In this document: in pieces, positions 1 to 64,000 of the stretch | Layout: each line of letters starts with the position of its first letter | Numbering within the stretch: position 1 is the first letter of the stretch | DNA from: Nanobdellota archaeon | GTDB taxonomy: Archaea > Nanobdellota > Nanobdellia > Pacearchaeales > GW2011-AR1 | Reading direction: 5' to 3' | NCBI GenBank assembly: GCA_020430505.1 | Contig: JAGQJT010000004.1 | Span: forward strand, 576-64,575 | DNA length: 64,000 nucleotides | Notes under the pieces: generated by a model | Databases searched by the model: none | Seen by the model: the letters and a program-made list of their open reading frames with translations, nothing else | Told to the model about the DNA's origin: nothing | Made by a program: the position numbers and the translations under genes

Positions 1-892
1 CGTTCTGCTTGTTTGTTTTTGCGCCTTCACCATAAGGAATATCTATTAGAAGGTTCTTACTACCCGCCGCCAATTTTTTAGACATTATTGAAGCCAACAT
101 CAAAGAAGGAGTATCAATCCGGATTTCTTTCTCTACGTTAATTATCTTTGAATCTGCAGGGACCATTCCCAATCCTCCCCCCCAAACCAAACAAGCTTTT
201 GTTTTCTTTATTATTTTTTTTACTTCTTCTATTGAAAAATCAACCTTGGCTACGGTCTCCATAACATCCGCAGTTCCAGCTGCACTAGTTATTGCACGAG
301 AAGAAGATTTTGGCATGACCACTCCTCCAGCTGCACAAATTGAAACGACTAAGGGGGTTGTCCTATTTCCTGCAACACCTCCAATACAATGTTTGTCTGC
401 AATACATTTTTCTTTAAGTGATAAAGATTTTCCAGTATTGAGAATTGATTTTATGAAATCAACTGTTTCTTTGAAATTCATTCCTTTTTCATAAGTTGCG
501 GAGATGAATAAAGCAATTTCCGCTTCAGAAAGCTTATTCTCCACGATGTCTACAACAATCTCTTCAATTTTTTTGGGAGACAATCTTTTTCCTTTTAATT
601 TTTCCTTAATGAATTTCAAACTTTCAGGAGGAGTAGCAAGATTAACTTCTACTTTGTCTCCAGATCTTAAACCTAACCTTTTTTTTAATTCAGTTGAAAC
701 AGCCATCTCACTTTTTCCAAGATCTCTATCAACAATATCTAAAATTGCAGAAACTTCCAGAGGTTTTTTGCTAAGAGTCCTTATAGAAAGCCTTTCTTTT
801 GCATGCACTCCCATTTCTTCAGCAGTGTCTTCACGAAGCATAACTACCGGCAAACCTGCAGACCACTTGCTTGTTTTAACTCTTAGTTCCAT
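1..892 (-). CDS. deoA: AMP phosphorylase / thymidine-phosphorylase family, C-terminus cut by window edge
   Basis: Not in the ORF track because it runs off the edge. My translation of the minus strand from ATG at 892 gives MELRVKTSKWSAGLPVVMLREDTAEEMGVHAKERLSI... then ...DKHCIGGVAGNRTTPLVVSICAAGGVVMPKSSSRAITSAAGTADVMETV... This is the nucleoside-phosphorylase core plus the N-terminal extra domain typical of archaeal AMP phosphorylase. Confidence 0.75.
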   Translation of the reverse strand, partial: MELRVKTSKWSAGLPVVMLREDTAEEMGVHAKERLSIRTLSKKPLEVSAILDIVDRDLGKSEMAVSTELKKRLGLRSGDKVEVNLATPPESLKFIKEKLKGKRLSPKKIEEIVVDIVENKLSEAEIALFISATYEKGMNFKETVDFIKSILNTGKSLSLKEKCIADKHCIGGVAGNRTTPLVVSICAAGGVVMPKSSSRAITSAAGTADVMETVAKVDFSIEEVKKIIKKTKACLVWGGGLGMVPADSKIINVEKEIRIDTPSLMLASIMSKKLAAGSKNLLIDIPYGEGAKTNKQN

Positions 893-933
893 CTCTTTTA
901 ATAAAAATAGTAAAAATTGTTTTTATATTTATC

Positions 934-1974
934 TTATTTCTTCGAAGAATCTTCAATTATGAAACCAGGAAGTCTTTTATCCCTAAATAAATCAAGTAAT
1001 ATAAGAAGATATGCCAGAATCAGTGGACCTAAGATTACCCCTAAAAATCCGAATAAGAATAAACCTCCAACCATTCCCACCAAGATGATTGCTGAATGAA
1101 CTTTTGTTCTCTTAGACACAAATATAGGTTTTACAAAATTCTCAAGAAGTGAAGATAACACTCCAAAGAAAATAACTCCTATCATTGCAAAAGTGTCTCC
1201 AGATATTAACAAGAATAAAGCAACTGGAACCCAAATTATCGCAGTTCCTATGATAGGGAAAATTCCTGCAATGGCCGCTAGTATCGTCAAGAATAATGCA
1301 TTCTTTATTCCAAAAGCAAAGAAAGCAATACCTGCAATTAAACCTTGAACAATTCCTAAAAGAACCTGACCGTATAAAATTGAGAAAGTTATGTCATTTG
1401 AAGATTTGAATAGTTTCTTTTCTACTTCTTTAGGGAAAGGCAAAATGCTTTGGAGATATAAAATTAATCTGTCCCCATCTCTTAAAACAAAGAAGAAAAC
1501 AAAGATAGCAACGATAAACTGCAATGCGAGCGTTGGGAAATTTAGGATTAAATCGGAAATTATATTTGTAGCATTATTTGCAACTCTTGAGATGAAAGAA
1601 GAAATCGTTGAAGCAATTTCTGCAGAGAATTGTTCAGAGGAGAATACTGAAGGAAGAATCTCTTTTAATGGAGTCACAAAATCCATTTGCTGTGCTGAAA
1701 GAAAAATGTTAATTGACTGAGTAATTAAAAGTGGCGTTAGAAACCATAATGGGACTAAGATCAAAATCGCCAGAATTACACAAACTATTGAAGTTGCAAG
1801 ATTTTTGGATTTTATTCTTTTATGAATTCTTTTGTATAATGGAGTAAATATAAAAGCTAGAAAAATACCGAATAGAACTGCCATTAGGAATGGCTTTAAG
1901 ACAAAATAAGAAAGAACTAAAAGCAATATTAAAAGTGCTATGATTGCGAAACTCTTGTAAGATTTGTCTTCCAT
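934..1974 (-). CDS. AI-2E / PerM (UPF0118) family membrane transporter
   Basis: 346 aa with about 7-8 hydrophobic helices. Overall layout resembles the PerM/AI-2E family. Family call is by recollection only. Confidence 0.55.
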   Translation of the reverse strand: MEDKSYKSFAIIALLILLLVLSYFVLKPFLMAVLFGIFLAFIFTPLYKRIHKRIKSKNLATSIVCVILAILILVPLWFLTPLLITQSINIFLSAQQMDFVTPLKEILPSVFSSEQFSAEIASTISSFISRVANNATNIISDLILNFPTLALQFIVAIFVFFFVLRDGDRLILYLQSILPFPKEVEKKLFKSSNDITFSILYGQVLLGIVQGLIAGIAFFAFGIKNALFLTILAAIAGIFPIIGTAIIWVPVALFLLISGDTFAMIGVIFFGVLSSLLENFVKPIFVSKRTKVHSAIILVGMVGGLFLFGFLGVILGPLILAYLLILLDLFRDKRLPGFIIEDSSKK

Positions 1975-2052
1975 GGTATTCCTCTTTTATATTAGAGTGT
2001 TGAGAAACTTATAAAGTTTTGTAAAGGTTCTTTTATAATTGAAGTGATAAGA

Positions 2053-2060
2053 TTTATAAG
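2053..2060 (+). promoter_or_regulatory. archaeal TATA-like box (tttataag), 21 nt before ATG 2082
   Basis: One of about 10 cases in the archaeal part with identical 21-nt spacing between a T/A 8-mer and the ATG. Confidence 0.4.
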
Positions 2061-2081
2061 TCAAGTTGAATATTTTTGTTT

Positions 2082-2786
2082 ATGAATTTCATAAAAAAAG
2101 CAATTGATGGGAAAAGAGATGAGTCAACTCACATTCAATTTCAGAAATTTTCTAAGGGCGAGTTTAAGGATAGGGCGTTGATAAGAATTAAGAATGTTAA
2201 GGACAAATCAACAATTAATACTTCTGCTGAATTTGCTAATGATTTAGTTAGAATTTTGGCTTTGAAGTTGGGTGATGGGAAAACAAAGGTTACTGGCGCT
2301 ATTGTTTCTACTAATGATTTGAAGGACGATTTAGAGTACAAAGAAATAAAGCAATTTCAAGGAGTTAAGAGATACTTAATTGATAAAGAAATGTCTGGGA
2401 AAGAGATTTTGAGTTTGTTGGATAGATTCCCTAAGACTTTTTTTGCTTTGACTTTTACTTCTGGAGAGGAAAGTTTGAAGATAAAACCGAAAGCACCTAA
2501 GTCTGGGAAGCCGGGGAAGGGCGATGAAGAACCTAAAGCCGACTTCTGTAAGTTGATTACTTTTGATTCTAAAATTGCTGAGAGTTTTGTTTTTGAGAAA
2601 ACTGGTTTTAAGGACGCAGAGATAAAGCATAATTTCTTGATTGAAAAGATTGAAGTTCCTGCTGAATTGAGGAAAAGTGAGGATTTCGCGTTGATAAGAG
2701 AGAAATCTTTGAGAGTCGGGAAGATTGTTAGGATTGCGAAGGTTGATGGTTCTGAGATTAAGAAAGAGTATGAGTTTAAGGCATAA
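2082..2786 (+). CDS. hypothetical protein (track start 2076 is TTG; ATG at 2082 fits the promoter spacing)
   Basis: Long ORF on the + strand. MNFIKKAIDGKRDE...; Lys/Glu-rich, no TM segment, no motif I recognise. Confidence 0.6.
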   Translation: MNFIKKAIDGKRDESTHIQFQKFSKGEFKDRALIRIKNVKDKSTINTSAEFANDLVRILALKLGDGKTKVTGAIVSTNDLKDDLEYKEIKQFQGVKRYLIDKEMSGKEILSLLDRFPKTFFALTFTSGEESLKIKPKAPKSGKPGKGDEEPKADFCKLITFDSKIAESFVFEKTGFKDAEIKHNFLIEKIEVPAELRKSEDFALIREKSLRVGKIVRIAKVDGSEIKKEYEFKA

Positions 2787-2914
2787 TTTACCGGGCTTTT
2801 TCTGAGATATTGGATTTAGGGGGAGTTTACGGGCTTAGATTTTGTACAATTTTAAGCTAGGAACAAAGAGTTTATTAACTGGTTTTTCTTTTATTTTTTG
2901 AAAGAGGTACAAAA

Positions 2915-3334
2915 GTGGCAAAATTATTTTCGATTAAGGAGAAATATTCGAAGAAAATTTTTTCTAAAGAGAAGTTAGTCGAATTTAGAAGACAAAATGT
3001 ACATATTTCAAGGAAAGAAATTTGTTTAATTTATACCAGTTTTCCTGTCAAAAAAATTGAAGGGCATTTTATTGTTGAAGAAAAGATTAGGCTCCCCATT
3101 CAAGAACTTTGGAATAAAACAAAAGAGATTGCTGGAATTTCTTTTAAAGAATTTATGAACTATTTTGAAGGGTGTGAAGTTGGGACAGCAATACTATTTA
3201 AATCAGTAAAAAAAATAAAAAAGACTTGGAGTTTAGAGGATTTAAAAAAAATTTTTGGTGATTCGTTTAGACCTCCTCAATCTTATTATAATCTTGAAGG
3301 CAAATTATCAAAATTGGTTGAAATCACTGCCTAG
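2915..3334 (+). CDS. ASCH (PUA-like) domain protein
   Basis: 139 aa. The N-terminus LFSIKEKYSKKIFSKEKLVEFRR resembles the ASCH signature (SIKQPWA..I..G.K..E.R). GTG start. Confidence 0.5.
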   Translation: MAKLFSIKEKYSKKIFSKEKLVEFRRQNVHISRKEICLIYTSFPVKKIEGHFIVEEKIRLPIQELWNKTKEIAGISFKEFMNYFEGCEVGTAILFKSVKKIKKTWSLEDLKKIFGDSFRPPQSYYNLEGKLSKLVEITA

Positions 3335-4844
3335 TATATTTTGGATTAATTCCTGAAAATCGTTTTATTTCAGAATACTCTTTATTTCCTATCTTTCTCA
3401 TTGTTAAAAAATTACCTTTAATTATATTTTCTTCGTGCAATTTTGAAAGATGCACTTCTTTTGGAAAATGAAAACAATGCCTAAAGAGAATTGTTAATGC
3501 TGGCTTATTTTTTAAAATCTCTTTTTCCTTGTAAACAGTACGATTACTAGTTAAATGCAATATTTTTTCCGGAGGTAAATCATTAAATGCTTCTTCAACA
3601 ATCCCCACAGAGGTGATTCCCATTGTATCTTGAGATCTATAGAAAAGCAATAAATCTCCTTTATTTATATTTTTGAAAGGAGCTCCGCACAAATAAGCTT
3701 TTTCTATAGTGTTTCCTTCCACAATAAACTCCCCCATATGTTCATTCAAAGTAGTTTGTCTTTTTTTAAAATCTGTAAAAAGTTTTCCATGATAATCTGG
3801 TTTTATTGGAACTATATATTTTGTGCACTTCTTTCCATCATAAAAAGAAGGAAAATAGAAGTGATTTATCATTTTTTGTGAAAACTCTCCAAATTTTGGG
3901 GGGACAATCTTCTTTATGAAAATAGATTCTGCCTTTCCATTTTCATGGATTATTTTGTTTGGGATTTTAAAGAATCCAAATTTAAGTAATAAATTTACGA
4001 GAGGGTCGTTTTTTTCTTCAAAATGTGTAACATAAATCTCATCTATGTTTTCCCCCATTGCCTTACTTATTGATAATTTTAAAAAAAGTTCCCCTATCTT
4101 CTTTCCATTATTTGAAACTTTTAAAGTTCTAATTTTTATTCTTGATCTTTTTGGTAATGGAGGTTTGCATAATTCAGATTCTTCTCCAGGATTTTCTTTT
4201 TTTAACATCAAAAATGCCTGAATTTCTCCCTTTCCATCTTCATGGATATAAGCCTTTTCTCCGTTTAAGCATCTTTTTTTGAACCATTTGTCGAATCCCG
4301 CATATTCTTCTTTTAAACTTTTAAAAAACTTCTGTGATAAATAACTAGAATTAAGACTTTTGAATTTTATTGCAGGAGGAGTTAAAATTTTTTTTTCTTC
4401 AGGATACAACTCCAATATTTTCTGGATAAATTCAGAAACTTTTAATACCTTCTCGGAAATTTTAAAGATTTCTGCTTTTTTATGAATCCCTCTATCTTCT
4501 GTTACAAGAAATTCTACACAGTCTGTATAAACTGCATATAAAAGTTCATTATCTACCCTATCATTGTCTTTTCCTCCTTCTTTCCATTTCACCTTTTTTG
4601 AAAAATCTATGGAGAGCTGAAATTTTGGAGAATTCTCTAATAAAGAATAACACTTAATCTTGGATAAAGTACTTTTTTTTCTTTTTTCATCACGATCTCT
4701 ATTTATGTCTGTTATAGATTCTGGATGTAAAAAAGGAAGAATTTTCTTTGAGGAAAGAATTTTTGAAAAGGTTTGAATATCTTCCTTAATTATTTTATCT
4801 CCTTCTCTGTAAATGAAAATATTGGTATCTATCAAAATACGCAT
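3324..4844 (-). CDS. three-domain fusion protein: N-terminal PIN nuclease, central GNAT-like acetyltransferase fold, C-terminal PUA-like (ASCH/EVE-like) module
   Basis: PIN: MRILIDTNIFIYRE plus LVTEDRGI. GNAT-like: IQAFLMLK...IKIRTLKVSNNGKKIGELFLKLSISKA...IYVTHFE...LLLKFGFFKI. The C-terminal ~170 aa are beta-rich (GDLLLFYRSQDTMGITSVGIVEE). Confidence 0.5.
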   Translation of the reverse strand: MRILIDTNIFIYREGDKIIKEDIQTFSKILSSKKILPFLHPESITDINRDRDEKRKKSTLSKIKCYSLLENSPKFQLSIDFSKKVKWKEGGKDNDRVDNELLYAVYTDCVEFLVTEDRGIHKKAEIFKISEKVLKVSEFIQKILELYPEEKKILTPPAIKFKSLNSSYLSQKFFKSLKEEYAGFDKWFKKRCLNGEKAYIHEDGKGEIQAFLMLKKENPGEESELCKPPLPKRSRIKIRTLKVSNNGKKIGELFLKLSISKAMGENIDEIYVTHFEEKNDPLVNLLLKFGFFKIPNKIIHENGKAESIFIKKIVPPKFGEFSQKMINHFYFPSFYDGKKCTKYIVPIKPDYHGKLFTDFKKRQTTLNEHMGEFIVEGNTIEKAYLCGAPFKNINKGDLLLFYRSQDTMGITSVGIVEEAFNDLPPEKILHLTSNRTVYKEKEILKNKPALTILFRHCFHFPKEVHLSKLHEENIIKGNFLTMRKIGNKEYSEIKRFSGINPKYTRQ

Positions 4845-4906
4845 AAAAATACTCTAAATCCTTCATTTTTAACTATTACCATACTCCAGTTTTGCATATA
4901 ATAACC

Positions 4907-4914
4907 TTTAAATA
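4907..4914 (+). promoter_or_regulatory. candidate TATA box (tttaaata) for the ribosomal-protein operon; would give a ~55 nt leader
   Basis: aacctttaaataccc lies in the 150-nt gap upstream of rpl3. There is no TATA at the -21 spacing used by other genes. Confidence 0.3.
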
Positions 4915-4993
4915 CCCCTATTTTCTGTATAAATCATTCCAGGGTAAGTAAAATGATAATTTCCGCGTTATTGAAAAATATATCAAATAACAA

Positions 4994-5941
4994 ATGCCAA
5001 CAAGAAAAGCACCAAGAAAAGGAAGCCTGCAATATTGGCCTCGTAAAAGGGCCTCGAAATTCTTACCTAGAGTAAACTGGGATATAATTTCTGGTTCAAA
5101 TAATTCCTTGAAAGGATTCATCGGTTACAAGGCCGGGATGGTTTCTGGTTTCGTTAAAGATGAGACAGCAGATTCTATGACTAAAGGCAAAAAAATAATC
5201 ATTCCTATGACTGTTATTGAATGCCCTCCAATGAAGATTTTTTCTATTAGATTATACAAAAACGGCAAAGTTGCAAAAGACATTCTTGCTGAAAGTTTAG
5301 ACAAAGAACTAAAGAAAAAAGTCAAACTTCCAAAAGAAAAGAAAAAGTTACCTGAAATCAAGCTTGAAGATTACGACAAAATTTCTGTTATCGCTTACAG
5401 TGTTGTTAAAAAATCTGGTTTAAAGAAAAAACCAGACCTTGCAGAAATTGGATTGAATGGTTCAATTGAAGATCAATGGAATTTCGTTAAGGAAAATATA
5501 AACAAAGAAATTCTTGTTTCTGAAGTATTAAAAAAGGACGAATTGGTCGATGCAAGAGGTTTAACAAAAGGAAAAGGTTTCCAAGGTCCTGTAAAAAGAT
5601 TCGGAATTAAGCTTAGATTCCACAAGACAGAAAAAGGTCGAAGAAAAGTTGGTTCAATCGGTCCGTGGCATCCAGCAAGAGTTACTTTTAGAGTTCCTAT
5701 GGCTGGTCAACTTGGAATGTTCACAAGAGTTGTTTACAACAATAAAATAATCGACGTGAAAAAATCAACTGAAGAGCCAATCAAAAACTTAAAACAATAC
5801 GGAGATGTTAAAGCAGACTATGTTTTGGTGAGAGGTTCAGTGCAAGGGCCTGCAAAAAGACAATTACTTTTAACTCATGCTCTTAGAGAAACTAAAAAGC
5901 AAAAGAAAAAGAATTTCGAATTGTTGGAGGTTAGAAGATGA
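4994..5941 (+). CDS. rpl3: 50S ribosomal protein uL3
   Basis: MPTRKAPRKGSLQYWPRKRA..., GKGFQGPVKRFG, PWHPARV. First position in the canonical archaeal cluster. Confidence 0.95.
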   Translation: MPTRKAPRKGSLQYWPRKRASKFLPRVNWDIISGSNNSLKGFIGYKAGMVSGFVKDETADSMTKGKKIIIPMTVIECPPMKIFSIRLYKNGKVAKDILAESLDKELKKKVKLPKEKKKLPEIKLEDYDKISVIAYSVVKKSGLKKKPDLAEIGLNGSIEDQWNFVKENINKEILVSEVLKKDELVDARGLTKGKGFQGPVKRFGIKLRFHKTEKGRRKVGSIGPWHPARVTFRVPMAGQLGMFTRVVYNNKIIDVKKSTEEPIKNLKQYGDVKADYVLVRGSVQGPAKRQLLLTHALRETKKQKKKNFELLEVRR

Positions 5942-6252
5942 AAACAATAAAAGATTTAATAAGAATTGGTATTGGAGATGGATTGGAAACAGTGTCTTAT
6001 TCTCATTTTACAGTTGTGGGAAAAGATAATGGTCAAATTCAGATGGGGTTTGATGAGGGAACAAACTACTGGATTGGTAGTTTCAATCCAGAAGAAATTC
6101 TTTTTAATGAAGATGACAGAGTAATTGAAGCAAAACCGATTAAAGTATTATTTGGCGTGGAAATCACAGATAATAGATATAAAGAAATTAGGGAAAATCC
6201 GGTTCCATTCTATGATAAATATGTTAAGGAAAATATAAAAAATGAAAACTAA
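5938..6252 (+). CDS. orphan small ORF A (104 aa) inserted between rpl3 and rpl4
   Basis: ATGA overlap with the rpl3 stop (5938-5941). Acidic, no TM segment. Its stop lies inside a copy of the rpl4 start. Confidence 0.6.
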   Translation: MKTIKDLIRIGIGDGLETVSYSHFTVVGKDNGQIQMGFDEGTNYWIGSFNPEEILFNEDDRVIEAKPIKVLFGVEITDNRYKEIRENPVPFYDKYVKENIKNEN

Positions 6253-6316
6253 ACTTTACACTGCCGACGGAAAACAAAAGAAAAAGAATTTCGAATTGTT
6301 GGAGGTTAGAAGATGA
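6237..6316 (+). repeat. duplication scar: copy of the rpl4 5' end (6242..6276 = 6568..6602, 34/35 nt) fused to a copy of the rpl3 3' end (6275..6316 = 5900..5941, 42/42 nt)
   Basis: Direct comparison of the sequence. The fusion reads in frame as the 24-codon mini-ORF MKTKLYTADGKQKKKNFELLEVRR* (6242..6316). Its TGA overlaps the ATG of ORF B. Confidence 0.9.
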
Positions 6317-6564
6317 GAGAAAGAATTCTTTCTTTAAACACAATTGGGAATGCAGAACTCGCTGTAATGAGAGATAAACTATATAACACCTTCGAGAAAT
6401 TTTTTAAGAATTTTTCAGAATTTGTGAATGAAGAAGGATTAGAGAACACTCTTAAAAGAATAAAAAATACATATGAAAGAGTCTCTTCAGTAAATGAAGA
6501 AGCTGGAAAAAGAAACTTATTCTCAAGAAGTCAAAATTTAAATTACATAATTCAACAAAACTAA
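6313..6564 (+). CDS. orphan small ORF B (83 aa) inserted between rpl3 and rpl4
   Basis: ATGA overlap with the chimeric mini-ORF. Ends 3 nt before the rpl4 ATG. Predicted helical and charged. Confidence 0.55.
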   Translation: MRERILSLNTIGNAELAVMRDKLYNTFEKFFKNFSEFVNEEGLENTLKRIKNTYERVSSVNEEAGKRNLFSRSQNLNYIIQQN

Positions 6565-6567
6565 AAA

Positions 6568-7365
6568 ATGAAAACTAAACTATACACTGCCGACGGAAAA
6601 CAAGGAAAAGAAATGACCTTGCCTAGTTTTTTCTCAACGAGAGTTAGAGAAGATTTAATTCAAAAAATAATTGAAGCAAAGAAACAAATTCAACCTTATG
6701 CTCCTTCAGCTGTTGCAGGAAATCAATATTCAGCGTCAGGAAAATTAAACCACAAAAGACACGTTTGGAAATCTCAATATGGTCGAGGAATGTCAAGAAT
6801 TCCAAGAAAGAAAATGTCAAGAAGAGGAACTCAATTCAATTGGGTTGGTGCAACTGTTCCAAACACTAGAGGTGGAAGAAGAGCTCACCCTCCAAAGGCA
6901 ATTTCTATGATTAATACTAATAAAATAAACAAAAAAGAAATGAAACTTGCATTGCAATCTGCTCTTGCAGCAACAGTTCAAGAGAAATACTTAACAAAAA
7001 GATACGAAACTCTTGCTAACGAGAAAATAACAAACTTGCCTTTCATCGTTGAAGCGAAATTCTTAGGATTAAAAACTAAAGAAATGGTTAAAACTTTGAA
7101 AACAATGTTTGGCGAAGCTCTTTCAAAGGTTGCTTTCAAGAAAAAATCAATAAGAGCTGGAATCGGAAAATTGAGAGGAAGAAAATACAAGAAATCTTTA
7201 GGGGTTTTGATTGTTGTTGGAAATGAAGAAAAACTTAAAGTAAAGGAATTCGACGTCGTTAACGCAAACAAACTAAGCATAAACGATTTAGCAAACGGTG
7301 GAGCTGGAAGATTAACAATATATACTGAAAATGCAATTAAAGATTTGGAGGCAAAGTTCAAATGA
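6568..7365 (+). CDS. rpl4: 50S ribosomal protein uL4
   Basis: YGRGMSRIPRKKMSRRG...GGRRAHPPKA; position in the cluster. Confidence 0.95.
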   Translation: MKTKLYTADGKQGKEMTLPSFFSTRVREDLIQKIIEAKKQIQPYAPSAVAGNQYSASGKLNHKRHVWKSQYGRGMSRIPRKKMSRRGTQFNWVGATVPNTRGGRRAHPPKAISMINTNKINKKEMKLALQSALAATVQEKYLTKRYETLANEKITNLPFIVEAKFLGLKTKEMVKTLKTMFGEALSKVAFKKKSIRAGIGKLRGRKYKKSLGVLIVVGNEEKLKVKEFDVVNANKLSINDLANGGAGRLTIYTENAIKDLEAKFK

Positions 7366-7661
7366 AGGGATTAGAAGGAATTAAAGAAATAAAGACTGGA
7401 GAAGACCTACAAAATTTGGAAGTGGGACAAAAAGTTATGATAAATGGAATTTATGAAGAAGTTTACGTTGGGAAAACTAAATCAAATGATTCGAGATTTG
7501 AATTCCATACAACAATTTACATGAAAGAGGGTAAAATGACTGAAAGACAAATTAGATTAATGGGAAACGATGGAAATGTACATGATCAAAAAAAGAAAAA
7601 CATACAAGAAAACAACAGAAAATATAACACGTACCTAAAAATATTGGAGGAAAGCAAATGA
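7362..7661 (+). CDS. orphan small ORF C (99 aa) inserted between rpl4 and rpl23
   Basis: ATGA overlaps at both ends (7362-7365 and 7658-7661). The GGAGG-N-ATGA junction is duplicated (ttggaggcaaagttcaaatga vs ttggaggaaagcaaatga). Confidence 0.6.
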   Translation: MKGLEGIKEIKTGEDLQNLEVGQKVMINGIYEEVYVGKTKSNDSRFEFHTTIYMKEGKMTERQIRLMGNDGNVHDQKKKNIQENNRKYNTYLKILEESK

Positions 7662-7894
7662 AACCAATCGCAACTGAAAAAGCTGTAATGATGATTGAAA
7701 GAGACAACGTTTTGACTTTCCAAGCTCCAATGATTTACACAAAAGAACAAATAAAAAAAGAACTTGAAGATTTATTAAAAATAAAAATCACAAAAATAAG
7801 AACTTTGATAAGAAACAATAAAAAAATGGTTTATGTTAAATTAAAAGGAGACACTTTGGCAATCGACGTTGCAACAAAGTTAGGATTAATGTAA
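7658..7894 (+). CDS. rpl23: 50S ribosomal protein uL23
   Basis: 78 aa; KPIATEKAVMMIERDNVLTF...; position in the cluster. Confidence 0.9.
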   Translation: MKPIATEKAVMMIERDNVLTFQAPMIYTKEQIKKELEDLLKIKITKIRTLIRNNKKMVYVKLKGDTLAIDVATKLGLM

Positions 7895-7895
7895 T

Positions 7896-8135
7896 ATGGG
7901 AAAAACAAAAATAATTGGATTAATTGATGAATACAGAAAAAGTGCAAGAGACATAGATAATAATTTTATGGATCCGGAGAGAAGAGAAGTTCATGAAAGA
8001 GAAGAGAAATTTTACAAACCAAGATTTGCTAAATTGGGCGTTAGCGCATCAATAATTTCAACAATATACGCTTCCAGAAACAACGAAGAAGGAATTGAGG
8101 AAATAAAAGAAAACATAGAGAAATACTTAAACTAA
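7896..8135 (+). CDS. orphan small ORF D (79 aa) inserted between rpl23 and rpl2
   Basis: Starts 1 nt after the rpl23 stop. Its first codons (atgggaaaaacaaaaataatt) are a near copy of the rpl2 start (atgggaaaaagaataatt). Confidence 0.55.
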   Translation: MGKTKIIGLIDEYRKSARDIDNNFMDPERREVHEREEKFYKPRFAKLGVSASIISTIYASRNNEEGIEEIKENIEKYLN

Positions 8136-8136
8136 A

Positions 8137-8835
8137 ATGGGAAAAAGAATAATTCAACAAGCTAGAGGAAAAGGAAGTTCAACTTACAGAGTTAGCAAGA
8201 AAGCTTTCAAATATAGATTGCAATATCCTCCAAGAATGATTGGAACTGCAAAAGTTTTGAAACTTGTTAATTCATCTGCGCATAGCGCACCATTGGCAAA
8301 AGTTCAATTTGAAAAACAAATCTTTTTCATTCCAGCATTTAACGGGATGGTTGAAGGACAGCAAATTCAACTTGGCGGAAAAGAAGTTCAAAAAGGAAAC
8401 ATTATGGCATTGAAAGATCTTCCAGTAAAAACAAGAATTTATTGCATTGAATCAAGACCTGGAGACGGTGGAAGATTCATAAAAACTGGAGGAAGTTTCG
8501 CGACAGTGAACAGAAAGATGGGACAGGAAGTTTTCATTTTAATGCCTTCAAAGAAAGAAAAGAAAATGAATGGAAATTGTAGAGCAATTGTTGGAGAAAT
8601 CGCTGGAAGTGGAAGGGTAGACAAACCTGTATTGAAAGCAGGAAAGAAACATCATATTAAAAAAGCTAAAAGTAAATTATGGCCTAGAACAAGTGCGTTG
8701 AAAGTTAATGCAATCGACCATCCTTTCGGTTCGGGTAGAGGAAAGAACCCTAAGAGTAAGATTGCAAAGAGAAACTCTCCTCCTGGTGCGAAGGTAGGAT
8801 TGTTAAGGCCAAGAAGAACAGGTAAAAGGAAATAA
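8137..8835 (+). CDS. rpl2: 50S ribosomal protein uL2
   Basis: MGKRIIQQARGKGS..., NAIDHPFGSGRGK; position in the cluster. Confidence 0.95.
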   Translation: MGKRIIQQARGKGSSTYRVSKKAFKYRLQYPPRMIGTAKVLKLVNSSAHSAPLAKVQFEKQIFFIPAFNGMVEGQQIQLGGKEVQKGNIMALKDLPVKTRIYCIESRPGDGGRFIKTGGSFATVNRKMGQEVFILMPSKKEKKMNGNCRAIVGEIAGSGRVDKPVLKAGKKHHIKKAKSKLWPRTSALKVNAIDHPFGSGRGKNPKSKIAKRNSPPGAKVGLLRPRRTGKRK

Positions 8836-8836
8836 C

Positions 8837-9142
8837 ATGGAAAAAAATAAATTTTATGATGATGGAAAAAGAAATTTGCTTTATTTGGGAATCACAAAGG
8901 ACATCCTTGAAGAAAAAAACATTCATAAATTCATTTATTATTCTCAATCTTCAGGAGAAGAAACAATGAATAAAATAGAAGTACCCTTAGGAAATATTTT
9001 TGAGAAAGACACAAAAGTGATTATAAATTGGAATAATGTTTTCACATCAATTTCAAGACCAAATGATATTGGCGATAAATTTAAAGAATTAAAAGAAATT
9101 TATGAAAATGCCTTAGAAAGAGAATTGGAGTTAACAAAATGA
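8837..9142 (+). CDS. orphan small ORF E (101 aa) inserted between rpl2 and rps19
   Basis: Starts 1 nt after the rpl2 stop. ATGA overlap with rps19 (9139-9142). Confidence 0.55.
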   Translation: MEKNKFYDDGKRNLLYLGITKDILEEKNIHKFIYYSQSSGEETMNKIEVPLGNIFEKDTKVIINWNNVFTSISRPNDIGDKFKELKEIYENALERELELTK

Positions 9143-9543
9143 CAGAAGTAGAAGTAAGAAAAAAAGAATTCAAATTCCGAGGAAAGACTCTTGAAGAGTT
9201 GAAAAAGTTAGATGTAAGAGAATTTGCAACTCTTTTGAGGTCAAGAGAAAGAAGAACTGTCTTAAGACAATTCCAAGACTTGGAAAATTTTGTTCAAAGA
9301 GCAAAATCAAAAGAGGGAAAGAACAAGAAAATAAGAACTCACAAGAGACATTTGGTAATAGTCCCAGAATTAGTTGGAATGAAAATGCAAGTTTACAATG
9401 GACGAGAATTTGTTAACTTCGAAGTAACTGGAGAAATGCTTGGACACAGATTCGGAGAATTCGCTCCAACTAGGGCAAGAATTAAACATACTAAAGCAGG
9501 TGTTGGAGCAACTAAAGGTTCCAAACACAAGAGTAAGAAATAA
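9139..9543 (+). CDS. rps19: 30S ribosomal protein uS19
   Basis: VYNGREFVNFEVTGEMLGHRFGEFAPTR. Confidence 0.95.
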   Translation: MTEVEVRKKEFKFRGKTLEELKKLDVREFATLLRSRERRTVLRQFQDLENFVQRAKSKEGKNKKIRTHKRHLVIVPELVGMKMQVYNGREFVNFEVTGEMLGHRFGEFAPTRARIKHTKAGVGATKGSKHKSKK

Positions 9544-9545
9544 AA

Positions 9546-10169
9546 ATGACAGAAAAACAATATGCTCCTTCAGCAACAGAAAAGAAAGTAGCTAAGAAAA
9601 CAAAAGCGGCAGCTAAACCAAAAGAAATTCCTAAAGTTGAAAACAAGAAGAAGGAAGAAAAACCTGAGGAGAAAAAGCCTGTTGAAGAAGCAAAGCCCAC
9701 TGAAGAAAAAAAACCAGAAGAGACTCCTAATAAAAAAGAAGAAAAGAAAAAGACAACTCCGAAAATAAAAAAGGACTATGCAGTTGTTAATGGAAAAAAT
9801 ATAAAAGCTTCAACAAAAGATTGCATAGCACTTTGTAGGTTCATAAAATACAAAAAAATCACAGATGCTATTGCTCAACTTGAAGAAGTTGCTCAAATAA
9901 GAAGAGCGGTACCAATGAAGGGAGAAATTCCTCATAGAAAGGGGAGAATAATGTCTGGAAGATTCCCAAAGAATGCCTCAAAAGAGTTCATAGTTTTATT
10001 GAAAAGCCTTCAAGGAAACGCAAACATGAATGATATCGAGGAACCAATCATAACAGAAGCAATGTCAAATCAAGCTTCAAGACCCTTCGGGAGATTTGGT
10101 TTGAAAAAGAAAAGAAGCCATGTTAAAATTGTGGCTAGAAATAAAGAAAAGATAAAAAAGAAAAAATAA
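9546..10169 (+). CDS. rpl22: 50S ribosomal protein uL22 with a ~75 aa Lys/Glu/Pro-rich N-terminal extension
   Basis: The core starts around YAVVNGKNIKASTKDCIALCRFI. The N-terminus is AKKTKAAAKPKEIPKVENKKKEEKPEEKKPVEEAKPTEEKKPEE. Confidence 0.9.
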   Translation: MTEKQYAPSATEKKVAKKTKAAAKPKEIPKVENKKKEEKPEEKKPVEEAKPTEEKKPEETPNKKEEKKKTTPKIKKDYAVVNGKNIKASTKDCIALCRFIKYKKITDAIAQLEEVAQIRRAVPMKGEIPHRKGRIMSGRFPKNASKEFIVLLKSLQGNANMNDIEEPIITEAMSNQASRPFGRFGLKKKRSHVKIVARNKEKIKKKK

Positions 10170-10170
10170 A

Positions 10171-10842
10171 ATGGAAGAAAGAAAAACAATCAAGTTCAAG
10201 AAAGACGAATTCTCCATGAGAGAAAGAGTAAAAAATGAAATTGGAAAAGGAAAAGTTTCCAAGGTTAAAATTGAATACACTCCTGTTGGAGAAAAAATAA
10301 CCATTTCAACTCACAAACCAGGATTAGTTATTGGTAGAGGAGGAGAAAAAATAAATGAATTAACAACTATTTTGAAAAAAGAATTTTCATTAGAAAATCC
10401 TCACATTGAAATTGATGAAATTTTATACCCCGAATTAGATGCCCAATTAGTTGCAGATGACATTGCATTAGGCCTGGAGAGATTCGGTCCTTTGAAATTC
10501 AAAGTGCTTGCATACAGAGCTCTTCAAAGAATTATGAAAGCTGGTGCGCTAGGAACAGAAATAAGATTAAGTGGAAAACTTCCCAGTTCAAGAGCAAGAA
10601 CATGGAGGTTCGCTCAAGGATATTTGAAAAAAACTGGAGACAGTGCAAAAGTTGTTGATAGAGCACAATCAACTGCACAAACAAAACCTGGAGTTGTGGG
10701 AATAAAAGTAAGTATCCTTAAACCAGATGCAGTTTTGAAAGATAGAATTAAAATTGACGAAAAATTATTGGAAAAGATTAAATCCAATATTGAAGAAATG
10801 GAAAATCCTATTAAAAAAACAAAGAAAAGGAGTAGCAAATGA
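10171..10842 (+). CDS. rps3: 30S ribosomal protein uS3
   Basis: KH-domain region ISTHKPGLVIGRGGEKI; position in the cluster. Confidence 0.95.
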   Translation: MEERKTIKFKKDEFSMRERVKNEIGKGKVSKVKIEYTPVGEKITISTHKPGLVIGRGGEKINELTTILKKEFSLENPHIEIDEILYPELDAQLVADDIALGLERFGPLKFKVLAYRALQRIMKAGALGTEIRLSGKLPSSRARTWRFAQGYLKKTGDSAKVVDRAQSTAQTKPGVVGIKVSILKPDAVLKDRIKIDEKLLEKIKSNIEEMENPIKKTKKRSSK

Positions 10843-11033
10843 AAATAAAAGAAATAAAGAACATGGGGCAACCAGAGAAAGAAAAAAAATTGAAAGAGCT
10901 AAAAGTGGAACTTTTAAAATCAAAAGCGGGAGCATCGAAAACAGGGAGCTCAAAAATAAAAGAAATAAAAAAAACAATAGCCAGAATAAAGACAATTCAA
11001 GTTTCAGAGAAAAAAATGGAGGAAAAAAAGTAA
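10839..11033 (+). CDS. rpl29: 50S ribosomal protein uL29
   Basis: 64 aa; KELKVELLKSKA...IKEIKKTIARI; ATGA coupling. Confidence 0.9.
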   Translation: MKIKEIKNMGQPEKEKKLKELKVELLKSKAGASKTGSSKIKEIKKTIARIKTIQVSEKKMEEKK

Positions 11034-11333
11034 ATGGAAATTTGCCCAAAGTGTGGATTGCCTGAGCAAGCGTGTGTATGTGAACAAATAACAAAAAGCA
11101 CTCAAAAAATAAATATAAAACAAGAAAAGAAAAGATATGGAAAAATAATGACAGTGATAACAGGATTCGACAAAGGAATAAATGTTAAAAAAATCGCTAA
11201 GGAACTAAAAAATGAACTTGCTTGCGGAGGAACATCCAAAGACGATTCAATAGAATTACAAGGAGATCATAGTAAAAAGATAAAGGAAATTTTAATTAAA
11301 TTAGGATTCGATGAAGAATCAATAAGTGAATAA
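11034..11333 (+). CDS. translation initiation factor SUI1 / aIF1
   Basis: N-terminal Zn knuckle [14 protein letters not shown] followed by the SUI1 fold ([13 protein letters not shown]...ELACGGT). Confidence 0.85.
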
Positions 11334-11667
11334 AATGGCAAAAAAAACAACAACAGAAAAGATAGAATGCAACGATAGAGACTGCCCTATGCATGGAAGA
11401 CTCAAGACTAGAGGAAAAACTTTCAAAGGGTTTGTTATCTCAAAAGGTCAAAGAAGAGTTGCGATTGAATTCGAAAGAATGATTTATGTTAAAAAATATG
11501 AGAGATACACTCAATCAAAAGTAAAAATACATGCAAGATTACCTGATTGTTTGAGAAAGGATATCAATATTGGAGATTTCATAACTGTAAAGGAATGTAG
11601 GCCTCTAAGTAAGATTATCCATTTCGTGGTAGTAGGAAAATTAAAGGATGCGGAGGAAATCAAATGA
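11326..11667 (+). CDS. rps17: 30S ribosomal protein uS17 (likely true start ATG 11335)
   Basis: [20 protein letters not shown]...VKECRPLSK. Confidence 0.9.
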
Positions 11668-12065
11668 AAGCAGTAAGTGCTAGAGCGACAGCAGGAATAA
11701 ACCTTGGTGCAAAGATGATTGCAGCAGATAACAGTGGTGCAAAAATAGTGAGAGTTGTTTCAGTTAAAAGAGCTAAAGGAAAAAAAGCAAGACAAGTTTA
11801 TGGAAAAATTGGAGACCACGTTAAAGTGAGTGTTAAGAAAGGAATTCCGGATATGAAAGGAAAAGTTTTCGACGCTGTTTTAGTTAGACAGAAAAAACCT
11901 TGGAGAAGACTAACTGGAGAAAGGATTGCATTTGAAGACAATGCAGTAGCAATTTTAAAAGATGAAAAAGGAAATCCAAAAGGAACACAAATCAAAGGAC
12001 CAATTGCAAAGGAGATAATGGAGCGATGGCCATCAGTTGCCAAAATAGCTTCAAATGTATATTAA
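11664..12065 (+). CDS. rpl14: 50S ribosomal protein uL14
   Basis: ADNSGAKIVRVVSV...; position in the cluster. Confidence 0.95.
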   Translation: MKAVSARATAGINLGAKMIAADNSGAKIVRVVSVKRAKGKKARQVYGKIGDHVKVSVKKGIPDMKGKVFDAVLVRQKKPWRRLTGERIAFEDNAVAILKDEKGNPKGTQIKGPIAKEIMERWPSVAKIASNVY

Positions 12066-12474
12066 AATGAAAACGTTCAGCAAAAAATGGAAAGCGAGCA
12101 AGAATCCTTCGAAGAAAAGGAAATACGAAGCTAAAGCTCCATTGCATTTGAAAAGAAAATTGTTATCAGCAAACCTTTCAAAAGAATTAAGAAAAAAACA
12201 AGGAAGAAGAAACATTGAGCTTAAAAAAGACGATAAAGTGAAAATTATGAGGGGGAAGTACAAAGGAAAGACTGGAAAAGTTATAGAAATAAAGACGAAA
12301 CTCTTAAAAGTGTATATTGAAAATATTCAAGTAAAGAAGCTTGATGGTTCAAAGGCAAATGTTCCTATAAAACCTTCAAACTTGCAAATTATTGAATTAA
12401 ACACAGACGACAAAAGAAGATTCAAAAGATCTGAGACCAAAACCGAAGAAAAAACAAAGGAGAATAAAAAATGA
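12055..12474 (+). CDS. rpl24: 50S ribosomal protein uL24
   Basis: KOW motif KVKIMRGKYKGKTGKVIEI. Confidence 0.9.
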   Translation: MYIKMKTFSKKWKASKNPSKKRKYEAKAPLHLKRKLLSANLSKELRKKQGRRNIELKKDDKVKIMRGKYKGKTGKVIEIKTKLLKVYIENIQVKKLDGSKANVPIKPSNLQIIELNTDDKRRFKRSETKTEEKTKENKK

Positions 12475-13112
12475 GCCACTCAAAAATAAATGCAACACCA
12501 AAAACTTGGCCAATTCCAAGAAAAGGGAAAACTTTCATAGTAAATCCTAAATCAACAGGAATCCCGTTGATAGTTATCATGAGGGATATTTTGAATTTAG
12601 TTGGAACAAGAAAAGAACTTAAAAGGATAATTCATGAAAAAAACATAACAGTTTCAGGAAAAGAAGTTTATGATGAAAAGAAAAATATAGAACTTTTTGA
12701 CACGATTTCTCTTAAGCCTTTAAAGAAAAGTTACAGGTTGACTTTTGATGAAAAAGGAAAATACTCTTTAGAAGAAATAAAAGATTCTGACGCACTTTCA
12801 AAAATTTCAAAGATTGTTAATAAAAAAACTCTTAAGAAAAAGAAATCTCAGATTAACTTATTTGATGGAAGAAATTATTTGACTGACCAAAAGGTTTCTG
12901 TTAACGATTCTGTTTTAATCGATTTGAAAGGACATTCAATAAAGAAAGTTCTACCATTCAAAGAAAAAGCAAATGTCTTAGTTATTGGAGGAAAACACAC
13001 AGGTAAAATCGGAACTGTTGAAAAAATAAATAATGAACTAAAAATGGCAGAAATAAAGACTAAACAAGGAAAATTTAATGTTTTAATTAAACAACTTATG
13101 GTGACAGAATGA
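12471..13112 (+). CDS. rps4e: 30S ribosomal protein eS4
   Basis: WPIPRKGKTFIVNP...; position between L24 and L5. Confidence 0.9.
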   Translation: MSHSKINATPKTWPIPRKGKTFIVNPKSTGIPLIVIMRDILNLVGTRKELKRIIHEKNITVSGKEVYDEKKNIELFDTISLKPLKKSYRLTFDEKGKYSLEEIKDSDALSKISKIVNKKTLKKKKSQINLFDGRNYLTDQKVSVNDSVLIDLKGHSIKKVLPFKEKANVLVIGGKHTGKIGTVEKINNELKMAEIKTKQGKFNVLIKQLMVTE

Positions 13113-13609
13113 AAGATAATTTAATGAGAAAAGTAAAAATTGAGAAAGTCGTTCTTAGTGTTAGCGGAGTTAATGAATATCTTGAAAGAGGATTCAAACT
13201 TTTGAAATTTTTAACTAAAGAAAAACCTGCAAAGACTTTCGCGAGAAAAAGAATTCCTTCCTTGGGCGTTAGACCAGGATTAGAAATCGGAGCAGTAGTT
13301 ACTATAAGAAAAAACCCAGAAGAATTATTAAGAAAGCTTCTTGGAGCTATTGAAAATACTCTTAAGAAAAAGCAAATTAGTAACAATAACTTTTCATTTG
13401 GAATAAAAGAGTATATTGAAATTCCTGGACTTGAATACCAAAGAGATATCGGAATCATGGGATTGGATGTAACTGTAGTCTTCAAGAGAAGCGGTAGAAG
13501 AGTTGGATTGAGAAAGATCAAAAAAGGAAAAGTCCCTGAAAGACAAAGAATTCCAAAAGAAGAAATAATTAAATTTATGGAGGAGAACTTTAAAACAGTT
13601 TTCAAATAA
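13109..13609 (+). CDS. rpl5: 50S ribosomal protein uL5
   Basis: [28 protein letters not shown]. Confidence 0.95.
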
Positions 13610-13610
13610 G

Positions 13611-13841
13611 ATGACAGCAAGCGATTGGAAAAAAGTGTTTAAGCAACTTGATTCAAAGCCGGAGGTTAAGGAAAAATTCATAAAACATTGCAAACCAAAA
13701 GACAGAAAGATTGGAATTTCAGCAAAAAAATGTGAAAGATGCGGAAGGTTTGGAGCACACATAAAGACATACGGAATCAATCTTTGTAGACATTGTTTCA
13801 GAGAAGTAGCGGAGGAAATTGGATTTAAAAAATATAGTTAA
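13611..13841 (+). CDS. rps14: 30S ribosomal protein uS14 (zinc type)
   Basis: [25 protein letters not shown]. Confidence 0.9.
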
Positions 13842-13876
13842 AATGAAAGTCAAAATAAATTTCAGGAGGATAAAAA

Positions 13877-14257
13877 ATGTCGCATGATGTAGTAGCAGAT
13901 GCTCTAAACATGATTAGAAATGCCAAGAAAGCTGGCAAAGAGAACATAAAGATAAGCAGAATATCTAATTTGTTAATAGAAGTTCTTAAGATTATGAAGC
14001 AGAAAGGAGCCATAAAGAGATACAAAATTGATCCAAAAGAAAAATCTATCGATATAACTATTGGAGACTTAACAGAATGCAAATCAGTTAAACCTAGATT
14101 TAGTGCAAAACAAGATCAAGTTGAATCTTATAGAAGAAGGTATTTGCCTTCTAGAAATCTTGGAACTCTTATTATCTCAACAAACAAAGGCTTGATGACT
14201 CATGAAGAAGCTCAAGAAGAAAAAATAGGAGGAAGCATTATAGCTTATTTTTATTAA
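13877..14257 (+). CDS. rps8: 30S ribosomal protein uS8
   Basis: DVVADALNMIRNA...; aggagg SD 8 nt upstream. Confidence 0.95.
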   Translation: MSHDVVADALNMIRNAKKAGKENIKISRISNLLIEVLKIMKQKGAIKRYKIDPKEKSIDITIGDLTECKSVKPRFSAKQDQVESYRRRYLPSRNLGTLIISTNKGLMTHEEAQEEKIGGSIIAYFY

Positions 14258-14258
14258 A

Positions 14259-14801
14259 ATGAAAAAAGAATTTTTTAAAGAAGTTGAAATTCCAGAAGGA
14301 GTAGAAGTAAAAAAGGAAGACAACTTGGTCATTGTGAAAGGTCCTGAAGGAGAAAATAAGAAAAAAATGAATTTTGGAAAGCTAGAAGTTAACGTAGGTA
14401 AGGATAAAATAAAACTTGGAAGCAAGAAAGCCACTAAAAAAGAAAAGAAAATGACAAATACTTTAACAGCACATCTTAATAATTTAATTAAAGGAGTTCA
14501 AGAAAAATTCGAATACGAACTGAAGATTTGTTTTGGACACTTTCCTTTCACAGTAAAGATAGAAGGAAACCAAGCCATAGTCAAAAATTTCTTGGGAGAG
14601 AAAGTAGAAAGAAAAGTTAAATTGCCTCAAGGTGCAGAGGTTACAATTGACAAGGACATAATCAAGGTTACTTCATCTAACAAAGAATTAGCTGGGCAAA
14701 CCGCAGCAACATTAGAAAAATCTACTATTGTTAGGGGAAGAGATAAAAGAATTTTTCAAGATGGGATTTATATAACTAAAAAATGTGGAAAGGAAATTTA
14801 A
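14259..14801 (+). CDS. rpl6: 50S ribosomal protein uL6
   Basis: Position and size (180 aa); ...FPFTVKIEGNQAIVKNFLGEK. Confidence 0.9.
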   Translation: MKKEFFKEVEIPEGVEVKKEDNLVIVKGPEGENKKKMNFGKLEVNVGKDKIKLGSKKATKKEKKMTNTLTAHLNNLIKGVQEKFEYELKICFGHFPFTVKIEGNQAIVKNFLGEKVERKVKLPQGAEVTIDKDIIKVTSSNKELAGQTAATLEKSTIVRGRDKRIFQDGIYITKKCGKEI

Positions 14802-15171
14802 AATGAAGAAAAAATTTTTGAAGAGAGATACTGCAAGATTTTCTAAGTTTGGAAAGAGAAGAAAGAAATTGTTATCTTGGAGAAAACCAAAAGGAAGGGA
14901 TAACAAAATGAGAGAAATGAGAAGAGGATATCCTGCAATAGTGAAGATAGGCTACAAAAAAGAAGAACATGTTAAATCAAGAATGATAAACAATGTAAAT
15001 GACTTGAGCAAATTGCAAAAAGGGGAAGTTGCAATTCTTGGTGCCGTTGGTAAAAAGAAGAAATTGGAGATAATTAAAGAAGCAGAAAAAATGAAAATCA
15101 AAATGGAAAACGCAAATAACAAATCTTTTTTGAAGAAAAACGAAAAGAAGGAAGTGGAGGTTAAAAAATGA
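14785..15171 (+). CDS. rpl32e: 50S ribosomal protein eL32
   Basis: WRKPKGRDNKMR motif. Confidence 0.9.
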   Translation: MERKFKMKKKFLKRDTARFSKFGKRRKKLLSWRKPKGRDNKMREMRRGYPAIVKIGYKKEEHVKSRMINNVNDLSKLQKGEVAILGAVGKKKKLEIIKEAEKMKIKMENANNKSFLKKNEKKEVEVKK

Positions 15172-15575
15172 ATTTATCAAGAAAAAAAGCTTTAGCTGCA
15201 AGAACCCTTAGAGTTGGAAAAGAAAAGATTTCATTTGTTCAAGCAAGATTGAATGACATAAAAGAAGCAATAACTAAACAAGATATTCAACAATTAAAAG
15301 CAGAAGGAGCGATAGTTGTAAAAAATCCTTCCGGAAGAAGAAAGAATGCAAAAAAACATAACAAACGATCTACCGGAAACATAAAGAAAAAAGTAAAAAC
15401 AAGAAAGAAAGATTATGTAATAATGACTAGGAAGTTGAGAGCATTTTCATTGGAGCTCTTCAAACAAAACAGAATAAATAAAGAAGAATTGAAAGAAATA
15501 AGAAAAAAGATTAGAAACAGATACTTTAAAAGTAAATCCCATTTGAAATCTTATGTGGAGGTTTTGAAAAAATAA
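15168..15575 (+). CDS. rpl19e: 50S ribosomal protein eL19
   Basis: RKKALAARTLRVGKEKI; very basic. Confidence 0.9.
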   Translation: MNLSRKKALAARTLRVGKEKISFVQARLNDIKEAITKQDIQQLKAEGAIVVKNPSGRRKNAKKHNKRSTGNIKKKVKTRKKDYVIMTRKLRAFSLELFKQNRINKEELKEIRKKIRNRYFKSKSHLKSYVEVLKK

Positions 15576-15576
15576 T

Positions 15577-16098
15577 ATGAAAACTCAAAAGAAAAGAAGA
15601 ATTGAAAGAAAAACAGATTACAAAAGAAGAATGAATTTGCTTAAAGGAAACGTTCCTAGATTAGTTTTTAGAAGAACTAACACAAGATTGCTAGCACAAT
15701 ATGTCTCTAGCGAAGAAGCAAAAGACAAGATCATTTTCGGCGTGGATACAAAAGCATTAATGAACTATGGATGGCCAAAAGAATTTTCCGGAAGTTTAAA
15801 ATCAATTCCTGCCGCATATCTTCTAGGTTATTTGTCTGCTAAGAAAATAAATGATTCAAAACTAGAAATGCCTATAGTAGACTTGGGAATGATAAGAGTT
15901 TTACCAAAAACAAAAGTTTTTGGATTCCTAAAAGGACTTGTAGATGGCGGAGTAAAAACTACTGAAAAATCTGAAAAATTCCCTGAAGAAGAAAGAATTC
16001 AAGGAAAGAATTTAAAAGAAGATTTCTCAAAACACTTTAATGCAATTAAATCAAAAATTGAAAGCGCAGATCTTTCAAAAGTAAAATCAAAGAAATAA
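15577..16098 (+). CDS. rpl18: 50S ribosomal protein uL18
   Basis: RRIERKTDYKRRMNLLKGNVPRLVFRRTN. Confidence 0.9.
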   Translation: MKTQKKRRIERKTDYKRRMNLLKGNVPRLVFRRTNTRLLAQYVSSEEAKDKIIFGVDTKALMNYGWPKEFSGSLKSIPAAYLLGYLSAKKINDSKLEMPIVDLGMIRVLPKTKVFGFLKGLVDGGVKTTEKSEKFPEEERIQGKNLKEDFSKHFNAIKSKIESADLSKVKSKK

Positions 16099-16099
16099 A

Positions 16100-16972
16100 A
16101 TGACAGAAGACATAAAAAAAACAGCTGAAGCATATGAAACAGTTTCCGAGGAGAAAGTTTTAGACGAGGCTAAAGATGTTGAGAAGGTTACAAATAAAAT
16201 GATTGAAAAGAAAACTGAAGAAGAAACAAGGAAAAAAGAAAAGGAGAAGAAAGAAATAATCAAGAAAAAAGAAGAATCTGAAAAAGTTCCTGAAAGAAGA
16301 TTGACAAGAAAAGAAATGCAAGAAGCTGAAGAGAAGAGATTATTAGAATCTTGGGAACCTAAGACAAAGTTAGGAAAGGATGTTAAAAATGGAAAGATAA
16401 AAACTTTGGATGAAGTTATTGATAGTGGTCAGAAAATTCTTGAAGAACAAGTAGTAGATTACCTTGTTCCAATTCAATCAGATTTAATTTCTATAGGACA
16501 AGCTAAAGGAAAATTCGGAGGAGGAAAAAGAAGAGCTTGGAGACAAACTCAAAGAAAAACTGAAGAAGGAAATGTTTTAACTTTCTCTAGCATGGCTGTT
16601 GTAGGAGATGAAAAAGGACATGTTGGAATTGGAGTTGGAAAAGCAACAGAAACTCTTCCTGCGAGAGATAAAGCAGTAAGAAAAGCGAAATTAAGCTTAA
16701 TTAAAGTTCAAAGAACTTGTGCAGGATTTGATTGCTCTTGTTCCGAAAAGCACACAATCCCTTTTGAAGTTACTGGAAAATCTGGAAGCGTTAGAGTAAC
16801 TTTGATTCCTGCTCCTCAAGGAACAGGATTAGTAGTTGCAAATGAACTAAAGAAAATTCTTAAATTAGCAGGAATAAAAGATGTTTATAGCAAGACTTTT
16901 GGTAAACAAAGAACAACATTCAATTTGGCTAAGGCATGCATTGAAGCGTTGAACAAAACAAATAGAAAATGA
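16100..16972 (+). CDS. rps5: 30S ribosomal protein uS5 with a ~90 aa Lys/Glu-rich N-terminal extension
   Basis: Core: FSSMAVVGDEKGHVGIGVGKATE...IPAPQGTGLV. The N-terminus is EKKTEEETRKKEKEKKEIIKKKEESEK. Confidence 0.9.
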   Translation: MTEDIKKTAEAYETVSEEKVLDEAKDVEKVTNKMIEKKTEEETRKKEKEKKEIIKKKEESEKVPERRLTRKEMQEAEEKRLLESWEPKTKLGKDVKNGKIKTLDEVIDSGQKILEEQVVDYLVPIQSDLISIGQAKGKFGGGKRRAWRQTQRKTEEGNVLTFSSMAVVGDEKGHVGIGVGKATETLPARDKAVRKAKLSLIKVQRTCAGFDCSCSEKHTIPFEVTGKSGSVRVTLIPAPQGTGLVVANELKKILKLAGIKDVYSKTFGKQRTTFNLAKACIEALNKTNRK

Positions 16973-17334
16973 GTAAAATTGCAGTAATAAGAATAAAAGG
17001 AATGATTGGATTAAGAAAACCAATAGTTGAAACTTTAGATAGATTGAGATTAAAAAGAAAATATGCTTGTGTTGTTATCGAGGGAACTACAGAAAATCTT
17101 GGAATGGTGAAGAAAGTGAGGGATTTTGTGGCATTTGGAGAAATAAACGATGAAACTTACAAAGCCCTTGTTGATAAAAGAGGGAAAAAAGATGCTGATG
17201 GAAAACTAAAACCTTTTTTCAGATTACATCCTCCTAGAGGCGGAATTGAAACAAAGAAACACTTTGGTGTTGGAAAAGGAGTTTTAGGAAACCATAAAGA
17301 AAAAATAAACGAATTAATTATGAGGATGTTATAA
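16969..17334 (+). CDS. rpl30: 50S ribosomal protein uL30
   Basis: IAVIRIKGMIGLRKPIVETLDRLRL. Confidence 0.9.
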   Translation: MSKIAVIRIKGMIGLRKPIVETLDRLRLKRKYACVVIEGTTENLGMVKKVRDFVAFGEINDETYKALVDKRGKKDADGKLKPFFRLHPPRGGIETKKHFGVGKGVLGNHKEKINELIMRML

Positions 17335-17828
17335 TGAAACTCAAAAAGACAAAAAAAGTTAAGGGACAACGAGGGAAAGGATTCGGAACCCATGGTAGTG
17401 GAGCTAGAAAGAACAAAAGAAAGTCTGGTAACAAAGGTGGAATTGGAATGTCTGGTTCTGGAAAGAGAGCAGATCATAAAAAAACACTTGTAACAAAACT
17501 TTATGGAAATAAATATTTTGGTAAGCAAGGAATTACGTCAAGAGGAACAAAGAGAGATACAAGAAAGAGAATTAACTTAAGAGATATTCAAAACAACTTG
17601 GAGAAATTCGGTAAAGAGAATAAAGGAACTTGGATTATTGAATTAAAAGATTTTAAGATTCTTGGGACTGGAGAAGTTAAAAATAAGTTAATGATTACTT
17701 GTTTGGAAGCTTCTGAATCTGCAATTGAAAAAGTTAAAAAAGCTGGCGGAGAAATAACGGTTAAAGAGATCAAGAAGATTGAAACACCTGTTGTTGAAAA
17801 TCCAAAACACGCGAAGAAGAAGAAATAA
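17334..17828 (+). CDS. rpl15: 50S ribosomal protein uL15
   Basis: RGKGFGTHGSGARKNKRKSGNKGGIGMSGSG. Confidence 0.9.
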   Translation: MKLKKTKKVKGQRGKGFGTHGSGARKNKRKSGNKGGIGMSGSGKRADHKKTLVTKLYGNKYFGKQGITSRGTKRDTRKRINLRDIQNNLEKFGKENKGTWIIELKDFKILGTGEVKNKLMITCLEASESAIEKVKKAGGEITVKEIKKIETPVVENPKHAKKKK

Positions 17829-17891
17829 GATTATCAATATCGGATTCTAAAAATTTATAAAATTAAATTTCTTATTTTTGTAAGAGAAAAG

Positions 17892-18128
17892 ATGAGTGAA
17901 CTAACTACAAATCAACTGATCAAAATAATCGTAGGTTTCTTTGTGGTTGCTGTAGTAATCCTAGGAGTATACTTAATTTTTCAAAACAAAATCTTAACAT
18001 TTTTTCAAGTAGAAGAGCATATTGAAAATAATGATTCTTCTCAAGATAATTCTATTCAAATAAATCAAACCCCAAATTCCTCACAAAAACCTCAAATAAA
18101 TTTAGTTCCAATTGACGTAAAGACATGA
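17892..18128 (+). CDS. small single-pass membrane protein
   Basis: 78 aa; TM helix IKIIVGFFVVAVVILGVYLIF; ATGA-coupled to the next gene. Confidence 0.5.
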   Translation: MSELTTNQLIKIIVGFFVVAVVILGVYLIFQNKILTFFQVEEHIENNDSSQDNSIQINQTPNSSQKPQINLVPIDVKT

Positions 18129-19417
18129 AAAAAATAATTTTTGTTTTCATTTTCCTTATAATTTTTTCCAATATTGTAAGTGCAGGAGATATTTTTAGGA
18201 GTTTCCAAATTGACCCAGGTTCTCCTTTTCAGAATGTGGAAAATTTAAGTGGAATTAGAGAGATTCAATATGAATTATTTGAAAAGGAAAACGTTAATAT
18301 AAATGTTTATTTCCCTTCTGAAAAAAAGGCAAAAGAAAATGGTTATGATGGGGAAAGGCTTGCTAGAGACGCTTTTTCTAGAGCAGATTTAAACCATATT
18401 GCAACACCCTCTTTGAATTTAATAATTGTGGTTTGGGAAGATGAGTCTGGAAATGCCCACATAGATGTAGGATATGCAAAAGATTGTGGTTGGACTGAAA
18501 AAGGTTTATTTTTATTGACATCTCATCTCCTAGATAGAGAAGACCTAACCTCCTTTGAATTTTGGGAGACTATTCTTAAAAAAGTTTCAACTTCCTTAGA
18601 AACTTATAATCTGGATTATCTTAAAAGTTATTGCGAATTTGCAGAGGAACTAAAAGATAAATATGGGTGCAAGTCTTTTTTTCCAGAGTTAGAAGAAAAA
18701 AGAGATTTCTCTTCTAAACCTTACAAAATTGTTTTCATATTTGATGATTACAAACAGGAAGATTTTGAACTTGTTAGAAATAATTTTAAGGAAGTTCTTC
18801 TAGGCTTGAAAAAAAATGATTATTGGAATAAGAATTTTGATAAATTTCAATTTGAATATTTAGATGAACTTTTGTTTAACAATTATTCGGGAGTCGGGAG
18901 TCCTTCTTCAAATGTAGGCATTTCCTATTTAGAATCATATTGCTTGGCAGATAATGTTGCTTTCATAGCAAATTCCAGATTTAGATCATTTGCATTGCCC
19001 CCTACTCAAGGGGCAACAGGAAGCGCATATTTTTCTTTTCCTTTTGTAGAAAAAGACTATTGGATAGGGGATTACTCCTATTTTCTAGAGGATGAAACCT
19101 TACTAGTTCATGAATTTGGGCATTCAGTTTTTTGCCTGAGAGATGAATATACCGAAGAAGGGAGAGGAAATTTCTCTAGGCCCCCAAATTGCGCTAGCAA
19201 TCTCGAAGAAGCATTTGATTTTTGGGGAACTTTAATAGGAAGAGGAGAAGATAATTTATTTATCAAGATTTGGCCAGGATGTTCATATATAGAGGAAAAT
19301 ATTCGTCCAACATATAATTCTGTTATGAGAGAACATTTTAATGAAATAAATTATGGGATTGTGAATGAAAGATGGGCAGATTCCATTTTGAAAGGAGAAG
19401 TAGAATGCATATCCTAG
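18125..19417 (+). CDS. secreted zinc metallopeptidase, M64-like (HEFGHS...DEY)
   Basis: Signal peptide MKKIIFVFIFLIIFSNIVSA. The motif LLVHEFGHSVFCLRDEY matches the HExxHxxxGxxDEY pattern of peptidase family M64. Confidence 0.6.
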   Translation: MKKIIFVFIFLIIFSNIVSAGDIFRSFQIDPGSPFQNVENLSGIREIQYELFEKENVNINVYFPSEKKAKENGYDGERLARDAFSRADLNHIATPSLNLIIVVWEDESGNAHIDVGYAKDCGWTEKGLFLLTSHLLDREDLTSFEFWETILKKVSTSLETYNLDYLKSYCEFAEELKDKYGCKSFFPELEEKRDFSSKPYKIVFIFDDYKQEDFELVRNNFKEVLLGLKKNDYWNKNFDKFQFEYLDELLFNNYSGVGSPSSNVGISYLESYCLADNVAFIANSRFRSFALPPTQGATGSAYFSFPFVEKDYWIGDYSYFLEDETLLVHEFGHSVFCLRDEYTEEGRGNFSRPPNCASNLEEAFDFWGTLIGRGEDNLFIKIWPGCSYIEENIRPTYNSVMREHFNEINYGIVNERWADSILKGEVECIS

Positions 19418-20028
19418 GGATAAATTTTTATAAAAAAGCACTTTGCTTAATCTTTTTCATAATTTTAATTAACTTAGTTTCTGCAAATTACTTGCAACAA
19501 TCGTACCATATTCAAATAGATTATTATGAAGGAAACGTAAGTATTCAAAAAATAGAACTAGTAGAAGGATTTTCAGATAAAGTATCTTCAAATGAGGGAG
19601 AGAGTTATTCTTTAAAAATAATTTCATTTGATGGGGAAGTTTACCGAGATTATCCTTTTAATTTTCCAAGAGAAGTTTTCGTTACTCCTGGACCAGAATG
19701 TTTTGTTGAAGAAGGCATTGTAGATACAGATCTATGTGGAGGGCCCACACATTACCTTTCAAACTTTTCATCAGTTCTACTAAAGATTCCTTTTTCTCCT
19801 GGCGCAAAATCTTTAGAGCTGGTGGATCCATCTGGGAGATTGATCTTAAAAGAAGACCTTTCAAAATTCTCATGTGGAGATTTGATATGCGAAGAACATG
19901 AAACCTATTCTAGTTGTAGGAAAGATTGTTCCTTAAAGGACAACGAATATTTTGAAATTGGAATTGCTCTGGGAATAATAATTTTATTGGGGACCGGGAT
20001 TGGGATTTATCTAAAGAAAAAGAAGTGA
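19405..20028 (+). CDS. secreted protein with a C-terminal membrane anchor (start moved to MHILG...)
   Basis: Signal-like LCLIFFIILINLVSA. Cys-rich C-terminal part, then IGIALGIIILLGTGIGIYLKKKK. Confidence 0.5.
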   Translation: MHILGINFYKKALCLIFFIILINLVSANYLQQSYHIQIDYYEGNVSIQKIELVEGFSDKVSSNEGESYSLKIISFDGEVYRDYPFNFPREVFVTPGPECFVEEGIVDTDLCGGPTHYLSNFSSVLLKIPFSPGAKSLELVDPSGRLILKEDLSKFSCGDLICEEHETYSSCRKDCSLKDNEYFEIGIALGIIILLGTGIGIYLKKKK

Positions 20029-20038
20029 ACCAACAAAC

Positions 20039-20046
20039 TTTAAAAA
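20039..20046 (+). promoter_or_regulatory. TATA-like box (tttaaaaa), 21 nt before the secY ATG
   Basis: Same spacing rule as the other operon-first genes. Confidence 0.45.
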
Positions 20047-20067
20047 CTGATTTCTCCCTTATAGAAT

Positions 20068-21459
20068 ATGGACTTCAAGAATATATTTGGATTGATTCCA
20101 GAGGTGAAAAGCCCCTCAGAGAAAAAACTTAGTTTTAATGTTAAACTTAAATGGACTTTGATAGTTCTAGGCGCATTTTTTATTCTTGCAAATATTACTC
20201 TATTTGGTTTGAGTGCTGCAGCGATTGAAAGATTTGAATATCTTGCAATTATACTTGGGACAGATTTTGGTTCAATAATTTCCTTAGGTATTGGGCCCAT
20301 TGTTATGGGTTCTATTATCCTTCAACTTTTAACAGGAGCTGGAATAATTAGGCTAGATTTGAATACTCACGAAGGAAAGAAATTCTTCCAAGGTTTACAA
20401 AAAATATTAGTTATGTTCTTCATTGTTTTCGAAGCTTTAGTTTATGTTTTAATGAATGGTTTACAACCAATGCCTGGATTTGGTGCGATTGTAATTGCGC
20501 AGTTGATTCTTGGGGGTCTGGCAATTTATTATATGAATGAAGTTTCTGAAAAATGGGGTTTTGGTTCAGGAGTAAGTTTATTCATTGCAGCAGGAGTTTC
20601 ATGGAGATTAATAACACAAGCATTTCAGTTCATAGATGTTCAAGGAAAAAATTGTCTTATGAATTTTTCCACCACAGCCTGTTCTGGAAAGGTTTTAGTT
20701 TTAATCCAATCTATAATCCAAAAATATCCTACAGAGTTTTTATCAGCAGCAGCGGCACTTGTGGTAACCACCTTAATATTCCTAGCCATAGTTTGGGCAC
20801 AATCTTTGAAAGTAGAAATTCCCTTGTCCTATGGAAGGATAAGAGGTTATGGAGTTAAGTGGCCACTTTCATTCTTTTATTCAAGTGTTATTCCAGTTAT
20901 CTTCGCTGCAGCATTGGTAGCTAATGTACAATTGTTTGGAGGGATTTTAGAGAATTGGCTAGGCCACCCAACATTCCTAGGTCATTTTATTGATGGGCAA
21001 GCTGTATCAGGATTAGCATTCTGGTTGCATTCTACAAACATTCTTGAATTAATAATCAGAGGAGGATTCTTGCCAGTTTATTTGTTGCAAGGAGTAATTC
21101 ACATAGTTGTTTTCATGGCACTTTGTACAATATTTTCAATATTTTGGGTAAAAACATCTGGGATGGATTCAAAAGCGCAAGCCGAAAAGATATCTTCATC
21201 AGGATTACAAGTCGCAGGATTTAGACAAGATAACAGAATACTAGAAAGCATATTGGATAGATATATAATGCCATTAACCGTTATGGGAGGAGCCGCAATT
21301 GGTTTGCTTGCTGCACTTACAGATTTAATGGGAGCATTGGTTGGTGGAACTGCCATATTGTTAGTTATTATGATTATGTATCAGTTTTATCAAAGCATTG
21401 CACAACAACATATGACCGATATGAATCCTGCAATGAGAAAATTCATGGCTGCAAATTAA
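20068..21459 (+). CDS. secY: preprotein translocase subunit SecY
   Basis: 463 aa, 10 TM; LGIGPIVMGSIILQLL; position after the r-protein cluster. Confidence 0.95.
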   Translation: MDFKNIFGLIPEVKSPSEKKLSFNVKLKWTLIVLGAFFILANITLFGLSAAAIERFEYLAIILGTDFGSIISLGIGPIVMGSIILQLLTGAGIIRLDLNTHEGKKFFQGLQKILVMFFIVFEALVYVLMNGLQPMPGFGAIVIAQLILGGLAIYYMNEVSEKWGFGSGVSLFIAAGVSWRLITQAFQFIDVQGKNCLMNFSTTACSGKVLVLIQSIIQKYPTEFLSAAAALVVTTLIFLAIVWAQSLKVEIPLSYGRIRGYGVKWPLSFFYSSVIPVIFAAALVANVQLFGGILENWLGHPTFLGHFIDGQAVSGLAFWLHSTNILELIIRGGFLPVYLLQGVIHIVVFMALCTIFSIFWVKTSGMDSKAQAEKISSSGLQVAGFRQDNRILESILDRYIMPLTVMGGAAIGLLAALTDLMGALVGGTAILLVIMIMYQFYQSIAQQHMTDMNPAMRKFMAAN

Positions 21460-21460
21460 A

Positions 21461-22012
21461 ATGAAAAAACAAGGAAGTTTTAAAGTAATGTTTTTAGTAA
21501 TGTTGGTTTCTTTAGTTATTGCTTCGCTTTGGGACAAACTTCCTGCAATAAAAAATTCAATCCATTACGTTTTAAATCCTACTGCAGGAGCATTAATGAA
21601 TTGGAATTTAACTATTGGAATGTTGATAGTTGTTCTGATAATTTCCGCCTTAACAACAGTAATTCAAAAGTACACTACTGATCAAACAGAACTAAAAAGG
21701 TTGAAAAAAGAACAGAAGGCTCTTCAAAAAGAAATGAAAGAGCATAAAAGCAATCCTCAAAAAATGGCGGAATTACAAAAAAAACAGATGGCTTTCATTC
21801 CACAACAGTTTAAATTACAAATGGGCTCAATTGCATACACTGCAGTTCCATTAATCTTGCTTTTCAGATGGTTTGGAGATTATTTTGGAGAGATTATGAC
21901 TACAACGGGAGAACCAGTTAGATTCTTTGGGTTTTTAGGATGGTTTTTATTCTATTTAATCGTAACAATGGTGTTTAGTTCGCTACTTAAAAAATGGTGG
22001 GATATTGCTTAG
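21461..22012 (+). CDS. DUF106 / EMC3-TMCO1-like membrane protein (archaeal YidC/Oxa1-type insertase candidate)
   Basis: 3 TM segments with a coiled-coil loop (KRLKKEQKALQKEMKEHKSNPQKMAELQKKQM). Canonical position downstream of secY in archaea. Confidence 0.6.
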   Translation: MKKQGSFKVMFLVMLVSLVIASLWDKLPAIKNSIHYVLNPTAGALMNWNLTIGMLIVVLIISALTTVIQKYTTDQTELKRLKKEQKALQKEMKEHKSNPQKMAELQKKQMAFIPQQFKLQMGSIAYTAVPLILLFRWFGDYFGEIMTTTGEPVRFFGFLGWFLFYLIVTMVFSSLLKKWWDIA

Positions 22013-22046
22013 AAACTCTTAAAAACCCCTTTCTTTTAGAATTAAA

Positions 22047-22532
22047 ATGAACGAGCAAGAATTACAGGTAAAATTTCAAATATTTGAGCAACAAATAATG
22101 CAAATACAGCAACAGCTTCAAAGAGTTGATGAGGCCATTATGGAGTTAAATAATCTTGAAGAAGGCCTTGAAGAATTGAAAGGAAAAAAAGATTCAGAAA
22201 TTCTTGCGCAAATTGGGAGAGGGGTTTTTATCAAAGCAAAAGTGATTGAAGAAGATTTGACGGTAGATGTAGGAGGAGGAAATTTTGTTAAGAAACCTAT
22301 CGAAGAAACAAAAGAAATAACTTCTGATCAAATCTCTAAACTTGGCGAAATGAAAGAACTTTTAGAAGGAGAACTTGACAAATTGAATCAAGAGATTACA
22401 AAAACAATGTTAGAACATCAAAAATCTCAAAGTGGGCATACCCACGAGCATTCTCACCACGGAGAAAAATGCAATTGTGGAGACGATTGTGACTGTGATA
22501 AAGAAGATTGCCATTGTGGGCATGAGCATTAA
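22047..22532 (+). CDS. pfdA: prefoldin alpha-like subunit with a Cys/His-rich C-terminal tail
   Basis: Coiled coil, then beta-hairpin region (GRGVFIKAKV...LTVDVGGGNFV), then coiled coil. Tail: SGHTHEHSHHGEKCNCGDDCDCDKEDCHCGHEH. Confidence 0.6.
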   Translation: MNEQELQVKFQIFEQQIMQIQQQLQRVDEAIMELNNLEEGLEELKGKKDSEILAQIGRGVFIKAKVIEEDLTVDVGGGNFVKKPIEETKEITSDQISKLGEMKELLEGELDKLNQEITKTMLEHQKSQSGHTHEHSHHGEKCNCGDDCDCDKEDCHCGHEH

Positions 22533-22561
22533 TTCTTAATATAGTTTCAATCACTATAAAA

Positions 22562-22569
22562 TTTAAATA
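22562..22569 (+). promoter_or_regulatory. TATA-like box (tttaaata), 21 nt before ATG 22591
   Basis: Spacing rule. Confidence 0.4.
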
Positions 22570-22590
22570 CTAAAACAAAATAAATCTAAT

Positions 22591-22974
22591 ATGGAAGAAA
22601 GAAAATCCAATACAGCCCATTTTATAAATTCATATATGAATACAACAATTGAGTATAACAAAGCAACAATAAAAGCTTATACAAATCAAATTCAAAAAAA
22701 GTTAGGTGAATTAGGGATAAGTCCAAAAGAAGAGATTTCAAATCTTGAAGAGATTTCAAAAACAGATAATATAGGGCCTTGGTTGGCTTTGGGGGAGTAC
22801 TTTGTGGGGGAATTAGAATATGGAAGAGCAGAGGTTGGGATTGAGGCAGTTGAAATTGCTGAAACTTACCAAAAATTGACAAAAAAAGTTGGGCACAAGG
22901 GATTCGAAGATATCTCAAAAGACATCTTGAAAGTTATTGATAAACACATAAAAAGTAAAGAAGAATCACAATAA
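22591..22974 (+). CDS. hypothetical protein
   Basis: 127 aa ORF with its own TATA at -21. No motif recognised. Confidence 0.5.
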   Translation: MEERKSNTAHFINSYMNTTIEYNKATIKAYTNQIQKKLGELGISPKEEISNLEEISKTDNIGPWLALGEYFVGELEYGRAEVGIEAVEIAETYQKLTKKVGHKGFEDISKDILKVIDKHIKSKEESQ

Positions 22975-23005
22975 TTCTTAAAAATTCCTAAAAGATTTAT
23001 TTTAT

Positions 23006-23383
23006 ATGAAAGAACAATATTTTCCGTTATGGGCCAAAGGTGAGATAATGGTTTATTTTGAAGAAGGGGTTTCAGAAGGATTTGCAAAAGATTTTGGAAG
23101 TGCTTTGGGCTATGAATTTATTCCTTCAGATGGGCCATGGTATCTTTTTAAAACCGAGGTTGGAAAAGAAAAAGAAACAATGAATGAATTTTTGAGCTAC
23201 AAAAAATTTGTAAACGGCGTGGAAAGAAGGGATTTGAGACTGGAAAAAAGATTTAATTTTATAGATGGATTGATTTGGAAAACGAAAAATTTGGATAAAT
23301 TTTATACTTCATCTGAAAAAGAATTTTTAGAGGGGCTAAATGAAATAAGAAAAGAAATTGAAGACTACAAAGATTTGCCTTAA
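23006..23383 (+). CDS. hypothetical protein
   Basis: 125 aa ORF. TATA-like ttaaaaat lies 21 nt upstream. Confidence 0.5.
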   Translation: MKEQYFPLWAKGEIMVYFEEGVSEGFAKDFGSALGYEFIPSDGPWYLFKTEVGKEKETMNEFLSYKKFVNGVERRDLRLEKRFNFIDGLIWKTKNLDKFYTSSEKEFLEGLNEIRKEIEDYKDLP

Positions 23384-24201
23384 CTCTTCTTAACAACTTT
23401 CAAAAATTTATTATAACTCAAATTTCCTAACTCTGAAATAATCCCTTTAATGTATTCTTTTGGAACAAACTCAAAGGAAGGATTTTTTATCTTTATATTT
23501 TTTGGGGCTTTATCCCAAACTTCGTTTAATTTTCTATTTTCTATTGGAACTTTTTTATTTGAAAATTTCCACGAATCAGCGACGACGTAAAAAGGAATTT
23601 TGTATTTTTTAGCAAGAATTGCCAACATTTCACTTCCTATTTTATTTATAATTCCTTCTTTAACCAAAGCATCAGAACCTATGAAAACTTTTGAGACTTT
23701 TTTTGTTCCAGAATCTCTAGAAAGTGCAACGTTCATAGCAGAATCAACAAACATTGTAACAGGAATTCCTGCTTTTCTTAATTCGCTTGCAGTCTTTCTG
23801 CCCTGAAATAAAGGTCGTGTTTCAGTGTTGTAAACTTCAAACTTTTTACCTTTCTTTTTAGCATTTATCAAGGCTTTGACAACATTCGTTGAATGACAGT
23901 GAGTGAAAATAACATCCCCCTTCTTTATTTCTTTGAGAACAAATTTATTTATTTCATTTTGAGCATCTGTAAAATGATCCAAAATTTTATTAGAATCCTC
24001 TCCTTTTTCCAAACGATTCAGAACATTTGTTAACATCGGTTCTGTAGGCCTCAAACCCTTCAAAATTTTTATTGATTTTTTTTTAGGTTTCAAAAGATAT
24101 GCATAAAGCGCCCATCCTGCAATATTCCTCGCCCCCTGAATTTTAATATCCTTTATATCTTTCGTGACTTGTGAAAAAGTAGGTTTCTTTTTTATCACCA
24201 T
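23380..24201 (-). CDS. eIF-2B alpha/beta/delta family protein, likely ribose-1,5-bisphosphate isomerase
   Basis: IQGARNIA..., FTHCHSTNV, YNTETRPLFQGRKTASEL, GSDALVKEGIINKIGS. Confidence 0.7.
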   Translation of the reverse strand: MVIKKKPTFSQVTKDIKDIKIQGARNIAGWALYAYLLKPKKKSIKILKGLRPTEPMLTNVLNRLEKGEDSNKILDHFTDAQNEINKFVLKEIKKGDVIFTHCHSTNVVKALINAKKKGKKFEVYNTETRPLFQGRKTASELRKAGIPVTMFVDSAMNVALSRDSGTKKVSKVFIGSDALVKEGIINKIGSEMLAILAKKYKIPFYVVADSWKFSNKKVPIENRKLNEVWDKAPKNIKIKNPSFEFVPKEYIKGIISELGNLSYNKFLKVVKKS

Positions 24202-24222
24202 AAACAGATAACTCTAAGAAAC

Positions 24223-24230
24223 TTTAAAAA
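24223..24230 (+). promoter_or_regulatory. TATA-like box (tttaaaaa), 21 nt before ATG 24252
   Basis: Spacing rule. Confidence 0.4.
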
Positions 24231-24251
24231 ATCTCTTTTTCTATTAGAAAT

Positions 24252-25121
24252 ATGCTAGAATCTCTAGTTAACCCAAAAAGACTGGTGAAAGGTTCCTGGA
24301 AAATGTTTTTCATAGGATTACTTTACGGTTCACTTTCTCTTTTGCTTGTAAAAGTATTCTTTTCTGGAGATGCTGTTTTGAGCAAATTTTCAGGATTAAT
24401 CGTAGTCACATTTTGTGTTATGTTTTCTTTGCCCTTCATTTATTATATTATAAAAAAAGAAGAAAAAGAAGATGAAGACGTGGAAGGTTTATTGCACGTT
24501 TGGCATGTTCATAGAGAAGCAATATTTGCTTTTATTTGGTTATTCATAGGATTTGTAATAGCATTCGCATTTTGGAATGCAGTTTTACAAGATTCAAATT
24601 TGCTAAATGCTCAAATTGAAACTTATTGCATGATCAACAGCCCTACAAGCATAGAAAATTGTGTGCAACAATATTCATTTGAGGAGAATGGAGCGAGTGC
24701 AGCAACTGCAGCAGCATTAAGTAATTCTACAAGGCTTTTATCGATAATCGAAAATAACATTTACGTTATGATTTTTACCCTCATATTTTCGTTGATATTT
24801 GGTGCGGGAGCTATTTTTATACTTGCATGGAATGCATCTGTGATTGCAGGGGCCATAGGAATATTTACAAAATATTCTCTTGCAAGAATTCCTTTGGGAT
24901 TTTTTAGATATATGATTCATGGAATTCCCGAAATTGCAGCGTATTTTATAACTGCCCTTGCAGGAGGAATTCTTGGAGTGGGATTTGCAAGAAATGACTT
25001 CAGAACAAAAAAATTTGTTAGGGTTTTAGAGAACGTTATGATCTTATTATTCGTATCTCTTGTAATTTTAATCTTAGCCGGACTTTTGGAAGTTTATTTA
25101 ACTCCAATCATATTTAGATAG
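24252..25121 (+). CDS. SpoIIM-like / DUF95 family membrane protein
   Basis: Multi-TM; IHGIPEIAAYFITALAGGILG is typical of DUF95. Confidence 0.5.
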   Translation: MLESLVNPKRLVKGSWKMFFIGLLYGSLSLLLVKVFFSGDAVLSKFSGLIVVTFCVMFSLPFIYYIIKKEEKEDEDVEGLLHVWHVHREAIFAFIWLFIGFVIAFAFWNAVLQDSNLLNAQIETYCMINSPTSIENCVQQYSFEENGASAATAAALSNSTRLLSIIENNIYVMIFTLIFSLIFGAGAIFILAWNASVIAGAIGIFTKYSLARIPLGFFRYMIHGIPEIAAYFITALAGGILGVGFARNDFRTKKFVRVLENVMILLFVSLVILILAGLLEVYLTPIIFR

Positions 25122-25136
25122 TTCTTTGTAATTAAC

Positions 25137-25144
25137 TTTAAAAA
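25137..25144 (+). promoter_or_regulatory. TATA-like box (tttaaaaa), 21 nt before ATG 25166
   Basis: Spacing rule. Confidence 0.4.
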
Positions 25145-25165
25145 TAGAAACATACTTGGAAAAAT

Positions 25166-26149
25166 ATGAATCCTTTACTTTTTACCACAATGCTAATTAG
25201 TTTCTTAGCAACTTTTAGCATAATCCCTTTTTGGATAAAAAAGGCAAAACAGATAGGGTTGGTTTGGACAGATATGAATAAATATAAGAAAAAGGATAAA
25301 GTTCCAGGCTCTGGAGGAATTGCCGTAGTTGTTGGGACAGTAATAGGAATTTTCATATATATTGCACTCGGAACATTCTATTTCAAATTTATAGATAACA
25401 CTGTTGAAATTCTAGCCATAATAAGTTCGCTTTTTTTAATAACTGGAGTAGGATTGATTGATGACTTGTTTGGTTGGAGAAAAGGAGGATTATCCCGGAG
25501 ATCGAGGATTGTTCTAGTGTTATTTTCTTCAGTCCCATTAATAGTTATCAATGCCGGAGAATCAACAATGTTGGGGATAAATCTAGGAATTTTCTACCCT
25601 TTGGTGTTTGTTCCACTTGGGTTTCTAGGAGCAAGTACTACGTTCAATTTTTTGGCAGGATTTAATGGGCTGGAAGCTAGCCAAGGAATATTGCTTCTTG
25701 GGGGACTAACGGTAGTAACATATTTGACTGGAAATGCCTGGTTGAGTTTGATAGCTTTATGCATGGTGGCCTCACTAATTGCATTTTATATTTTTAACAA
25801 ATATCCTGCAAAAGTTTTTCCGGGAGATGTAATGACATACGCAGTAGGAGCTATGATTGCAATAATTGCTATAATGGGAAACATAGAAAAGATTGCAATA
25901 TTCTTTTTTATCCCATATTTTTTAGAGATAATCTTAAAGATTAGAGGAAAATTGAACATCCATAACTTTGGAGTTCCAAACAAAGAAGGAGGATTAGATT
26001 TGAGATATGAAAAAATATACAGTCTAACACATTTATCCTTGAAAATACTTAAAAAATTCAAAAAAAATGTTAAAGAGAGGGAAGTAGTGCTTTTAATAAA
26101 TGCATTTCAGATATGGGTGATGCTAATTGGATTATTAATCTTTTTATAA
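25166..26149 (+). CDS. glycosyltransferase family 4 (MraY/WecA/AglH-type) dolichyl-phosphate HexNAc-1-phosphate transferase
   Basis: About 10 TM; GLIDDLFGWR, NFLAGFNGLE, VFPGDVMTY. Confidence 0.8.
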   Translation: MNPLLFTTMLISFLATFSIIPFWIKKAKQIGLVWTDMNKYKKKDKVPGSGGIAVVVGTVIGIFIYIALGTFYFKFIDNTVEILAIISSLFLITGVGLIDDLFGWRKGGLSRRSRIVLVLFSSVPLIVINAGESTMLGINLGIFYPLVFVPLGFLGASTTFNFLAGFNGLEASQGILLLGGLTVVTYLTGNAWLSLIALCMVASLIAFYIFNKYPAKVFPGDVMTYAVGAMIAIIAIMGNIEKIAIFFFIPYFLEIILKIRGKLNIHNFGVPNKEGGLDLRYEKIYSLTHLSLKILKKFKKNVKEREVVLLINAFQIWVMLIGLLIFL

Positions 26150-26154
26150 CTAAG

Positions 26155-26162
26155 TTTTTAAA
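26155..26162 (+). promoter_or_regulatory. TATA-like box (tttttaaa), 21 nt before the aglB ATG
   Basis: Spacing rule. Confidence 0.4.
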
Positions 26163-26183
26163 TGGATTTCACTGAATAGAATA

Positions 26184-28826
26184 ATGGAAAAAAGAGAATT
26201 AAATAAATATTCTAAAGAGATAGTAAAATTTTTATCCAACAAAAAAGTTCAGAATATAATTCTTATAATCTTACTGTTGGGGGTTTTGGTTTTTGGGACT
26301 TGGATGAGAGTGCAAAATTTACCTCTCTTAAAAGATTCCACAACAGAAGAGTATATCCCGCTAGCATTAGACCCTTTTTATTTTCTAAGAGTTGCTGAAA
26401 CAATTGTGGATAATGGAGGCACGCTTCCAGAGTTTGATAATATGCGTTCTCCAGGATTTGAGGTTCCTTGGCACCATGAGATTTTGCCAAAAACAGTTGT
26501 TTTGACCCAAAAAATTGTAAAAATATTTAATCCCGGATTTGATCTTCGATTAGCAGATGTTTTGAATCCTGTAATCTTTTTTGTTTTAGGAATTGTAGCC
26601 TTTTTCTTGCTTGTATTTTTGTTAACAAAAAATAAATGGCTTGCCTTGCTCAGCGCGTTATTATTGACAGTAAGTCCAGCCTATCTCTATAGGACACTTG
26701 CCGGATTTTCAGATCACGAATCAATAGGAATGTTTGCATTTTTTCTTGCATTCTTAGTTTTCTCTATTGGAGTTTTAAAATTTAAGAAAGATTTATTTAA
26801 AGGAGCTTTAATGGGGGCTGCTTCTGGTTTTGCAACAGCCCTTTCAATATTAAGCTGGACAGGAATTGCAAAATTTTTGTTTATGATTTTCCCATTAACA
26901 TTCTTAATAATATGGTTATTAAACAAAAATAAAAAGAGAGAAATAAACGAGATTCTCTTTTATGGTTTTTGGATCATCTTCACATTTATAGGATGTGCAT
27001 TGTTAAACTATTCTTTCAAAAACACTCTTGGATTAATGCTTAGCTCTACGGGAATTTTAACATTATTCACCCTCCTATTTATAATAATTGATTTCATATT
27101 ACCAAAATATGTTAGAAAAGTTTCAAAGTACTCTAGAAGAAAAAGAATTCTTGCAAGTTTAATAGGAACGATTGTTATAGGAACAATTTTTTACCAAATT
27201 CTTTTTGGAAGCATTTTTGATTTAATCTCAAAAGTTTTTAGTACTCTTTTACACCCTTTTGGAGAAAGTAGATTGGGACTGACTGTTGCCGAAAATAGGC
27301 AACCCTACTTAACAGAGTGGATCTCTCAAACAGGGAAATTTGTATTTTGGACATTTTTCATAGGGTGCTTACTTGTTGGAGAGAGAATTTCTAGAGGGAT
27401 AAAAATAAAAAAAATAAGAAGAATTTTTTTATTTTCTTGGGCAATTTTCATTTCAGGAATACTCTTCTCAAGAATATCTGAAGGAGCATTATTAAATGGG
27501 AGCAATTTCATAAGCAAATTTATTTTCTTTGTCCCTGCAATAATTTTCATGGTAGTTTGCTTATGGACTTATTTAAAATCCGATTTAAGCATAAGTTCAA
27601 AATGGATAATTATTGCTAGCTGGATGATTCCGATGTTAATTGCAGTTAGAGGAGCAACAAGACTATTCTTTTCAATCGTGCCTTTTGTTTCATTCATCTC
27701 AATTTGGTTCATTTTTGAAACATATAAAATGGCCAAAAAACCATCTAAAGATGAACTAAGAAAGGTAATTACATATATTGTAACAATCGCATTGATAATC
27801 CTATTATTTTTCACTTTACTGCAATTTACAAAAACAACAATCTCTCAAGCAAAATCACAATCTCCTTCCGCAAGTGACCAATGGCAGAAATCAATGAAAT
27901 GGGTTAGAGAAAATACTCCTCAAGGATCTTTATTTGCTCACTGGTGGGATTATGGTTATTGGGTACAAACACTTGGAGAAAGACCCACAATTGCAGATGG
28001 GGGGCAAGTGCAAGCAATCCATAATGGGAATTATAATCTTGCGAGGTACGTTCTAACCACACCACGCCCAGAAACTGCAAAAAGCTACTTCAAAACAATG
28101 AATATCTCCTATTTCTTAATTGATCCTACAGATGTGGGCAAATATTCTGCATATAGTTCAATTGGCAGTGATGATACTGGAATAGATAGGTATTCTTGGT
28201 TAATAACAATGATATCAGATCCAAACCAGATACAAGAAACAAAAGATTCAATCATTAGAGTTTATCAAGGAGGAATTCCTTTAGATGAAGATGTTTATTA
28301 CAATGAAAATGGAACGGAAATATTTTTGCCAAGACAAAAAGCTGCAATTGGAGGAGTTGTCTTAGAAATCACCGGAGAAGGCTTTAACCAGCCAACAGGG
28401 GTTTACATCTACAACGGGCAACAACATTCAATTCCTTTAAGATACTTGTATGCAAACGGAAAACTTATTGATTTTGGAAATGGGGTAAACTCTACTTTCT
28501 ATGTCTACTCTAGATTGTATCAATCTTCTCAAGGTTTATCTGTAGATCAAAATGGAGCAGGGATATACCTATCAGAAAAAACAAAAGATAGTTTCCTGGC
28601 AAAGATTTATTTAATGAACGATCCAGAAAATGAATACCCTGAATTGGAATTAGCACATTCACAAGGATACTATGACTTTAATTTTTATTATAATGGATTC
28701 CAAGGACCTATAAGAATATATGAAATACACACAGATGAGATGACAAACATAAACAATGTAGAAGACTTTAAACTTCCTCTTGGAGAAACACCTTACTTAG
28801 ACAACGCGACATTTATTAATTTTTAA
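26184..28826 (+). CDS. aglB: archaeal oligosaccharyltransferase AglB (STT3 family)
   Basis: 880 aa. Multi-TM N-terminal half. WWDYGYW motif at HWWDYGYWVQTLGERPTIADGG. Confidence 0.9.
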   Translation: MEKRELNKYSKEIVKFLSNKKVQNIILIILLLGVLVFGTWMRVQNLPLLKDSTTEEYIPLALDPFYFLRVAETIVDNGGTLPEFDNMRSPGFEVPWHHEILPKTVVLTQKIVKIFNPGFDLRLADVLNPVIFFVLGIVAFFLLVFLLTKNKWLALLSALLLTVSPAYLYRTLAGFSDHESIGMFAFFLAFLVFSIGVLKFKKDLFKGALMGAASGFATALSILSWTGIAKFLFMIFPLTFLIIWLLNKNKKREINEILFYGFWIIFTFIGCALLNYSFKNTLGLMLSSTGILTLFTLLFIIIDFILPKYVRKVSKYSRRKRILASLIGTIVIGTIFYQILFGSIFDLISKVFSTLLHPFGESRLGLTVAENRQPYLTEWISQTGKFVFWTFFIGCLLVGERISRGIKIKKIRRIFLFSWAIFISGILFSRISEGALLNGSNFISKFIFFVPAIIFMVVCLWTYLKSDLSISSKWIIIASWMIPMLIAVRGATRLFFSIVPFVSFISIWFIFETYKMAKKPSKDELRKVITYIVTIALIILLFFTLLQFTKTTISQAKSQSPSASDQWQKSMKWVRENTPQGSLFAHWWDYGYWVQTLGERPTIADGGQVQAIHNGNYNLARYVLTTPRPETAKSYFKTMNISYFLIDPTDVGKYSAYSSIGSDDTGIDRYSWLITMISDPNQIQETKDSIIRVYQGGIPLDEDVYYNENGTEIFLPRQKAAIGGVVLEITGEGFNQPTGVYIYNGQQHSIPLRYLYANGKLIDFGNGVNSTFYVYSRLYQSSQGLSVDQNGAGIYLSEKTKDSFLAKIYLMNDPENEYPELELAHSQGYYDFNFYYNGFQGPIRIYEIHTDEMTNINNVEDFKLPLGETPYLDNATFINF

Positions 28827-30024
28827 TTGCTTCCATGTAGATTTTTTTCAATTGAGCATTTCTTTTTTCTAGGCTAAACATTTTTTTCCAATGATTTAAA
28901 GAAGATTTACCCATTTTTTTTCTAAGAGATTTATTATTTATTAACAAATCTAGTTTTTCCTCAAAATCTTTCAACATCCTTTTATCCATACAAACATAGT
29001 TTTCATATTTCCAAAAATTATTTGGGAGATTTATTAGAAAACCATTTTCACCTTCAATGACTTGTTCATTTTTTGCAAAAGTATTTGAAGTAATAACAGG
29101 AATACCATAACTTAGAATCTCTGGAGTTGCAAATCCATAAGAATCTCCAAATCCAGGATAGAAAAAGATATCTGTCTTGGGATAAATCTCATTAAGAAGT
29201 ATCTCTTGAGACATTAACTCTTTCAAAACAAGATTTTTATTTTTAGAATATTTTTCTTTTATTTCTTTTGGAATTGGGCATATAAACATGAATTCAACAG
29301 AAGGATATTTTTTAGAAAACTTATCAAAGATATGAAGAGTTTGCAAACCTCCTTTTGCATTAAACCATCTTGCAACAAAAAGCACCCTCAATTTTTTATG
29401 TTTTATTTTTTTTATTTTGGGTTCCGGAAGTGCAAAATGTAAAAGCTCAATTTTGTCCAAGATTTTTTTATTTTTTGGGAAGGCTTTTTCAAAAGAGCTT
29501 CTGCAATCCTCAGACCAACAGATTATTTTTTTGCAGTAACTACTTTCCAACCTATTTTTTATAATTCTTTTTCCAAATTTAGAAAAAGCAATGCTTCCTG
29601 TGGCGGCAATTCGATCATAAGTTTCTGTATCAACAATCCAAGGTTTTCTATTAAGGCTCAAACAGTGGGCACAATGTATTAAATCACACGAAAGATTTTT
29701 TGAATAAGTCAGATTTGGCAATTGCAAAAATCCAAGTATTTTTCTTAAAACATTTTTGAATTTCCTCATTCTTTCAAATTTTTTTGAAGACCCAATTATT
29801 TCAAATTTGTCTTTATCCTTTTTTTTTGAATAATTAACAAATTCTATTCCTTCTGGAGGAAAATCGAGGATATTTTTATAGTAAGAGCTATCGGGAAATT
29901 TCCAAGGATATTGCAAAAAAACTCTCATATTCCAGGGAGTATCTTTTAATTTATAAAATAATGTGTTTAGGATAACAATATTAATAAATGAGTTAATTTT
30001 TAAGATTAAATGCTTAAAGATCAA
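28816..30024 (-). CDS. glycosyltransferase (GT-B fold, GT1/GT4-like)
   Basis: C-terminal half: YPGFGDSYGFATPEILSYGIPVITS...EGENGFL (EX7E-like). Confidence 0.7.
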   Translation of the reverse strand: MIFKHLILKINSFINIVILNTLFYKLKDTPWNMRVFLQYPWKFPDSSYYKNILDFPPEGIEFVNYSKKKDKDKFEIIGSSKKFERMRKFKNVLRKILGFLQLPNLTYSKNLSCDLIHCAHCLSLNRKPWIVDTETYDRIAATGSIAFSKFGKRIIKNRLESSYCKKIICWSEDCRSSFEKAFPKNKKILDKIELLHFALPEPKIKKIKHKKLRVLFVARWFNAKGGLQTLHIFDKFSKKYPSVEFMFICPIPKEIKEKYSKNKNLVLKELMSQEILLNEIYPKTDIFFYPGFGDSYGFATPEILSYGIPVITSNTFAKNEQVIEGENGFLINLPNNFWKYENYVCMDKRMLKDFEEKLDLLINNKSLRKKMGKSSLNHWKKMFSLEKRNAQLKKIYMEAIKN

Positions 30025-31173
30025 GTAGACTGTGTGTATGTTGTAGCATCAAAAATTGGGAGTATTGGTATGGGAACTACATCATTACATGCTCTAAAAG
30101 GGATAGAAAATTCAAAAGCGTCATACCAAGTTTTTTGTAGAGGCTTTAAAAGCCCCATAAAAATTCATCCAAAAAAACTTCATTCCTATCTTTATCTGGA
30201 ATATCTTTCATACCCTTTGAGATTCTTAGAGAAAAAATTAGGGTTAAAGATAAACCCATTTAAACAAATCAACAAAATTTTTGGAAAGTTGGTTAAGAGT
30301 AATCTCCCAAAAACAAAAACATATCATACTTGGATGGGAATAGCTCCAGAAGCAATTTTAAAAGCAAAAAAAGAGGGGGCTAAGCTAATTTTAGAAGGTC
30401 ACAACAGTCATCCTCTGAACTCAATAGAAATTATGAATAAAGAGTATTCTAAACTTGGAATGACAGAGTACAAGATATCTCCAAAAACTTTGGAAGAGGA
30501 ATCAAGAATAATAAATTTATTTGACTATGTTCTATGCCCTTCAGATTTTGTCTATGATTCGTTTCTTAAAAGAGGATTTAAAAAATCGCAGCTTATCAAG
30601 ATTCCCTATGGAGTAGACACTTCTGAGTTTACCCCCCTTAAAAACAAAAATAAAGATTCAAAAATAAAATTTATTTTTGTTGGATCTGTGCAAATACGAA
30701 AAGGAATCCATCACCTACTTCAAGCATGGGAAGAATTAAATTTAAAAAATGCCGAATTAATTATTTGCGGAAGAGTTTGGCAAGATTCTCTAGAAATTGT
30801 ATCAAAGTACAAACAAAATAAAAGCATAAAATTTCTAAGCTTTGTTAACCCAAAGGAGTATCTTCAAAAATCAGATGTTTTTGTTTCTCCTTCTTTAGAA
30901 GAAGGCTCTGCGCTCACTTGTTATGAAGCTATGGCATGTGGAATACCTCTAATAACCACTTTTAACACAGGCTCAATTGCAAGAGATAAAAAAGATTGCT
31001 TGATCGTAGAGGCTGGAAATGTGGAAGATTTAAAAAAGAAGATAAACTATTTTTATAAGAATCCGGAAAAAATAGAATCTATGGGAAAATCTGCAAGAAA
31101 ATTTGTGGAAGATTTCACTTGGAAAGATTATCATAGAAGATTGGGGGAATTTTATAAAAAAATATTAAAATGA
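30010..31173 (+). CDS. glycosyltransferase family 4 (GT-B)
   Basis: FIFVGSVQIRKGIHHL..., SPSLEEGSALTCYEAMACGIPLITT. Confidence 0.8.
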   Translation: MLKDQVDCVYVVASKIGSIGMGTTSLHALKGIENSKASYQVFCRGFKSPIKIHPKKLHSYLYLEYLSYPLRFLEKKLGLKINPFKQINKIFGKLVKSNLPKTKTYHTWMGIAPEAILKAKKEGAKLILEGHNSHPLNSIEIMNKEYSKLGMTEYKISPKTLEEESRIINLFDYVLCPSDFVYDSFLKRGFKKSQLIKIPYGVDTSEFTPLKNKNKDSKIKFIFVGSVQIRKGIHHLLQAWEELNLKNAELIICGRVWQDSLEIVSKYKQNKSIKFLSFVNPKEYLQKSDVFVSPSLEEGSALTCYEAMACGIPLITTFNTGSIARDKKDCLIVEAGNVEDLKKKINYFYKNPEKIESMGKSARKFVEDFTWKDYHRRLGEFYKKILK

Positions 31174-31286
31174 AAATTGATTTAAAAAAAATTGAAAACT
31201 TGAAAGGTGAAGCAAAAAAGAAGCTTTTGGAATTGAGGGATTTTGAAGGATATAATGTCCTACTAAGAAATAAAAAATCTTTTTAA
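31170..31286 (+). CDS. possible 38-aa coupling ORF between two glycosyltransferase genes
   Basis: My translation gives MKIDLKKIENLKGEAKKKLLELRDFEGYNVLLRNKKSF*. ATGA overlap with the upstream stop. Ends 2 nt before the next ATG. Confidence 0.25.
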   Translation: MKIDLKKIENLKGEAKKKLLELRDFEGYNVLLRNKKSF

Positions 31287-31288
31287 AG

Positions 31289-32317
31289 ATGGGTGAAAAA
31301 AAAATTTTTCTAAATAAGGTATCTGAAAATGATGCAAAAAAATTCTTTCCTATAAATTTCCTATTAAAAAACTTCAAAGTAAAGATTGCTAGAAAAAAAG
31401 AAGATGCAGAGATAATTGTTGGCCCTGCAGAAAGATTTTTACATAGAGATTATTTGAATTTAGATAAAAAAAATTTAATTATCTCTGGAGAAAATTTATT
31501 TTTTAAGAGAAATCTCTTAAGTCTTTTTGAATCTCTTTTTTCCAGATTTTTCAAAGAGAAAAAATATAAACTTATCGATTTAATAAATAACTTGTTTCCA
31601 AAGAAAATCTCTTCCATTGAATTCTCATACTTTTTAGGAGGATATGTAAAATTATTAAAAAAAGTCTCAAAAGGAGAGATTAAAAATGTTTTCTTTGTTT
31701 TATCTAATAAAAACCTCCATAAAAGATCAATTTCATTTCCCCTTTTTCTTCAATTTTTTTTTCCAAAGATAAAGCTCTTAATTAAAAAAAAGATTCCTTC
31801 CGAAAAAGAGTTATCAAAAAAGAAATTTTGTGCTTTTGTCGTCTCTAGCAATTCCTCTAGAGAGAGAATTGACTTTTTCAAAAAACTTTCAAAGTACAAA
31901 AAAGTAGATTCTTATGGAAAAGTAGAAAATAATATGGGAGATTTAATCCAAAAAACAGATTGGAAAGGAAATATAGATTTATTTAAAAAATATAAATTTG
32001 TGATATGTTTTGAAAATAGCTTTGAAGAAGATTATATTACAGAAAAGCTTCCCAATGTAATGTTTTCTTGTGCGATTCCAATATATCGAGGCGCTCAAAA
32101 CATAGGAGAATATTTTAACGAAGAATCTTTTATAGGCTATGAAAAATATAAAAATTACGAAAAAATGATTAAAAAAATCATTGAGCTAGACAAAAATCCT
32201 AAAAAATACATCTCATTTTTAAAAACCCCTTGGTTTAAAAATAACAAAATTCCAGAGAAGATAATAAATAAAAAGAAGGAACTCTTTAAATTTTACGAAG
32301 AGATATTTTCAAAATGA
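31289..32317 (+). CDS. glycosyltransferase family 10 (alpha-1,3/4-fucosyltransferase-like)
   Basis: KKFCAFVVSSNSSRERIDFFKKLSKYKKVDSYGK...YKFVICFENSFEEDYITEKL matches the GT10 FucT motifs. Confidence 0.7.
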   Translation: MGEKKIFLNKVSENDAKKFFPINFLLKNFKVKIARKKEDAEIIVGPAERFLHRDYLNLDKKNLIISGENLFFKRNLLSLFESLFSRFFKEKKYKLIDLINNLFPKKISSIEFSYFLGGYVKLLKKVSKGEIKNVFFVLSNKNLHKRSISFPLFLQFFFPKIKLLIKKKIPSEKELSKKKFCAFVVSSNSSRERIDFFKKLSKYKKVDSYGKVENNMGDLIQKTDWKGNIDLFKKYKFVICFENSFEEDYITEKLPNVMFSCAIPIYRGAQNIGEYFNEESFIGYEKYKNYEKMIKKIIELDKNPKKYISFLKTPWFKNNKIPEKIINKKKELFKFYEEIFSK

Positions 32318-33222
32318 AAAGTGAGATAAATTTATCTATAAAAACCCCTGTTTTATTTTTAGTTTTTAACAGATTAGATACAACAAAAAAAGTTTTTGAA
32401 GAGATAAAAAAAGCGAGGCCAAGAGTATTATTCATAGCAGCAGATGGCCCCAGAAACGAAAGTGAGCGAAAGAAAACAGATCAAGTTAGAGACTATATTC
32501 TAAAAAATGTCGATTGGAATTGTAGATTAAAAACACTTTTTAGAGAGAGGAATCTTGGATGCAAAATTGCTGTCTCTAGTGCAATTGACTGGTTTTTTAA
32601 TAATGTTGAAAGGGGGATAATTTTAGAAGATGATTGTCTTCCACAACAGAGTTTCTTCAAATATTGTGAAGAAATTCTGGAGAAATTTAAAGATAATGAA
32701 AAAATTATGCATATTGCTGGTACAAATGTTGAAGGAATATCTGAAATTCCGGAAAGCTACTTTTTTAGTAGGCACTTTAATGTTTGGGGCTGGGCTAGCT
32801 GGAAGAGAGCTTGGGAAAAATATGATGTAAATATAAAAATTTGGCCCAAAGTTAGAAAGGAGAGATTAATTAGAAAATATTCTAGAAACTATCTTGATTA
32901 TCTTGAAAATGTAAGAGGTTTGAATAATTTATACAAAGGAAAACTAGACACTTGGGATTATCAATGGGCTTTCACATGCATAATAAATAATGGATTTGCA
33001 GTCCATCCAAGAAAAAACCAAATAACAAATATTGGTTTCACGGAACAAGGAACGCATACAAACAAATCAGATAAGAGAAAAATACTAAAAAGTTATCCTT
33101 TAGAATTTCCTTTGGAAGACAACTCTTTGATTAATAATTCAAAAAGATATGAAGAATATGCCGCAAAATTCTTTCACCAAGGAAGAATTTTAAAAAAAAT
33201 AAAAAAAATCTTAAGAATCTAG
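32314..33222 (+). CDS. GT-A fold nucleotide-diphospho-sugar transferase
   Basis: PVLFLVFNRLDTTKKVFE...AADGPRN...ILEDDCLP (DxD-like EDD). Confidence 0.55.
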   Translation: MKSEINLSIKTPVLFLVFNRLDTTKKVFEEIKKARPRVLFIAADGPRNESERKKTDQVRDYILKNVDWNCRLKTLFRERNLGCKIAVSSAIDWFFNNVERGIILEDDCLPQQSFFKYCEEILEKFKDNEKIMHIAGTNVEGISEIPESYFFSRHFNVWGWASWKRAWEKYDVNIKIWPKVRKERLIRKYSRNYLDYLENVRGLNNLYKGKLDTWDYQWAFTCIINNGFAVHPRKNQITNIGFTEQGTHTNKSDKRKILKSYPLEFPLEDNSLINNSKRYEEYAAKFFHQGRILKKIKKILRI

Positions 33223-33256
33223 AAACCTATTTAAATGAGTTTAATTCTCTTTCTTT

Positions 33257-34063
33257 ATGAAAGTTTCGGGTTTAATTGCCAATTACAATGGAGGAAAAAA
33301 AGTAGTAAAATCTGTAAAATTATGTTTAGAGTATTGTGATGAGGTAATTTTTGTTGATGATAAAAGTAATGATGGTAGTTATGAAAAAGTAAAAAAAATA
33401 AAAAATGAAAAGTTAAAAATCTTTAGAAATAAAATAAATTCGGGAGCATCTTACTCGAGAAATATTTGTGCAAAAAAGGCCTCCTTTCAAAACCTTCTTT
33501 TTGTAGATAATGATTGCTATTTTGACAAAAAAAACTTCAAAAAGATTTTAGGGTTTAAAGAAGACATAATCTATCCAAGAATAATTGACACTACTCAAAA
33601 TATATATAATCACATTCCCGGAAGATACCTACAAAATTCAGTTTGCTTTTTTATTTCTAAAAAAAACTTCAAAAAAGTAAAGGGTTTTGACGAAAAGATA
33701 AGAATTTACATGGACGATGTAGATTTCTTTTTTAGATGTTGGAAAATGGGTCTTAAGATAAAATACATAGAAGACTCTAAAGGATTTCATGACTCTAAAA
33801 AGAGTAAAGAGACCATCTCCAATAATTTTTTTAAAAATTTGGAAAACACAGTTTATTTTTGTTTAAAACACAAAAGATTTGGGATTTCAAAAGAAGAATT
33901 CCCAAATACCTTAACCATATTAGCAAACTTAAGGAGATCTATTTTAAATAAGGACCGACTATATGGTATGGAGTTATCTGAGAAGAAAATAAATTCTTTT
34001 TTAAAGGCAATAAAATCTATTGTTAATGGTGCGAGATACTATCTTAAAACAAGGAACCAATAA
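33257..34063 (+). CDS. glycosyltransferase family 2
   Basis: VIFVDDKSNDGS...GASYSRNICA...FVDNDC. Confidence 0.8.
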   Translation: MKVSGLIANYNGGKKVVKSVKLCLEYCDEVIFVDDKSNDGSYEKVKKIKNEKLKIFRNKINSGASYSRNICAKKASFQNLLFVDNDCYFDKKNFKKILGFKEDIIYPRIIDTTQNIYNHIPGRYLQNSVCFFISKKNFKKVKGFDEKIRIYMDDVDFFFRCWKMGLKIKYIEDSKGFHDSKKSKETISNNFFKNLENTVYFCLKHKRFGISKEEFPNTLTILANLRRSILNKDRLYGMELSEKKINSFLKAIKSIVNGARYYLKTRNQ

Positions 34064-35141
34064 TTTTTAGCAAATTTTTTTGATAATTTCCCAATTCATA
34101 TTTTTCTAAAAACCTTTTTCTTGATTTCTCAGAAAAATTCTCTCTTGTTTCTCTTTTACTCAATTGTAAAATCTTCTCAGAAATTTCCTCTGGAGAATTT
34201 TTTTTAAGAACAAATCCTGTTTCATTGTCTGATATTATAGAAGGGATTGTGGCTATCCCGTTTGCAATTACGGGGATTCCAAACATCATGGACTCTATAA
34301 TAACAACCCCAAAAGTTTCAAAAGGGTATTCTGTTGGGAAAATGAATATATCTGATTGCTCAAAAATTTTACGTTTATCTTTTCCAGTTTTTTTCCCCAA
34401 ATAATTTACCCTTCTTCCCAAATTCTTTTCTTTTGCAGATTCATAGAATCTTTCTTTTTCCCATTTACTTGGAAATTCTCCTACAAAATTGCAAGTGAAA
34501 TCCAACTTTTTATTCAAAATTTCGCAAGCTTCAAGAAGTTTTGGCCATCCCTTGGATTCATTCATATTAGATAAAAAAAGCAAATTCAAATTAGGCCTCT
34601 TCTTTTTTTCTTCAATTAATTTTTTAAATTCTCTTTCGCTTATCTGATTTTTTATTGCATTTGGAAGAAAATTTATATCCTCCTTCTTAAAAAATTCTTC
34701 TACATCATCCAAGAGCTCCTTTCCAAGGATTATTGCTTTTTCTCCCTTGAACATTTTTTGATACATCAATTTGTTTTTACGCCCTTTGAAAAGTCTACTA
34801 TGGATGTGAAAAACAAAGGGGACGCCATATTTTTTAATTTTCTGTACAAAAAGGAAATCCCTTATTAGTCCAAACCCTTTTGTTGCAGGTGCAAAATAAA
34901 TGAAATCCGGACTAAACTCTTTAAACGAGTTAGAAATCTGTTTCATTACTTTAAAAAAACCCTTAAATTTAGAAAGGTTTATTTTTCCAACGTCATTCAT
35001 ACTCTTAGAATAATTTAATTTAATATTTCTTACTTGAAAATTTTTTGATTTTTGAAGAATCTCCAAACAGATTTCAGACATTATGGAAGCTCCATAATGT
35101 GGAGGAGGCAAAGTACTCAAAAAAAGTATTTTTTTAACCAT
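34044..35141 (-). CDS. glycosyltransferase family 4 (GT-B)
   Basis: FPTEYPFETFGVVIIESMMFGIPVIA...ETGFV. Confidence 0.75.
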   Translation of the reverse strand: MVKKILFLSTLPPPHYGASIMSEICLEILQKSKNFQVRNIKLNYSKSMNDVGKINLSKFKGFFKVMKQISNSFKEFSPDFIYFAPATKGFGLIRDFLFVQKIKKYGVPFVFHIHSRLFKGRKNKLMYQKMFKGEKAIILGKELLDDVEEFFKKEDINFLPNAIKNQISEREFKKLIEEKKKRPNLNLLFLSNMNESKGWPKLLEACEILNKKLDFTCNFVGEFPSKWEKERFYESAKEKNLGRRVNYLGKKTGKDKRKIFEQSDIFIFPTEYPFETFGVVIIESMMFGIPVIANGIATIPSIISDNETGFVLKKNSPEEISEKILQLSKRETRENFSEKSRKRFLEKYELGNYQKNLLKIIGSLF

Positions 35142-35179
35142 TTAAAAAAAAGCTTCAAAAACTATTTAAATAATTCGGC

Positions 35180-36079
35180 TTACTTAAACTCCACAGGATT
35201 ATAATACTTTTTTTTAAAATATTTATTTAAAAGAGGAGTTTTAAATAAAACTTTTTTTGCAAATCTTTTCAATTCTAAATACTTCTTTCCAAACAAATTT
35301 TGAAAATAATACTTTTTCAAGGTAAATTTTCTTAATAATAGGGGATTTCGATCATATTGGTGAATCACATTTATCACTGTTCCATCTTCATTCACAATTT
35401 TTCCCTTTGAACTTAATTTTATCCTCTTGTTCTCCAAATCCCCCAAAGTTAAAATTGGTCCCTGGAAGTTTAGAAATTTTTTTGAATTTGGAAATTTCCC
35501 AGAATAAAAAAATAAATTGTGTTGGCCCTGGTCCAATGCAATGCCCTTATTCATATTTTTTGACTGCAAATCAAGATATTTTAAAACTTCTTTAGAATCT
35601 CCCAAAGTTGTTCCAGCACAAGAGATAAGATTTTCTCCATATTTTTTGACTGCTTCTTTACCCCCCACTTTCAAAAAGACATATTTATTTATCTTGCAAT
35701 CATTTATTTTCTTACTTTCACAAAAATAATTTATTTTTGCGTATCCTTTATACTCAAAAGGATCGTTTTGAAAAACAATATCCCTTATATCACAAAGAAG
35801 AACTTTTTCATAAAGTCTGAGGTTCTTTTTTAAAAAAGTGTGAAAAAATTTGAAACGGTAGTGCATTAAACTTATTCCTTTTTCTTTAAAAGGTTTAGAA
35901 TTAAATCTCAGGAGAGTTACCCTCCATCTTTTTATTAGCCGGATTGTTTTAGGACTTAAGCTTTCGTAAAAAACAACAATATCTCCAGAATACCCGGAAT
36001 TTCTCAAAGTTCTGAAGAAAGGATCGACCTTCCTATAGGAGTAACTTTTTACGACCGTCAAAACTAAATTCTTTTTCAT
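35180..36079 (-). CDS. hypothetical protein of the glycan island
   Basis: 299 aa, no TM segment, coupled (ATGA-type overlap) to the upstream methyltransferase. No secure motif. Confidence 0.5.
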   Translation of the reverse strand: MKKNLVLTVVKSYSYRKVDPFFRTLRNSGYSGDIVVFYESLSPKTIRLIKRWRVTLLRFNSKPFKEKGISLMHYRFKFFHTFLKKNLRLYEKVLLCDIRDIVFQNDPFEYKGYAKINYFCESKKINDCKINKYVFLKVGGKEAVKKYGENLISCAGTTLGDSKEVLKYLDLQSKNMNKGIALDQGQHNLFFYSGKFPNSKKFLNFQGPILTLGDLENKRIKLSSKGKIVNEDGTVINVIHQYDRNPLLLRKFTLKKYYFQNLFGKKYLELKRFAKKVLFKTPLLNKYFKKKYYNPVEFK

Positions 36080-36903
36080 TTTTTATTTCTAAACCTCTTG
36101 AACTCTTTAGTCGAAATTGCTGCAATATCCCCAAAAAATCTTTTTAACAAAAATTTATCCAATAGCCCATTAAAAATTCCTCCAAAGAACTGCGAATTGA
36201 GCCTGTAAAAAAACCTATATTTCTTTGAAAATTGTTTTGAATAAGATTTTCTATGCATGAATTGTACTCCTTCTTCATAAAAAGGTATTAAATTCCTTGC
36301 CTCTTTTATTAAAATTGATTTTTTTATAAAAAGAAAAATGTTTTGACGATAGTCGTAACTTACTTCTGGATTTAAAAGAATTTTGGGCCTAATTAGATCT
36401 ATCGCAACGTATCCCTTTTTTAAGAATTTTTTTATCCAAAAATCATGCCATTGCTCATTTATGTGATTTTCTCCTTCTTGAAAAGGAATTGCAGCACTAA
36501 AAAAAATCTTATCCGACAAGCTTGTAAGATTTTCTACAAACAAATCCGAATATTTTGTTTCTATATGCTCTGCCACTTCCAAACTTATCGCAACATCAAA
36601 CTTTCTTTTTAAAATAAGTTTCTTCCTTAAATCATGACGCAAAATATTTCTTTCAGATATAATTGGTTTTGAAGGATTGAAATCAACTCCCAAAATATCT
36701 TTTACCCCTTCTTCACTAAAAACTTTAAGCCAAGTTCCGCTACCACAACCAATATCTACAACACTTTTTGGTTTGAAAATTTTTAAGATACATGGGACAA
36801 TGATTTTGGCAGAATTGTAAGAAGGCCCAAAATTCTTCTTGTAAAATTTTTCGTTATAAAAACTGTTATCCGATTCTTTCATTAAAAAACATACATAAAC
36901 CAA
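36076..36903 (-). CDS. class I SAM-dependent methyltransferase
   Basis: SVVDIGCGSGTWLKVF...ISLEVAEHI. Confidence 0.75.
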   Translation of the reverse strand: MVYVCFLMKESDNSFYNEKFYKKNFGPSYNSAKIIVPCILKIFKPKSVVDIGCGSGTWLKVFSEEGVKDILGVDFNPSKPIISERNILRHDLRKKLILKRKFDVAISLEVAEHIETKYSDLFVENLTSLSDKIFFSAAIPFQEGENHINEQWHDFWIKKFLKKGYVAIDLIRPKILLNPEVSYDYRQNIFLFIKKSILIKEARNLIPFYEEGVQFMHRKSYSKQFSKKYRFFYRLNSQFFGGIFNGLLDKFLLKRFFGDIAAISTKEFKRFRNKK

Positions 36904-36929
36904 TTTAAAAACTTTTATGAGATTGAAAA

Positions 36930-37793
36930 CTATTCTCTATATTTCTTTGCAGATTCTTCAAACTCTTCTAAAGTGTACTGAGTCATAGGATGAAATAAAT
37001 CCTTCGAATAATTTGCTTGAACTGGTTCTACCGTTTTCCTAGTATTTTTTAAATCGTGAATATTTTCCAATCCTTTCACAATCTTTGTGGGGATTGTTAT
37101 AATTTGGGGTTTTGCTTTAACAAGTTTATGAATATCCTCTGGAGTTCTTATGCTTCCGACTATCAAATCAGAAGAAGCACTTTCTAGTTCTTCAGAAACA
37201 TAAGAAATGTCTGATAAAACAGATTGCCAAGCGATATCAAAAAACTTTTCTTTATTCTCACTTACTACTTCTTTCCAATCAGGATTTGTTAAAATTTCTT
37301 CTAGATTATGTCCTGATAACTCTAAAATTTTCGCATCAAGCATTCTATTTGCAAAGAGACTAACATAGGTTGCACCAAATTTTGCGGCAGTTAAAGCTTG
37401 ATAAGGAGTCATACAAGCAGTAACATTTGTTTTAACCCCTTTTTGAGATAATTCTTTTGTTGCCAGTAACCCTCCTTCCGAAAAAGGGATCTTGATGACT
37501 GTGTTTTTCCCCCAGCTCGAAATAGTGTAAGCCTGCTTTAGCAATGCTTCTTTAACTTCTCCTGGAGCGATATTCTTCAAGTTTTTTACATCCAATCCAT
37601 ATAAATCTGTTTCTAAGCTAACTGGAACGTTCCCAAAATATTTCAAAATATTCTTTGAAGCACCTTCAAAACCCAAAGATAAATCTCCTGTGGATTCCAT
37701 TATTTTGGGGTTAGTAGTGATTCCATCATTAACCCCTTTAGAAAAACAATAATCTATCTCCCATATGTCTGCTGTATCTGCAAAAAATTTCAT
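36930..37793 (-). CDS. transaldolase / fructose-6-phosphate aldolase family protein
   Basis: MKFFADTADIWEI...GITTNPKIM...VIKIPFSEGGL...TNVTACMT. Confidence 0.7.
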   Translation of the reverse strand: MKFFADTADIWEIDYCFSKGVNDGITTNPKIMESTGDLSLGFEGASKNILKYFGNVPVSLETDLYGLDVKNLKNIAPGEVKEALLKQAYTISSWGKNTVIKIPFSEGGLLATKELSQKGVKTNVTACMTPYQALTAAKFGATYVSLFANRMLDAKILELSGHNLEEILTNPDWKEVVSENKEKFFDIAWQSVLSDISYVSEELESASSDLIVGSIRTPEDIHKLVKAKPQIITIPTKIVKGLENIHDLKNTRKTVEPVQANYSKDLFHPMTQYTLEEFEESAKKYRE

Positions 37794-38497
37794 TCTTCTG
37801 TTAACCTCTCTATAATTGAATTTAATTCCTTTTTAATCATTTCGTCACTCAACCCCACACTTAATTTTTTTAGGTTTTCTTTTATCAAGGAATTCGAATA
37901 ATCTTTTATTAATTCTCTTAATCTATCTACTACTAAATGTTGAACAACAACATGAAACCCTTCTGTATGAGGAGTGGAATTCTTTGGGACTACAACGCAA
38001 CAATCAGACAATTGTTTCATTTGGCCTCCATCAAATCCTGCCAGGCCTAAAACTTTTGCACCTCTTTTCTTAGCCAAATTTATTGCCTCGACTAGATTTC
38101 CCGACCAACCAGAACCCCCATGAACTGAAACTAACAAAATTGCATCGCCTTCCTCAAGGTAAGTATTTAAAATCCCCGAGTATGCCTTATCCCATCCAGA
38201 ATCATTGATCCAAGCAGTCAAAAGAGCAGGGTTGTCATTCAAACAAAAAGTTTTGAAACCTTTTGTTGAGCTTATTTCTTGCATTGAACTATCATTTGCA
38301 ACGGTTTTTGCTAAGTCTGCTGCAATGTGGGAAGCTGTTGAAGAAGATCCCCCATTCCCCATTGTTAAAAGTTTTTTTCCACTTCTCCATAAACCGAATA
38401 AAATTTCTATAAATTGGTCTATGTCTTGAATATCTATTCCATCACAGATTTGCTTCGTCTCATTCAAATATTTTTCAATGTATTCTTTGTTTCTCAT
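37790..38497 (-). CDS. gmhA: SIS-domain sedoheptulose-7-phosphate isomerase
   Basis: LLTMGNGGSSSTASHIAADLAK...LLVSVHGGSG. Confidence 0.75.
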   Translation of the reverse strand: MRNKEYIEKYLNETKQICDGIDIQDIDQFIEILFGLWRSGKKLLTMGNGGSSSTASHIAADLAKTVANDSSMQEISSTKGFKTFCLNDNPALLTAWINDSGWDKAYSGILNTYLEEGDAILLVSVHGGSGWSGNLVEAINLAKKRGAKVLGLAGFDGGQMKQLSDCCVVVPKNSTPHTEGFHVVVQHLVVDRLRELIKDYSNSLIKENLKKLSVGLSDEMIKKELNSIIERLTEE

Positions 38498-39480
38498 CTT
38501 ATATTTAATAAAACCTTGCTTCCATCCAAATCAAATTTAAAAGGAACATATTTTAATCCAGATTTTTCCATTTCAAATATAAAATTTTCAGGGTCTCTAT
38601 CACAATAAAACAGGAAAAATCCTCCTCCACCTGCGCCCATAATCTTTCCTCCTAAGGCCCCTTTTTTAAGAGCAAGATCATACCAATCATCTATTTTAGG
38701 ATCTGAAATTTTTCCGGAGGTTTTCTTCTTCGTCTCCCAATGAAGATTCATTAATCTTCCAAACTGCTTTGTATCTCCAATTTCCAGTGCATTTTTTATT
38801 TCTATCCCAATTTCCTTAATTTGTTTCATTGAATTTAATTTGGACTCATCACTCTTCGCTTCTTTTCCTTGATCCCTTAAAACTTCTGAGGCACTTCTTA
38901 AAATTCCTGTGAAAAAGATATGTAAATTTCTTTCAAGCATGTTTATTGTGTTCAAAGAGATGTCTATTGGTGCTACTGCAACGTTGCCCTTTTTATCTAT
39001 CTTCAGACTATTTATGCTTCCAAATGCAGCAGCATATTGATCTTGCTTTCCAATTGGTTCTTTAAGAATTTCTATCTCTATTTTTGCTGCTTCTTCTGCA
39101 AGCCTCTTTGAAGAAACCTCTTCCCTTTTGTAAATATGTAACGCTTTTAATAGCCCCACTAAAAAAACAGAAGATCCTCCCAATCCAGATTTTCCAGGAA
39201 CTTCTGAAATGATATTTATCTCAAGGGGCTCTTTTATCTCAAGTAGATTCAAGGCTTCCCTTACTCTTGAATTTTCTATTTCCCTAATTGAATGGACAAT
39301 TTCTGTTTTAGAGTAAGAAATTCTAAAAGTATCGTAAAATTTTCTTTCAGAGACTGCAACATAGATATATTTGTCTATAGAAGCCGTAACCATCTCCCCT
39401 CCAAATAAGGGATAGAAAAAAGGTAAATCTGTGCCTCCTCCTCCTAAAGGCAATCTAACAGGAGTCTTAGTAATAATCAT
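38494..39480 (-). CDS. hddA: GHMP kinase, D-glycero-D-manno-heptose-7-phosphate kinase-like
   Basis: TPVRLPLGGGGTDLPFFY...ASIDKYIYV...PGKSGLGGSS...GAGGGGFFLF. Confidence 0.7.
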   Translation of the reverse strand: MIITKTPVRLPLGGGGTDLPFFYPLFGGEMVTASIDKYIYVAVSERKFYDTFRISYSKTEIVHSIREIENSRVREALNLLEIKEPLEINIISEVPGKSGLGGSSVFLVGLLKALHIYKREEVSSKRLAEEAAKIEIEILKEPIGKQDQYAAAFGSINSLKIDKKGNVAVAPIDISLNTINMLERNLHIFFTGILRSASEVLRDQGKEAKSDESKLNSMKQIKEIGIEIKNALEIGDTKQFGRLMNLHWETKKKTSGKISDPKIDDWYDLALKKGALGGKIMGAGGGGFFLFYCDRDPENFIFEMEKSGLKYVPFKFDLDGSKVLLNIR

Positions 39481-39532
39481 CCTAAACTAAGTGGGTCGAA
39501 CTTTATAAACATTTTGTAGAAACCTTTATAAA

Positions 39533-40099
39533 TTAAATTTTTTCTTCTAGTTCACCTATTTTTTTTGAAACCTCTAAGAGATCTGGAAGAGTGTAATCTG
39601 GAAAAATTTCTTTTACATGTTGAAGCTCTAAAATATCTGCTCTTAGGGTTCCAATTCTAAAAGTTTTCTTTACATTCGCATTAATCCCCGTCTTTATATC
39701 ACTTAAATTATCCCCCACCATGTAAGAACCAGATAAATCTATATCCAAGTCCTTTTTTGCTTGTTCTAATAGACCTATTTTTGGTTTTCTGCATTCACAG
39801 ACCCCATCATATTTTGGATGATGTAAACAACAATAAATCTCATCAATTCCCAACTCTTTTTTTAAATAATCATTTATTTCTTCCAATCTTTCTTGAGAAA
39901 GATATCCAAACTTGACTCCTGGTTGATTGGAAATAACAATAATCTTAAACCCCATCTCCTTCAGCCTTAAAATTCCTTTTTTTACATTTTTCAAAATTTT
40001 TAATTGATTTAAATTTGCAGGAGAGAGGATGTTTCCGTCAACCTCGTATAAAAACTCATTGATTACCCCATCCCTGTCTAAAAAAACAGCACGATTCAT
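39533..40099 (-). CDS. gmhB: HAD-IIIA phosphatase, D,D-heptose-1,7-bisphosphate phosphatase-like
   Basis: AVFLDRDGVINE...VISNQPG...CECRKPKIGLL...MVGDNLSDI. Confidence 0.75.
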   Translation of the reverse strand: MNRAVFLDRDGVINEFLYEVDGNILSPANLNQLKILKNVKKGILRLKEMGFKIIVISNQPGVKFGYLSQERLEEINDYLKKELGIDEIYCCLHHPKYDGVCECRKPKIGLLEQAKKDLDIDLSGSYMVGDNLSDIKTGINANVKKTFRIGTLRADILELQHVKEIFPDYTLPDLLEVSKKIGELEEKI

Positions 40100-40100
40100 T

Positions 40101-40652
40101 TTATTTTATGGCTTTTATGTATATGTGTGCATCTCCCTCTCGGGTAAACCTGCCCCTTTCTATTCCCTTCTCTGTAAAAACGTTCACACCTTCTTCAATT
40201 TTTGAGAAACCAACTTCTTTTAATTTTTTTGTTAAACCTTGTTTTGTCCAACCACATTTGTGCTCATCTCCCTCCCATCTCTGCCACCCATAGATTGTGG
40301 CCCAAACATGTTCTTCACTAAAAGGATTTTTATTGCTTTTTCCATGGGTTAGATTGTAAAGATATTCACTCCAAACCTTCATATCTGGAACATCAAAAAG
40401 AAAGCTTCCTCCTTTTTTCAAAAGCCCTTCCATATGGTATAAAGTCTTATCAAAATCATTGAATCTTAAATGTTCCATAACTCCTAAAGCGAGAACTTCC
40501 GAAAGAGAATTTTTTGGAAGAACGATTTCCCAAGGGTTGCAATTAAAATCCAAATTAACTAAATTTTGAGGAGTGACATCTTGATGCAAGTATCCTGGAG
40601 TTGGTTTTTGCCCGCATCCTAATTCTAGCTTATCATATTTTGATTTTTTCAT
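40101..40652 (-). CDS. SAM-dependent methyltransferase (type 11-like)
   Basis: LELGCGQKPTPGYLHQD...GVMEHL...LKKGGSF. Confidence 0.6.
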   Translation of the reverse strand: MKKSKYDKLELGCGQKPTPGYLHQDVTPQNLVNLDFNCNPWEIVLPKNSLSEVLALGVMEHLRFNDFDKTLYHMEGLLKKGGSFLFDVPDMKVWSEYLYNLTHGKSNKNPFSEEHVWATIYGWQRWEGDEHKCGWTKQGLTKKLKEVGFSKIEEGVNVFTEKGIERGRFTREGDAHIYIKAIK

Positions 40653-40653
40653 T

Positions 40654-41418
40654 TTATATTTTCAAGATAACTTCTTTAGATTCTATTTCTTTTTTTGCAG
40701 AATAAAACCTTTCGAGTTTTCCTACTTCTTTAAAGTATTCTCCTTTTTTAATAGGATATGCGAATACTTTGAAGCTTTTTGATAAAAGTAATGAAATTAC
40801 TTCACTTATATTGTTTTTGGTATTTTTTGGAATTTCTTTAAGAGATTTTAAGCTAAAGATATAGATCCCTGCATTTGAATATCTTTCTTGGAGGGGAATC
40901 TTAATTAATTCTTCTTCAGAGAGTTTTTCTGAAAATTTTTTCAAAATCTGATCTTTCCCAAACTTTAAATGGCTCGAGGGAGGAGAATCAGGATTTCTTA
41001 AATAAGAGACTACTGTTAAATCTGCCCCATTTTCATTATGAAACCTAATTAAATCGCCCAAATTTATGTCTGTGAGATTATCACCATTGCAAATCAATAG
41101 ATCATCTTTAAGAATTTCTGAAATCTCTCTTACTGCTTCAGAAGAGGAAACCAAAGATTCTTCCTCCAAATACTTTAAATCCACTCCAAAATTCTTTCCA
41201 TCTCCAAAATAATCTAAAATTTTTTCTTTAAGGTAGTAGGTAGTTATCCCAATTTCTTTAATGTCATGCTTTTTAAATAACCTTATTAAATATTCTAATA
41301 TTGGAATCCCGTTTATTTTTAAAAGTGGTTTGGGAACTTCTCTTGTTAGGGGAAACATTCTTTCTCCCAATCCTGCAGCCAAAATAAGCCCCTTCATTTT
41401 AGTTCTTCCTTCATCCAT
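40654..41418 (-). CDS. hddC: sugar-1-phosphate nucleotidyltransferase (heptose-1-P guanylyltransferase-like)
   Basis: GLILAAGLGERMFPLTREVPKPLLKINGIPILEY. Confidence 0.7.
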   Translation of the reverse strand: MDEGRTKMKGLILAAGLGERMFPLTREVPKPLLKINGIPILEYLIRLFKKHDIKEIGITTYYLKEKILDYFGDGKNFGVDLKYLEEESLVSSSEAVREISEILKDDLLICNGDNLTDINLGDLIRFHNENGADLTVVSYLRNPDSPPSSHLKFGKDQILKKFSEKLSEEELIKIPLQERYSNAGIYIFSLKSLKEIPKNTKNNISEVISLLLSKSFKVFAYPIKKGEYFKEVGKLERFYSAKKEIESKEVILKI

Positions 41419-42338
41419 TCTGCAGTTAATTTTATCCCTTCTCTTAAAGATGTTTTAGGTTTCCATCCAAGGTCTTGTTTTATGGAGGTTATATCAAAAA
41501 CTGCTCTTTGAGGATCACCAACCCTTGGGGAACCAAGAGTATAACCTATTTCTTTTCCCAAAACCTCTTTCATTATTTTATAAATTTCCACAACACTAGT
41601 CTCTATTCCTGTTGCTACATGGTATCCTCTGGGCTTCCCTTTTTTCATAGCCAATATATTTGCTTCAACAACATCCCCCACATAAGCATAGTCTCTAGTT
41701 GGAGTTCCATCACTCCTCATTATTGGTTTTTCGTTTTCCAAAAATGCTTTTAAAAAAACAGAAATTACTCCTCCTTCTAATTTAGGATTTTGTCTTGGCC
41801 CATAAATATTTGAGTATCTTAAAGAAACATAATCTAACCCCTGATTTTTATTGTACATATACAAATACATCTCTCCAGCATATTTTGACGCCCCATAGGG
41901 GGTTAAAGGATTTATTGGATGATCCTCTTTTAGGGGGATTTCAAGAGGTTCTCCATAACTTGCCCCCCCTGAATTAGAATAGACTATTCTCTTGACTTTG
42001 TGCTTTAAACATAATTCGATTACATTAATTGTTCCAATGATATTTATCTCTGCATCTCTTTGAGGGTTCTCTAAAGATTGAACAAGATATCCTGCTGCAA
42101 GGTGAAAAACATATCTTGGTTTCTCCTTTTCAAATATTTTATCTAATCCTTCCAAATTTCTTACATCTTCCTTATAAAAAATGGCTTTTGAATTCACATT
42201 TTTCTTATTTCCAGTAAGTAAATTGTCTACAACGACTACCTCGTAACCGATTCCAATTAATCTGTCCACAAGATTGCTTCCAATAAATCCTGCGCCTCCT
42301 GTAACAAGCAATTTATCCATAAAAAAACAAATCTCCAA
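41394..42338 (-). CDS. NAD-dependent nucleotide-sugar epimerase/dehydratase (SDR)
   Basis: LVTGGAGFIGSNLVDRL...YGASKYAGE. Confidence 0.85.
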   Translation of the reverse strand: MEICFFMDKLLVTGGAGFIGSNLVDRLIGIGYEVVVVDNLLTGNKKNVNSKAIFYKEDVRNLEGLDKIFEKEKPRYVFHLAAGYLVQSLENPQRDAEINIIGTINVIELCLKHKVKRIVYSNSGGASYGEPLEIPLKEDHPINPLTPYGASKYAGEMYLYMYNKNQGLDYVSLRYSNIYGPRQNPKLEGGVISVFLKAFLENEKPIMRSDGTPTRDYAYVGDVVEANILAMKKGKPRGYHVATGIETSVVEIYKIMKEVLGKEIGYTLGSPRVGDPQRAVFDITSIKQDLGWKPKTSLREGIKLTAEWMKEELK

Positions 42339-42354
42339 TTACTTTTAAATTCTA

Positions 42355-43047
42355 TTATTTTGATTTATTAACCAAATTTAAGTATGTTAAGGCAAGTAAA
42401 CTATTCCTTATTTTCTTAAGAGTTCTTTTAGGATTTGTAAATCCAAGATACAACCATTCAAGACCAATTTTCCTAAAAAAAAGAGGACTTTCTTTTTTTC
42501 TTTTCAATAAAAAATCCAATGCGGCTCCAACGTTAAAAATCTTTTTTACATTTATTTGATCAAAAATCTGAAATCCCAAAATTTCTTGTTTTGGATGCCC
42601 TACACAAATCCACAGATAGTCAGTATTAAATTTATTTACTTCTTTGATGATCTTTATTCTCTCTTCAATAGAAAATTCTTTTCCCTTAATGAAGGATGGA
42701 TTAAAAGAACGAATTTGATTTAAAGGAATGCTTGTAAACTTGGCCAATTTTGGCAAGTCCTTTTTAGATAGGCCAATAAAAAAATGAAGAAATTCCTTTG
42801 AATTCTCTCCATTTAAAAAACGGGCCATAAAGCTAGGCCCTCTCTGCTGTTTGATAGAAAGAAACTTGGAGATTGTAAATCCATCTGGAAAATTCAGAGC
42901 ATTTTTATAAGAAACAGCTTTTTTGAATAGGAAGTCATTATTATAAGAATATAAACTATTCAGATTAAGGAAATTAAAGATTTCTTTATAAGAATTTTTT
43001 ACTCTAATAAATGGATCTTCTTTGGCGAATCTTAATTTTTCTTTCAT
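42355..43047 (-). CDS. WecB/TagA/CpsF family glycosyltransferase (GT26)
   Basis: FPDG...; ICVGHPKQEIL...FNVGAALDFL. Confidence 0.65.
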   Translation of the reverse strand: MKEKLRFAKEDPFIRVKNSYKEIFNFLNLNSLYSYNNDFLFKKAVSYKNALNFPDGFTISKFLSIKQQRGPSFMARFLNGENSKEFLHFFIGLSKKDLPKLAKFTSIPLNQIRSFNPSFIKGKEFSIEERIKIIKEVNKFNTDYLWICVGHPKQEILGFQIFDQINVKKIFNVGAALDFLLKRKKESPLFFRKIGLEWLYLGFTNPKRTLKKIRNSLLALTYLNLVNKSK

Positions 43048-43056
43048 AATATTCTC

Positions 43057-44436
43057 TCAATTAGGAGCTTTATATTTTTTACTAATTTTTCTTCTATAAA
43101 TTCCTACTAAAGAAAAATACAATACCTTGCTAATTATAGTTGCGATACATGCTCCTGTTACAGCTTGCATCATCCCAAATCTCAAACCATAAGTTATGAA
43201 ACTATAATTAAGGACTATATTTACTATGGTACTAATTATGATAAACCAAGCCATTTTAGAAGTTTTCCTTCTTGAAATCAAATATGTGTCAAAAGTTGCA
43301 GAAAGGGGAATGATTATTAGTAAAATTGAAAATAGTTTCAATAAACCTACTGCTGGAAGGTATTCTGCACCATAAATATAGAGAATGTATTTTGCCAGAA
43401 AAAAAGTGAAAACTGCTGCAAAAAGAGAGACAGAAATTGTGAAGATTAAAATTTTTTTGAACAAAGATTCTAAAGATTTATTTTTCAATCTCGAAAAAAC
43501 TGGCAATACAGACCCGCTAACAAACCCAATTAACGTTGACGCAGCACCAATTAAACCAAAGGCAGCCCCATAATATCCAATATAAGTGCTTTCAACATAA
43601 TGCCCAAGCATTAATGTATCTATATAACCAAAAAACAAACCAGAAAGAACAGTCAAAGATAGAGGTAGAACAAACTTTTTTAAGGATTTTTTTTCTGAAA
43701 CGTTTAGAGACTTTTTATTAGCCTTCAAAAAATAAATTTTTTTTCTTGAAAAATATAAATAGATTAGGGAAAAGAAATAACAAAGGGTTAAAAGAAAGAT
43801 AACTATTGCAATGGAAAACTCCTGTGAGATGTTTCCTCTAAAAATCAAATAAATTCCTAATGGAACTACGGAAATTCTCAAAATTTGAAAGATTAATTCT
43901 TTTACAAAAGGAATTTTAAAGTTATTTATTGCTGTAAATGGAGAAGAAATTAAAGAGATCATTCCATTAACAAGGAGATAAACTCCTCCAAACAATAAAG
44001 CAATAAATATTGGTTTCTCATAATAAAAATTTGCTATAAAATATGAACACAAAATTAAAAGTATTGATGAAAAAATTATAAGAACTATTTTATATTTTGA
44101 AAGGTAAAAATAGTAAGATTTAGCTTTTTTATTATCTTTATTAGAAAGAGCTTTGGATATAAAGGTTACCATTGCGGAACCAATTCCCAAATCTGAAAAA
44201 GTACTAAATAGAACTATGGTGCTTAATGATAAACTATAAAGCCCGAACAATTCTGGAAGCAACATCCTTGCAATTACTATTGTGAACAGCACAGAACCAA
44301 CTTTTGCTGAGAGATTAGTTGCCAATTGGTAAGTAGAGTTTTTTATTACTTGACCCCCAGTTCCTTTAAAATCCCTATTCCTAAACCGCTTTATTACTCC
44401 CCTTAAATCTCTTTCTTCACTATGCAAAAAATCCAT
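43057..44436 (-). CDS. oligosaccharide flippase (Wzx / MOP superfamily)
   Basis: 459 aa, about 12-14 TM; N-terminus KNSTYQLATNLSAKVGSVLFTIVIARML. Confidence 0.75.
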   Translation of the reverse strand: MDFLHSEERDLRGVIKRFRNRDFKGTGGQVIKNSTYQLATNLSAKVGSVLFTIVIARMLLPELFGLYSLSLSTIVLFSTFSDLGIGSAMVTFISKALSNKDNKKAKSYYFYLSKYKIVLIIFSSILLILCSYFIANFYYEKPIFIALLFGGVYLLVNGMISLISSPFTAINNFKIPFVKELIFQILRISVVPLGIYLIFRGNISQEFSIAIVIFLLTLCYFFSLIYLYFSRKKIYFLKANKKSLNVSEKKSLKKFVLPLSLTVLSGLFFGYIDTLMLGHYVESTYIGYYGAAFGLIGAASTLIGFVSGSVLPVFSRLKNKSLESLFKKILIFTISVSLFAAVFTFFLAKYILYIYGAEYLPAVGLLKLFSILLIIIPLSATFDTYLISRRKTSKMAWFIIISTIVNIVLNYSFITYGLRFGMMQAVTGACIATIISKVLYFSLVGIYRRKISKKYKAPN

Positions 44437-44466
44437 ATTAAGAGTAAAAAAATAGAGTTTATATTT

Positions 44467-46020
44467 TTATTCTTGAAATCTTTTTATTAAATCTGAGAAT
44501 GCAGGCCTTGTAATTAAGACCCCAACACTTATTCCAATGATAGTAGTTATTGCAAATCCCTTCAATAACCCGGCCCCCGCCCATAAAAGAGGCAATAAAG
44601 AAACTAAGGAAGTGAAATAAGCTCCCATTATTATTGCAAAAGCCCTTTTCAATCTCTGCTTCAAATTCGTTTGTAAACTATGAACTGATTCATCAAGAAT
44701 AACTATTAGATCATCTATACCTGTACCAATAGTCGCTAAAATTCCGGCAATCCCTGGAAGATCAATATTCCAATCGATTAAAGAAGCTATACCCAAGATG
44801 ATTATTACTTCCGAGAAGGTTGTTAAAAGAAGTGCTAAAGAGATTTTTATTTTTCTGTATCTTATAAAAACAATCAAAGCAACAGCCAATAAAGCTGCAA
44901 TTCCAGCTAAAAGGATTATTTTAACAAATTCTTTTCCTAATGTAGGAGAGATGGTATCTAACTTGACAATCTCTAATTTATAAGGAAGGCTTCCCGTAAT
45001 TAAAATTGTTTGAAGCTTTTTCATTTCTTCAACGGCACTTTCATAAGCTTCATCTTGAGATGCTCCAGAACCAGAACCTGAAATTGAAATTTGTGTTGTT
45101 ACACGCCCCTTCAAACTTTCCCCTATTAAAAGGCTATCCACTAATTTATCATCAAGGTATAAATCTAATTTTTTTGAAAGATAGTTACCTTGAGGAGTTG
45201 TATTTACAGAAAGGTTTTCAGTTATCTCAGCATGTCTTTTTGCAGCATCTCCACTTAAAGTTATTGTAAAACTGAATCTACAAAAATAACTTCCTTCTCC
45301 ATCCGGGTTACAGCCTTCTATTCTTGCATTTTGGGCATCCCTTCCAACAGAAGCAATATCCTTACTGCCCCCTTCAAATGCCACTTCATCACCAATCTTT
45401 GCTTCAAATTTTCCTTGTTCAGAAATTAAAGACTTCAAATCCCGAGGGGTCGCACCCGCGATTTCTATAAGCATGAAATGATTTCCAGAAAGATCTGAAA
45501 CAGGGAGAACTTTCAAATCAGTTAATCCAAATTCATTCAATCGATTGCTTGTAATGTCCACTAAATCATTTATTTCAGAAGTATCAAGAGATTTGTTTTC
45601 TGCCTTAACTAATGCCCTGGCACCACCTTCCAAATCCAAACCAAGTTTTATTTTAGTATCAGGAATTTTTTCTACAGTTAAATCAGGAACTTCTGAACTA
45701 AAAATTATAAATTCCCCTTGTTTTGTTTCAAAGATTGTTTTTACATTTTCGCTTGAGGGAAATTTAGATTGGATAATCAAAGAATAATCCTCTATAGAGC
45801 TTATCATTTGACCATCTATAGAAGTTAAAATTTGACCTTGCCTCATTCCTTGTTCAAAAAGAGAAGAGTTTGAATCAACAGAGGTTATCATTACACCTTT
45901 TTCCAAAAAATTTGGGGGCATTCCAAAAATTGCCAGTAATGAAAAAATCAAGAAAATTATCAAAAGCCAAATTTTCCAAGTCAATTTCTTTTTCATTTTT
46001 CTTTTCTCCTTACGTACCAT
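44467..46020 (-). CDS. secD: protein-export membrane protein SecD (true start probably ATG at 45996)
   Basis: Large periplasmic-type loop followed by 5 C-terminal TM segments. Directly downstream of secF. Confidence 0.85.
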   Translation of the reverse strand: MVRKEKRKMKKKLTWKIWLLIIFLIFSLLAIFGMPPNFLEKGVMITSVDSNSSLFEQGMRQGQILTSIDGQMISSIEDYSLIIQSKFPSSENVKTIFETKQGEFIIFSSEVPDLTVEKIPDTKIKLGLDLEGGARALVKAENKSLDTSEINDLVDITSNRLNEFGLTDLKVLPVSDLSGNHFMLIEIAGATPRDLKSLISEQGKFEAKIGDEVAFEGGSKDIASVGRDAQNARIEGCNPDGEGSYFCRFSFTITLSGDAAKRHAEITENLSVNTTPQGNYLSKKLDLYLDDKLVDSLLIGESLKGRVTTQISISGSGSGASQDEAYESAVEEMKKLQTILITGSLPYKLEIVKLDTISPTLGKEFVKIILLAGIAALLAVALIVFIRYRKIKISLALLLTTFSEVIIILGIASLIDWNIDLPGIAGILATIGTGIDDLIVILDESVHSLQTNLKQRLKRAFAIIMGAYFTSLVSLLPLLWAGAGLLKGFAITTIIGISVGVLITRPAFSDLIKRFQE

Positions 46021-46874
46021 TTAAGTATGGAAGCGTTTGTAATCCAAGTGTTTAACATATCAAAAGCTAAACCAATTACCAGAACAGTAAAAATTTGTGT
46101 AAGAACAGCTGAGAATGATCTCACTACAAAAAGCGCAATCAACATTGCCGCAAAAGAAGTCAAAGTCATTGTAATTCCTGTTTTAAATGCACCAAATAAT
46201 CTTTGATTTAAGGAGCCTTCCTTTCTCTTTAAAAGCCGAGTCGTTAAAAGAATATCAGTATCAACTGAATAACCAATAAGCATTAGAAAAGCCACAATTC
46301 CTGCTGTAGAAACTTTTGTGCCCATCATATTTATCACAACCAAAGTCATTAAAATATCTGCAAAAGCAGAGATAATTACTGCCATTGAAGGGATGAATGT
46401 CCTGAATAAAATGAAGACAACCAATGCCATTAATACGAATGCAAAGATTATTGCAATTATCAGTTGCTTATAAAAACTTTCACTAAGAGAAGATCCAGTA
46501 AATTCAAAATCACTATTTTCTCCTTCGATCAAATCAAATCCAAGATAATCTTCAACAAATTTTTTTGCGGCCTCTCCTTCAAGAGTAGTCTCTATTACCA
46601 GCGCTTTTTGTTCACGAGTAGTTATATCTGATATTTGACGAACATTCAAATCAGGTAAATCAGGTGAAAGGGCCAACTCTAGATCGCCAGCACTAAAATT
46701 ACCATAAACAGTTATGGAAGTCCCTCCAGTAAGGGAAATATCTTTTTTTATGAAATCCTTATTTTGAGAATAAAATGCCCCCATATAAACAATTGATAAA
46801 ACTATCAAAACAAGAGTTATCAAAAGTAATGATTTGTAATATTTATCGTGAAATTTTGAGAGTCTACTCATCAT
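45993..46874 (-). CDS. secF: protein-export membrane protein SecF
   Basis: 293 aa; GIVAFLMLIGYSVDTDILL. Confidence 0.85.
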   Translation of the reverse strand: MMSRLSKFHDKYYKSLLLITLVLIVLSIVYMGAFYSQNKDFIKKDISLTGGTSITVYGNFSAGDLELALSPDLPDLNVRQISDITTREQKALVIETTLEGEAAKKFVEDYLGFDLIEGENSDFEFTGSSLSESFYKQLIIAIIFAFVLMALVVFILFRTFIPSMAVIISAFADILMTLVVINMMGTKVSTAGIVAFLMLIGYSVDTDILLTTRLLKRKEGSLNQRLFGAFKTGITMTLTSFAAMLIALFVVRSFSAVLTQIFTVLVIGLAFDMLNTWITNASILKWYVRRKEK

Positions 46875-46920
46875 TCAAAGAAAATTTTATGGTATATAAA
46901 GGTTATTAGAACAAAAATAA

Positions 46921-47035
46921 GAAAGACAGCTTGAAGGGTTCGCAGCTGGTCGGCCACTAAAGCCAACAACGTGAGAAGCTTAACTTCTGTGTTCGGTAAG
47001 GGAACAGGTGTTTCCAACTCACTATGGCTGTCTTC
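46921..47035 (-). rRNA. rrf: 5S rRNA
   Basis: Reverse complement: GAAGACAGCCATAGTGAGTTGGAAACACCTGTTCCCTTACCGAACACAGAAGTTAAGCTTCTCACG...GCTGTCTTTC. Helix I closes (AAGACAGC/GCTGTCTT) and the CCGAACAC..GAAGTTAAGC core is conserved. Confidence 0.85.
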
Positions 47036-47097
47036 AAAAAATGAAGAAAATAGGAATTTATAAAGCTTTTTATATGGGAAAAATTTAGAAATTTCAT

Positions 47098-47180
47098 GCA
47101 GGGGTGCCGGAGTGGTCAAACGGGCGAGATTAAGGCTCTCGTGGTTTATCCTTACGCAGGTTCGAATCCTGTCCCTTGCA
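47098..47180 (+). tRNA. tRNA-Leu (class II, long variable arm); anticodon register ambiguous (AAG with a perfect stem, or UAA with one C-U mismatch)
   Basis: GCAGGGG...CGAGA-TTAAGGC-TCTCG...GGTTCGAATCC...CCCTTGC-A folds by hand into a cloverleaf. Confidence 0.8.
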
Positions 47181-47184
47181 CTTT

Positions 47185-47259
47185 GCTCGAGTAGCTCAGC
47201 CTGGATAGAGCGCTTCCCTCCTAAGGAAGAAGTCGAAGGTTCAAATCCTTCCTCGGGCG
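47185..47259 (+). tRNA. tRNA-Arg (CCU)
   Basis: GCTCGAG TA GCTC AGCCTGGATA GAGC G CTTCC CTCCTAA GGAAG ... GAAGG TTCAAAT CCTTC CTCGGGC G. Confidence 0.85.
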
Positions 47260-47301
47260 CTTTCACAAACCTTAAAAACTGGAAAATAAATTAAGTTATA
47301 T

Positions 47302-47372
47302 GCGTGGGTAGTTCAGTGGCAGAATCTCTGGCTTCCAACCAGATGACCCGGGTTCGAATCCCGGCCCGCGCA
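47302..47372 (+). tRNA. tRNA-Gly (UCC)
   Basis: GCGTGGG TA GTTC AGTGGC AGAAT C TCTGG CTTCCAA CCAGA TGAC CCGGG TTCGAAT CCCGG CCCGCGC A. Confidence 0.9.
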
Positions 47373-47376
47373 TTTT

Positions 47377-48411
47377 TTATTCAACAACATAATGGCCTTT
47401 CTTTTCCAAAATCCTTTTCACTTTTTCGTCTATTAAACTCTCTGGAAGATATCCTTTGTCCACAGCTTTGATTATTTCATCTCTTCTTTTTTTCAAAGCC
47501 TTGTACCCAGAATTTTTATGAGTATCAAGAATTATATCATTACCTGAAGAAATCAATACAGGATAAACTTTTTTAAAATTGAAAGGATAAGACAATCTCA
47601 ATCCTAACATAGTTACTGCATCAGTGATAATCAAACCCTCAAATTTATTTCTCAAATCACTCAAAACTTCTCTAGAAATTGTTGCTTGTTTCCCATTTGA
47701 ATCCACTGCACCATAAACAATTGGGTGACCTACCATAATTGCATCAACATGTTCTGAAATTGCAACATCAAAATATTCTAAATCTTCTGGAAAAATTTCT
47801 GCTTTAAACTTTAAAAGATGAGGATTTTTCACCAAACTTCCTCCAGGGTAATGCTTTGCGGTTGCAAGAATTTTTTCTCTATGCAATCCTTGAATATATG
47901 CTTTTACTTTTTCTTGAATTTCTTCAGGAGTTCCCTCAAAACTTCTTCCTGGCCAAACCTCATTTCTGGATTCCACAACGGGAGAAAAATCTAAATTAAA
48001 TCCAAGTTCATTCAAAGTCTTTCCATGCTCAATTCCTAAATCATAAGATTCTTGTTCGTCAGAAACTTCTCCTAAATTTTTGGAAGAATAAAAATTTGAA
48101 AAAGGATTCCAGTAACCTTCCATGTCTGTTGCAATGAATAAGTTTGTTTGAGAAATATTTTTGTAATAGGAAATTGTTCTTTTGTATTCCGGTTCACTTT
48201 TTAAATCATTTAGAAAAATCCCTCCAACATGAAGTTCATTAATATACCTAGAATCCAAACCTTCTGGTTTAACAATCATCAATTGCCCGACCTTCTCTTT
48301 TAAACTCATTTCAGATAAATTTATTGTTTCCATGGTTAGATTTTCCGCTGAGACAATTAGGCAATTAGAGATTAATAAGATTATTGTAATAAATAGCAAC
48401 AATTTATTCAT
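47377..48411 (-). CDS. glycoside hydrolase family 3 (NagZ-like beta-hexosaminidase), secreted
   Basis: Signal peptide; KVGQLMIV; KHYPGGS; ITDAVTM. Confidence 0.65.
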   Translation of the reverse strand: MNKLLLFITIILLISNCLIVSAENLTMETINLSEMSLKEKVGQLMIVKPEGLDSRYINELHVGGIFLNDLKSEPEYKRTISYYKNISQTNLFIATDMEGYWNPFSNFYSSKNLGEVSDEQESYDLGIEHGKTLNELGFNLDFSPVVESRNEVWPGRSFEGTPEEIQEKVKAYIQGLHREKILATAKHYPGGSLVKNPHLLKFKAEIFPEDLEYFDVAISEHVDAIMVGHPIVYGAVDSNGKQATISREVLSDLRNKFEGLIITDAVTMLGLRLSYPFNFKKVYPVLISSGNDIILDTHKNSGYKALKKRRDEIIKAVDKGYLPESLIDEKVKRILEKKGHYVVE

Positions 48412-48426
48412 AAAAATACCAAAGAA

Positions 48427-48624
48427 TTAGGCTTTCTTAAACTTGCCCACCAACTCAACATAATCTCCTTGTGCAAGAAACATACTTCTACAACAGAATC
48501 TTTCCATACCTAAATCTTCGAATACTTTTTTAGGAGATTCACCATCAGCTACTCTCGCCTTAAATTCTTCCCAAAGGTGACCAATTGGTTTTCCGCATGA
48601 AAAACATCTTACTGGAATAATCAT
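48427..48624 (-). CDS. rpoN: DNA-directed RNA polymerase subunit N (Rpo10)
   Basis: [21 protein letters not shown]...ERFCCRSM. Confidence 0.9.
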
Positions 48625-48721
48625 AATATTACTCGAGAAAATTAGTTTTTAAAACTTTCTAATGTGTCACACAAATCTTTAAAAAGTTAACAAAATTTAG
48701 TAGGTCTTAAAAGAGGACAAA

Positions 48722-48907
48722 ATGCCAAAAAAATGTATTTATTGCAAAGGGGAAGTTTCTGATGAGAGTGTAATAGATTTTTGCGAAAGATGTGGAAAAG
48801 GGGTTTGGGGAGAAAAAATGTTTAGAGCAATTGTAGAAAATATGGAAAATGCAAGAGAAAATGACGACCTCTGCTCTACAAATCTGGATCCAAAAAAAAT
48901 ATACTAA
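48722..48907 (+). CDS. small zinc-ribbon protein
   Basis: CIYCKG...CERCG. Confidence 0.45.
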
Positions 48908-48959
48908 TTTTAAGTCTTAACTCTAGATAAAATCCTCAAAAATTTTGCAAAAGACAAGT

Positions 48960-48967
48960 TTTTTAAA
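48960..48967 (+). promoter_or_regulatory. TATA-like box (tttttaaa), 21 nt before the rpl21e ATG
   Basis: Spacing rule. Confidence 0.4.
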
Positions 48968-48988
48968 GGGGAATTTTCTTCGTAAGTC

Positions 48989-49243
48989 ATGGCTGAGAAA
49001 AAAAGTATTAGAACTAAAGGCAAGATATCTTTTAGTAGATATTTTCAAAAATTGAATGAAGGAGACTCTGTTGCAGTGATTAGAGAGATTTCACTAAGGC
49101 CCAGATTCCCAAAGAGACTACAAGGAAAAACTGGCAAAGTTATTGGACAAAGAGGCTCTTCTTATGAGGTTCTAATAAAAGATCAAAATAAAGAAAAAAA
49201 ATTCATATTAAACCCAATACATTTGAAAAAAATACTAAATTAA
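48989..49243 (+). CDS. rpl21e: 50S ribosomal protein eL21
   Basis: GDSVAVIREISLRPRFPKRLQGKTGKVIGQRGSSYEVLIKDQNKEKKFILNPIHLKKI aligns by eye with archaeal L21e. Confidence 0.8.
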   Translation: MAEKKSIRTKGKISFSRYFQKLNEGDSVAVIREISLRPRFPKRLQGKTGKVIGQRGSSYEVLIKDQNKEKKFILNPIHLKKILN

Positions 49244-49244
49244 A

Positions 49245-49535
49245 ATGATAGAACACAAACAAGCTTTAAGCATCGCAGAATCAAAAGAATTCATTGAGGA
49301 TAAAGAGATCAGTAAATTTGCAAAAGGATTTGTTAGTATGAAACCAGAAAAGGCAAAAGAATTAAGAAAAGAACTTGAGGATCTAAACTTAATAAAACTC
49401 AATCCAAAGCACATTTCAAAGATAATTGATTTCCTTCCAGAGGATAGAGAAGATTTAAATAAGATTCTCCCAGATACTAATCTTGATGAGAATGAAGCGA
49501 ACGATGTTTTATCAAAAATTAAACAATTCAAATAA
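49245..49535 (+). CDS. rpoF: RNA polymerase subunit F (Rpo4)-like
   Basis: Size, and the conserved archaeal order L21e-RpoF-DUF655. Confidence 0.55.
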   Translation: MIEHKQALSIAESKEFIEDKEISKFAKGFVSMKPEKAKELRKELEDLNLIKLNPKHISKIIDFLPEDREDLNKILPDTNLDENEANDVLSKIKQFK

Positions 49536-50074
49536 TGAAAATGAAAGAAGAAACAGCAATAATAATAGAATATTTACCGAATGGATATCCTCTAGAAAGG
49601 AAAATGCTCCCTGTAGCACAAGCCATCGGAGACACTAATTTAACTCTTCTAGAATTGGTTCCTAGGAGAGGAGAAACACTTGAGATTGGAGAAAAGGTTT
49701 ACATCGGAGAAGGTAAGAGAGATAAAATTTCTTACATCCTTGGAAGACTCAAAAGAGAAAAATTAACTGAAACTGCAAAAAATCAATTGCAAGAAGTGAT
49801 CCAAGAACTTATAAAGAAATCTGAAGAAAGATTCGTAAACTTTTTTAATAAGGCAAACGCCATAAACAAGAGAGTTCACCAAATTGAGCTTTTACCAGGA
49901 ATTGGTAAGAAGCACATGCAAGAAATACTCAAGCAAAGGGAAGAAAAAGAATTCGAATCTTTTGAAGAGATGAAGAAGAGAATTCAGAATTTGCCCGACC
50001 CTGAAAAAGCAGTAGAGAAAAGAATTTTTCAGGAGTTAACAAACCTAGAAAGGTATAATTTATTCATAGGATAA
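49535..50074 (+). CDS. DUF655 family protein (helix-hairpin-helix)
   Basis: IIEYLPNGYP...; LLPGIGKKHMQEILKQRE. Confidence 0.7.
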   Translation: MKMKEETAIIIEYLPNGYPLERKMLPVAQAIGDTNLTLLELVPRRGETLEIGEKVYIGEGKRDKISYILGRLKREKLTETAKNQLQEVIQELIKKSEERFVNFFNKANAINKRVHQIELLPGIGKKHMQEILKQREEKEFESFEEMKKRIQNLPDPEKAVEKRIFQELTNLERYNLFIG

Positions 50075-50556
50075 TGGAAAAAACAGAACAAGAAAAAACA
50101 GATAACAAGAAGTATGATGATAGAGTAGTTAGAATTCTATCTAAAGACATAGAAGGTAAAATGAAGATTTACCCTGGATTGACAAAGGTAAAAGGAATAT
50201 CCTGGTCTTTCTCCAACTCAATTTGTATTGCATTAAAATTAGACAAGAATAGAAAAATTGGTTCTTTAACTGAAAGTGAAGTTAAAAAAATAGAAGATTT
50301 TGCAAAAAACCCTTCTACTTCAAAACATCTATTGAATAGAAGAAAAGACTTTACTTCTGGAGAAGACAAACATTTAATTGGAAGTGACCTTGAATTAACT
50401 CATGAATTTGATATTAAAAGATTAAAAAAAATAAAAACTTATAGAGGACTTAGACATACTGCAAACTTGCCTTCCAGAGGACAAAGAACTAAATCCAATT
50501 TCAGAAAGAACAGAAGAAAAGGTTCTGGGATAAAGAAAAAAACTGTAAAGAAATAA
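50074..50556 (+). CDS. rps13: 30S ribosomal protein uS13
   Basis: IKTYRGLRHTANLPSRGQRTKSN. Confidence 0.9.
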   Translation: MEKTEQEKTDNKKYDDRVVRILSKDIEGKMKIYPGLTKVKGISWSFSNSICIALKLDKNRKIGSLTESEVKKIEDFAKNPSTSKHLLNRRKDFTSGEDKHLIGSDLELTHEFDIKRLKKIKTYRGLRHTANLPSRGQRTKSNFRKNRRKGSGIKKKTVKK

Positions 50557-50557
50557 A

Positions 50558-51058
50558 ATGAAAAGAAAACATAAACAATACTCTCGACCAAAAAGACCTT
50601 TTGATAAAGTTAGAATTGATGAAGAAGCCCAGATAAAAAAAGAATTTGGTCTGAAAAATAAAAAAGAAATTTGGAAGGCTGAAGCAAGAATAAAATCAAT
50701 GAGAGAAAAGGCAAAAAAATTAATCTCTTCTTCTGCAGAGGAACAAAAAGCACTTTTTGACAGATTACAAAAAATTGGATTAAATGTGAACAGCATTGGA
50801 GAAGTTTTGTCGTTGGATAAAAAAGATTATCTAAACAGAAGATTGCAGACAATTCTTGTAAAAAAAGAATTGGCCACAACACCAAAATCTGCAAGACAAT
50901 TAATTGTACATCAAAAGGTATTGGTTGATGGAAAAATCCTTGATAGCCCTTCTTATATTGTTCCTGTAGAGATGGAGAACAAGATAACTCTAAAACCGAG
51001 CAAACTTAAAAAAACTAAAGAAAACCCAATAAAAGAAGGAGAAAGCGAAAATGCCTAA
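50558..51058 (+). CDS. rps4: 30S ribosomal protein uS4
   Basis: KQYSRPKRPFDKVRIDEE...; S4 domain near the C-terminus. Confidence 0.9.
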   Translation: MKRKHKQYSRPKRPFDKVRIDEEAQIKKEFGLKNKKEIWKAEARIKSMREKAKKLISSSAEEQKALFDRLQKIGLNVNSIGEVLSLDKKDYLNRRLQTILVKKELATTPKSARQLIVHQKVLVDGKILDSPSYIVPVEMENKITLKPSKLKKTKENPIKEGESENA

Positions 51059-51524
51059 GAAGAAAATTGAAGAACCCAAAGAAGAACAAGAAGTAGAAGA
51101 GGAAACTCAAGAAAAAGGAAATAATGAAGAAGGAAAGATTTCTCATGTTAAGGAAGCTGAAGCAATTTTGAATATTTATACATCGTTTAATAATACAATA
51201 GCACATGTCACAGATATGTCTGGAAGAACTCTTACTAAAGTTACAGGAGGAATGGTTACCAAACACAATCGTTTGAAAGCAAACCCCACTGTCGCAATGT
51301 TCATTGCTAAAAGAATTTCTGAATCTGTTAAAGACATGGGAGTTAAATCATTTTACATAAGAATAAGAACAAAAACAAGAAATCCTGCGCCAGGCCCTGG
51401 AGCAAGTGCAATTGTTAAGAGTTTGACAAGAGAAGGATTTAAAATTTTGAACATTCTTGATTCATCAAGAATTCCTAGAGGAGGTCCAAAGAAAAAGGGA
51501 GGACGTAGAGGAAGAAGGCCTTAG
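51051..51524 (+). CDS. rps11: 30S ribosomal protein uS11 with a ~35 aa acidic N-terminal extension
   Basis: NIYTSFNNTIAHVTDMSG...PGPGASAIVKSL. Confidence 0.9.
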   Translation: MPKKKIEEPKEEQEVEEETQEKGNNEEGKISHVKEAEAILNIYTSFNNTIAHVTDMSGRTLTKVTGGMVTKHNRLKANPTVAMFIAKRISESVKDMGVKSFYIRIRTKTRNPAPGPGASAIVKSLTREGFKILNILDSSRIPRGGPKKKGGRRGRRP

Positions 51525-51531
51525 GGCAAGG

Positions 51532-51539
51532 TTTATATA
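51532..51539 (+). promoter_or_regulatory. TATA-like box (tttatata), 21 nt before the rpoD ATG
   Basis: Spacing rule. Confidence 0.4.
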
Positions 51540-51560
51540 ACCTATTAAAAAGATAATAAA

Positions 51561-52274
51561 ATGCAATCAATAAATAAAACAGATAACAAATTAACCTTTT
51601 CAGCAAAAATTAGTGAAAGTTTAGCTAACGCTTTGAGAAGAAGCGTTAATTCAATTCCAACTTTGGCAATAGATGAAGTTGAAATCTCAAAGAATGATTC
51701 TCCTCTTTATGATGAGACTGTTGCACACAGAATGGGACTAATTCCTTTGAAGATGCAAAAGTCGTTTAAAGAAAAAGATGAAGCTGTTCTAAAATTGAAA
51801 ACAAATAAACCTGGAACAGTTTATTCCAAAGATTTTAAAGGCGATATCGAGGTAGTCTATGGAGAGATCCCAATTACCGTTTTAGGAGATGACACTGAGA
51901 TTAATGTCAAAGCAATCGTAAGACTCGGAAAAGGAAGTGAACATGCTAAGTTTTCTCCAGGGTTGATTTATTACAGAAATGCTTCTGAAATCACAATGGA
52001 TAAAGAATTTTTTAATAAAGTGAGGGAAACTTTTCCTGAGAATGAAGTCAAGGAAAAAGGAGATAAGATAATCATTGAGGATAATCTAGAAAAACCAATG
52101 GTTGATTTTTGCGAGGGATTAGCATTAAGAAATAAGAAAAAAGTTGAAGTCAAAGACACAGATGAGTTGATCATTAGTGTAGAAGGCTTTGGGCAAATGA
52201 AAGCTAAAGATATGTTTAAAGAATCATTAAAAATATTAAAGAAAGACCTAAATGATTTTGCAAAAAAAATATAA
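51561..52274 (+). CDS. rpoD: DNA-directed RNA polymerase subunit D (Rpo3)
   Basis: LANALRRSVNSIPTLAIDEVEISKNDSPLYDETVAHRMGLIPL. Confidence 0.85.
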   Translation: MQSINKTDNKLTFSAKISESLANALRRSVNSIPTLAIDEVEISKNDSPLYDETVAHRMGLIPLKMQKSFKEKDEAVLKLKTNKPGTVYSKDFKGDIEVVYGEIPITVLGDDTEINVKAIVRLGKGSEHAKFSPGLIYYRNASEITMDKEFFNKVRETFPENEVKEKGDKIIIEDNLEKPMVDFCEGLALRNKKKVEVKDTDELIISVEGFGQMKAKDMFKESLKILKKDLNDFAKKI

Positions 52275-52277
52275 AAC

Positions 52278-52288
52278 TTTTTTTTTTT
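52278..52288 (+). terminator. oligo-T tract (11 T), archaeal-type terminator after rpoD
   Basis: taaaacttttttttttt begins 4 nt after the stop codon. Confidence 0.5.
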
Positions 52289-52326
52289 AGTTTAGAGTAC
52301 TGTATATATTTAACAGTTGGTGAAAC

Positions 52327-52368
52327 AAAAAAAATATCCTCAACAAAAAGTTGAAGAGGATATTTTTT
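52327..52368 (-). terminator. intrinsic (hairpin plus U-run) terminator for the minus-strand gene ending at 52375; flanked by an A-run and a T-run, so potentially bidirectional
   Basis: aaaaaaa-ATATCCTCAAC-aaaaa-GTTGAAGAGGATAT-ttttt; 7 nt downstream of the stop. Confidence 0.7.
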
Positions 52369-52374
52369 GATTGT

Positions 52375-53268
52375 TTAATCTTTTTTCAAAATATAACATT
52401 TAATAGAATGGATTACTCCCTTATCAGTTTTGAAATAATTAGGGGGGCCCAAACGGAATCCCACAACTTCCTCTGTGAGAAGATTTTCAGGAATCTGGCT
52501 TATAATATGGGCATATGTTGGTTGAAAAATATCTGCCCCCCCTTCCCCAAATTCTTGGTAGATTTCGATAGATTCCTTTTCAACAAATTCCCCTTCTGCG
52601 GGAAAATCTGAATTAATCTTATGTAGATTTGAGCCGTTAATACGCAACCAAATTCCTATAGTGAGGTATGGCTTAGTTAAATCTCCAGGATCTATAAAGG
52701 CCAATCCTTTTTCATGCCAGTATATCGCAGGCCGGATTTTGTCTTTAAATTTTTCTGCCTTTTCCAAAGAAACTGGTTTAATCAAACCTTCAAAAACGGG
52801 AAGAATTTCTTTCTCAAGCTCCTCCGATTTCTCATAAAGGATTATTGGTAAAGATTGATACTCTCCCCTCATGATTACCTCAGCATCATTTTCTGGATCA
52901 AGTGAAAATGCCACAACTTTTTCAGCAATATCTTGGGGAATTTGGGCCATCACTTCTGCCATTGTCACTTTACAAAAACCGTAGTAGCCTCCAACCTTTA
53001 CATAAATATCCAGTTTTGAGAGAATTTTCAATCCTTCAGCCTTCTCTTGCCAAACAGCATCTTTATCAAAATTGAATGCTTCTTTACGAGGATTTGCATT
53101 AGAAAATTGGTAGAATAATTCAAAAAACCGGGGATCCTTTTCCATGGTATGATGAATTTTTCCATCTGTTCCTTTCATAGCATGATTCACAAATCTTATT
53201 CGATCCATCATCTCTTTGAGATGATTATCTGAAATTTTGGGAATTGGATTTTTTGTTTTTGTTTCCAT
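52375..53268 (-). CDS. hypothetical protein with an apparent internal duplication
   Basis: aaggag SD. The segments VTMAEVMAQIPQDIAEKVVAFSLDP and PTYAHIISQIPENLLTEEVVGFRLGP look like two copies of one module. Confidence 0.65.
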   Translation of the reverse strand: METKTKNPIPKISDNHLKEMMDRIRFVNHAMKGTDGKIHHTMEKDPRFFELFYQFSNANPRKEAFNFDKDAVWQEKAEGLKILSKLDIYVKVGGYYGFCKVTMAEVMAQIPQDIAEKVVAFSLDPENDAEVIMRGEYQSLPIILYEKSEELEKEILPVFEGLIKPVSLEKAEKFKDKIRPAIYWHEKGLAFIDPGDLTKPYLTIGIWLRINGSNLHKINSDFPAEGEFVEKESIEIYQEFGEGGADIFQPTYAHIISQIPENLLTEEVVGFRLGPPNYFKTDKGVIHSIKCYILKKD

Positions 53269-53307
53269 AATAAACTCCTTTCCATTTTTTAATTTTAGAA
53301 TTAAGTT

Positions 53308-53604
53308 TTAAGCAAGCTTTAGCTCTTCGCTAAGATTGGCCTTTAAAAAATTCTCAACCAATTCTTCATCAAGCTTATCGAATTTTATCTCTTTAAAGAG
53401 GTTTTCAAAAGAAGATTCTTCTTTTACCTCAAGAGGCTCATTTTCCATATGCTTCATTGCTTTATCCACCTCCACCCCAAAATAAAAACCTCCTCCCGGG
53501 CAGAATGCAAGAGCTTTCCTTTCATTTTCTTTTTCAAGAACTACAACCAATTGAGAGGCACATCCTCCTGTAGGAAGTTGTGCAAAATAAATTAGATTTT
53601 TCAT
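53308..53604 (-). CDS. hypothetical protein (98 aa) downstream of small membrane peptide P1
   Basis: Begins MKNL, like the gene after P2. No motif recognised. Confidence 0.55.
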   Translation of the reverse strand: MKNLIYFAQLPTGGCASQLVVVLEKENERKALAFCPGGGFYFGVEVDKAMKHMENEPLEVKEESSFENLFKEIKFDKLDEELVENFLKANLSEELKLA

Positions 53605-53682
53605 AACATTTTATTTTTAATTGTCAATAATTTAAAAAATTAATAAAAAAGCCAAAATAGCTAAAATTAAAGCTATTAGCTG
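53594..53682. repeat. ~90-nt repeat, copy 1 (about 88% identical to 57975..58064)
   Basis: Hand alignment. The repeat covers the 3' TM-coding part of the small peptide, the 27-28 nt spacer and the first four codons (MKNL) of the next gene. Confidence 0.85.
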
Positions 53683-53739
53683 TAAGTAAAATAGGGACTT
53701 TGAAAAAGTCTCTTTGGAATCCTTTTTGGATTCTTTCAT
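53632..53739 (-). CDS. small membrane peptide P1 (35 aa)
   Basis: Below the track threshold. My translation gives MKESKKDSKETFSKSLFYLQLIALILAILAFLLIF*. AGGAGG lies 5 nt upstream. Paralogue of P2. Confidence 0.6.
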   Translation of the reverse strand: MKESKKDSKETFSKSLFYLQLIALILAILAFLLIF

Positions 53740-53782
53740 AACAACCTCCTTTTTATTTTTTAAGTTTATAATTTATTTAATT

Positions 53783-55726
53783 TTAATAATATTCAACGAT
53801 TAATTTTGGTCTGTTAATAACTTCAGGATTATCGCTACTGAAGATTAAACAATAAGTGTCATTAGAGACCGTACTTAGAGCCAGACCATTATTTTGAGAA
53901 GGATCTAAAATCCAAGATTGAACTACTGAAGAAATATCAATCGAATACCAAGATTTAATCCCTTCAAAAGTAAATTCAAAAGAAGTGAAGTAATTTTCTG
54001 AAGAGGGAAAATTCTCTCCATTCACAGAATTCTCCTCCCATGGGGAAGTTACCTTTGAAATTCTTGCAATAGCAAGGTTAGGATAAGGCCCTAATCCAAA
54101 TCCATATAACTCCATTTTTGCAGAAACAATTGTTGAATTTTCTGGAATTTCATCAAGAGGAAATTGAATCAACATGCTTCTCCAACCCTCAGAACCTCCA
54201 GTAACATATTTTGAAATCTCCATTTCTTCTGTAGTTCCATCTCCATAATAAGTGGTATTCCCACTTACCCAATTTACCAATCCTGCAGAAGCGTCCTTTC
54301 CCTCTGGACCTGGTTGGAGGATAATGGAATTATTATTTGGAGTGACAATGTTCATTCCTCTTGTTTTCTCCCCAATTTTGCCGCTAGGATCTTTTGCTTG
54401 AACCTTAACGACATAATATGCCTTATTAGGAAAAGAATGTATCATGGTTTTTTCATAAACCCAATCAGTGTCCCAAACCCCATTATCCTCAAAGTCCCAT
54501 CTCACTTGACATTGGTCTTCTGGAACTTCATCCACAACAGCAGCTTTAAATGAGATTTCATTGCCCACATACCAAGGTTCAGGAGTATCTACTTGGATAA
54601 ACACTGTAGGAGGATTATTTGTTCCTCCTATCTGACCACTTAAAATTTGCTCATCGTAATTTATTAGATTATAATTTTTATCTGCAAGAGTTTTACTCAG
54701 GATTTTAATTTTTGCTCCTACTCCAATTTTTAATTTTCCATCGAGGTTCCAATTAATTGAACCCCCTGAACTTGAAGCATAAACCCCTAACCCTCCATCT
54801 GCATAAGCATATGGGCCTGCAACATCATAAAGAAATATATTGAATGCTGCACTTGCATAAGCTTCAAGAGAGAGGTTTGATTGCAAACTAGGATTAAATC
54901 CAGAAAAATCAAAATCCAACGATTTTATCATGTCCCACTTATTGTTTTCGTATTTTAATCCCCCTTGAAGTTCGAAGGATTGATTAACTTTTGAAGAACA
55001 GACTGAGATGCTTCCGTCTGCTTTTAGAACTACTTCTATAGAAGGAGTGATGTATAACGGAACTATTCCGATCGTTCCGGCAAGAAATCCTGGAAGATTT
55101 TGGCTCCAAATTATTTTTTCTTTATCTTGAAGATAAAATGAATCGTTTGCGCTTATTTGAAGCGAGGATTCTTCAGAAAGAATATTGATTATCAAAAACT
55201 TTTTTAGCTTCCATTTCTCTATATCAATTTCTCCATCAACAGAGTAATTGAAAAAAAATTGGCCATTTATAAAAACCCCATTTGAAATCTGGATATTATT
55301 GAAATTAAAACCAAAATCGAATCCTTTTTTCTCAATAAAGGTGACTCCTTCCGGGAGAGAAGATTTATACTTTTCTGAGGGTTTTATCTCTTTTGAAAAA
55401 GAAAGAGAACCATCTTTAACAACTTCTTCGATTGAAGCTTGTTGAGTGTGAATTTTTCCCCCAGAAACAGATTTTACTTTCTTAAGAAAGCCCATAGGAG
55501 TTGAAGAAGAAAATCCTGTAACAATAAAATCTCCAACAGATATTCCAGAAGTTCCGGATAATGAGATCGTTCCTTCGTCAGAATAAGACAAAACTTCTCC
55601 TGAAGAAATCTCAAATAATTCCTCACCAGAAGGTCCCACAGGAATTCCTTCCTTTTCAAAGGAATTTTCTTTTTTGCAACCAAAAAGGGCCACAAATGTT
55701 AATACGATTAAAACTAATTTTTTCAT
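53783..55726 (-). CDS. lipoprotein with a PKD domain and a C-terminal DNRLRE-type domain
   Basis: Lipobox LFGC. PKD-like VRWDFEDNGVWD. C-terminus: LIQFPLDEIPENSTIVSAKMELYG...VTSPWEENSVNGENFP...RPKLIVEYY. Confidence 0.75.
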   Translation of the reverse strand: MKKLVLIVLTFVALFGCKKENSFEKEGIPVGPSGEELFEISSGEVLSYSDEGTISLSGTSGISVGDFIVTGFSSSTPMGFLKKVKSVSGGKIHTQQASIEEVVKDGSLSFSKEIKPSEKYKSSLPEGVTFIEKKGFDFGFNFNNIQISNGVFINGQFFFNYSVDGEIDIEKWKLKKFLIINILSEESSLQISANDSFYLQDKEKIIWSQNLPGFLAGTIGIVPLYITPSIEVVLKADGSISVCSSKVNQSFELQGGLKYENNKWDMIKSLDFDFSGFNPSLQSNLSLEAYASAAFNIFLYDVAGPYAYADGGLGVYASSSGGSINWNLDGKLKIGVGAKIKILSKTLADKNYNLINYDEQILSGQIGGTNNPPTVFIQVDTPEPWYVGNEISFKAAVVDEVPEDQCQVRWDFEDNGVWDTDWVYEKTMIHSFPNKAYYVVKVQAKDPSGKIGEKTRGMNIVTPNNNSIILQPGPEGKDASAGLVNWVSGNTTYYGDGTTEEMEISKYVTGGSEGWRSMLIQFPLDEIPENSTIVSAKMELYGFGLGPYPNLAIARISKVTSPWEENSVNGENFPSSENYFTSFEFTFEGIKSWYSIDISSVVQSWILDPSQNNGLALSTVSNDTYCLIFSSDNPEVINRPKLIVEYY

Positions 55727-55752
55727 AGTAAATTTTATTTTTAATTAATAAT

Positions 55753-56445
55753 TTATTTTAGAACAAAACTAATTGGAATGTTATATTGCACCCTTACAGG
55801 TTTTCCTCTCTGCTTTCCGGGGCTCCACTTGGGCATTGCTTCTACAACTCTTATTGCTTCCTCGTCACACCCTCCTCCAATTCCTCTTAGTAATCTCACA
55901 TCTGTAACCGAACCATCTGTTTCAACTACAAAAGTTAAAAACACCCTTCCGGAAATATTTGCTTCTCTTGCGACCTTAGGATATTTTAGATTTTGAGCAA
56001 GGTATTCGTGAAGACCTTTTTCTCCTCCGGGAAACTCTGGCATTGATTCCACTACAATAAAAATTTGTGATTCTTCTTCAGTTTCTTCCTCTTCTTCAAA
56101 AATTTCTTCTTGAGGGATGTACTCCTGAATCACTGTATTTTGATCTGCTTCTACATTAATTTCCAAATCATCTTCAACTTCAAGATCATTACTTACGACA
56201 TCAATTCTAGTTGGTTGAGTGACTAGAGGAGGAGGGGGAGGTTTTGCCTCTTGCTCCGTGATAGGGATGAACTCTTCAGGAATATCTTCAGTTTGCACTA
56301 TGAAGATTTCTTTCTCTCCTGAATCATGGGATTTAATTTCAAGTCCTCTCCAGATTAAAAAAAGGACAATGATTAATCCAATCTCAAAGAAAACTGGTTT
56401 CCACCGTTCGAGATCTGCTTTTTTAGATTTTCTTTTGTCTTTCAT
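55753..56445 (-). CDS. tonB: energy transducer TonB-family protein
   Basis: N-terminal TM segment, PPPPP linker, acidic region. C-terminal domain: MPEFPGGEKGLHEYLAQNLKYPKVAREANISGRVFLTFVVETDGSVTDVRLLRGIGGGCDEEAIRVVEAMPKWSPGKQRGKPVRV. Confidence 0.85.
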   Translation of the reverse strand: MKDKRKSKKADLERWKPVFFEIGLIIVLFLIWRGLEIKSHDSGEKEIFIVQTEDIPEEFIPITEQEAKPPPPPLVTQPTRIDVVSNDLEVEDDLEINVEADQNTVIQEYIPQEEIFEEEEETEEESQIFIVVESMPEFPGGEKGLHEYLAQNLKYPKVAREANISGRVFLTFVVETDGSVTDVRLLRGIGGGCDEEAIRVVEAMPKWSPGKQRGKPVRVQYNIPISFVLK

Positions 56446-56493
56446 TGTTTTAATTTTTAAAGTTATTAAAATTTAATTTATTTCATAATAATA

Positions 56494-57120
56494 TCAAATC
56501 CATTTTTTCAAAGGAATTTTTTTATTCAACCTATATATGACCAAGGGAAGCCAAACAGGTATACAACCTAAAAACATATACGAAGGAAGAAGAGAATATT
56601 CTAGATTCCAATTTGGAATCACCAAAAGCATAAGGCCATAACCCAATCCAAAAACAAACCATAAATAAGGCCTATCTGTATGGGGTTTGATCCAAGCATT
56701 TCTTATGGCGGGAATCAAACCAAAAAAATTGGCAACTAGAGATAAAACCAAAACCCATTTTGATCTTTCTGGATCTTCAAGGAATACCAACCAGGAAATT
56801 AAAGCTCCGATTGAAAGAGTGCCGCATAGATAATCCCAAAAAGAGACTTTTCTATTTTTTGATTTTAATAAAACCAATAGCATTATAGTTGTTGAACCAA
56901 TTAGTCCTGCAAAAGGCGCCAAAAGATTCAAACCCAACCCTCCAGAGGAATAAGAAGAAAAAAGAATTACAAAAGAACTTAGGGAAAAAATTACCCAAGT
57001 CACAATTGGAAGTTCGATCTCTTTCAAATTGGAGAGAGTTCTAATTGAAGGGACATATGCAATGAAGATTGTCAAAAAGGAAATCATTGCAAGCTCTAAA
57101 CCGCTATCAAATTTTTCCAT
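56494..57120 (-). CDS. integral membrane protein (about 6 TM), unknown family
   Basis: Hydrophobicity pattern only. Confidence 0.55.
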   Translation of the reverse strand: MEKFDSGLELAMISFLTIFIAYVPSIRTLSNLKEIELPIVTWVIFSLSSFVILFSSYSSGGLGLNLLAPFAGLIGSTTIMLLVLLKSKNRKVSFWDYLCGTLSIGALISWLVFLEDPERSKWVLVLSLVANFFGLIPAIRNAWIKPHTDRPYLWFVFGLGYGLMLLVIPNWNLEYSLLPSYMFLGCIPVWLPLVIYRLNKKIPLKKWI

Positions 57121-57161
57121 AACATTTTATTTTAGTTTATAATTATGTGAATTTCAAATTG

Positions 57162-57238
57162 CTCCCTTGACAGGATTCGAACCTGCGACCTCCAGCTAAT
57201 CAATGATACTGGGCTCTAACCAACTGTGCTACAAGGGA
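57162..57238 (-). tRNA. tRNA-like gene B1 with a non-canonical anticodon arm (4-5 bp stem, 11-13 nt loop)
   Basis: Reverse complement: TCCCTTG TA GCAC AGTTGGTTA GAGC C CAGT-ATCATTGATTA-GCTG G AGGTC GCAGG TTCGAAT CCTGT CAAGGGA G. The acceptor helix is extendable to 9 bp. Confidence 0.5.
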
Positions 57239-57267
57239 GCCTCCTACCTGCAGGATAATGAAAGATT

Positions 57268-57456
57268 TTATGCTGATGTTATTTCATCGGCCACACTAAA
57301 GTTTTTTTTGAAATACTCTTCCTTTAGCATTCCCACTCCTAAGTCTGCAACATTTTTGGCAATATGGGAATTACCTCCACTTTTTACAGATGCGACATAA
57401 ACCTTTTTCCAGAATTTCCGAATTTCTTTATCGGACAAAGTTTTTTTGATTGACAT
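57268..57456 (-). CDS. hypothetical small protein (62 aa)
   Basis: aaaggag SD; MSIKKTLSDKEIRKFWKK... Confidence 0.5.
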   Translation of the reverse strand: MSIKKTLSDKEIRKFWKKVYVASVKSGGNSHIAKNVADLGVGMLKEEYFKKNFSVADEITSA

Positions 57457-57487
57457 ATTAAACTCCTTTCTATTTTTTAGTTTATAA

Positions 57488-57985
57488 TTAATTTATTTCA
57501 GGCAGATCGTCCTGGTTTTTATGAGGTCTCAAATGACGCACTTCTTTTGTTTCAGGAGAAATTCTGAAAACCAGAAAGTTATTGTTATTTGATTTAATTA
57601 CCATAAAAGATTTAGGATGCGATTTCGATGGACCAGTGAGACCTTTTACCTTACCAAAAAATTCGATTGGATCAGCTCCAATTAAACGATAAACTTTTTC
57701 TTGCTCAAAGAACCTAATGTCTGTTCCGTAAGCACATTTTTCTTCAGAGAATTTTTCAAAGACATTTTCAAAAAAATCTTCAAAATTTTCCGTTGCGACA
57801 AAAGTTACATTTCTCCATAGAACGTCTTTTAATTTTTCTAAAGAAGAACAAACTCCATATAAACCCATTAAATTTCTCAAGGATTCTTTGGTTTTTTCTT
57901 CGATTAAAGAATCAAAACCCAAGAGGGTCTTTCCCTTAAGTAATTCAAAAAGGTCTTCTAAACTGATTAACTCAAGATTTTTCAT
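57488..57985 (-). CDS. DLPEI-tail family protein, paralogue C
   Basis: Shares three elements with 62739..63218: the N-terminus (LEDLFELLKGKTL), the core EKVYRLIGADPIEFFGKVKG, and the C-terminal KNQDDLPEIN. Confidence 0.65.
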   Translation of the reverse strand: MKNLELISLEDLFELLKGKTLLGFDSLIEEKTKESLRNLMGLYGVCSSLEKLKDVLWRNVTFVATENFEDFFENVFEKFSEEKCAYGTDIRFFEQEKVYRLIGADPIEFFGKVKGLTGPSKSHPKSFMVIKSNNNNFLVFRISPETKEVRHLRPHKNQDDLPEIN

Positions 57986-58064
57986 AACATTTTTTATTTT
58001 AATTGTTAATAATTTAGGAAATTAAGAAAAAAGCTAAGATAGCTAAAATTAAAGTTATTAGCTG
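57975..58064. repeat. ~90-nt repeat, copy 2 (see 53594..53682)
   Basis: Hand alignment. Confidence 0.85.
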
Positions 58065-58133
58065 AATTAAGAAAAGCGCTTTAGAAAATCCTGAAGAATC
58101 TTCAGCTTCATTTTTTGAATTTTTTGTTTTCAT
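58014..58133 (-). CDS. small membrane peptide P2 (39 aa)
   Basis: MKTKNSKNEAEDSSGFSKALFLIQLITLILAILAFFLIS*. The track ORF 58014..58244 extends spuriously into the tRNA-like gene. Confidence 0.55.
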   Translation of the reverse strand: MKTKNSKNEAEDSSGFSKALFLIQLITLILAILAFFLIS

Positions 58134-58174
58134 TTTTTTAAATTTTGAATTAATTATTAAATAAGAATCAATTG

Positions 58175-58258
58175 CTCCCTTGGCAGGATTCGAACCTGCG
58201 ACCTCTTTCTTGGAAATCAGTGAAAAAAGAAAGCACTCTACCACTGAGCTATAAGGGA
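58175..58258 (-). tRNA. tRNA-like gene B2 with an expanded anticodon arm (5-7 bp stem, 15-19 nt loop; contains a canonical Gly-UCC loop TTTCCAA preceded by 12 extra nt)
   Basis: Reverse complement: TCCCTTA TA GCTC AGTGGTA GAGT G CTTTC-TTTTTTCACTGA-TTTCCAA-GAAAG AGGTC GCAGG TTCGAAT CCTGC CAAGGGA G. Confidence 0.5.
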
Positions 58259-58308
58259 ACCTCTTTTAATTTAAAAGAAATTTAAATAATCCTAATTAAA
58301 GGTTGGAT

Positions 58309-59988
58309 TTACTTGATTAAAATTTTCTGGCTTTTTCCAGAATTTTTATCAATAACCAAGTAAATTTCTGAATTTAGAGTTTGGTCTTCACGGATTTCTT
58401 TTATATTTTGATATATTTTTCCGTTCACGACCTGTCCCATTAAATTCAATAATTGAAATTTTCCAGAAGACAATTCCTGCATGTCCATTTCATCGGTTAT
58501 AATCTCTGAAGATTTAGAGTTATCTTCAAAAATTATTCTGAAACGAACAGGATTGTCTAAAGGAGTATGAGAAAAAGAGTAATCAGAAGCGGTTAAATAA
58601 TGATATGAATGTGTTTTCGTATCAAACAGTTTCACATCGAAATCTCCATCAATTTCATTTTCCCAAATACTTATTTCAGAAGTTCCGGAGAAATCACAAG
58701 CCAACCCTAATGTTGCCATTGTACCATCAGAATAATCATCAAGAGTATTTATTAGCATATTCTGACTAGCATCGCAGATATAAACCTCGCTTAAAGTTTC
58801 TGAGGGTAACCATGGAACATCTGCTTGCAGATCATACCCGAACGTAACTAATGCGTGATTATAAAATCGAAACATTACTTCATTTGAGTAGGGGTTTGTT
58901 TCATCTCCCCAATTCACTTTAAAAGAGATATAATCTCCATCGGTAGGAGATTCTAGAACTCCTTTCAAAATCCCTGATGAGATAATATCTTGTCCGACTT
59001 TCCAATAAAAATCGCTTCCAAAATACTTAGCGGAATTATTAACTCCCAGAGAAGAAGAAGTTGAGCCGGCTTGGCCAATAAAAGCTTGCCTTACTGCAAT
59101 GTACCTATCCGCCGTCCCTTCTGCAGGAAAAATAAAGAAAGGAGATTTATGATAGACATACGCCCCAAGATTAGAGTTATTTGGATCTCCATTCCAAACA
59201 AAATAAGTTGTTGATGTGGAATTCTTGGTCCATCCTCCTGATGCATCCCAATCAAGAGTAGTGGGGTAAGGATTTCCCATTAGGTTCCAGCCTTCATCTT
59301 GATAGGAGAGAGTTCCTGAAGAATAACTTCCGGTTTTGAACAATCCAGAAACAGTTATCTCTGAAGGACTTTTTGTTGCATCACCAGAATAACTAGAACC
59401 TTTAACTTTCTCTTTTCCTTCCAAAAATTCAGGTAAATCTGAAGAAGAATTTGAAAAAACAGCAAAACCTTCAAAACTTCCCAGGGGGTAATTTGGATTT
59501 GTCAAATATTCCCAAGAATTGGTAGGTTCATCAAAAGTTTTTACATACATTCCTGAAAAAATCCCCAATAGTTGATTTTCTACAGGAACAATTATGAACT
59601 CCCACTGGTCCTGATCAAAAGCAATTTTATAAGTGCCATACGCTCCAGTTCCATTGTAAAAGAAAAAGGCTCCTGATTCTAAAACAAGTCTTTCAGGATC
59701 ATCTCCTTCGGAAAAAGTGCCATCAACCTTTAAACCAATTCCTGATTGAACTGTTAAAACAGCTCCAGAATTTATCGTGAGGTTATTAAGCGTAACATCG
59801 CTGCTGTTTATCACAGGATCATTTGTTACATTTGGTATTACCACATTGGCTCCTGAAGATGGAACAGAATTTGTGTTCCAATTTGAGGCAGTATGCCAAT
59901 CAGTACTTGTTGATCCGTCCCAAGTTTGTGCGACGGAAATTGCTGTTATTAAAAACAGCGCCGAAATTAAACTAATAAGTTGTTTCAT
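58309..59988 (-). CDS. secreted protein with a T9SS-type C-terminal sorting tail
   Basis: Signal peptide ...ITAISVAQ. N-terminus TWDGSTSTDWHTASNW. C-terminus ...LLNLMGQVVNGKIY...EIYLVIDKNSGKSQKILIK. Confidence 0.65.
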   Translation of the reverse strand: MKQLISLISALFLITAISVAQTWDGSTSTDWHTASNWNTNSVPSSGANVVIPNVTNDPVINSSDVTLNNLTINSGAVLTVQSGIGLKVDGTFSEGDDPERLVLESGAFFFYNGTGAYGTYKIAFDQDQWEFIIVPVENQLLGIFSGMYVKTFDEPTNSWEYLTNPNYPLGSFEGFAVFSNSSSDLPEFLEGKEKVKGSSYSGDATKSPSEITVSGLFKTGSYSSGTLSYQDEGWNLMGNPYPTTLDWDASGGWTKNSTSTTYFVWNGDPNNSNLGAYVYHKSPFFIFPAEGTADRYIAVRQAFIGQAGSTSSSLGVNNSAKYFGSDFYWKVGQDIISSGILKGVLESPTDGDYISFKVNWGDETNPYSNEVMFRFYNHALVTFGYDLQADVPWLPSETLSEVYICDASQNMLINTLDDYSDGTMATLGLACDFSGTSEISIWENEIDGDFDVKLFDTKTHSYHYLTASDYSFSHTPLDNPVRFRIIFEDNSKSSEIITDEMDMQELSSGKFQLLNLMGQVVNGKIYQNIKEIREDQTLNSEIYLVIDKNSGKSQKILIK

Positions 59989-60052
59989 GAATTTAAAATT
60001 TTTTAATTTAACAAAAGTTTTTTACAGAACAGCTACTTTTTGAAAGATGCTA

Positions 60053-60214
60053 CTAATCAAGTCCCCTAAACTTGTGTACACATCTCCAACCTAGCGAAGG
60101 TTGGATTTTTTCTGCTTTAATATTGAATAAAACCTTCTCTGAAGAAAAATTCACAAGAAGATTTACTTTAATAAAAAAGCAGAAAAATAAAATGATAACT
60201 AAAATAAAAAACAT
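60053..60214 (-). CDS. possible 53-aa membrane peptide (doubtful)
   Basis: My translation gives MFFILVIILFFCFFIKVNLLVNFSSEK... Weak SD, and it contains a strong hairpin. Confidence 0.2.
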   Translation of the reverse strand: MFFILVIILFFCFFIKVNLLVNFSSEKVLFNIKAEKIQPSLGWRCVHKFRGLD

Positions 60215-60245
60215 TGTTTTACCTTTTTAGTTTGTAATTAATTTA

Positions 60246-60794
60246 TTAGTTAATTGGCTTGAATTTTAGGTCTTTTGGGGAGTTGAGAATTAGCAATAAC
60301 TTGTCCACAAGAGCATAAACATTTTTTTCAAATAAAGGAAGTTTTTCTTTTTCATATTTCAAAAGAAAATACCCATTGTAAATGTTCATCCCATTTTGTA
60401 TGAAAGAACTTCTTGTCAGATCAGCGGAAAAATTAATGCAGCTATCAGTCTTGTCACCTAAAACAAGATGTTTCATAGAGACCTCCCAAACAGTTGCCTC
60501 CAAATAAACAGAATCTTTTATGGTGTATTGAATCTCAAAAGACCTTCCATGAGCATCTTCAAAATCCAACTTTTTCTGAAAGTCTGTACCAGCATAGATT
60601 TTTGCATACCCTATTCTTTCTGCTAATTTAACTAGTTCAATTATCTTCCAATTGGGAGAATCAGCCTTAATCTCATCAAAAGAAAAATCCCTTAATTTAG
60701 AAACTTCTTTTGGAGTTTCTTTTTTTAGAAAATCTTGAAAAAGAAAAGCTGAACAAAGTAGTATAGAAAAAATCAAAAAAATTCTTTTTTCCAC
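60246..60794 (-). CDS. secreted or lipoprotein, unknown function
   Basis: GTG start with aaaggag SD; signal LIFSILLCSAF. Confidence 0.6.
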   Translation of the reverse strand: MEKRIFLIFSILLCSAFLFQDFLKKETPKEVSKLRDFSFDEIKADSPNWKIIELVKLAERIGYAKIYAGTDFQKKLDFEDAHGRSFEIQYTIKDSVYLEATVWEVSMKHLVLGDKTDSCINFSADLTRSSFIQNGMNIYNGYFLLKYEKEKLPLFEKNVYALVDKLLLILNSPKDLKFKPIN

Positions 60795-60816
60795 AATAAA
60801 CTCCTTTCTATTTTAA

Positions 60817-60863
60817 GTTAGAAAATAAATTAATTTATTGAATTTCCGGAAGATCTTCTTGGT
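60817..60863. repeat. 47-nt exact repeat, copy 1 (identical to 62721..62767)
   Basis: gttagaaaataaattaatttattgaatttccggaagatcttcttggt. Spans the C-terminal EDLPEIQ codons, the stop and the palindrome AATAAATTAATTTATT. Confidence 0.95.
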
Positions 60864-61329
60864 CTTTCGAAAGTTCTAAGCATGAAAAATAATCCTCGTC
60901 TCCAGAATTAAAAATAAGAGAACCTCCTCTTGTTAATAAAACAAGATGGTGTTCCCAAAAACTAAACCCACAGCCACATTCCGAAATTACTTCTCTTGTG
61001 TTAATGTATCCTAAAACCTTTCCGGAAAAAATAATGGGATCTCCTTCGGAAAAACGATAAACTTTTCCTTGTTCAATTTCAAAAGAATAGAGTTCTTGAG
61101 CACATCCAACTCCTTCTCCTTCAAGAACATTTTTTCTAATCTCCTCTTCTGAAGAAGTAGCAAAAAAGATCCCTTCTTCTTTCAATGCGCGAATGAGCGC
61201 AACTTTTAGACCAGAATCTTCTGAAAGAGTGGTTGGAGAAAAAGGGTATCCCGAACTTCCACCAAGTAGAATTTTTCATTCGCAAAGTTTTAGAACTTCA
61301 TCAAAGGATAATTTTTTTAAATGATTCAT
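60835..61329 (-). pseudogene. DLPEI-tail family paralogue B, interrupted by an in-frame TGA (61276..61278)
   Basis: From ATG 61329 (aaaggag SD): MNHLKKLSFDEVLKLCE*KILLGGSSG...ALIRALKEEGIFF... continues in frame into track ORF 60835..61185. Ends KDQEDLPEIQ. Confidence 0.6.
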
Positions 61330-61432
61330 AACAAACTCCTTTATTTATTAAGTGAGAAAATTTTTTGAATTAAAAAAGAACAGCTTCGCCGAAATTCATT
61401 GAAGCTGTTCATAAAAAAGGAATGGTTAATTA

Positions 61433-62701
61433 TTAGAAAGGACGTCTTTTACTGAGAAGAAAATCAAAGAGCATTCTGCCAAGACCTCCAGACCCTGCAA
61501 ATGCTTGTATAGAAGACCCTTCATCTTCTCCCACAGAAAGATTACAGACTTTTCCAATTTCCTTATTGCAGCTTCCCCAGAGAGTCATTTTTCCTGAACG
61601 GCCTTCATACTTTGGAGCAGCACCAATGATTTCCAATACAGCACCAGGACAATAAGGATGCTCCACTTTTTCGCCAGGTTTTCCTCCGAGAGATTCGCAA
61701 AGCACAGTGTTGGGATCGACATAAAAATGGTTGTCCTGAGCAAAAACTTTCACTCCTCCATTCTCCTTCAGCTTTTCCTGCAGAGCATCAGATTCAGATT
61801 TTAAAGTGAAGAAATCTCCAAGATTTTGATTTTTATTATAATCGTCGGAAAGATCTTGAACTTCGAGATTGCCTGGCTTTTGGAACCACAAACAATCAAA
61901 ACCGGAAGTCACTTCTGAAGGTCCGACTCCTTTGACCACATAAACTCCTCCTGGTCCATAAACTTCTTCTCCGGCTTTGAAACCAAATGATTCACAAGCT
62001 TCATCAGAGGGGTCTAAGAAAAAGGGATGTCCACTAACAGAGATAGCAGGAACTCCTCCATTGTTTTCCAATTCTTCCTGCTTTGCTTTAATCTCTCCCA
62101 CAATCCGGAATCCTTGTTCGACAAGGTTCAACTTATCTACATCAGAGGAGTATAAACCTATCTTCCCAGACTCGGTCTCAAGAAACAAAATTTCTGGTCC
62201 AACAAGCAAGTCCTCTCCGGTAGTTTTATGCCTTGCAGGAATAGGTCCGACACCCAAAACAAGGGATTCAATTCCTCCTTTTTCGATTTTTGTGCCCGCT
62301 TTGAAACCAAACTTCAGGCAAGTTTCATCGAAAACATCCACATAAACAACTTGTCCGTCGGGCATTTCAATTTTACGCCCTCCATTTTCCGCAAGTTCTT
62401 TTTGCTTAGCTTCGAGTTCCCCCACTCTCCGAAATCCGACTTCTCTCAAATTAACATCTTTAGGCTTACTGGAATACCTTACGACATCTCCTGATTCATT
62501 TTTGAACCAAACCACATCATGGTCTCCAATATGTTCTCCAGTAGAATTACAAGGTGCGACTCCGATAACGGTACACTTCGTGCCGTATGGATCAATAAGT
62601 TCCTCATCAGGTTTTACTCCCAATTTTGCACATGCTTCCTCAGAAACATTTACAGTGATTTCATGACCACTTTTTACGATTACTTTTTTTGTTTTTTCCA
62701 T
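61433..62701 (-). CDS. protein made of four tandem ~100-108 aa repeats, unknown function
   Basis: Each repeat ends in ENGG/NNGG and contains V(D/N)x(S/F)DExCxxFGFKAG...V.GVGP.... Confidence 0.7.
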   Translation of the reverse strand: MEKTKKVIVKSGHEITVNVSEEACAKLGVKPDEELIDPYGTKCTVIGVAPCNSTGEHIGDHDVVWFKNESGDVVRYSSKPKDVNLREVGFRRVGELEAKQKELAENGGRKIEMPDGQVVYVDVFDETCLKFGFKAGTKIEKGGIESLVLGVGPIPARHKTTGEDLLVGPEILFLETESGKIGLYSSDVDKLNLVEQGFRIVGEIKAKQEELENNGGVPAISVSGHPFFLDPSDEACESFGFKAGEEVYGPGGVYVVKGVGPSEVTSGFDCLWFQKPGNLEVQDLSDDYNKNQNLGDFFTLKSESDALQEKLKENGGVKVFAQDNHFYVDPNTVLCESLGGKPGEKVEHPYCPGAVLEIIGAAPKYEGRSGKMTLWGSCNKEIGKVCNLSVGEDEGSSIQAFAGSGGLGRMLFDFLLSKRRPF

Positions 62702-62720
62702 AATAAATTTAAAATTTTAG

Positions 62721-62767
62721 GTTAGAAAATAAATTAATTTATTGAATTTCCGGAAGATCTTCTTGGT
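62721..62767. repeat. 47-nt exact repeat, copy 2
   Basis: See 60817..60863. Confidence 0.95.
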
Positions 62768-63218
62768 TTTCGGAAAGCCCAATACGCGATAAACTTTCTT
62801 GATAAATCTGGGTAAAGAAAAGATCTCCATTTAAGCATTTTAATACAACAAATGAATTGCCCTTCTCTATTTGATAAATTCCTTCAACCTTTGCTGAGAA
62901 AACCAAAGGGTCTCCTTGGATGAAACGATAAATTTCTCCTTGTTCAAGAATTGCCAGAGGAGAAATGCCTACACAACTTCCTTCATAAACCTCTTCAATT
63001 ACCTGCGCAAGAAAACTATCTTCATTTGATATAAAAACAGAATTTGAATTTATAGAAATTTCTTCCTCAAAAAAGGAATAAGTGTGAGGAATAGTGCACA
63101 TCTGATTAGATAAATCTTCTTTTGAGACTAGATAAGAAAAAATATCAAAATCGTATAGTTCCTTTCCTTTGATCATTTCCAAAATTTCTCTTTTGGAAAT
63201 CTTTCTAAAACCTTGCAT
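62739..63218 (-). CDS. DLPEI-tail family protein, paralogue A
   Basis: aaaggag SD; ...REILEMIKGKELY..., GEIYRFIQGDPLVFSAKVEG, C-terminal ENQEDLPEIQ. Confidence 0.65.
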   Translation of the reverse strand: MQGFRKISKREILEMIKGKELYDFDIFSYLVSKEDLSNQMCTIPHTYSFFEEEISINSNSVFISNEDSFLAQVIEEVYEGSCVGISPLAILEQGEIYRFIQGDPLVFSAKVEGIYQIEKGNSFVVLKCLNGDLFFTQIYQESLSRIGLSENQEDLPEIQ

Positions 63219-63253
63219 ATTGAACTCCTTTCTATTTTAATTAATAATTAATT

Positions 63254-63451
63254 TTATTTTTTCTTTTTGAAAAGTCTAATTTTCGCTTTATCGGCCATCA
63301 AAGATTTATCTCCTTTTTGGACCACACCTTTGCGAATACATTTGTCTGCTTTGTGATCTCCTGGAAGAGTCGGAGCTTTTCTTGTAAAAGAACAGGAAGA
63401 AAGGAAAACGCTCAAAAGAGCAATGAACAAAAATTTTACGATTGTTTTCAT
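63254..63451 (-). CDS. small lipoprotein (65 aa)
   Basis: MKTIVKFLFIALLSVFLSSC lipobox; basic tail. Confidence 0.55.
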   Translation of the reverse strand: MKTIVKFLFIALLSVFLSSCSFTRKAPTLPGDHKADKCIRKGVVQKGDKSLMADKAKIRLFKKKK

Positions 63452-63529
63452 TTTTAAAAAATTTAGTTAAACAATTTATTTAATTAAAGGATATATTTTG
63501 ATTTCAATTTAATTGAACTATTATTTTCT

Positions 63530-63601
63530 AAGCAAAAATAGCAGGCCTCCAAATAAATGACTTTAATCAAAGTGTTTGATTACTTGTCTTGGAGACCTGC
63601 T
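63530..63601 (-). terminator. long compound hairpin followed by a U-run on the minus strand (terminator or attenuator-like)
   Basis: AGCAGGCCTCCAA (63540-52) pairs with TTGGAGACCTGCT (63589-601), 12/13 bp. Inner hairpin AATCAAA-gtg-TTTGATT. The minus strand continues CTATTTTTG. Confidence 0.45.
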
Positions 63602-63902
63602 TAATTAAAAGGATTATTTTACAGGATCTGAAATCCTGTGCATAAAAACTAAGAAATTTTTCATTGTGTTTTAATTAAACTTCAACTTTGATTAGACTAG
63701 TTTTTTAGGTCACTTGGACCAAACTCAGCCTAAACATCTTAAACGAATTCCTCGATGTATCATATGCTTCGGTATTTTGGAGATCAATGAGTTTTTTATT
63801 TATCTCAAAGAACTCCAATTAAAAGATTTTTCAAATTTTTCATTTTTGTTTCTCCTGTAATTTATTTGTTAATAATTTTATTTAATTTCAAAATTCAATT
63901 TG

Positions 63903-64000
63903 TCAAACACTCAACAAAGGATTTGCATAATTTGAAGAGAAATTGAAGAATACCTCTTCCATGAGTTCTTCAAGTTTCTCAGCCGGATAACGGGAAGTTG
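63903..64000 (-). CDS. 3' end of an unidentified CDS entering from beyond the window
   Basis: My translation gives ...TSRYPAEKLEELMEEVFFNFSSNYANPLLSV*. Too short to classify. Confidence 0.3.
   Translation of the reverse strand, partial: TSRYPAEKLEELMEEVFFNFSSNYANPLLSV

Follow-up and report, generated by a model that had tools for sequence, protein, structure and literature searches.

The window, that is the whole stretch of 64,000 nucleotides that was analysed (Nanobdellota archaeon, GenBank assembly GCA_020430505.1, contig JAGQJT010000004.1, positions 576 to 64,575 of the forward strand), contains the main ribosomal protein operon of a Pacearchaeota-like DPANN archaeon. In this operon every junction from the uL3 gene to the uS19 gene is occupied by one or two small open reading frames, here called ORFs A to E. 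The features of the region are as follows:

4907-4914, + strand, TATA-box-like octamer TTTAAATA, 87 nt upstream of the uL3 start (consensus match only)
4994-5941, + strand, uL3 gene (Pfam PF00297, E 6e-62), full length; TGA stop overlaps the ORF A start (ATGA)
5938-6252, + strand, ORF A, 104 aa, pI 4.8, uL3/uL4 junction; GGAGG 8 nt upstream of the ATG
6231-6325, + strand, putative recombination scar between ORFs A and B, uL3/uL4 junction
6313-6564, + strand, ORF B, 83 aa, pI 9.1, second passenger of the uL3/uL4 junction
6568-7365, + strand, uL4 gene (Pfam), full length; TGA stop overlaps the ORF C start
7362-7661, + strand, ORF C, 99 aa, pI 8.8, uL4/uL23 junction; overlaps the uL23 start (ATGA)
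7658-7894, + strand, uL23 gene (Pfam), full length
7896-8135, + strand, ORF D, 79 aa, pI 5.9, uL23/uL2 junction; 1-nt gap on either side
8137-8835, + strand, uL2 gene (Pfam), full length
8837-9142, + strand, ORF E, 101 aa, pI 5.2, uL2/uS19 junction; TGA stop overlaps the uS19 start
9139-9543, + strand, uS19 gene (Pfam), full length
17892-20028, + strand, three same-strand genes (78, 430 and 218 aa) between uL15 and SecY

ORF calling lists all five small ORFs on the operon strand exactly where the sequence-only reading had placed them, and the ATGA overlaps that it named at 5938, 6313, 7362, 7658 and 9139, with gaps of 1-3 nt elsewhere, were verified in the sequence. When each ORF was shuffled 20,000 times, a stop-free run of at least 90% of its length was found in only 4, 61, 7, 77 and 4 shuffles for A to E, respectively; the five ORFs are jointly far beyond chance. 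The codon scores of all five are positive in frame and negative in the other two frames, with ORF B being the weakest. ORFs A to E are genuine small protein-coding genes of orphan function. Their products had been described as acidic to neutral, which is true of A, D and E but not of B and C, which are basic. ORF A appears in the NCBI annotation as hypothetical protein KC516_01655.

The octamer at 4907-4914 is the sole exact TATA-like octamer in 4800-9600, with none inside the cassettes, and is a candidate for a single operon promoter. The ends of the cassettes were searched for T-run terminators and for attC-like inverted repeats and neither was found, and no integrase was seen next to the operon. 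In ORFs C and E, the GGAG(G) that would serve the following ribosomal protein gene is part of the 3' end of the ORF itself, the GGAGG for uL23 lying inside C, so that the chain of coupling to the essential genes downstream would stay intact. Downstream of uS19 the cluster is contiguous up to uL15 and includes SUI1 (11034-11333); the description of the cluster as canonical from uL22 onward thus stands as far as uL15 but fails between uL15 and SecY. The products of the three extra genes found there are a 78 aa protein with a transmembrane helix, a 430 aa protein whose N-terminus resembles a signal peptide and which has an HEFGH motif, and a 218 aa membrane-anchored protein, and their only match is a weak one to Peptidase_M64 (E 0.003). 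These genes look like a further case of such insertion at the operon's distal end.

None of the five proteins has a match in Pfam, NCBIfam, PHROGs, PADLOC or the PDB, and the profile and structure searches did not identify them as known ribosomal proteins or known factors. Their lack of mutual similarity holds for A, C and E, for which a profile-profile comparison found no relationship. When 1.84 billion representatives were searched exhaustively with phmmer, one homologue of A, three of C (and one more by profile search), 11 of D, one of E and none of B were found. The sole homologue of A (P0006, 46% identity in the alignment) belongs to a row of small hypothetical ORFs with no ribosomal protein genes among them. 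The ORF C homologues (P0005, P0012, P0019, P0022 and an ORF of L100; 35-55% identity) are all located at uL4/uL23, and divergent members at uS17/uL14 in L076 and L027 bring the known family to about seven. The D family is helical and conserved, with about 14 known members, which are found at uL23/uL2 (L098, L100 and the JGI contig carrying P0013), at uS19/uL22 (L096 and L097) and, in L091, outside any ribosomal protein operon. The sole homologue of E (P0014, 45% identity in the alignment) is located not at uL2/uS19 but between uL30 and uL15 in L093, in an operon with three more inserts. AlphaFold models of ORF D (pLDDT 94.9, pTM 0.83) and ORF C (pLDDT 85.5, pTM 0.78) show both as compact proteins with a confidently predicted fold, and searches with these two models matched no known fold.

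Relatives keep the reading frames of A, C, D and E. By the NG86 method, dN/dS is 0.45-0.58 for ORF C and 0.34-0.67 for ORF D, values obtained from short genes with AT-biased, saturated sequences, compared with 0.12-0.23 for the flanking ribosomal proteins (uL4 0.18 in L094-L099, a pair also used for ORF C, and uL23 0.14 in L094-L100). The values for C and D are below 1, and within these limits the comparison shows that both genes are apparently under relaxed purifying selection. One option that this evidence touches is that the inserts have no function at the protein level and stay open only because the coupled, essential ribosomal protein genes downstream demand translation through them, so that selection acts on the frame and on the start and stop geometry but not on the amino acids. 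The absence of homologues and the lowest coding score of ORF B fit this option, as do the extremely regular start and stop geometry, the junction ORFs of relatives, which are mostly singletons, and the 24-codon mini-ORF described below, a clear frame that merely bridges the coupling chain. Yet, C and D retain 35-67% identity across genomes in which synonymous sites are largely saturated, with dN/dS below 1 and confidently folded models, and A and E are 45-46% identical to homologues in unrelated contexts; the option also leaves the source of the DNA and the insertion of whole enzymes in relatives unexplained. We therefore regard it as improbable for the inserts in general, while ORF B may have originated very recently as a gene or be retained mainly as a translational relay.

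Another question is how two passengers came to share the uL3/uL4 junction. The 60-nt gap between A and B is not a plain spacer. Positions 6231-6277 are a 94% copy of the uL4 start region (6557-6603), and positions 6271-6325 are a 91% copy, 42 nt of it exact, of the 3' end of uL3 plus the ATGA (5896-5950). The gap houses a mini-ORF of 24 codons (6242-6316), which reads MKTKLYTADGKQ followed by KKKNFELLEVRR and a stop, that is, the N-terminus of uL4 fused in frame to the C-terminus of uL3. It overlaps the stop of ORF A and ends in an ATGA on the start of ORF B, which is why an ATGA is found at 6313; because the join is in frame, the mini-ORF is formed and the coupling chain is unbroken. This structure probably arose when two different cassettes, each with uL3-end and uL4-start flanks, were fused at a short microhomology. 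The scar has no counterpart among the 109 inserts found in relatives (see below), which show no general duplication signature at their boundaries. The start region of ORF D is an 81% copy of the uL2 start.

Duplicated flanks as in the A-B region can also result from merged strain variants, and the whole pattern might then be an artefact of mis-assembly or of ORF over-calling in AT-rich DNA. One relative, L021, has duplicated flanks around a run of N, which are a scaffolding artefact. However, an independent contig (L001) that differs from the window at 11 positions reproduces the order uL3-A-scar-B-uL4, and exact repeats of 42 nt and 21 nt, with a join that shares only about 3-7 nt, are unlike a single k-mer overlap. 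ORFs C, D and E are each on record in two or three contigs, the same arrangement is present in dozens of MAGs and metagenome contigs that are independent of each other, and chance hardly yields such frames. An artefact is thus very hard to believe.

The genes from uL3 to uS19 had been assumed to abut one another almost without exception and the inserts to be a localised invasion. Neither is true in this lineage. In a survey of 80 related Pacearchaeota-like genomes, in which inserts of at least 150 nt were counted, 109 junction inserts were found, and 39 of the 64 well-covered operons carry at least one (1-7 each), also at uS17/uL14, uL14/uL24, uL22/uS3 and distal spc junctions. About 90% of the inserts (98/109) consist of one same-strand ATG ORF that fills at least 90% of the gap, with a median of 100 aa. 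The spacing on the 5' side is -4 in 52 inserts and +1 in 42, and on the 3' side -4 in 38 and +1 in 34, which supports the earlier view that orphan ORFs tied into the chain have repeatedly invaded coupling junctions. Presence is patchy. The closest relative compared has about 73% r-protein identity, and the nearest relatives (L003, L010 and L005) have no inserts at all; sister genomes 14-19% apart in r-protein distance differ in occupancy, and L022 and L036 have occupied junctions in common with only one homologous ORF pair. Most junction ORFs of relatives are singletons by blastp and phmmer, different unrelated ORFs substitute for each other at one junction, and among the cargo are a HAD hydrolase and, at 14 loci, an RNase_T exonuclease. 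By eye, some of the relatives' insert ORFs look like membrane, secreted or lipoprotein-like proteins. Based on this comparison, cassette gain, loss and replacement at the operon junctions are continual, and the inserts are, as far as these genomes show, a widespread and fast-changing habit of the lineage and not a one-off.

It was previously left open whether such ORFs are ribosome-associated factors or accessory cassettes. The first possibility is that some or all of them, the C, D and E families above all, are lineage-specific proteins of the ribosome or of translation (accessory ribosomal proteins, assembly or escort factors, modulators) that are kept for co-expression. These families recur in ribosomal protein operons at varying junctions: uL4/uL23 and uS17/uL14 for C, uL23/uL2 and uS19/uL22 for D (which also has one site not in such an operon), and uL2/uS19 and uL30/uL15 for E. 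For the A, C, D and E families together, nine placements look independent of each other, and seven of them fall within a ribosomal protein operon, although by our estimate such an operon makes up roughly 2% of a genome of this type. Hitchhiking purely at random would not lead one to expect this proportion, which indicates a translation-linked function or an insertion targeted to junctions. Moreover, ORF C is co-inherited with uL4 over about 35% r-protein divergence, its identity between genomes following that of uL4 (84%/67%, 73%/57% and 67%/39%), both modelled proteins are well folded, and the best-ranked, weak fold hits for C are to SH3-like proteins of translation (aIF5A and bL19), although with E about 1 and TM below 0.35 these lack significance. 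Against this, no family is widespread, the C and D families having so few members among billions of proteins, the nearest relatives do entirely without inserts, unrelated ORFs are swapped at one junction, other cargo is plainly non-ribosomal, A, D and E are acidic, and D and A have homologues outside ribosomal protein operons. The ribosomal protein neighbour also varies, which argues against dedicated chaperones. On balance a ribosomal role seems rather unlikely, and the patchiness, the replacement in sister genomes, the non-ribosomal cargo and the A and D relatives outside the operon lean toward accessory, hitchhiking cassettes, with recurrence in the operon as the one argument left on the other side.

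A mechanism that fits these data better, and that we consider probable, is that ORFs A to E are promoterless in-line passengers of the operon, which are gained, lost and replaced by recombination at its junctions. The whole block would be transcribed from the operon promoter upstream of uL3, and the passengers would be translated through the same coupling that links the ribosomal protein genes, with starts and stops that overlap in ATGA or lie 1-3 nt apart, and often with GGAG(G) 7-12 nt upstream of the coupled starts; we infer this coupling, and the near-stoichiometric synthesis with ribosomal proteins that had been proposed, from the geometry. The likely route of exchange, as suggested by the one scar, is recombination in which the highly conserved ends of the ribosomal protein genes would serve as homology arms. 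Homologous recombination via conserved flanks would explain gain, loss and replacement at one junction, but not the movement of a family between junctions. The passenger proteins themselves we infer to be dispensable accessory proteins and not structural ribosomal proteins.

Several known systems resemble these passengers in part. In lambdoid phages, Hendrix, Juhala and colleagues reportedly described 'morons', extra genes located between genes that are adjacent in related phages. Both are small, often orphan genes with a patchy distribution, and the cargo of a slot varies by genome; yet a moron is by definition autonomous, with a promoter and a terminator of its own, whereas the junction cassettes have neither, are stitched into the translational coupling chain and reside in an essential cellular operon, not in a phage. 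Integron gene cassettes are likewise promoterless, mostly single-ORF, in the same orientation, diverse, largely orphan, dependent on an upstream resident promoter and subject to rapid turnover, but the junction cassettes have no attC-like ends and no neighbouring integrase, are spread over many junctions of an essential operon instead of being stacked at one attI, and are inserted with precise start and stop coupling. In T4-like phages free-standing homing endonuclease genes are found between conserved genes (intronless homing), and these are also small selfish ORFs of patchy distribution, which spread or are replaced by recombination via the conserved flanks; ORFs A to E differ in having no GIY-YIG, HNH or LAGLIDADG domain, and proteins of 79-104 aa that contain no nuclease motif give no grounds for proposing a cleavage activity. 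Archaeal S10/spc-type operons have resident non-ribosomal genes (aIF1/SUI1, RNase P Rpp29, SecY and adenylate kinase), which are similarly co-transcribed and tightly packed with the ribosomal protein genes, but these are ancient, near-universal and fixed in position, while A to E and the comparable inserts of relatives are rare, confined to the lineage, not tied to one position and often absent. Lastly, at integration hotspots of prokaryotic chromosomes accessory genes amass at a few intervals bounded by core genes, and recombination in the flanks turns them over. The junction inserts share both the core-bounded location and this turnover, but here the intervals are inside one essential polycistronic operon, and the insert is typically a single ORF of 80-120 aa that must respect the coupling geometry.

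The order of the uL3-uL4-uL23-uL2-uS19 block is a textbook case of frozen gene order, and the block is a single-scaffold marker set in both phylogenomics and binning. In our ORF maps the archaeal S10/spc-type ribosomal protein (r-protein) cluster to which it belongs spans 4994-17828 on the + strand. Its first part is arranged as follows:

4994-5941, + strand: uL3 (Pfam)
5938-6252, + strand: ORF A, 104 aa, pI 4.8, uL3/uL4 junction
6313-6564, + strand: ORF B, 83 aa, pI 9.1, uL3/uL4 junction
6568-7365, + strand: uL4 (Pfam)
7362-7661, + strand: ORF C, 99 aa, pI 8.8, uL4/uL23 junction
7658-7894, + strand: uL23 (Pfam)
7896-8135, + strand: ORF D, 79 aa, pI 5.9, uL23/uL2 junction
8137-8835, + strand: uL2 (Pfam)
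8837-9142, + strand: ORF E, 101 aa, pI 5.2, uL2/uS19 junction
9139-9543, + strand: uS19 (Pfam)

The ORF map and the Pfam neighbours bear out an earlier, sequence-only reading that placed five small ORFs at these positions between uL3 and uS19, and the coupling that it described is also present, with ATGA overlaps at 5938, 6313, 7362, 7658 and 9139 and gaps of 1-3 nt at the remaining junctions. Since all five r-proteins are of normal length, the small ORFs are not pieces split off them. A GGAG(G) motif lies 7-12 nt 5' of about half of the operon starts, including those of A, B, C, uL23 and uS19; the motif of uL23 falls within the coding 3' end of C and that of uS19 within E. The reading frames of A-E are far beyond chance, as 20,000 shuffles of each ORF gave a stop-free run over 90% or more of its length only 4 to 77 times. 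In the reading frame their codon scores are positive, though below those of the r-proteins, and in the other frames they are negative. The proteins had been described as acidic to neutral, which is right for A, D and E but not for B (pI 9.1) and C (pI 8.8). The cluster had also been called canonical from uL22 onward, which fails at the distal end, where three extra same-strand genes stand between uL15 and SecY (17892-20028): one of 78 aa with a TM helix, one of 430 aa with a signal-like N-terminus, an HEFGH motif and a weak Peptidase_M64 match (E 0.003), and one of 218 aa that is membrane-anchored. Elsewhere in the cluster, uL22 (9546-10169; 207 aa) has a Lys/Glu/Pro-rich low-complexity N-terminal extension of ~75 residues, similar to extensions in relatives (e.g., the loci L096 and L097), and a SUI1/aIF1 gene is found at 11034-11333 between uL29 and uS17. 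Many archaea carry an RNase P Rpp29-like gene at this operon position; in the window operon it is absent from its usual place.

The cassettes, as we call such extra ORFs between r-protein genes that are adjacent in relatives, appear to have neither a promoter nor a terminator of their own. The sole exact TATA-box-like octamer within 4800-9600 stands 87 nt before uL3, at 4907. Cassette ends in the window show no T-run terminators, and attC-like inverted repeats are likewise absent from these ends; the five weak AT-rich inverted repeats of 5900-9200 (12-21 nt, 71-85% complementary) mark no ends consistently. This picture is indicative only, archaeal promoter prediction being weak in DNA of 32% GC. 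No integrase-like gene is evident beside the operon in the ORF maps and in the profile searches, which covered part of the neighbours.

A recombination scar lies between A and B, where the 60-nt spacer is made of two copied segments. The first (6231-6277) matches the uL4 start region (6557-6603) at 46 of 47 nt, and the second (6271-6325) copies the uL3 3' end with its ATGA (5896-5950), 42 nt of it exactly. The layout is therefore uL3 end, A, uL4 start joined to uL3 end, B, uL4; the two copies meet at a short microhomology around CAA. They are joined in frame, which creates a 24-codon mini-ORF (6242-6316), in which MKTKLYTADGKQ, the copy of the uL4 N-terminus, is followed by KKKNFELLEVRR, the copy of the uL3 C-terminus, and a stop. 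The mini-ORF runs across the stop of A, and its own stop forms an ATGA with the start of B, so that coupling continues without a break. One possible option is that such a frame does nothing except bridge the chain; this describes the mini-ORF itself well and may apply to B, but it fails for C and D. Divergence after tandem duplication is ruled out for A and B, as nearly identical repeats flank two ORFs that are unrelated. The arrangement is instead a recent union of two different cassettes with the same junction flanks, and looks like the outcome of recombination between two alleles of one junction. The same uL3-A-scar-B-uL4 structure recurs in an independent ENA contig, L001, which departs from the window at 11 sites, and a k-mer overlap artefact would not give repeats of these lengths, which answers the concern of mis-assembly that had been raised.

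None of the 109 inserts that we collected from related genomes has a comparable scar, and no general signature of flank or target-site duplication was seen at insert boundaries across this set. Insert starts are marginally more like the downstream gene starts than controls are (6.84 vs 6.36 of 15 nt), while insert 3' ends resemble upstream gene ends no more than controls do (7.58 vs 7.41). D begins with an 81% copy of the uL2 start, and the end of C is similar to that of uL4, with the top score of the insert-end comparison; these two likenesses are outliers and not the rule.

These inserts come from 80 species-level Pacearchaeota/Woesearchaeota/Nanoarchaeota MAG genomes gathered via uL2 (64-73% identical), in which all junctions from uL3 to uL5 were measured and a gap of at least 150 nt was taken as an insert.

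Gaps of at least 150 nt at r-protein junctions, as loci with a gap of loci scored
uL3/uL4: 24 of 73
uL4/uL23: 19 of 78
uL23/uL2: 13 of 80
uL2/uS19: 9 of 77
uL22/uS3: 6 of 76
uS17/uL14: 11 of 68
uL14/uL24: 20 of 66

Such gaps are rare or absent in the 80 genomes at uS19/uL22, uS3/uL29, uL29/SUI1, SUI1/uS17 and eS4/uL5. A single same-strand ATG ORF fills at least 90% of the gap in 98 of 109 cases. On the 5' side, the distance to the preceding stop is -4 for 52 inserts and +1 for 42; on the 3' side, the distance to the following start is -4 for 38 and +1 for 34. The insert ORFs have a median length of 100 aa (interquartile range 81-123), and 58 are acidic and 51 basic. Of the 64 operons with good coverage, 39 have between one and seven inserts; the window has four of its junctions occupied, which places it within the top eight. 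Two metagenome contigs (L089 and L097) have five inserts each, and another locus (L093) has them at uL18/uS5, uS5/uL30, uL30/uL15 and past uL15. The invasion is thus not localised, as the sequence-only reading had it, but extends to other junctions and throughout the lineage. Its interpretation is supported in part: coupled junctions are repeatedly invaded by small genes, and the phenomenon is more general and more dynamic than was proposed. We found no published description of junction inserts in DPANN r-protein operons in the searchable literature, the coverage of which is partial.

Some loci deserve separate mention. An apparent eS4/uL5 insert (L021:5224-5403) is an N run with duplicated flanks, a scaffolding artefact, and was left out of the insert statistics. 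The uL4 gene of a Logan contig (L100:482-1276) has an in-frame TAA between …LFELAI and KKAV…, for which sequencing error, a pseudogene or recoding are possible. By eye, the uL3/uL4 inserts of L022, L097, L004 and L064 share the N-terminal pattern M(R/K)Y(E/Q)I(D/N)(E/Q)xK..EGM.E, a likeness below the blastp and phmmer thresholds; junction families are probably more numerous than clustering reveals.

Regarding the proteins themselves, a word-indexed search with the five sequences concatenated gave no match, which was a sensitivity artefact, as an exhaustive phmmer search with the same query against 1.84 billion representatives found the self-matches and homologues. For A there is one homologue (P0006, 46% identity, alignment A5) and for E one (P0014, 45%, alignment A6). 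C has three (35-55% identity, alignment A3; E 1e-8 to 1e-23 for P0005 and P0012 and 4e-5 for P0019, alignments A2-A4) and one more via profile search, and D has eleven (34-48% identity, E 1e-14 to 6e-5, alignment A1). No homologue of B was found in this exhaustive search. A, C, D and E belong to small conserved families, and for C and D the homology is full-length, with the reading frame retained in other genomes. C identity follows uL4 identity (67% against 84% for the L094-L099 pair, 57% against 73% for L094-L100, 39% against 67% for the window and L094), which fits long vertical co-inheritance at ~2x the uL4 rate. By NG86, C has a dN/dS of 0.45-0.58 and D one of 0.34-0.67, with 0.12-0.23 for the flanking r-proteins in the same pairs; the values are crude, from AT-biased and partly saturated sequences, yet all are below 1, so that the check proposed earlier, run between genomes for C and D, comes out in favour of conserved frames. 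For strain-level dN/dS, a metagenome scan with uL4 gave no relative above 62% identity. A-E are real genes, with A, C, D and E conserved and B perhaps the exception; artefact, whether mis-assembly or ORF over-calling, is essentially excluded.

Confident AlphaFold2 models predict five helices for D (pLDDT 94.9, pTM 0.83) and a beta-rich core with a C-terminal helix for C (pLDDT 85.5, pTM 0.78, built with 5 sequences only). The two are predicted to be folded proteins without an assigned fold class: Foldseek of both models against PDB gave no significant fold match (best E 0.7-1.0), the C model had none in BFVD, and the C and D family profiles found nothing below E 0.3 among PDB sequences. A-E have no match in Pfam or NCBIfam at or below E 0.001 and no significant one in PHROGs or PADLOC, in line with the earlier view that they belong to no recognised family. 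The absence of likeness among them was borne out for A, C and E by profile-profile comparison (hhalign). In the NCBI annotation, A, C, D and E appear as hypothetical proteins (KC516_01655/70/80/90) from a Nanoarchaeota MAG; all four are singletons in 90% identity clusters. PADLOC and Pfam show no toxin, antitoxin or defence family for A-E; the cassettes are single genes between r-protein genes, and A and B are unrelated orphans split by the scar, not a toxin-antitoxin-like pair. A viral origin finds no sign in IMG/VR, where a pattern scan gave no relatives of A or D, or in PHROG matches, all insignificant. Two superfamilies of junction ORFs suspected by eye, one beta-rich with a C-terminal ...LLxEAGL helix and one helical with G-x-D-x-x-x-Y, were rejected, as iterative HMM searches stayed within small families. 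A better explanation for the common C-terminal motifs is that this stretch also encodes the SD sequence for the gene that follows.

When loci are ranked by concatenated r-protein distance, occupancy is very patchy. L003 and L010, the nearest relatives of the window, have no inserts, and tblastn of A-E against the 80 related genomes gave no match, so the closest species-level genomes are without these particular families. Pairs 14-19% apart differ, such as L069 (no insert) and L034 (three inserts), or L017 and L044. L022 and L036 (16% apart) have three occupied junctions in common and only their uL4/uL23 ORFs are homologous, indicating that cassettes get replaced. The majority of inserts come out as singletons in both blastp and phmmer. 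The family of C occupies uL4/uL23 in five other genomes, with divergent members at uS17/uL14 in L076 and L027. That of D is found at uL23/uL2 (L098, L100 and a JGI contig that also carries the C homologue P0019), at uS19/uL22 (L096, L097) and in L091. The E homologue lies between uL30 and uL15, and that of A amid an array of small hypothetical ORFs. Families therefore show both positional conservation and jumps, and can change junction. Outside r-protein operons, the D family was found only in L091; there, at 1446-3471, its member is part of a dense series of four small orphan ORFs (106, 113, 83 and 114 aa) that directly follows a TrmB-like regulator gene, with no r-protein genes nearby, and this may be another coupled operon collecting small cassettes.

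The cargo of relatives is heterogeneous and includes an RNase_T-type exonuclease, an HAD hydrolase and ORFs with TM or lipoprotein-like N-termini. The exonuclease, of the DEDD type (197-245 aa; Pfam RNase_T, E 1e-10; motifs DIETSG...HNALEDA), is present in at least 14 genomes (L002, L012, L025, L034, L042, L049, L052, L059, L061, L065, L066, L072, L076 and L079) and also at L090:472-1131, always at the uL4/uL23 junction and always coupled. At uS17/uL14 of L061 (9288-9897), two tandem paralogous inserts of 107 and 99 aa (phmmer E 1e-8) look like a cassette duplicated in place.

In-line coupled inserts are thus common, variable and replaceable in this lineage. The likeliest reading is that passengers are expressed by coupling from the operon mRNA, are gained, lost and replaced via recombination through the conserved r-protein gene ends, and encode dispensable accessory proteins. 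The main rival is that C, D and E have a role linked to translation. Their families do reside repeatedly in r-protein operons, at differing junctions, and 7 of 9 apparently independent placements of the A, C, D and E families are in such operons; but they are rare, absent from the nearest relatives of the window, without a constant neighbour gene and also found outside r-protein operons. A bolder proposal, which we hold with rather low confidence, is that operon junctions of Pacearchaeota-like DPANN are an integrase-free landing platform for specialised cassette families, at least some of which (C, D and E) act on the ribosome or translation. As parts of the same tentative proposal, cassettes would be inserted, swapped and moved from one junction to another by recombination at stereotyped SD-ATGA junction sequences, and imprecise loss would be hard, as it would stop the translation of the essential genes that follow. 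If the landing platform is real, it would represent a new mode of gene mobility and retention, in which cassettes are "coupling-trapped", and would also make ribosomes heterogeneous in a lineage-specific way.

A whole archaeal lineage using operon junctions as a fluid site for small orphan genes alters how synteny-based annotation, MAG quality checks and the filtering of "hypothetical proteins" should be handled for these genomes. The inserts also provide a natural experiment on translational coupling, with more than 100 independent insertions of ATGA or +1 geometry plus an in-frame bridging scar. The analysis also yields at least two families (C and D) that are predicted with confidence to be folded and are orphan in fold; as they constantly keep company with r-protein genes, a role linked to the ribosome can be tested directly. 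In ultra-small, promoter-poor genomes, a main way for new genes to gain expression and be retained may be to ride on the strongest operon.

Among known systems, those most similar are phage morons, integron cassettes, free-standing homing endonuclease genes and integration hotspots flanked by core genes. A phage moron brings its own promoter and terminator, whereas the starts and stops of the cassettes overlap or abut their neighbours. An integron cassette has an attC site, which the ends of A-E lack, and a homing endonuclease gene has a nuclease domain, for which (GIY-YIG, HNH, LAGLIDADG or similar) A-E gave no Pfam or PHROG match; a GIYEEVYVG string in C was discarded as a nuclease motif, not being conserved in the C family. 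The cassettes work most like a promoterless cassette array, yet unlike such an array they are dispersed through an essential, translationally coupled operon and keep its coupling geometry. We class the system with accessory-gene insertion hotspots or cassette arrays; its location is highly unexpected.

Follow-up and report, generated by a model that had tools for sequence, protein, structure and literature searches.

No gene array in prokaryotes is more conserved than the L3-to-L15 ribosomal protein cluster, which is treated as invariant in binning and phylogeny. Unidentified ORFs are known from the ribosomal operons of Methanococcus vannielii and were later recognised as conserved proteins. 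Template switching of the MMBIR/FoSTeS type leaves short nearby-templated patches, overlaps of 3–4 nt and a final head-to-tail joint; most documented cases come from eukaryotes and bacteria, and, to our knowledge, it is undemonstrated in DPANN archaea. Integron cassette arrays consist of promoterless small ORFs in one orientation with a strong promoter ahead, vary in content among relatives, and are expressed from Pc and cassette-borne start signals. Coupled gene pairs with ATGA stop/start overlaps normally encode subunits of one complex (PMC6728339, PMC10666635), and translational coupling requires overlaps or very short gaps (PMC10666635). Arrays attributed to homology-facilitated illegitimate recombination (HFIR; PMC3240628), such as the T6SS effector-immunity arrays of Vibrio cholerae and orphan Rhs/CDI modules (PMC5361080), stack modules beside a conserved gene, move older material downstream and keep duplicated ends of the conserved gene as scars. 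They arise through one illegitimate joint, usually with 3–10 bp of microhomology (PMC3240628), and involve no dedicated recombinase.

The locus described here resembles each of these systems in part. Its host is a Pacearchaeota-like DPANN archaeon, and the sequence is a metagenome-derived stretch of 64 kb (hereafter the window), in which all features discussed lie on the plus strand. The operon opens with rpl3 (4994–5941), an archaeal/eukaryotic-type L3 gene (Pfam Ribosomal_L3, E 6e-62), and rpl4 (6568–7365; Pfam Ribosomal_L4) comes after three intervening ORFs. ORF A (5938–6252) encodes a lineage-specific small protein of 104 aa and has its ATG within the rpl3 ATGA, a 24-codon mini-ORF follows (6242–6316), and ORF B (6313–6564) encodes an 83 aa orphan protein for which no family or homologue was found. 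Three more orphans sit further along: ORF C (7362–7661, 99 aa) at the rpl4/rpl23 junction with an ATGA overlap on each side, ORF D (7896–8135, 79 aa) at rpl23/rpl2, and ORF E (8837–9142, 101 aa) at rpl2/rps19. None of the first five junctions, from L3 to S19, is empty in this genome. Out to 5 kb, the locus is surrounded by genes for ribosomal proteins together with a PDC-M11A/B pair. The public record carries locus tags for ORF A (01655), C, D, and E and leaves the mini-ORF untagged and unannotated, a practical caution that gene callers miss such mini-ORFs.

Two duplications mark the rpl3/rpl4 junction. The last 42 nt of rpl3 (5900–5941) recur at 6275–6316 with 42/42 identity, and the window holds no third copy, with 0 expected from 100 shuffles. 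The resident repeat bears a GGAGG Shine-Dalgarno-like motif and the ATGA stop/start overlap, and the copy gives ORF B its own GGAGG and ATGA restart. The first 35 nt of rpl4 (6568–6602) recur at 6242–6276 with one mismatch (T at 6256, A at 6582). Both repeats had been noted in a preliminary description of this DNA and were recovered as given there, although the second is longer than was reported: 6236–6277 matches 6562–6603 at 41/42 positions, the extension being TAAAAA (6 nt) ahead of the ATG and one extra base at the 3' side. The resident version comprises the ORF B stop TAA, AAA and the first 36 nt of rpl4, and the copy likewise joins the end of ORF B to the start of rpl4 (TAAAAA, ATG and 33 nt). 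The head-to-tail fusion reported earlier also stands. The two copies abut with a 3-nt overlap, CAA (6275–6277), common to both, and this breakpoint microhomology would reach 7 nt (AAAACAA) if G5899 were A, as it is in relatives. The resulting order, L3-end ... L4-start / L3-end ... L4-start, contains a tandem joint at which downstream sequence is newly fused to upstream sequence. Repeat spacings are 375 and 326 nt, and each unit is flanked by direct 42-nt repeats.

Between the conserved body of ORF A and the L4-start copy lies a 17-nt patch (6223–6239) that matches an internal segment of rpl3 (5486–5502) exactly, with 23/25 identity over 25 nt. The 17-nt match is longer than any obtained from 500 dinucleotide shuffles (maximum 15), and for this A-rich patch the shuffle test is the sole source of significance. 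The patch overlaps the L4-start copy by 4 nt, TAAA (6236–6239), and the body of ORF A is followed by a chain of templated segments: 17 nt from within L3, 42 nt from the L4 start and 42 nt from the L3 end. The preliminary description had taken the gene ends for homology arms. The novel L4-start/L3-end joint, with its 3 nt of exact overlap and the rpl3-internal patch preceding it, contradicts that claim, since a 3-nt joint overlap together with a patch overlapping by 4 nt is an illegitimate, microhomology-type signature and not one of double homologous recombination. Both overlaps fall within the range reported for HFIR joints; CAA, at 3 nt, is at its lower limit.

We consider it probable that the locus is a recent illegitimate-recombination scar that stacks the unrelated, lineage-specific genes A and B in a former 4-nt rpl3/rpl4 ATGA overlap. 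Among the six nearest lineages, five have an empty, ATGA-overlapping rpl3/rpl4 junction (79, 76, 72, 71, and 70% L4 identity), and the sixth (75% L4 identity) has a 19-codon mini-ORF there that is bounded by an ATGA on either side. ORFs A, B, C, D, and E are absent from all of these closest relatives (70–79% L4 identity) and form singleton clusters; in this they differ from the extra ORFs of the Methanococcus vannielii type, which are likewise non-canonical ORFs within the L3-to-L15 cluster but are conserved across archaea. The insertion is fresh enough for its breakpoints to be read base by base. It may have arisen when replication switched templates in an ancestor that carried B, with the body of ORF A copied from other DNA, and the nearby-templated patches, the overlaps of 3–4 nt and the final head-to-tail joint are those of MMBIR/FoSTeS-type events. 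Alternatively, a one-sided homology-facilitated illegitimate crossover could have joined an A-bearing to a B-bearing allele. Our searches found no donor allele for a one-sided homologous anchor. Exact look-ups of A, B, C, L3, and L4 returned A+B contigs or short contigs and no A-only or B-only allele, so we infer the parent alleles rather than observe them.

The scar shares with HFIR arrays the stacking beside a conserved gene, the downstream displacement of older material, the duplicated gene ends and the single joint at a few nucleotides of microhomology with no dedicated recombinase. It differs in that the platform is an archaeal ribosomal protein operon, the modules are single orphan ORFs without a toxin or immunity signature, the outcome is a duplication rather than an insertion-deletion, and the scar has been kept as a translated-looking relay ORF.

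One route suggested in the preliminary description was a tandem duplication of an [L3-end, X, L4-start] unit followed by replacement of X. In this scheme one X would be exchanged for a different gene of a related strain by homologous recombination, which we judge unlikely, if with some claim to consideration. The head-to-tail layout of the repeats suits it, the 6 nt of ORF B end in the L4-start copy would follow from duplication of a B-type unit, and the lone T/A mismatch could mark donor DNA. The arms for the replacement step would be rpl3 and the short L4-start copy. The two units are not copies of each other, however: the repeats are confined to the unit ends, and the bodies of ORF A and ORF B are unrelated (BLASTP E 2.5). 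This route also requires at least two events, more than the alternatives, and confines the right-hand crossover to at most 42 nt, or to 21 nt should the mismatch come from donor DNA. Nor does it account for the 17 nt from within rpl3 that form the patch at the end of ORF A, and no known strain carries A at this position without B.

A Campbell-type integration is also conceivable, in which a circle of [L3-end, B, L4-start] (326 nt) or of [A, L4-start, L3-end] (375 nt) entered by a single homologous crossover within a 42-nt repeat. Formally the arrangement is a co-integrate, with direct 42-nt repeats around each unit, but the circle must already hold the L4-start/L3-end joint, which only moves the problem back, and 42 nt of homology is very short. 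With no evidence of circles either, we find this quite improbable. An array of this kind could resolve back by the same crossover.

Beyond this genome, the L3/L4 scar is the freshest case of a clade-wide intercalation of orphan ORFs between ribosomal protein genes, for which our literature search found no describing paper in DPANN archaea. Inserts of at least 150 nt occupied 38/246 scored junctions in the clade compared with 2/101 in more distant archaea (Fisher p 1.4e-4), and orphan ORFs filled ~15% of the scored junctions in the clade. Most clade inserts consisted of one orphan ORF in direct contact with the genes on either side, and 27/36 were bridged on both sides within −11 to +5 nt. The synteny of the ribosomal block is therefore not a safe guide in this clade. 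Other members have unrelated ORFs at L3/L4, so the proposed hotspot held insofar as this junction repeatedly gains ORFs, but the phenomenon is operon-wide, as each scored junction from L3 to S3 is occupied in some members. The proposed exchange of cassettes is not demonstrated, because, with the exception of a conserved exonuclease gene at L4>L23, each cassette is confined to a single genome and a single junction. A candidate shared family of ORF C and inserts from L055, L057, L010, and L024 was dropped (20–28% identity, unconvincing alignment, best BLASTP E 0.002). Traces of junction duplication elsewhere include a 28/29-nt L3-end copy at the end of the L3>L4 insert of L053 and a 16-nt junction repeat in L037, while the two-ORF inserts of L021 and L044, and likewise L092, yielded no further scars.

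The high and clade-specific occupancy, with five consecutive junctions filled here and four in L051, might point to a site-specific capture system, integron-like or homing-like, that targets the stop/start overlaps of the ribosomal operon, and in L048 two junctions each hold a ~100-nt repeat element, of which a further junction has a partial copy. Like integron cassettes, the inserts are small promoterless ORFs in one orientation, placed after a strong promoter and differing in content among relatives. Against a capture system, the inserts have no conserved cassette ends and genomes do not share cassettes. The boundaries of A and B are stop/start overlaps without spacer or inverted repeats, where integrons would have attC sites, and no integrase domain was found in the surrounding 5 kb. 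Folding of the scar does not exceed that of its shuffles (z −0.84), and the scar has no Rfam match, giving no sign of a structured RNA or attC-like hairpin. Searches for IS elements or MITEs found neither terminal inverted repeats flanking A or B nor transposase domains, the scar repeats being 42 nt of host gene ends. ORFs A to E had no Pfam, PHROG, or NCBIfam match and no HNH, GIY-YIG, LAGLIDADG, or similar nuclease domain, and no recombinase, endonuclease, or transposase domain occurs within or beside the inserts. A dedicated capture system is accordingly highly improbable.

We likewise see very little chance that duplication of the bare L3/L4 junction came first, giving birth to the mini-ORF, with A and B inserted independently afterwards. 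A 73-nt junction duplication would yield exactly this mini-ORF, and L092 shows that lone mini-ORFs are possible at L3/L4. Three events would be required, though, and no bare mini-ORF with the same breakpoints occurs among close strains. Moreover, the 6 nt before the ATG in the L4-start repeat, TAAAAA, are not rpl3 sequence, so the L4-start copy was taken from a junction with an insert already present.

A search for the scar beyond the window recovered the same joint in two more assemblies, each from its own BioSample: L096 (SAMN08389185; 21-kb scaffold), 100% identical to the window over 4193 nt, and L005 (SAMN08389186; 2.4-kb scaffold), with 11 differences and 0 in the scar. Concatenation of strain variants L3-A-L4 and L3-B-L4 by an assembler is scarcely credible even for metagenomic sequence whose public contigs with these genes in other data sets are short, because exact identity between the parents at the joint is limited to 3 nt, which leaves a k-mer assembler no path to join them, and an identical joint in three assemblies from two samples, one with SNPs elsewhere, excludes an artefact.

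Returning to the scar, we asked what it would mean for translation. The fused copies form, as earlier described, an in-frame ORF of 24 codons (6242–6316) encoding MKTKLYTADGKQKKKNFELLEVRR, L4 residues 1–12 followed by the last 12 residues of L3, and a local search matched its product to the L4 N-termini and L3 C-termini of relatives. An in-frame fusion would occur by chance one time in three. The stop of ORF A (TAA, 6250–6252) lies inside the L4-start copy, and the TGA of the mini-ORF overlaps the ATG of ORF B (ATGA, 6313–6316), leaving the stop/start hand-over unbroken. From rpl3 to rps3 the genes are co-directional, with overlaps or gaps of a few nucleotides; the spacings are, in order, −4, −11, −4, +3, −4, −4, +1, +1, +1, −4, +2, and +1 nt. 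These values of −11, −4, or +1 to +3 nt, insert junctions included, are like those of coupled ATGA pairs, although in this operon the ribosomal protein genes are separated by orphan ORFs and a 24-codon scar. With all distances kept at −11 to +3 nt, hand-over by termination-reinitiation is possible, and ribosomes could be passed from rpl3 to A, the 24-codon chimera, B, and rpl4, which would account for the persistence of the recombined arrangement. We propose, from the arrangement of the reading frames, that the mini-ORF acts as a relay ORF between A and B. Expression of the inserts would then rest on stop/start hand-over rather than on the Pc promoter and cassette-borne start signals of an integron, which like attC, an integrase, and conserved boundaries are missing here. 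The duplicated L3 end would have turned the GGAGG and ATGA signal that formerly served rpl4 over to B. The ATG of rpl4 lies 3 nt downstream of the ORF B stop with no Shine-Dalgarno-like motif upstream, and rpl4, lacking its own GGAGG, probably depends on translation of ORF B.

Tentatively, and with more doubt than belief, we suggest that the 5' half of Pacearchaeota-like ribosomal operons could be a recombinase-free capture-and-express platform. New or foreign ORFs would enter stop/start overlaps through microhomology-mediated template switching and be expressed at once at ribosomal-protein levels, with scars like the 24-codon chimera serving as functional relay adaptors. Having lost its own start signal, the ribosomal gene behind an insert would need translation of that insert, which would thereby be locked in (relay-ORF addiction). 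The locus offers a testable model of how a small gene can join an operon that is both essential and tightly coupled while leaving it intact, how a scar is co-opted as a relay ORF, and how an insert could become indispensable for expression of the next gene. It is also a natural system for studying termination-reinitiation and the birth or capture of orphan genes in DPANN archaea.

Both inserted ORFs have an in-frame, host-like codon signal. ORF A has no Pfam, PHROG, PADLOC, or NCBIfam family and one true homologue, P0123 (49% identity, E 2e-23, residues 9–97 aligned), which is encoded on a contig (JGI 3300075153) of non-ribosomal context dense in small ORFs; viral contigs and phage records held no homologue. 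Its AlphaFold model had a pLDDT of 56 and no meaningful PDB match. Repeats in giant Calx-beta proteins matched ORF A residues ~8–60 at 22–31% identity per repeat, a weak lead because the total score is inflated by repetition, and we made no family assignment from it. ORF B had no match to Pfam, PHROG, PADLOC, or NCBIfam, and no homologue in a word-indexed search of 5.8 billion proteins, in IMG/VR viral contigs, in phage records, or, with jackhmmer, in ~100 related loci. Its AF2 model (pLDDT 81.7) is a predicted two-helix hairpin of two long helices with no PDB match. PADLOC and Pfam matched none of ORFs A to E to a known defence or TA family.

Some minor resemblances occur at the other filled junctions. 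The 3' end of ORF C is similar to the 3' end of rpl4, and TAA-N-ATGGGAAAAA is common to ORF D and the start of rpl2. Taken over all inserts, the sign of junction duplication was weak (starts in register, P 0.016; gapped ends, P 0.039), although a few inserts stood out clearly.

The insert between rpl3 (4994-5941, +) and rpl4 (6568-7365, +) contained two ORFs, A (5938-6252, 104 aa) and B (6313-6564, 83 aa), separated by fused copies of the ends of both ribosomal protein genes. The final 42 nt of rpl3 (5900-5941) recurred exactly at 6275-6316, and the start of rpl4 recurred upstream with the single mismatch already described. This second repeat was slightly longer than first noted (6236-6277 vs 6562-6603, 41/42 identical), taking in six bases (TAAAAA) 5' of the ATG, and the two copies shared three bases, CAA (6275-6277). 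With ≤3 mismatches allowed, there were no further copies of either 42-mer in the 64-kb window and none in shuffled sequence. The preliminary description of the sequence was accurate in every statement: the fused copies formed an in-frame 24-codon mini-ORF (6242-6316) encoding MKTKLYTADGKQKKKNFELLEVRR, the ORF A stop (6250-6252) lay inside the L4-start copy, and the mini-ORF stop and ORF B ATG overlapped as ATGA. In a local search, the N-termini of L4 and the C-termini of L3 from relatives both matched the mini-ORF, confirming it as a chimera. Since an in-frame fusion has a one-in-three prior chance, the frame by itself is no evidence of selection.

The scar is a real feature. The same arrangement was present in two further public assemblies, a 21-kb scaffold (L096, BioSample SAMN08389185) with 100% identity to the window across the 4193 nt compared, and a 2.4-kb scaffold (L005, SAMN08389186) with 11 differing positions, 0 of them in the scar. 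The parental sequences had only three exact bases in common at the joint, so an assembler could not have built the junction from two strain variants. These two lines of evidence ruled out an assembly artefact.

The joint consisted of a chain of templated patches 3' of the conserved body of A. The first (6223-6239) was an exact 17-nt copy of rpl3-internal 5486-5502 (23/25 over 25 nt) and exceeded in length the best match obtained in any of 500 dinucleotide shuffles of A compared with rpl3 and rpl4. The second, the 42-nt copy of the B stop and rpl4 start (6236-6277), overlapped the first by TAAA, and the third, the 42-nt copy of the rpl3 end (6275-6316), overlapped the second by CAA; with A in place of G at 5899, as relatives have, this last overlap would become AAAACAA. 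Judged from sequence, the short patches and 3-4 nt overlaps indicate a putative microhomology-mediated illegitimate joining. Homologous-recombination stacking of cassettes had been suggested previously, and while the stacking and preserved hand-over are supported, the joint itself is of the illegitimate, microhomology type. Two versions of such an event both agree with the data. In one, replicative template switching in a B-bearing ancestor would have passed from the A body, taken from other DNA, to 17 nt of rpl3, then to the B end and rpl4 start, and back to the rpl3 end. In the other, a one-sided crossover by homology-facilitated illegitimate recombination (HFIR), or an unequal exchange, would have joined an A-bearing and a B-bearing allele, and the T/A mismatch at 6256 would be a donor polymorphism. 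HFIR illegitimate joints usually have 3-10 bp of microhomology (PMC3240628), and HFIR has also been put forward for stacked effector-immunity and Rhs modules (PMC5361080).

Duplication followed by replacement, the route first suggested, and Campbell-type integration of a small circle are both possible, but they need more events or presuppose an illegitimate joint. Initial duplication of a bare junction is argued against by the six B-end bases in the L4-start copy, which imply that the template junction was already occupied, and double homologous recombination cannot yield a junction of L4 start to L3 end. The integron, insertion-sequence and homing-endonuclease classes all fail, as no structured RNA, attC-like element, inverted repeat, recombinase, transposase or homing nuclease was associated with the inserts. 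Whatever the origin of the array, its 42-nt direct repeats could let a single crossover reduce it to A alone or B alone.

Stop/start spacings from rpl3 to rps3 were all -11, -4 or +1 to +3 nt, insert-made junctions included, supporting the earlier view that ribosome hand-over is probably preserved across the scar. Experiments in Haloferax and E. coli showed that termination-reinitiation coupling requires an overlap or very short gap and is nearly abolished by a spacer of about 20 nt (PMC10666635). The duplicated rpl3 end contained GGAGG seven bases 5' of the ATGA; this signal, once that of rpl4, would now serve B, and the resident copy would serve A. The sequence before rpl4 (...AACAAAACTAAAAAATG) had no GGAGG-type motif, and rpl4 is probably reliant on ribosomes that have just finished B. 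The A stop is provided by the 24-codon chimera, which would also bring ribosomes to the B restart site, and we infer that hand-over is the reason the product is tolerated.

The flanking genes were L3, L4, L23, L2 and S19 by Pfam, and the usual archaeal gene order continued in the window as far as L15. With A, B and ORFs C (7362-7661, L4>L23), D (7896-8135, L23>L2) and E (8837-9142, L2>S19), the operon's first five junctions were all filled. Later junctions through L15 were all tight (largest gap 35 nt), and a second ribosomal cluster (48989-52274) was without comparable inserts. The public record ("Nanoarchaeota archaeon", locus tags KC516_) annotates A, C, D and E as hypothetical proteins and leaves the mini-ORF without annotation. 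All five ORFs showed host-like codon-position bias in the annotated frame but in neither of the other two, at about the strength seen in ribosomal protein genes. Searches of Pfam, PHROGs, PADLOC and NCBIfam gave no family match for any of them. A had one convincing homologue in a search of 1.84 billion representative proteins: P0123 (103 aa, 49% identity, E 2e-23, spanning A residues 9-97), on a 3.9-kb metagenomic contig that lacked ribosomal genes and carried a run of small ORFs, of which just a zinc-ribbon ORF had a Pfam match. A thus belongs to a genuine protein family, found elsewhere in surroundings that are non-ribosomal and may be mobile. The termini of A outside this homology were the portions made of junction sequence. 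A also gave repeated but weak matches to Calx-beta repeats, from which we draw no conclusion; its predicted structure was poor (pLDDT 56). B had no detectable homologues in protein, viral-contig, phage-record and related-locus searches and was unrelated to A; its predicted structure, a two-helix hairpin (pLDDT 81.7), had no PDB match.

Relatives at 79, 76, 72, 71 and 70% L4 identity had compact operons with none of A-E, in which rpl3 and rpl4 abut or overlap by ATGA, and removal of 5942-6567 made the window colinear with their junction. The nearest species-representative genomes were Pacearchaeota and Nanoarchaeota MAGs at about 60% L4 identity. A 75% relative (L092) contained a 19-codon mini-ORF (MKANQRFLVIKKKQGGYFE) between rpl3 and rpl4 (3662-3721 of that locus), with an ATGA overlap on each end and its own internal GGAGG, that may be a remnant or precursor of an insert; unrelated ORFs were also found at its L4>L23 and S17>L14 junctions.

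We surveyed the junctions from L3 to S3 in ~100 loci reduced to a non-redundant set. Inserts ≥150 nt occupied 38/246 scored junctions within the clade (≥45% L4 identity) vs 2/101 in more distant archaea (Fisher p 1.4e-4), counts that are approximate because variable N-terminal extensions of L22 may account for some S19>L22 "inserts" and inflate apparent gaps. One operon-strand ORF took up ≥85% of the insert in 29/36 examined cases, and 27/36 lay -11 to +5 nt from the gene on either side. The proposed hotspot thus holds as recurrent, lineage-specific occupancy, but it is operon-wide and L3/L4 is not special. No cassette exchange between genomes, as had been envisaged, was seen: the inserted ORFs were mutually unrelated, save an RNase T/DEDD-type exonuclease gene (210-228 aa) kept between rpl4 and rpl23 in five loci (L001 6798-7451, L019 2079-2735, L021 1669-2355, L028 2598-3230, L044 1040-1684). 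This gene was ATGA-coupled in most of the five and may be a lineage-specific ribosome-related gene; in L021 and L044 the gap also held a further ORF upstream of it. Cys-rich inserted ORFs with CxxC pairs in relatives, such as a 51-aa ORF in L053 and 77- and 83-aa ORFs in L051 (L051/L002), suggest candidate small zinc-binding proteins.

Other scars were found. The 51-codon L3>L4 insert of L053 ended in a 28/29-nt rpl3-end copy (KNYELEELR plus ATGA), a 16-nt junction repeat lay on both sides of a 154-nt L22>S3 insert in L037, and the 3' end of ORF C was similar to that of rpl4. The junction-duplication signal over all inserts was weak (P 0.016-0.039), as expected if scars decay. One metagenomic relative (L048) carried a ~100-nt repeat at L3>L4 and L23>L2 (1311-1393 and 2530-2612; 94% identity over 83 nt), with a partial third copy near 2204-2259. 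It contained two hairpins, a possible 29-30-codon ORF, and the GAGG and ATG for the next gene, and looks like a small element spreading from junction to junction.

Inserts of this kind affect the operon's entire 5' part in a DPANN clade, and the literature searched held no description of orphan ORFs between ribosomal protein genes in DPANN. It is best filed as a variant that combines processes already known, namely duplication mediated by microhomology or stacking of the HFIR type with termination-reinitiation coupling, here at work where they were not expected.

Directly upstream of rpl3, two genes at 2915-3334 (+) and 3324-4844 (-) matched PDC-M11B (E 1e-30) and PDC-M11A (E 1e-141), respectively, a candidate defence pair in PADLOC; they occupied a variable island bounded by a conserved 234-aa gene and rpl3. 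In relatives this island held a 551-aa gene, HD/MazE-like genes with small ORFs, or nothing. Downstream, rpl15 and secY, neighbours as a rule in archaeal operons, were split by three ORFs without Pfam matches (17892-20028). Their products are 78, 430 and 218 aa long; the first is a probable membrane protein, and the second has a signal-peptide-like N-terminus and an HEFGH motif. S5 (16100-16972) had a Lys/Glu-rich N-terminal extension of about 90 residues, and L22 (9546-10169) a similar K/E/P-rich extension of about 75 residues.

Follow-up and report, generated by a model that had tools for sequence, protein, structure and literature searches.

Is the abrupt change in gene content at about 52.3 kb a feature of this archaeal chromosome, or was it produced by the assembly? 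The window (the whole stretch of DNA analysed, 64,000 nt) comes from a tiny, symbiotic DPANN archaeon of the Pacearchaeota/Woesearchaeota type. The stretch to the left of 52.3 kb is archaeal, in agreement with the initial annotation, and was found to encode L21e, an Rpb4-like subunit, DUF655, S13, S4, S11 and Rpo3/RpoD; to the right, every sizeable ORF is on the minus strand, again as annotated. The L18e-L13-S9 genes that would normally follow rpoD are indeed absent there, and were found on contig C6 instead. The evidence presented here indicates that the switch at 52275-52374 is very probably genuine chromosome and not an assembly error, and that it forms the native, conserved rpoD-side edge of a flexible island of ~18.5 kb. 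The elements at this edge are as follows.

51561 to 52274, plus strand: rpoD (Rpo3), 237 aa, last gene of the archaeal S13-S4-S11-RpoD cluster and conserved left flank (PF01000, PF01193)
52256 to 52272, plus strand: 17-nt motif TTTTGCAAAAAAAATAT at the 3' end of rpoD
52278 to 52288, plus strand: T11 run, read in the sequence, an archaeal-type oligo-T terminator for rpoD
52327 to 52368, no strand assigned: A-run, hairpin ATATCCTC...GAGGATAT and T-run, bidirectional terminator-like, between convergent genes (terminator scan)
52375 to 53268, minus strand: first island gene, 297 aa, no signal peptide, mostly-beta fold
52375 to 64000, minus strand: the island within the window

The initial annotation had preferred a concatenation or chimera, in which an archaeal contig was joined at ~52.3 kb to a contig of a low-GC Bacteroidota or related bacterium. 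This would account for the sudden change of strand and gene content, for the truncated r-protein/RNAP cluster and for a TonB that resembles Bacteroidales proteins at 61-66% identity; metagenome-assembled genomes are chimera-prone, and the bin does contain obvious strays (C19-C21, ~600 bp each, GC 0.67-0.70). However, there are no Ns at the join, and the window from 50.1 to 56.4 kb was matched at 99.98-100% identity by three other assemblies (two from ENA, one from Logan; matched spans 50106-56356, 50522-56366 and 51780-56356), all of which carry S13/S4/S11/rpoD and the TonB gene on one contig; these three probably share reads with the source samples, apparently the ones underlying ERZ27309112, ERZ28655193 and SRR6747756, and are independent as assemblies, not as samples. 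The tail-to-tail pair of rpoD and the 297-aa gene, together with the A-run, hairpin and T-run, is kept in a related lineage (L030-L032, three assemblies). A same-site island was found in six other genomes, in four of which both archaeal flanks lie on a single contig. GC and tetranucleotide profiles are continuous across the join, tonB is surrounded by island-specific repeats, and some island genes have homologues solely in the islands of related archaea. The replicated junction, the conserved pair and hairpin and the same-site islands refute the chimera, which we regard as very improbable. Nor does the sequence break within 52289-52326, where the join had been placed: the entire 100-nt spacer is homologous to the spacer of relatives.

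The boundary is conserved element by element. RpoD is 58-66% identical to its island-adjoining orthologue in the congeners and in L030. An exact copy of TTTTGCAAAAAAAATAT lies at or just past the rpoD stop in the congeners, in locus L042 and in G411, a genome of another genus; in relatives the motif recurs one to three times slightly downstream, the last copy being the 5' arm of the boundary hairpin. The hairpin, with a variable loop, is also present in three congeners (G001, G002 and G004) and in L030 and L042, while that of the fourth congener, G003, has another stem sequence within the same architecture; within the present genome this form is unique to the boundary. The 297-aa protein has its best homologue (P0140, 59% identity) tail-to-tail with rpoD in three assemblies, and its remoter homologues stand in a CPR bacterial (Minisyncoccia) context. 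Its AF2 model is confident (pLDDT 91, pTM 0.83), and no structural or sequence relative was found in the PDB.

The composition of the island was then compared with that of its surroundings, as the initial annotation had proposed. Neither GC nor tetranucleotides change at 52.3 kb: GC is ~0.32-0.34 on either side, and the distances of island chunks are unremarkable. Codon usage is at most mildly atypical (distance of island from genome 0.49; control blocks 0.30 ± 0.10, of which 3.3% reach 0.49), and GC3 is 0.276 vs 0.232 for the core genome. The AAAGGAG-type Shine-Dalgarno sequences that had been taken as a bacterial signal do not discriminate, a GGAG-type sequence preceding just 4/20 island ORFs vs 7.8% genome-wide; most island starts are preceded by A/T-rich leaders. 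Hairpin plus T-run sites are present as described and are enriched (27 sites vs 13.5 ± 3.9 in shuffles, 46-64 kb), and the count of sigma-70-like promoters was not above shuffles. The content to the right of the junction is mixed instead of all bacterial, with only some genes demonstrably Bacteroidota-derived, and the genes that crossed between domains have drifted to host composition. The fallback reading of the annotation, a real island with outer-membrane-dependent bacterial genes in a DPANN genome, is supported with corrections: the island is lineage-conserved and flexible instead of one recent bacterial block, and its composition is near that of the host.

A variable block of opposite-strand genes occupies the rpoD site in four congeners (G001-G004) and in two further genera (G411 and G221). 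In each congener the genes after rpoD lie on the opposite strand and encode signal-peptide proteins. Single contigs of 51-359 kb span both archaeal flanks in G001, G003, G411 and G221: in the first two, an ATPase gene pair and L18e-L13-S9 close the block on the same contig, and G411 and G221 have the same arrangement on contigs of 208 and 359 kb, as do metagenome loci. Genome G006, without an island, reads rpoD, tRNA-Leu, L18e. An ancestral order of rpoD, tRNA-Leu(CAA) and L18e-L13-S9 is split by the island, whose edges are rpoD with the terminator-like hairpin on one side and the conserved HerA/CedD-like ATPase gene pair on the other. With 59-65% identity, the ATPase is conserved to the same degree as rpoD, and it acts like a flank rather than cargo.

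In the present genome the island runs on beyond the window to the end of contig C26 (window-equivalent 68541) and then over C6:1-2300, which gives the total of ~18.5 kb. C26 and C6 share 12 nt at their ends, an overlap seen in just 3 contig pairs, and the right flank on C6 comprises genes for a HerA/CedD-like ATPase of 639 aa and a product of 152 aa, together with tRNA-Leu(CAA), L18e-L13-S9 and XerA. Beyond the window the island includes a third tRNA-like gene and encodes a modelled 12-stranded barrel of 219 aa. Other assemblies interrupt the island at window positions 56356 and ~58130, where a variant contig (L058) diverges. Because they break there, the internal order of the three island segments rests on this assembly, on the unbroken TonB frame over 56356 and on a 31-nt overlap at 58131-58161. 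Repeated intergenic cassettes (D1, D3, D5 and D6) link 53.2-63.3 kb; because they flank tonB on both sides, the TonB gene is part of the island. No island DNA or protein was found to recur elsewhere in the genome.

The contents of the island within the window, after the 297-aa gene, are the following.

53308 to 53739, minus strand: 98-aa ORF and 35-aa one-helix membrane peptide, a module duplicated at 57975-58133 (repeat families D4, D9)
53783 to 55726, minus strand: 647-aa lipobox protein (MKKLVLIVLTFVALFGC) with PKD and DNRLRE/CBM96 domains
55753 to 56445, minus strand: TonB, 230 aa, with N-terminal membrane anchor, Pro-rich spacer and TonB_C
56494 to 57120, minus strand: 208-aa polytopic membrane protein
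57162 to 57238, minus strand: tRNA-like gene 1, U1-A72 acceptor stem, 11-nt anticodon loop with CAU (Rfam tRNA 42.8 bits)
57488 to 57985, minus strand: 165-aa member of an island-confined family, paralogues at 60835-61185 and 62739-63218 (repeat family D2)
58175 to 58258, minus strand: tRNA-like gene 2, same acceptor stem and T arm, 15-19-nt anticodon loop (Rfam tRNA 53.3 bits)
58309 to 59988, minus strand: 559-aa secreted protein, signal peptide ending ...SVAQ, T9SS cargo homologue with degenerate C-terminal tail
60246 to 63451, minus strand: five-gene run (182 aa with signal peptide, 116 aa, 422 aa with four repeats, 159 aa, 65-aa lipobox)

The island encodes mostly secreted, lipid-anchored or membrane proteins; the remainder are odd tRNA-like genes and genes without known relatives. 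Lipobox N-termini, as annotated, are visible (LFGC, LSSC, FSSC). The DNRLRE domain of the 647-aa protein was confirmed (NF033679, E=2e-23) along with CBM96 and PKD, and a homologous 759-aa lipoprotein adjoins a beta-barrel gene in the G411 island. Several genes tie the island to its counterparts: the 208-aa protein, with only a weak DUF6962 match, is 36% identical to a G001 island gene, and the 422-aa protein has a counterpart of 426 aa in the L030 island (35% identity). The three members of the 165-aa family share 30-38% mutual identity (BLASTP), and the 98-aa and 35-aa genes were also called in independent assemblies. For the 559-aa protein, the claim of a T9SS-like tail was only partly borne out. 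Its own tail was not detected with PF18962 or TIGR04183 (E<=10), but full-length homologues at 24-28% identity carry PF18962, and the named matches are from Bacteroidales and Pedobacter. It is probably a T9SS-cargo-like protein from Bacteroidota.

The TonB C-terminal domain was recognised well above threshold, in agreement with the initial annotation (PF03544, E=4e-21, 75.8 bits against a cut-off of 24.6; TIGR01352, 45.1 bits against 27.1). The protein is collinear over its full length, at the identity given above (61-66%), with Bacteroidales TonB of 226-227 aa. The C-terminal domain is almost invariant, and the membrane-anchor segment is the most diverged; tonB GC3 is 0.26 vs 0.62 in a Bacteroidales homologue, and the donor-type context of TonB includes SprA and GcvH. 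TonB was clearly acquired across domains from Bacteroidales. Unlike its Bacteroidales counterparts, it stands in a genome without detected ExbB or TonB-dependent receptors: no match was found in this genome for ExbB (PF01618), TonB-dependent receptors (PF00593), LspA or Omp85/BamA, a result that falls short of proven absence because the genome is 89.8% complete. TonB was found in 0/40 relatives, and TonB_C in 4/401 genomes of the class; G411 also encodes a TonB_C protein. One contig with TonB_C (C3 of G189) was left out as support because it looks wholly bacterial and may be a binning contaminant. TonB is not kept in the genus and may therefore be a neutral passenger.

The 219-aa protein beyond the window has a signal peptide and was predicted by AF2 as a 12-stranded barrel (pLDDT 79.7, pTM 0.69). 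When the model was compared with the PDB by Foldseek, only outer-membrane barrels were retrieved, KdgM being the best (TM 0.64), followed by NanC. It resembles the KdgM/NanC porins (PDB 4pr7, 4fqe, 2wjq; TM 0.53-0.64) in its predicted barrel, similar size and signal peptide. The barrel family differs from them in having no sequence match to any Pfam family (0/40 members) or PDB chain, also when the family profile was used against the PDB. Family members at roughly 25% identity are also known (P0196-P0315). The L019 and G411 homologues end in an aromatic residue, and their C-termini (YNF and YSF) are like the bacterial barrel-insertion signal; the present copy ends in RINNK, with no terminal aromatic. 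A search of the 401 class genomes gave confident matches in family f1 only (4/77, this genome included); a single marginal match, interrupted by an in-frame stop, came from another family (E=3e-4). The G003 island encodes another protein, distinct from this barrel family, that scores above the Pfam cut-off for OMP_b-brl (PF13505). As judged from the predicted model, the 219-aa barrel family is lineage-restricted but of bacterial outer-membrane type, KdgM/NanC-like.

The tRNA-like genes with AT-rich stems, the presence of which had been noted in the initial annotation, number two in the window and have an AU-rich U1-A72 acceptor stem and oversized anticodon loops. Gene 2 is 97% identical to gene 1 (repeat D10). 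The acceptor stem and 3' tail of gene 1 are common to tRNA-like genes in the G002, G003 and G004 islands and unlike those of all other tRNAs of the genome.

How did the island come to vary at one place? Flexible (hypervariable) islands at fixed sites encode surface structures, for example O-antigen or S-layer glycosylation replacement islands. The present island resembles these in its fixed site between core genes, in content that varies between close relatives, in its mostly surface or secreted products, in a codon usage that may be mildly atypical and in the adjoining tRNA gene. It differs in its host, a DPANN archaeon of ~0.75 Mb, and in dividing a ribosomal-protein/RNA-polymerase cluster. 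Its cargo, moreover, includes TonB, porin-like barrels and lipobox proteins, which belong to the bacterial outer-membrane type and for which no matching machinery was found, and it has aberrant tRNA-like genes of its own. Only 3-4 families are common to five islands in an all-against-all comparison, and sharing with L030 is mosaic. From this we infer that the site is fixed in at least three genera and that its contents are reshuffled between species from a common pool; the likely mechanism would be recombination via the conserved flanks together with piecemeal gene gain.

An integrated provirus or plasmid at the rpoD 3' end or at tRNA-Leu would instead have brought the cargo as one unit. Several features suit such an element: the genes are unidirectional and most are without known relatives, tRNA-Leu(CAA) lies next to the island, relatives carry one to three repeats of the rpoD 3'-end motif at the boundary, and a HerA/FtsK-type ATPase, weakly CedD-like, lies with a small partner gene at the far end. 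The island also has its tRNA-like genes, one viral contig carries a tRNA-like gene with a matching acceptor stem, and part of a 735-kb phage record matches TonB_C at 66% identity. Nevertheless, there is no integrase within the island, the nearby tyrosine recombinase being an XerA equivalog beyond L18e-L13-S9, and the far end was found to have no attachment-type repeat, no partial copy of tRNA-Leu and no copy of TTTTGCAAAAAAAATAT. PHROGs matches were found for 0/10 proteins tested, no phage DNA match was obtained, and the 297-aa and 208-aa proteins had no phage match. With an ATPase that is conserved like rpoD, as flank rather than cargo, and with content that differs gene by gene between species, we consider arrival as one mobile unit improbable.

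The capture of genes across domains could also be ascribed to an integron-like cassette array, an idea invited by the short unidirectional genes, by the repeated palindromic intergenic cassettes and by an Xer/integron-type tyrosine recombinase within 5 kb. However, most spacers are just 17-50 nt long and A/T-rich, without attC-like structure or a GTTRRRY core, and neither attC-type sites with extrahelical bases nor an IntI-type integrase with the extra domain was seen. The recombinase scores 243 bits for XerA (cut-off 220) and 214 for integron integrase (cut-off 265), and core genes lie between it and the array. An integron at this site is extremely improbable. Under the preferred reading of a fixed site with reshuffled contents, the island collects envelope genes across domains.

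What could such genes do in this cell? ExbB, TonB-dependent receptors, BamA and LspA were not found, and the island proteins are therefore probably not for the archaeon's own envelope. Most likely, we infer, they serve to contact or exploit a two-membrane bacterial partner at its outer membrane. A more specific proposal, tentative and in our judgement rather unlikely, is that the island is the host-contact toolkit of an archaeal episymbiont living on a two-membrane bacterium, probably of the Bacteroidota. The archaeon would export porin-like barrels, lipoproteins, the adhesin-like former T9SS cargo protein and TonB, which would work on or in the partner's outer membrane and periplasm. The host BAM could insert the barrels, and the TonB domain might dock onto TonB boxes in the receptors of the host. 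The set would be renewed by capture of host envelope genes, possibly aided by the adjacent CedD/HerA-like DNA-translocating ATPase.

According to the part of the literature source available to us, all cultivated DPANN archaea require direct contact with an archaeal host (PMC11291902). If true, the toolkit would be a genomic sign that a DPANN archaeon lives in symbiosis with a bacterium, a partnership which that same part of the source indicates is unseen among cultivated DPANN (PMC11291902). Bacterial hosts have been proposed for some episymbiotic Pacearchaeota/Woesearchaeota, in the available text from murein-degrading proteins only (Castelle et al. 2021, PMC8204110). That study, in the same portion, likewise describes bacterial-type genes in these groups and regards extracellular proteins as tools of host contact. 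It differs in treating murein transglycosylase-like proteins, chaperones and metabolic pathways; the available portion does not mention TonB, and no discussion was found there of outer-membrane barrels or of a hypervariable island with a fixed place at rpoD.

The join that looks like a chimera, archaeal ribosomal genes beside a Bacteroidales TonB, is in our assessment genuine, and automated decontamination of DPANN bins would wrongly remove the island. A fixed hotspot in several Pacearchaeota-type genera gathers proteins of bacterial outer-membrane type, in the present case in a genome where the machinery for their usual use was not found. TonB, the 12-stranded barrel family and the DNRLRE lipoprotein are concrete candidates for probing the idea of a bacterial host, and the stretch from rpoD to tRNA-Leu offers a marker locus for strain-level variation and host linkage in metagenomes.

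The genome from which the window derives, G000, was assembled into 31 contigs (745 kb; 89.8% complete, 0.06% contamination). The initial annotation placed an abrupt switch of strand and gene content at about 52.3 kb of the window (contig C26, positions 576-64575), where the features are as follows.

Left of 52.3 kb, plus strand: genes for L21e, an Rpb4-like subunit, DUF655, S13, S4, S11 and Rpo3/RpoD; RpoD ends at 52274
52256-52272: 17-nt motif TTTTGCAAAAAAAATAT, in the last codons of rpoD
52278-52288: run of 11 T, after RpoD
52375 to window end, minus strand: all sizeable ORFs

Archaeal plus-strand genes lie on the left and minus-strand ORFs with TonB_C and DNRLRE domains on the right; therefore, the switch is real, as is borne out by both the ORF strands and the domain matches.

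The initial annotation favored an artefact at this point, either concatenated contigs or a chimeric assembly. Four agreeing lines of evidence refute that explanation. First, the junction recurs in three other assemblies at 99.98-100% identity. Each of the following contigs encodes the identical 297-aa junction-side protein and carries S13/S4/S11/rpoD plus most of the TonB gene.

ENA ERZ27309112, 6,251 bp: aligns to window 50106-56356, 100% identity
ENA ERZ28655193, 5,845 bp: aligns to window 50522-56366, 99.98% identity
Logan SRR6747756, 4,577 bp: aligns to window 51780-56356, 100% identity

Second, P0140, the closest homologue of the 297-aa protein (59% identity), is encoded tail-to-tail with rpoD-S11-S4-S13 in three assemblies of another lineage, the rpoD of which is 58% identical to that of G000, and the spacer between them keeps the same element, consisting of an A-run, a hairpin ATATCC(Y)C...G(R)GGATAT and a T-run. 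Third, an opposite-strand block of small signal-peptide protein genes follows rpoD at the same site in all four congeners (G001-G004) and in two other genera. The block spans 6-10 kb in G003 (222-kb contig) and G001 (51-kb contig), and the same contigs continue past it into a conserved gene pair (148-165-aa and 665-672-aa products), tRNA-Leu(CAA) and L18e-L13-S9. The same arrangement was found in the two other genera (G411, 208-kb contig; G221, 359-kb contig) and in all metagenome loci with enough flank; in G006, a relative without the island, tRNA-Leu and then L18e directly follow rpoD. Fourth, the expected archaeal right flank of G000 was found on contig C6, the start of which overlaps the end of C26 by 12 nt; an overlap of this kind is seen for just three contig pairs of the assembly.

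C6, after the overlap: six more small minus-strand ORFs, the 639-aa and 152-aa gene pair, tRNA-Leu(CAA), L18e, L13, S9, a recombinase fragment and XerA
G000:C6:2313-4697 (L015): the gene pair for the 639-aa and 152-aa products, which flanks every island

From the overlap and this right flank, the island is therefore about 18.5 kb long, beginning at window 52375 and finishing at C6:~2300, and is bordered by archaeal genes at each end. We conclude that the junction is genuine. The fallback of the initial annotation, a bacterial island that would be remarkable if real, holds in modified form: the locus is a flexible genomic island with an unusual cross-domain, outer-membrane-type cargo. Its site is fixed, its flanks are conserved, and its content is mosaic and species-specific.

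The 639-aa flank product, an ATPase of the HerA/DUF87 type, weakly resembles the DNA-translocating (DNA-import) ATPase CedD and HerA. The ATPase occurs in just 10 of the 101 genera of the family and was not found in the island-less G006. We speculate that it could be tied to gene uptake.

At the rpoD edge, the relatives repeat TTTTGCAAAAAAAATAT one to three more times within about 100 nt downstream of the rpoD end (loci L011, L012, L013, L042 and L050), and the last copy forms the 5' arm of the hairpin. The motif is a tandem repeat of about 31 nt in G004; G003 has a different stem sequence with the architecture unchanged. The opposite end of the island has no copy. We interpret this boundary element as a terminator acting in both directions, or an insulator, that separates the rpoD operon from the convergent island; the repeats may be traces of recurrent recombination at the rpoD edge.

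Two positions inside the island, window 56356 and about 58130, are breakpoints in all the other assemblies of this population.

L059: window 56356-58129
L055: window 58131-68473
L058, a variant contig: window 56344-58161; first 57 nt of different sequence, 6 mismatches, diverging upstream of 56344

The breaks look like assembly-graph branch points arising from strain variants or repeats and, together with the divergence of L058, suggest alternative island structures at the strain level. The order in C26 is supported by the TonB reading frame, which is unbroken over 56356 and the first 30 residues of which align with Bacteroidales TonB, and by a 31-nt overlap of L058 and L055. Intergenic cassettes (families D1, D3, D4, D5, D7 and D9) are repeated over 53.2-63.3 kb on both sides of tonB, and tonB is therefore tied into the island's own architecture.

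The TonB C-terminal domain reported earlier was confirmed (PF03544, E=4e-21; also TIGR01352). The 230-aa protein is collinear with TonB proteins of 226-227 aa at 61-66% identity, and the named homologues are from Bacteroidales, so that on sequence comparison this one island gene is judged to be of clear Bacteroidales ancestry. One homologue, in a genome of 49% GC, adjoins SprA and GcvH; GC3 is 0.62 in that homologue and 0.26 in the island gene, which would reflect either drift to host composition or a low-GC donor. TonB_C was also noted elsewhere. A phage record (LR756501.1:470226-470483; uncultured phage, 735,411 bp) encodes a TonB_C 66% identical to island TonB residues 144-229. L026:9210-10712 of G411 (contig C7) is a 500-aa ORF with TonB_C at its end among archaeal-looking genes, a further gain of TonB_C in this family. 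L025 (G189:C3; 17 kb, GC 0.37), from a related archaeal bin, consists exclusively of genes of Bacteroidota appearance, which encode lipoproteins and signal-peptide proteins. Two matches to TonB_C were found on it, along with a toxin-antitoxin pair and an amylase-like gene; it has no archaeal marker and may be a binning contaminant.

The DNRLRE domain was likewise recovered, in a 647-aa lipobox protein with DNRLRE/CBM96 and PKD domains. The T9SS-like tail claimed for the 559-aa protein was not: Pfam gave no match to it even at E<=10. This protein has a signal peptide ending ...SVAQ, and its full-length homologues (24-28% identity; named matches from Bacteroidales and Pedobacter) carry the T9SS tail PF18962. 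GGAG-type Shine-Dalgarno sequences do precede some island ORFs, but just 4 of 20, versus 7.8% genome-wide. The 297-aa family is common to very small bacteria and very small archaea, namely CPR bacteria (Minisyncoccia) and related archaea; its model is confident (pLDDT 91), yet no solved relative was found. A homologue of 49% identity lies on L033 (ERZ27315896 contig, 43 kb) among CPR-like neighbors (topoisomerase I, DprA, SerRS and RuvB).

A 219-aa protein encoded on C26 past the window is predicted to form a 12-stranded transmembrane barrel (pLDDT 79.7, pTM 0.69), and the best PDB matches of the model are all bacterial outer-membrane barrels, KdgM first (TM 0.64) and also NanC. Homologues have ...AQ-type signal peptides at the start and YNF or YSF at the end, and the family has no match among Pfam or PDB sequences. 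Further members occur in the islands of G001, G003, G411 and G221 and in several metagenome lineages. A search of 401 genomes of the class gave confident matches in family f1 only (4/77, including G000) and one marginal match in another family (E=3e-4) that has an in-frame stop. The G411 island has the barrel gene next to one for a 759-aa homologue of the DNRLRE lipoprotein, and a separate protein of the G003 island exceeds the Pfam threshold for OMP_b-brl. Outer-membrane-type folds are present, as modeled, in island products. The island also encodes a three-member paralogous family, a 422-aa protein with four repeats (homologue in the L030 island of another lineage) and small membrane peptides. 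A search of G000 (89.8% complete) for ExbB, TonB-dependent receptors, signal peptidase II and Omp85/BamA found none.

Island turnover would proceed by homologous recombination via the flanks together with piecemeal gene gain, and the products may act at the cell surface. Contact with a host, the partner being Bacteroidota-like, is a possible role for them, though one of low probability. Site-specific integration of a single element was rejected, as there is no internal integrase, flanking attachment repeat or viral hallmark gene; so was an integron, because no attC features occur in the 17-50-nt spacers and the nearby recombinase is an XerA equivalog. A full-text literature search on DPANN genomic islands or DPANN beta-barrels returned nothing equivalent. 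Bacterial genes in DPANN, and the proposal that some Pacearchaeota/Woesearchaeota live as episymbionts of bacteria, have been described before (PMC8204110); TonB is absent from the text of that paper, and no passage on outer-membrane barrels or a fixed rpoD island was found in it.

The island contains three tRNA-like genes with a common acceptor stem (UCCCUUR...YAAGGGA-G-CAA) unlike that of all other G000 tRNAs, and relatives occur in the G002, G003 and G004 islands. The family members are as follows.

Window 57162-57238 and 58175-58258: match the Rfam tRNA model; anticodon loops of 11 and 15-19 nt
C26:67663-67735, L010:7389-7461, L011:5799-5872 and L013:11924-11997: further members

The family is confined to islands; all members have the U1-A72 acceptor stem (UCCCUUR), G73 and a CAA trailer, with anticodon loops of 6, 7, 11 or 15-19 nt, and they duplicate anticodons already covered by normal tRNAs (Lys-UUU, Met-CAU). 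A 74-kb viral contig (IMG/VR IMGVR_UViG_3300011727_000029) shares this acceptor stem and 3' tail (TCCCTTG...CAAGGGAGCAA) in a tRNA-like sequence at L035:140-260 that also contains a long insert; ARAGORN made no tRNA call on it.

The comparison of tetranucleotide and codon usage proposed in the initial annotation gave no compositional contrast across 52.3 kb. GC is 0.32-0.34 on both sides of the junction, and tetranucleotide distances across it are unremarkable; the codon-usage distance of the island is 0.49 versus 0.30 +/- 0.10 in control blocks, about 3.3% of which reach 0.49. Elsewhere in G000, the strongest tetranucleotide outliers are C28:5001-25000 and window about 29400-34400 (C26:30001-35000), the latter also being lowest in GC (0.27-0.28); both may be further islands. 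Contigs C19, C20 and C21 (about 600 bp each) have a GC of 0.67-0.70 versus ~0.31 for the genome and are probably stray contaminants in the bin.
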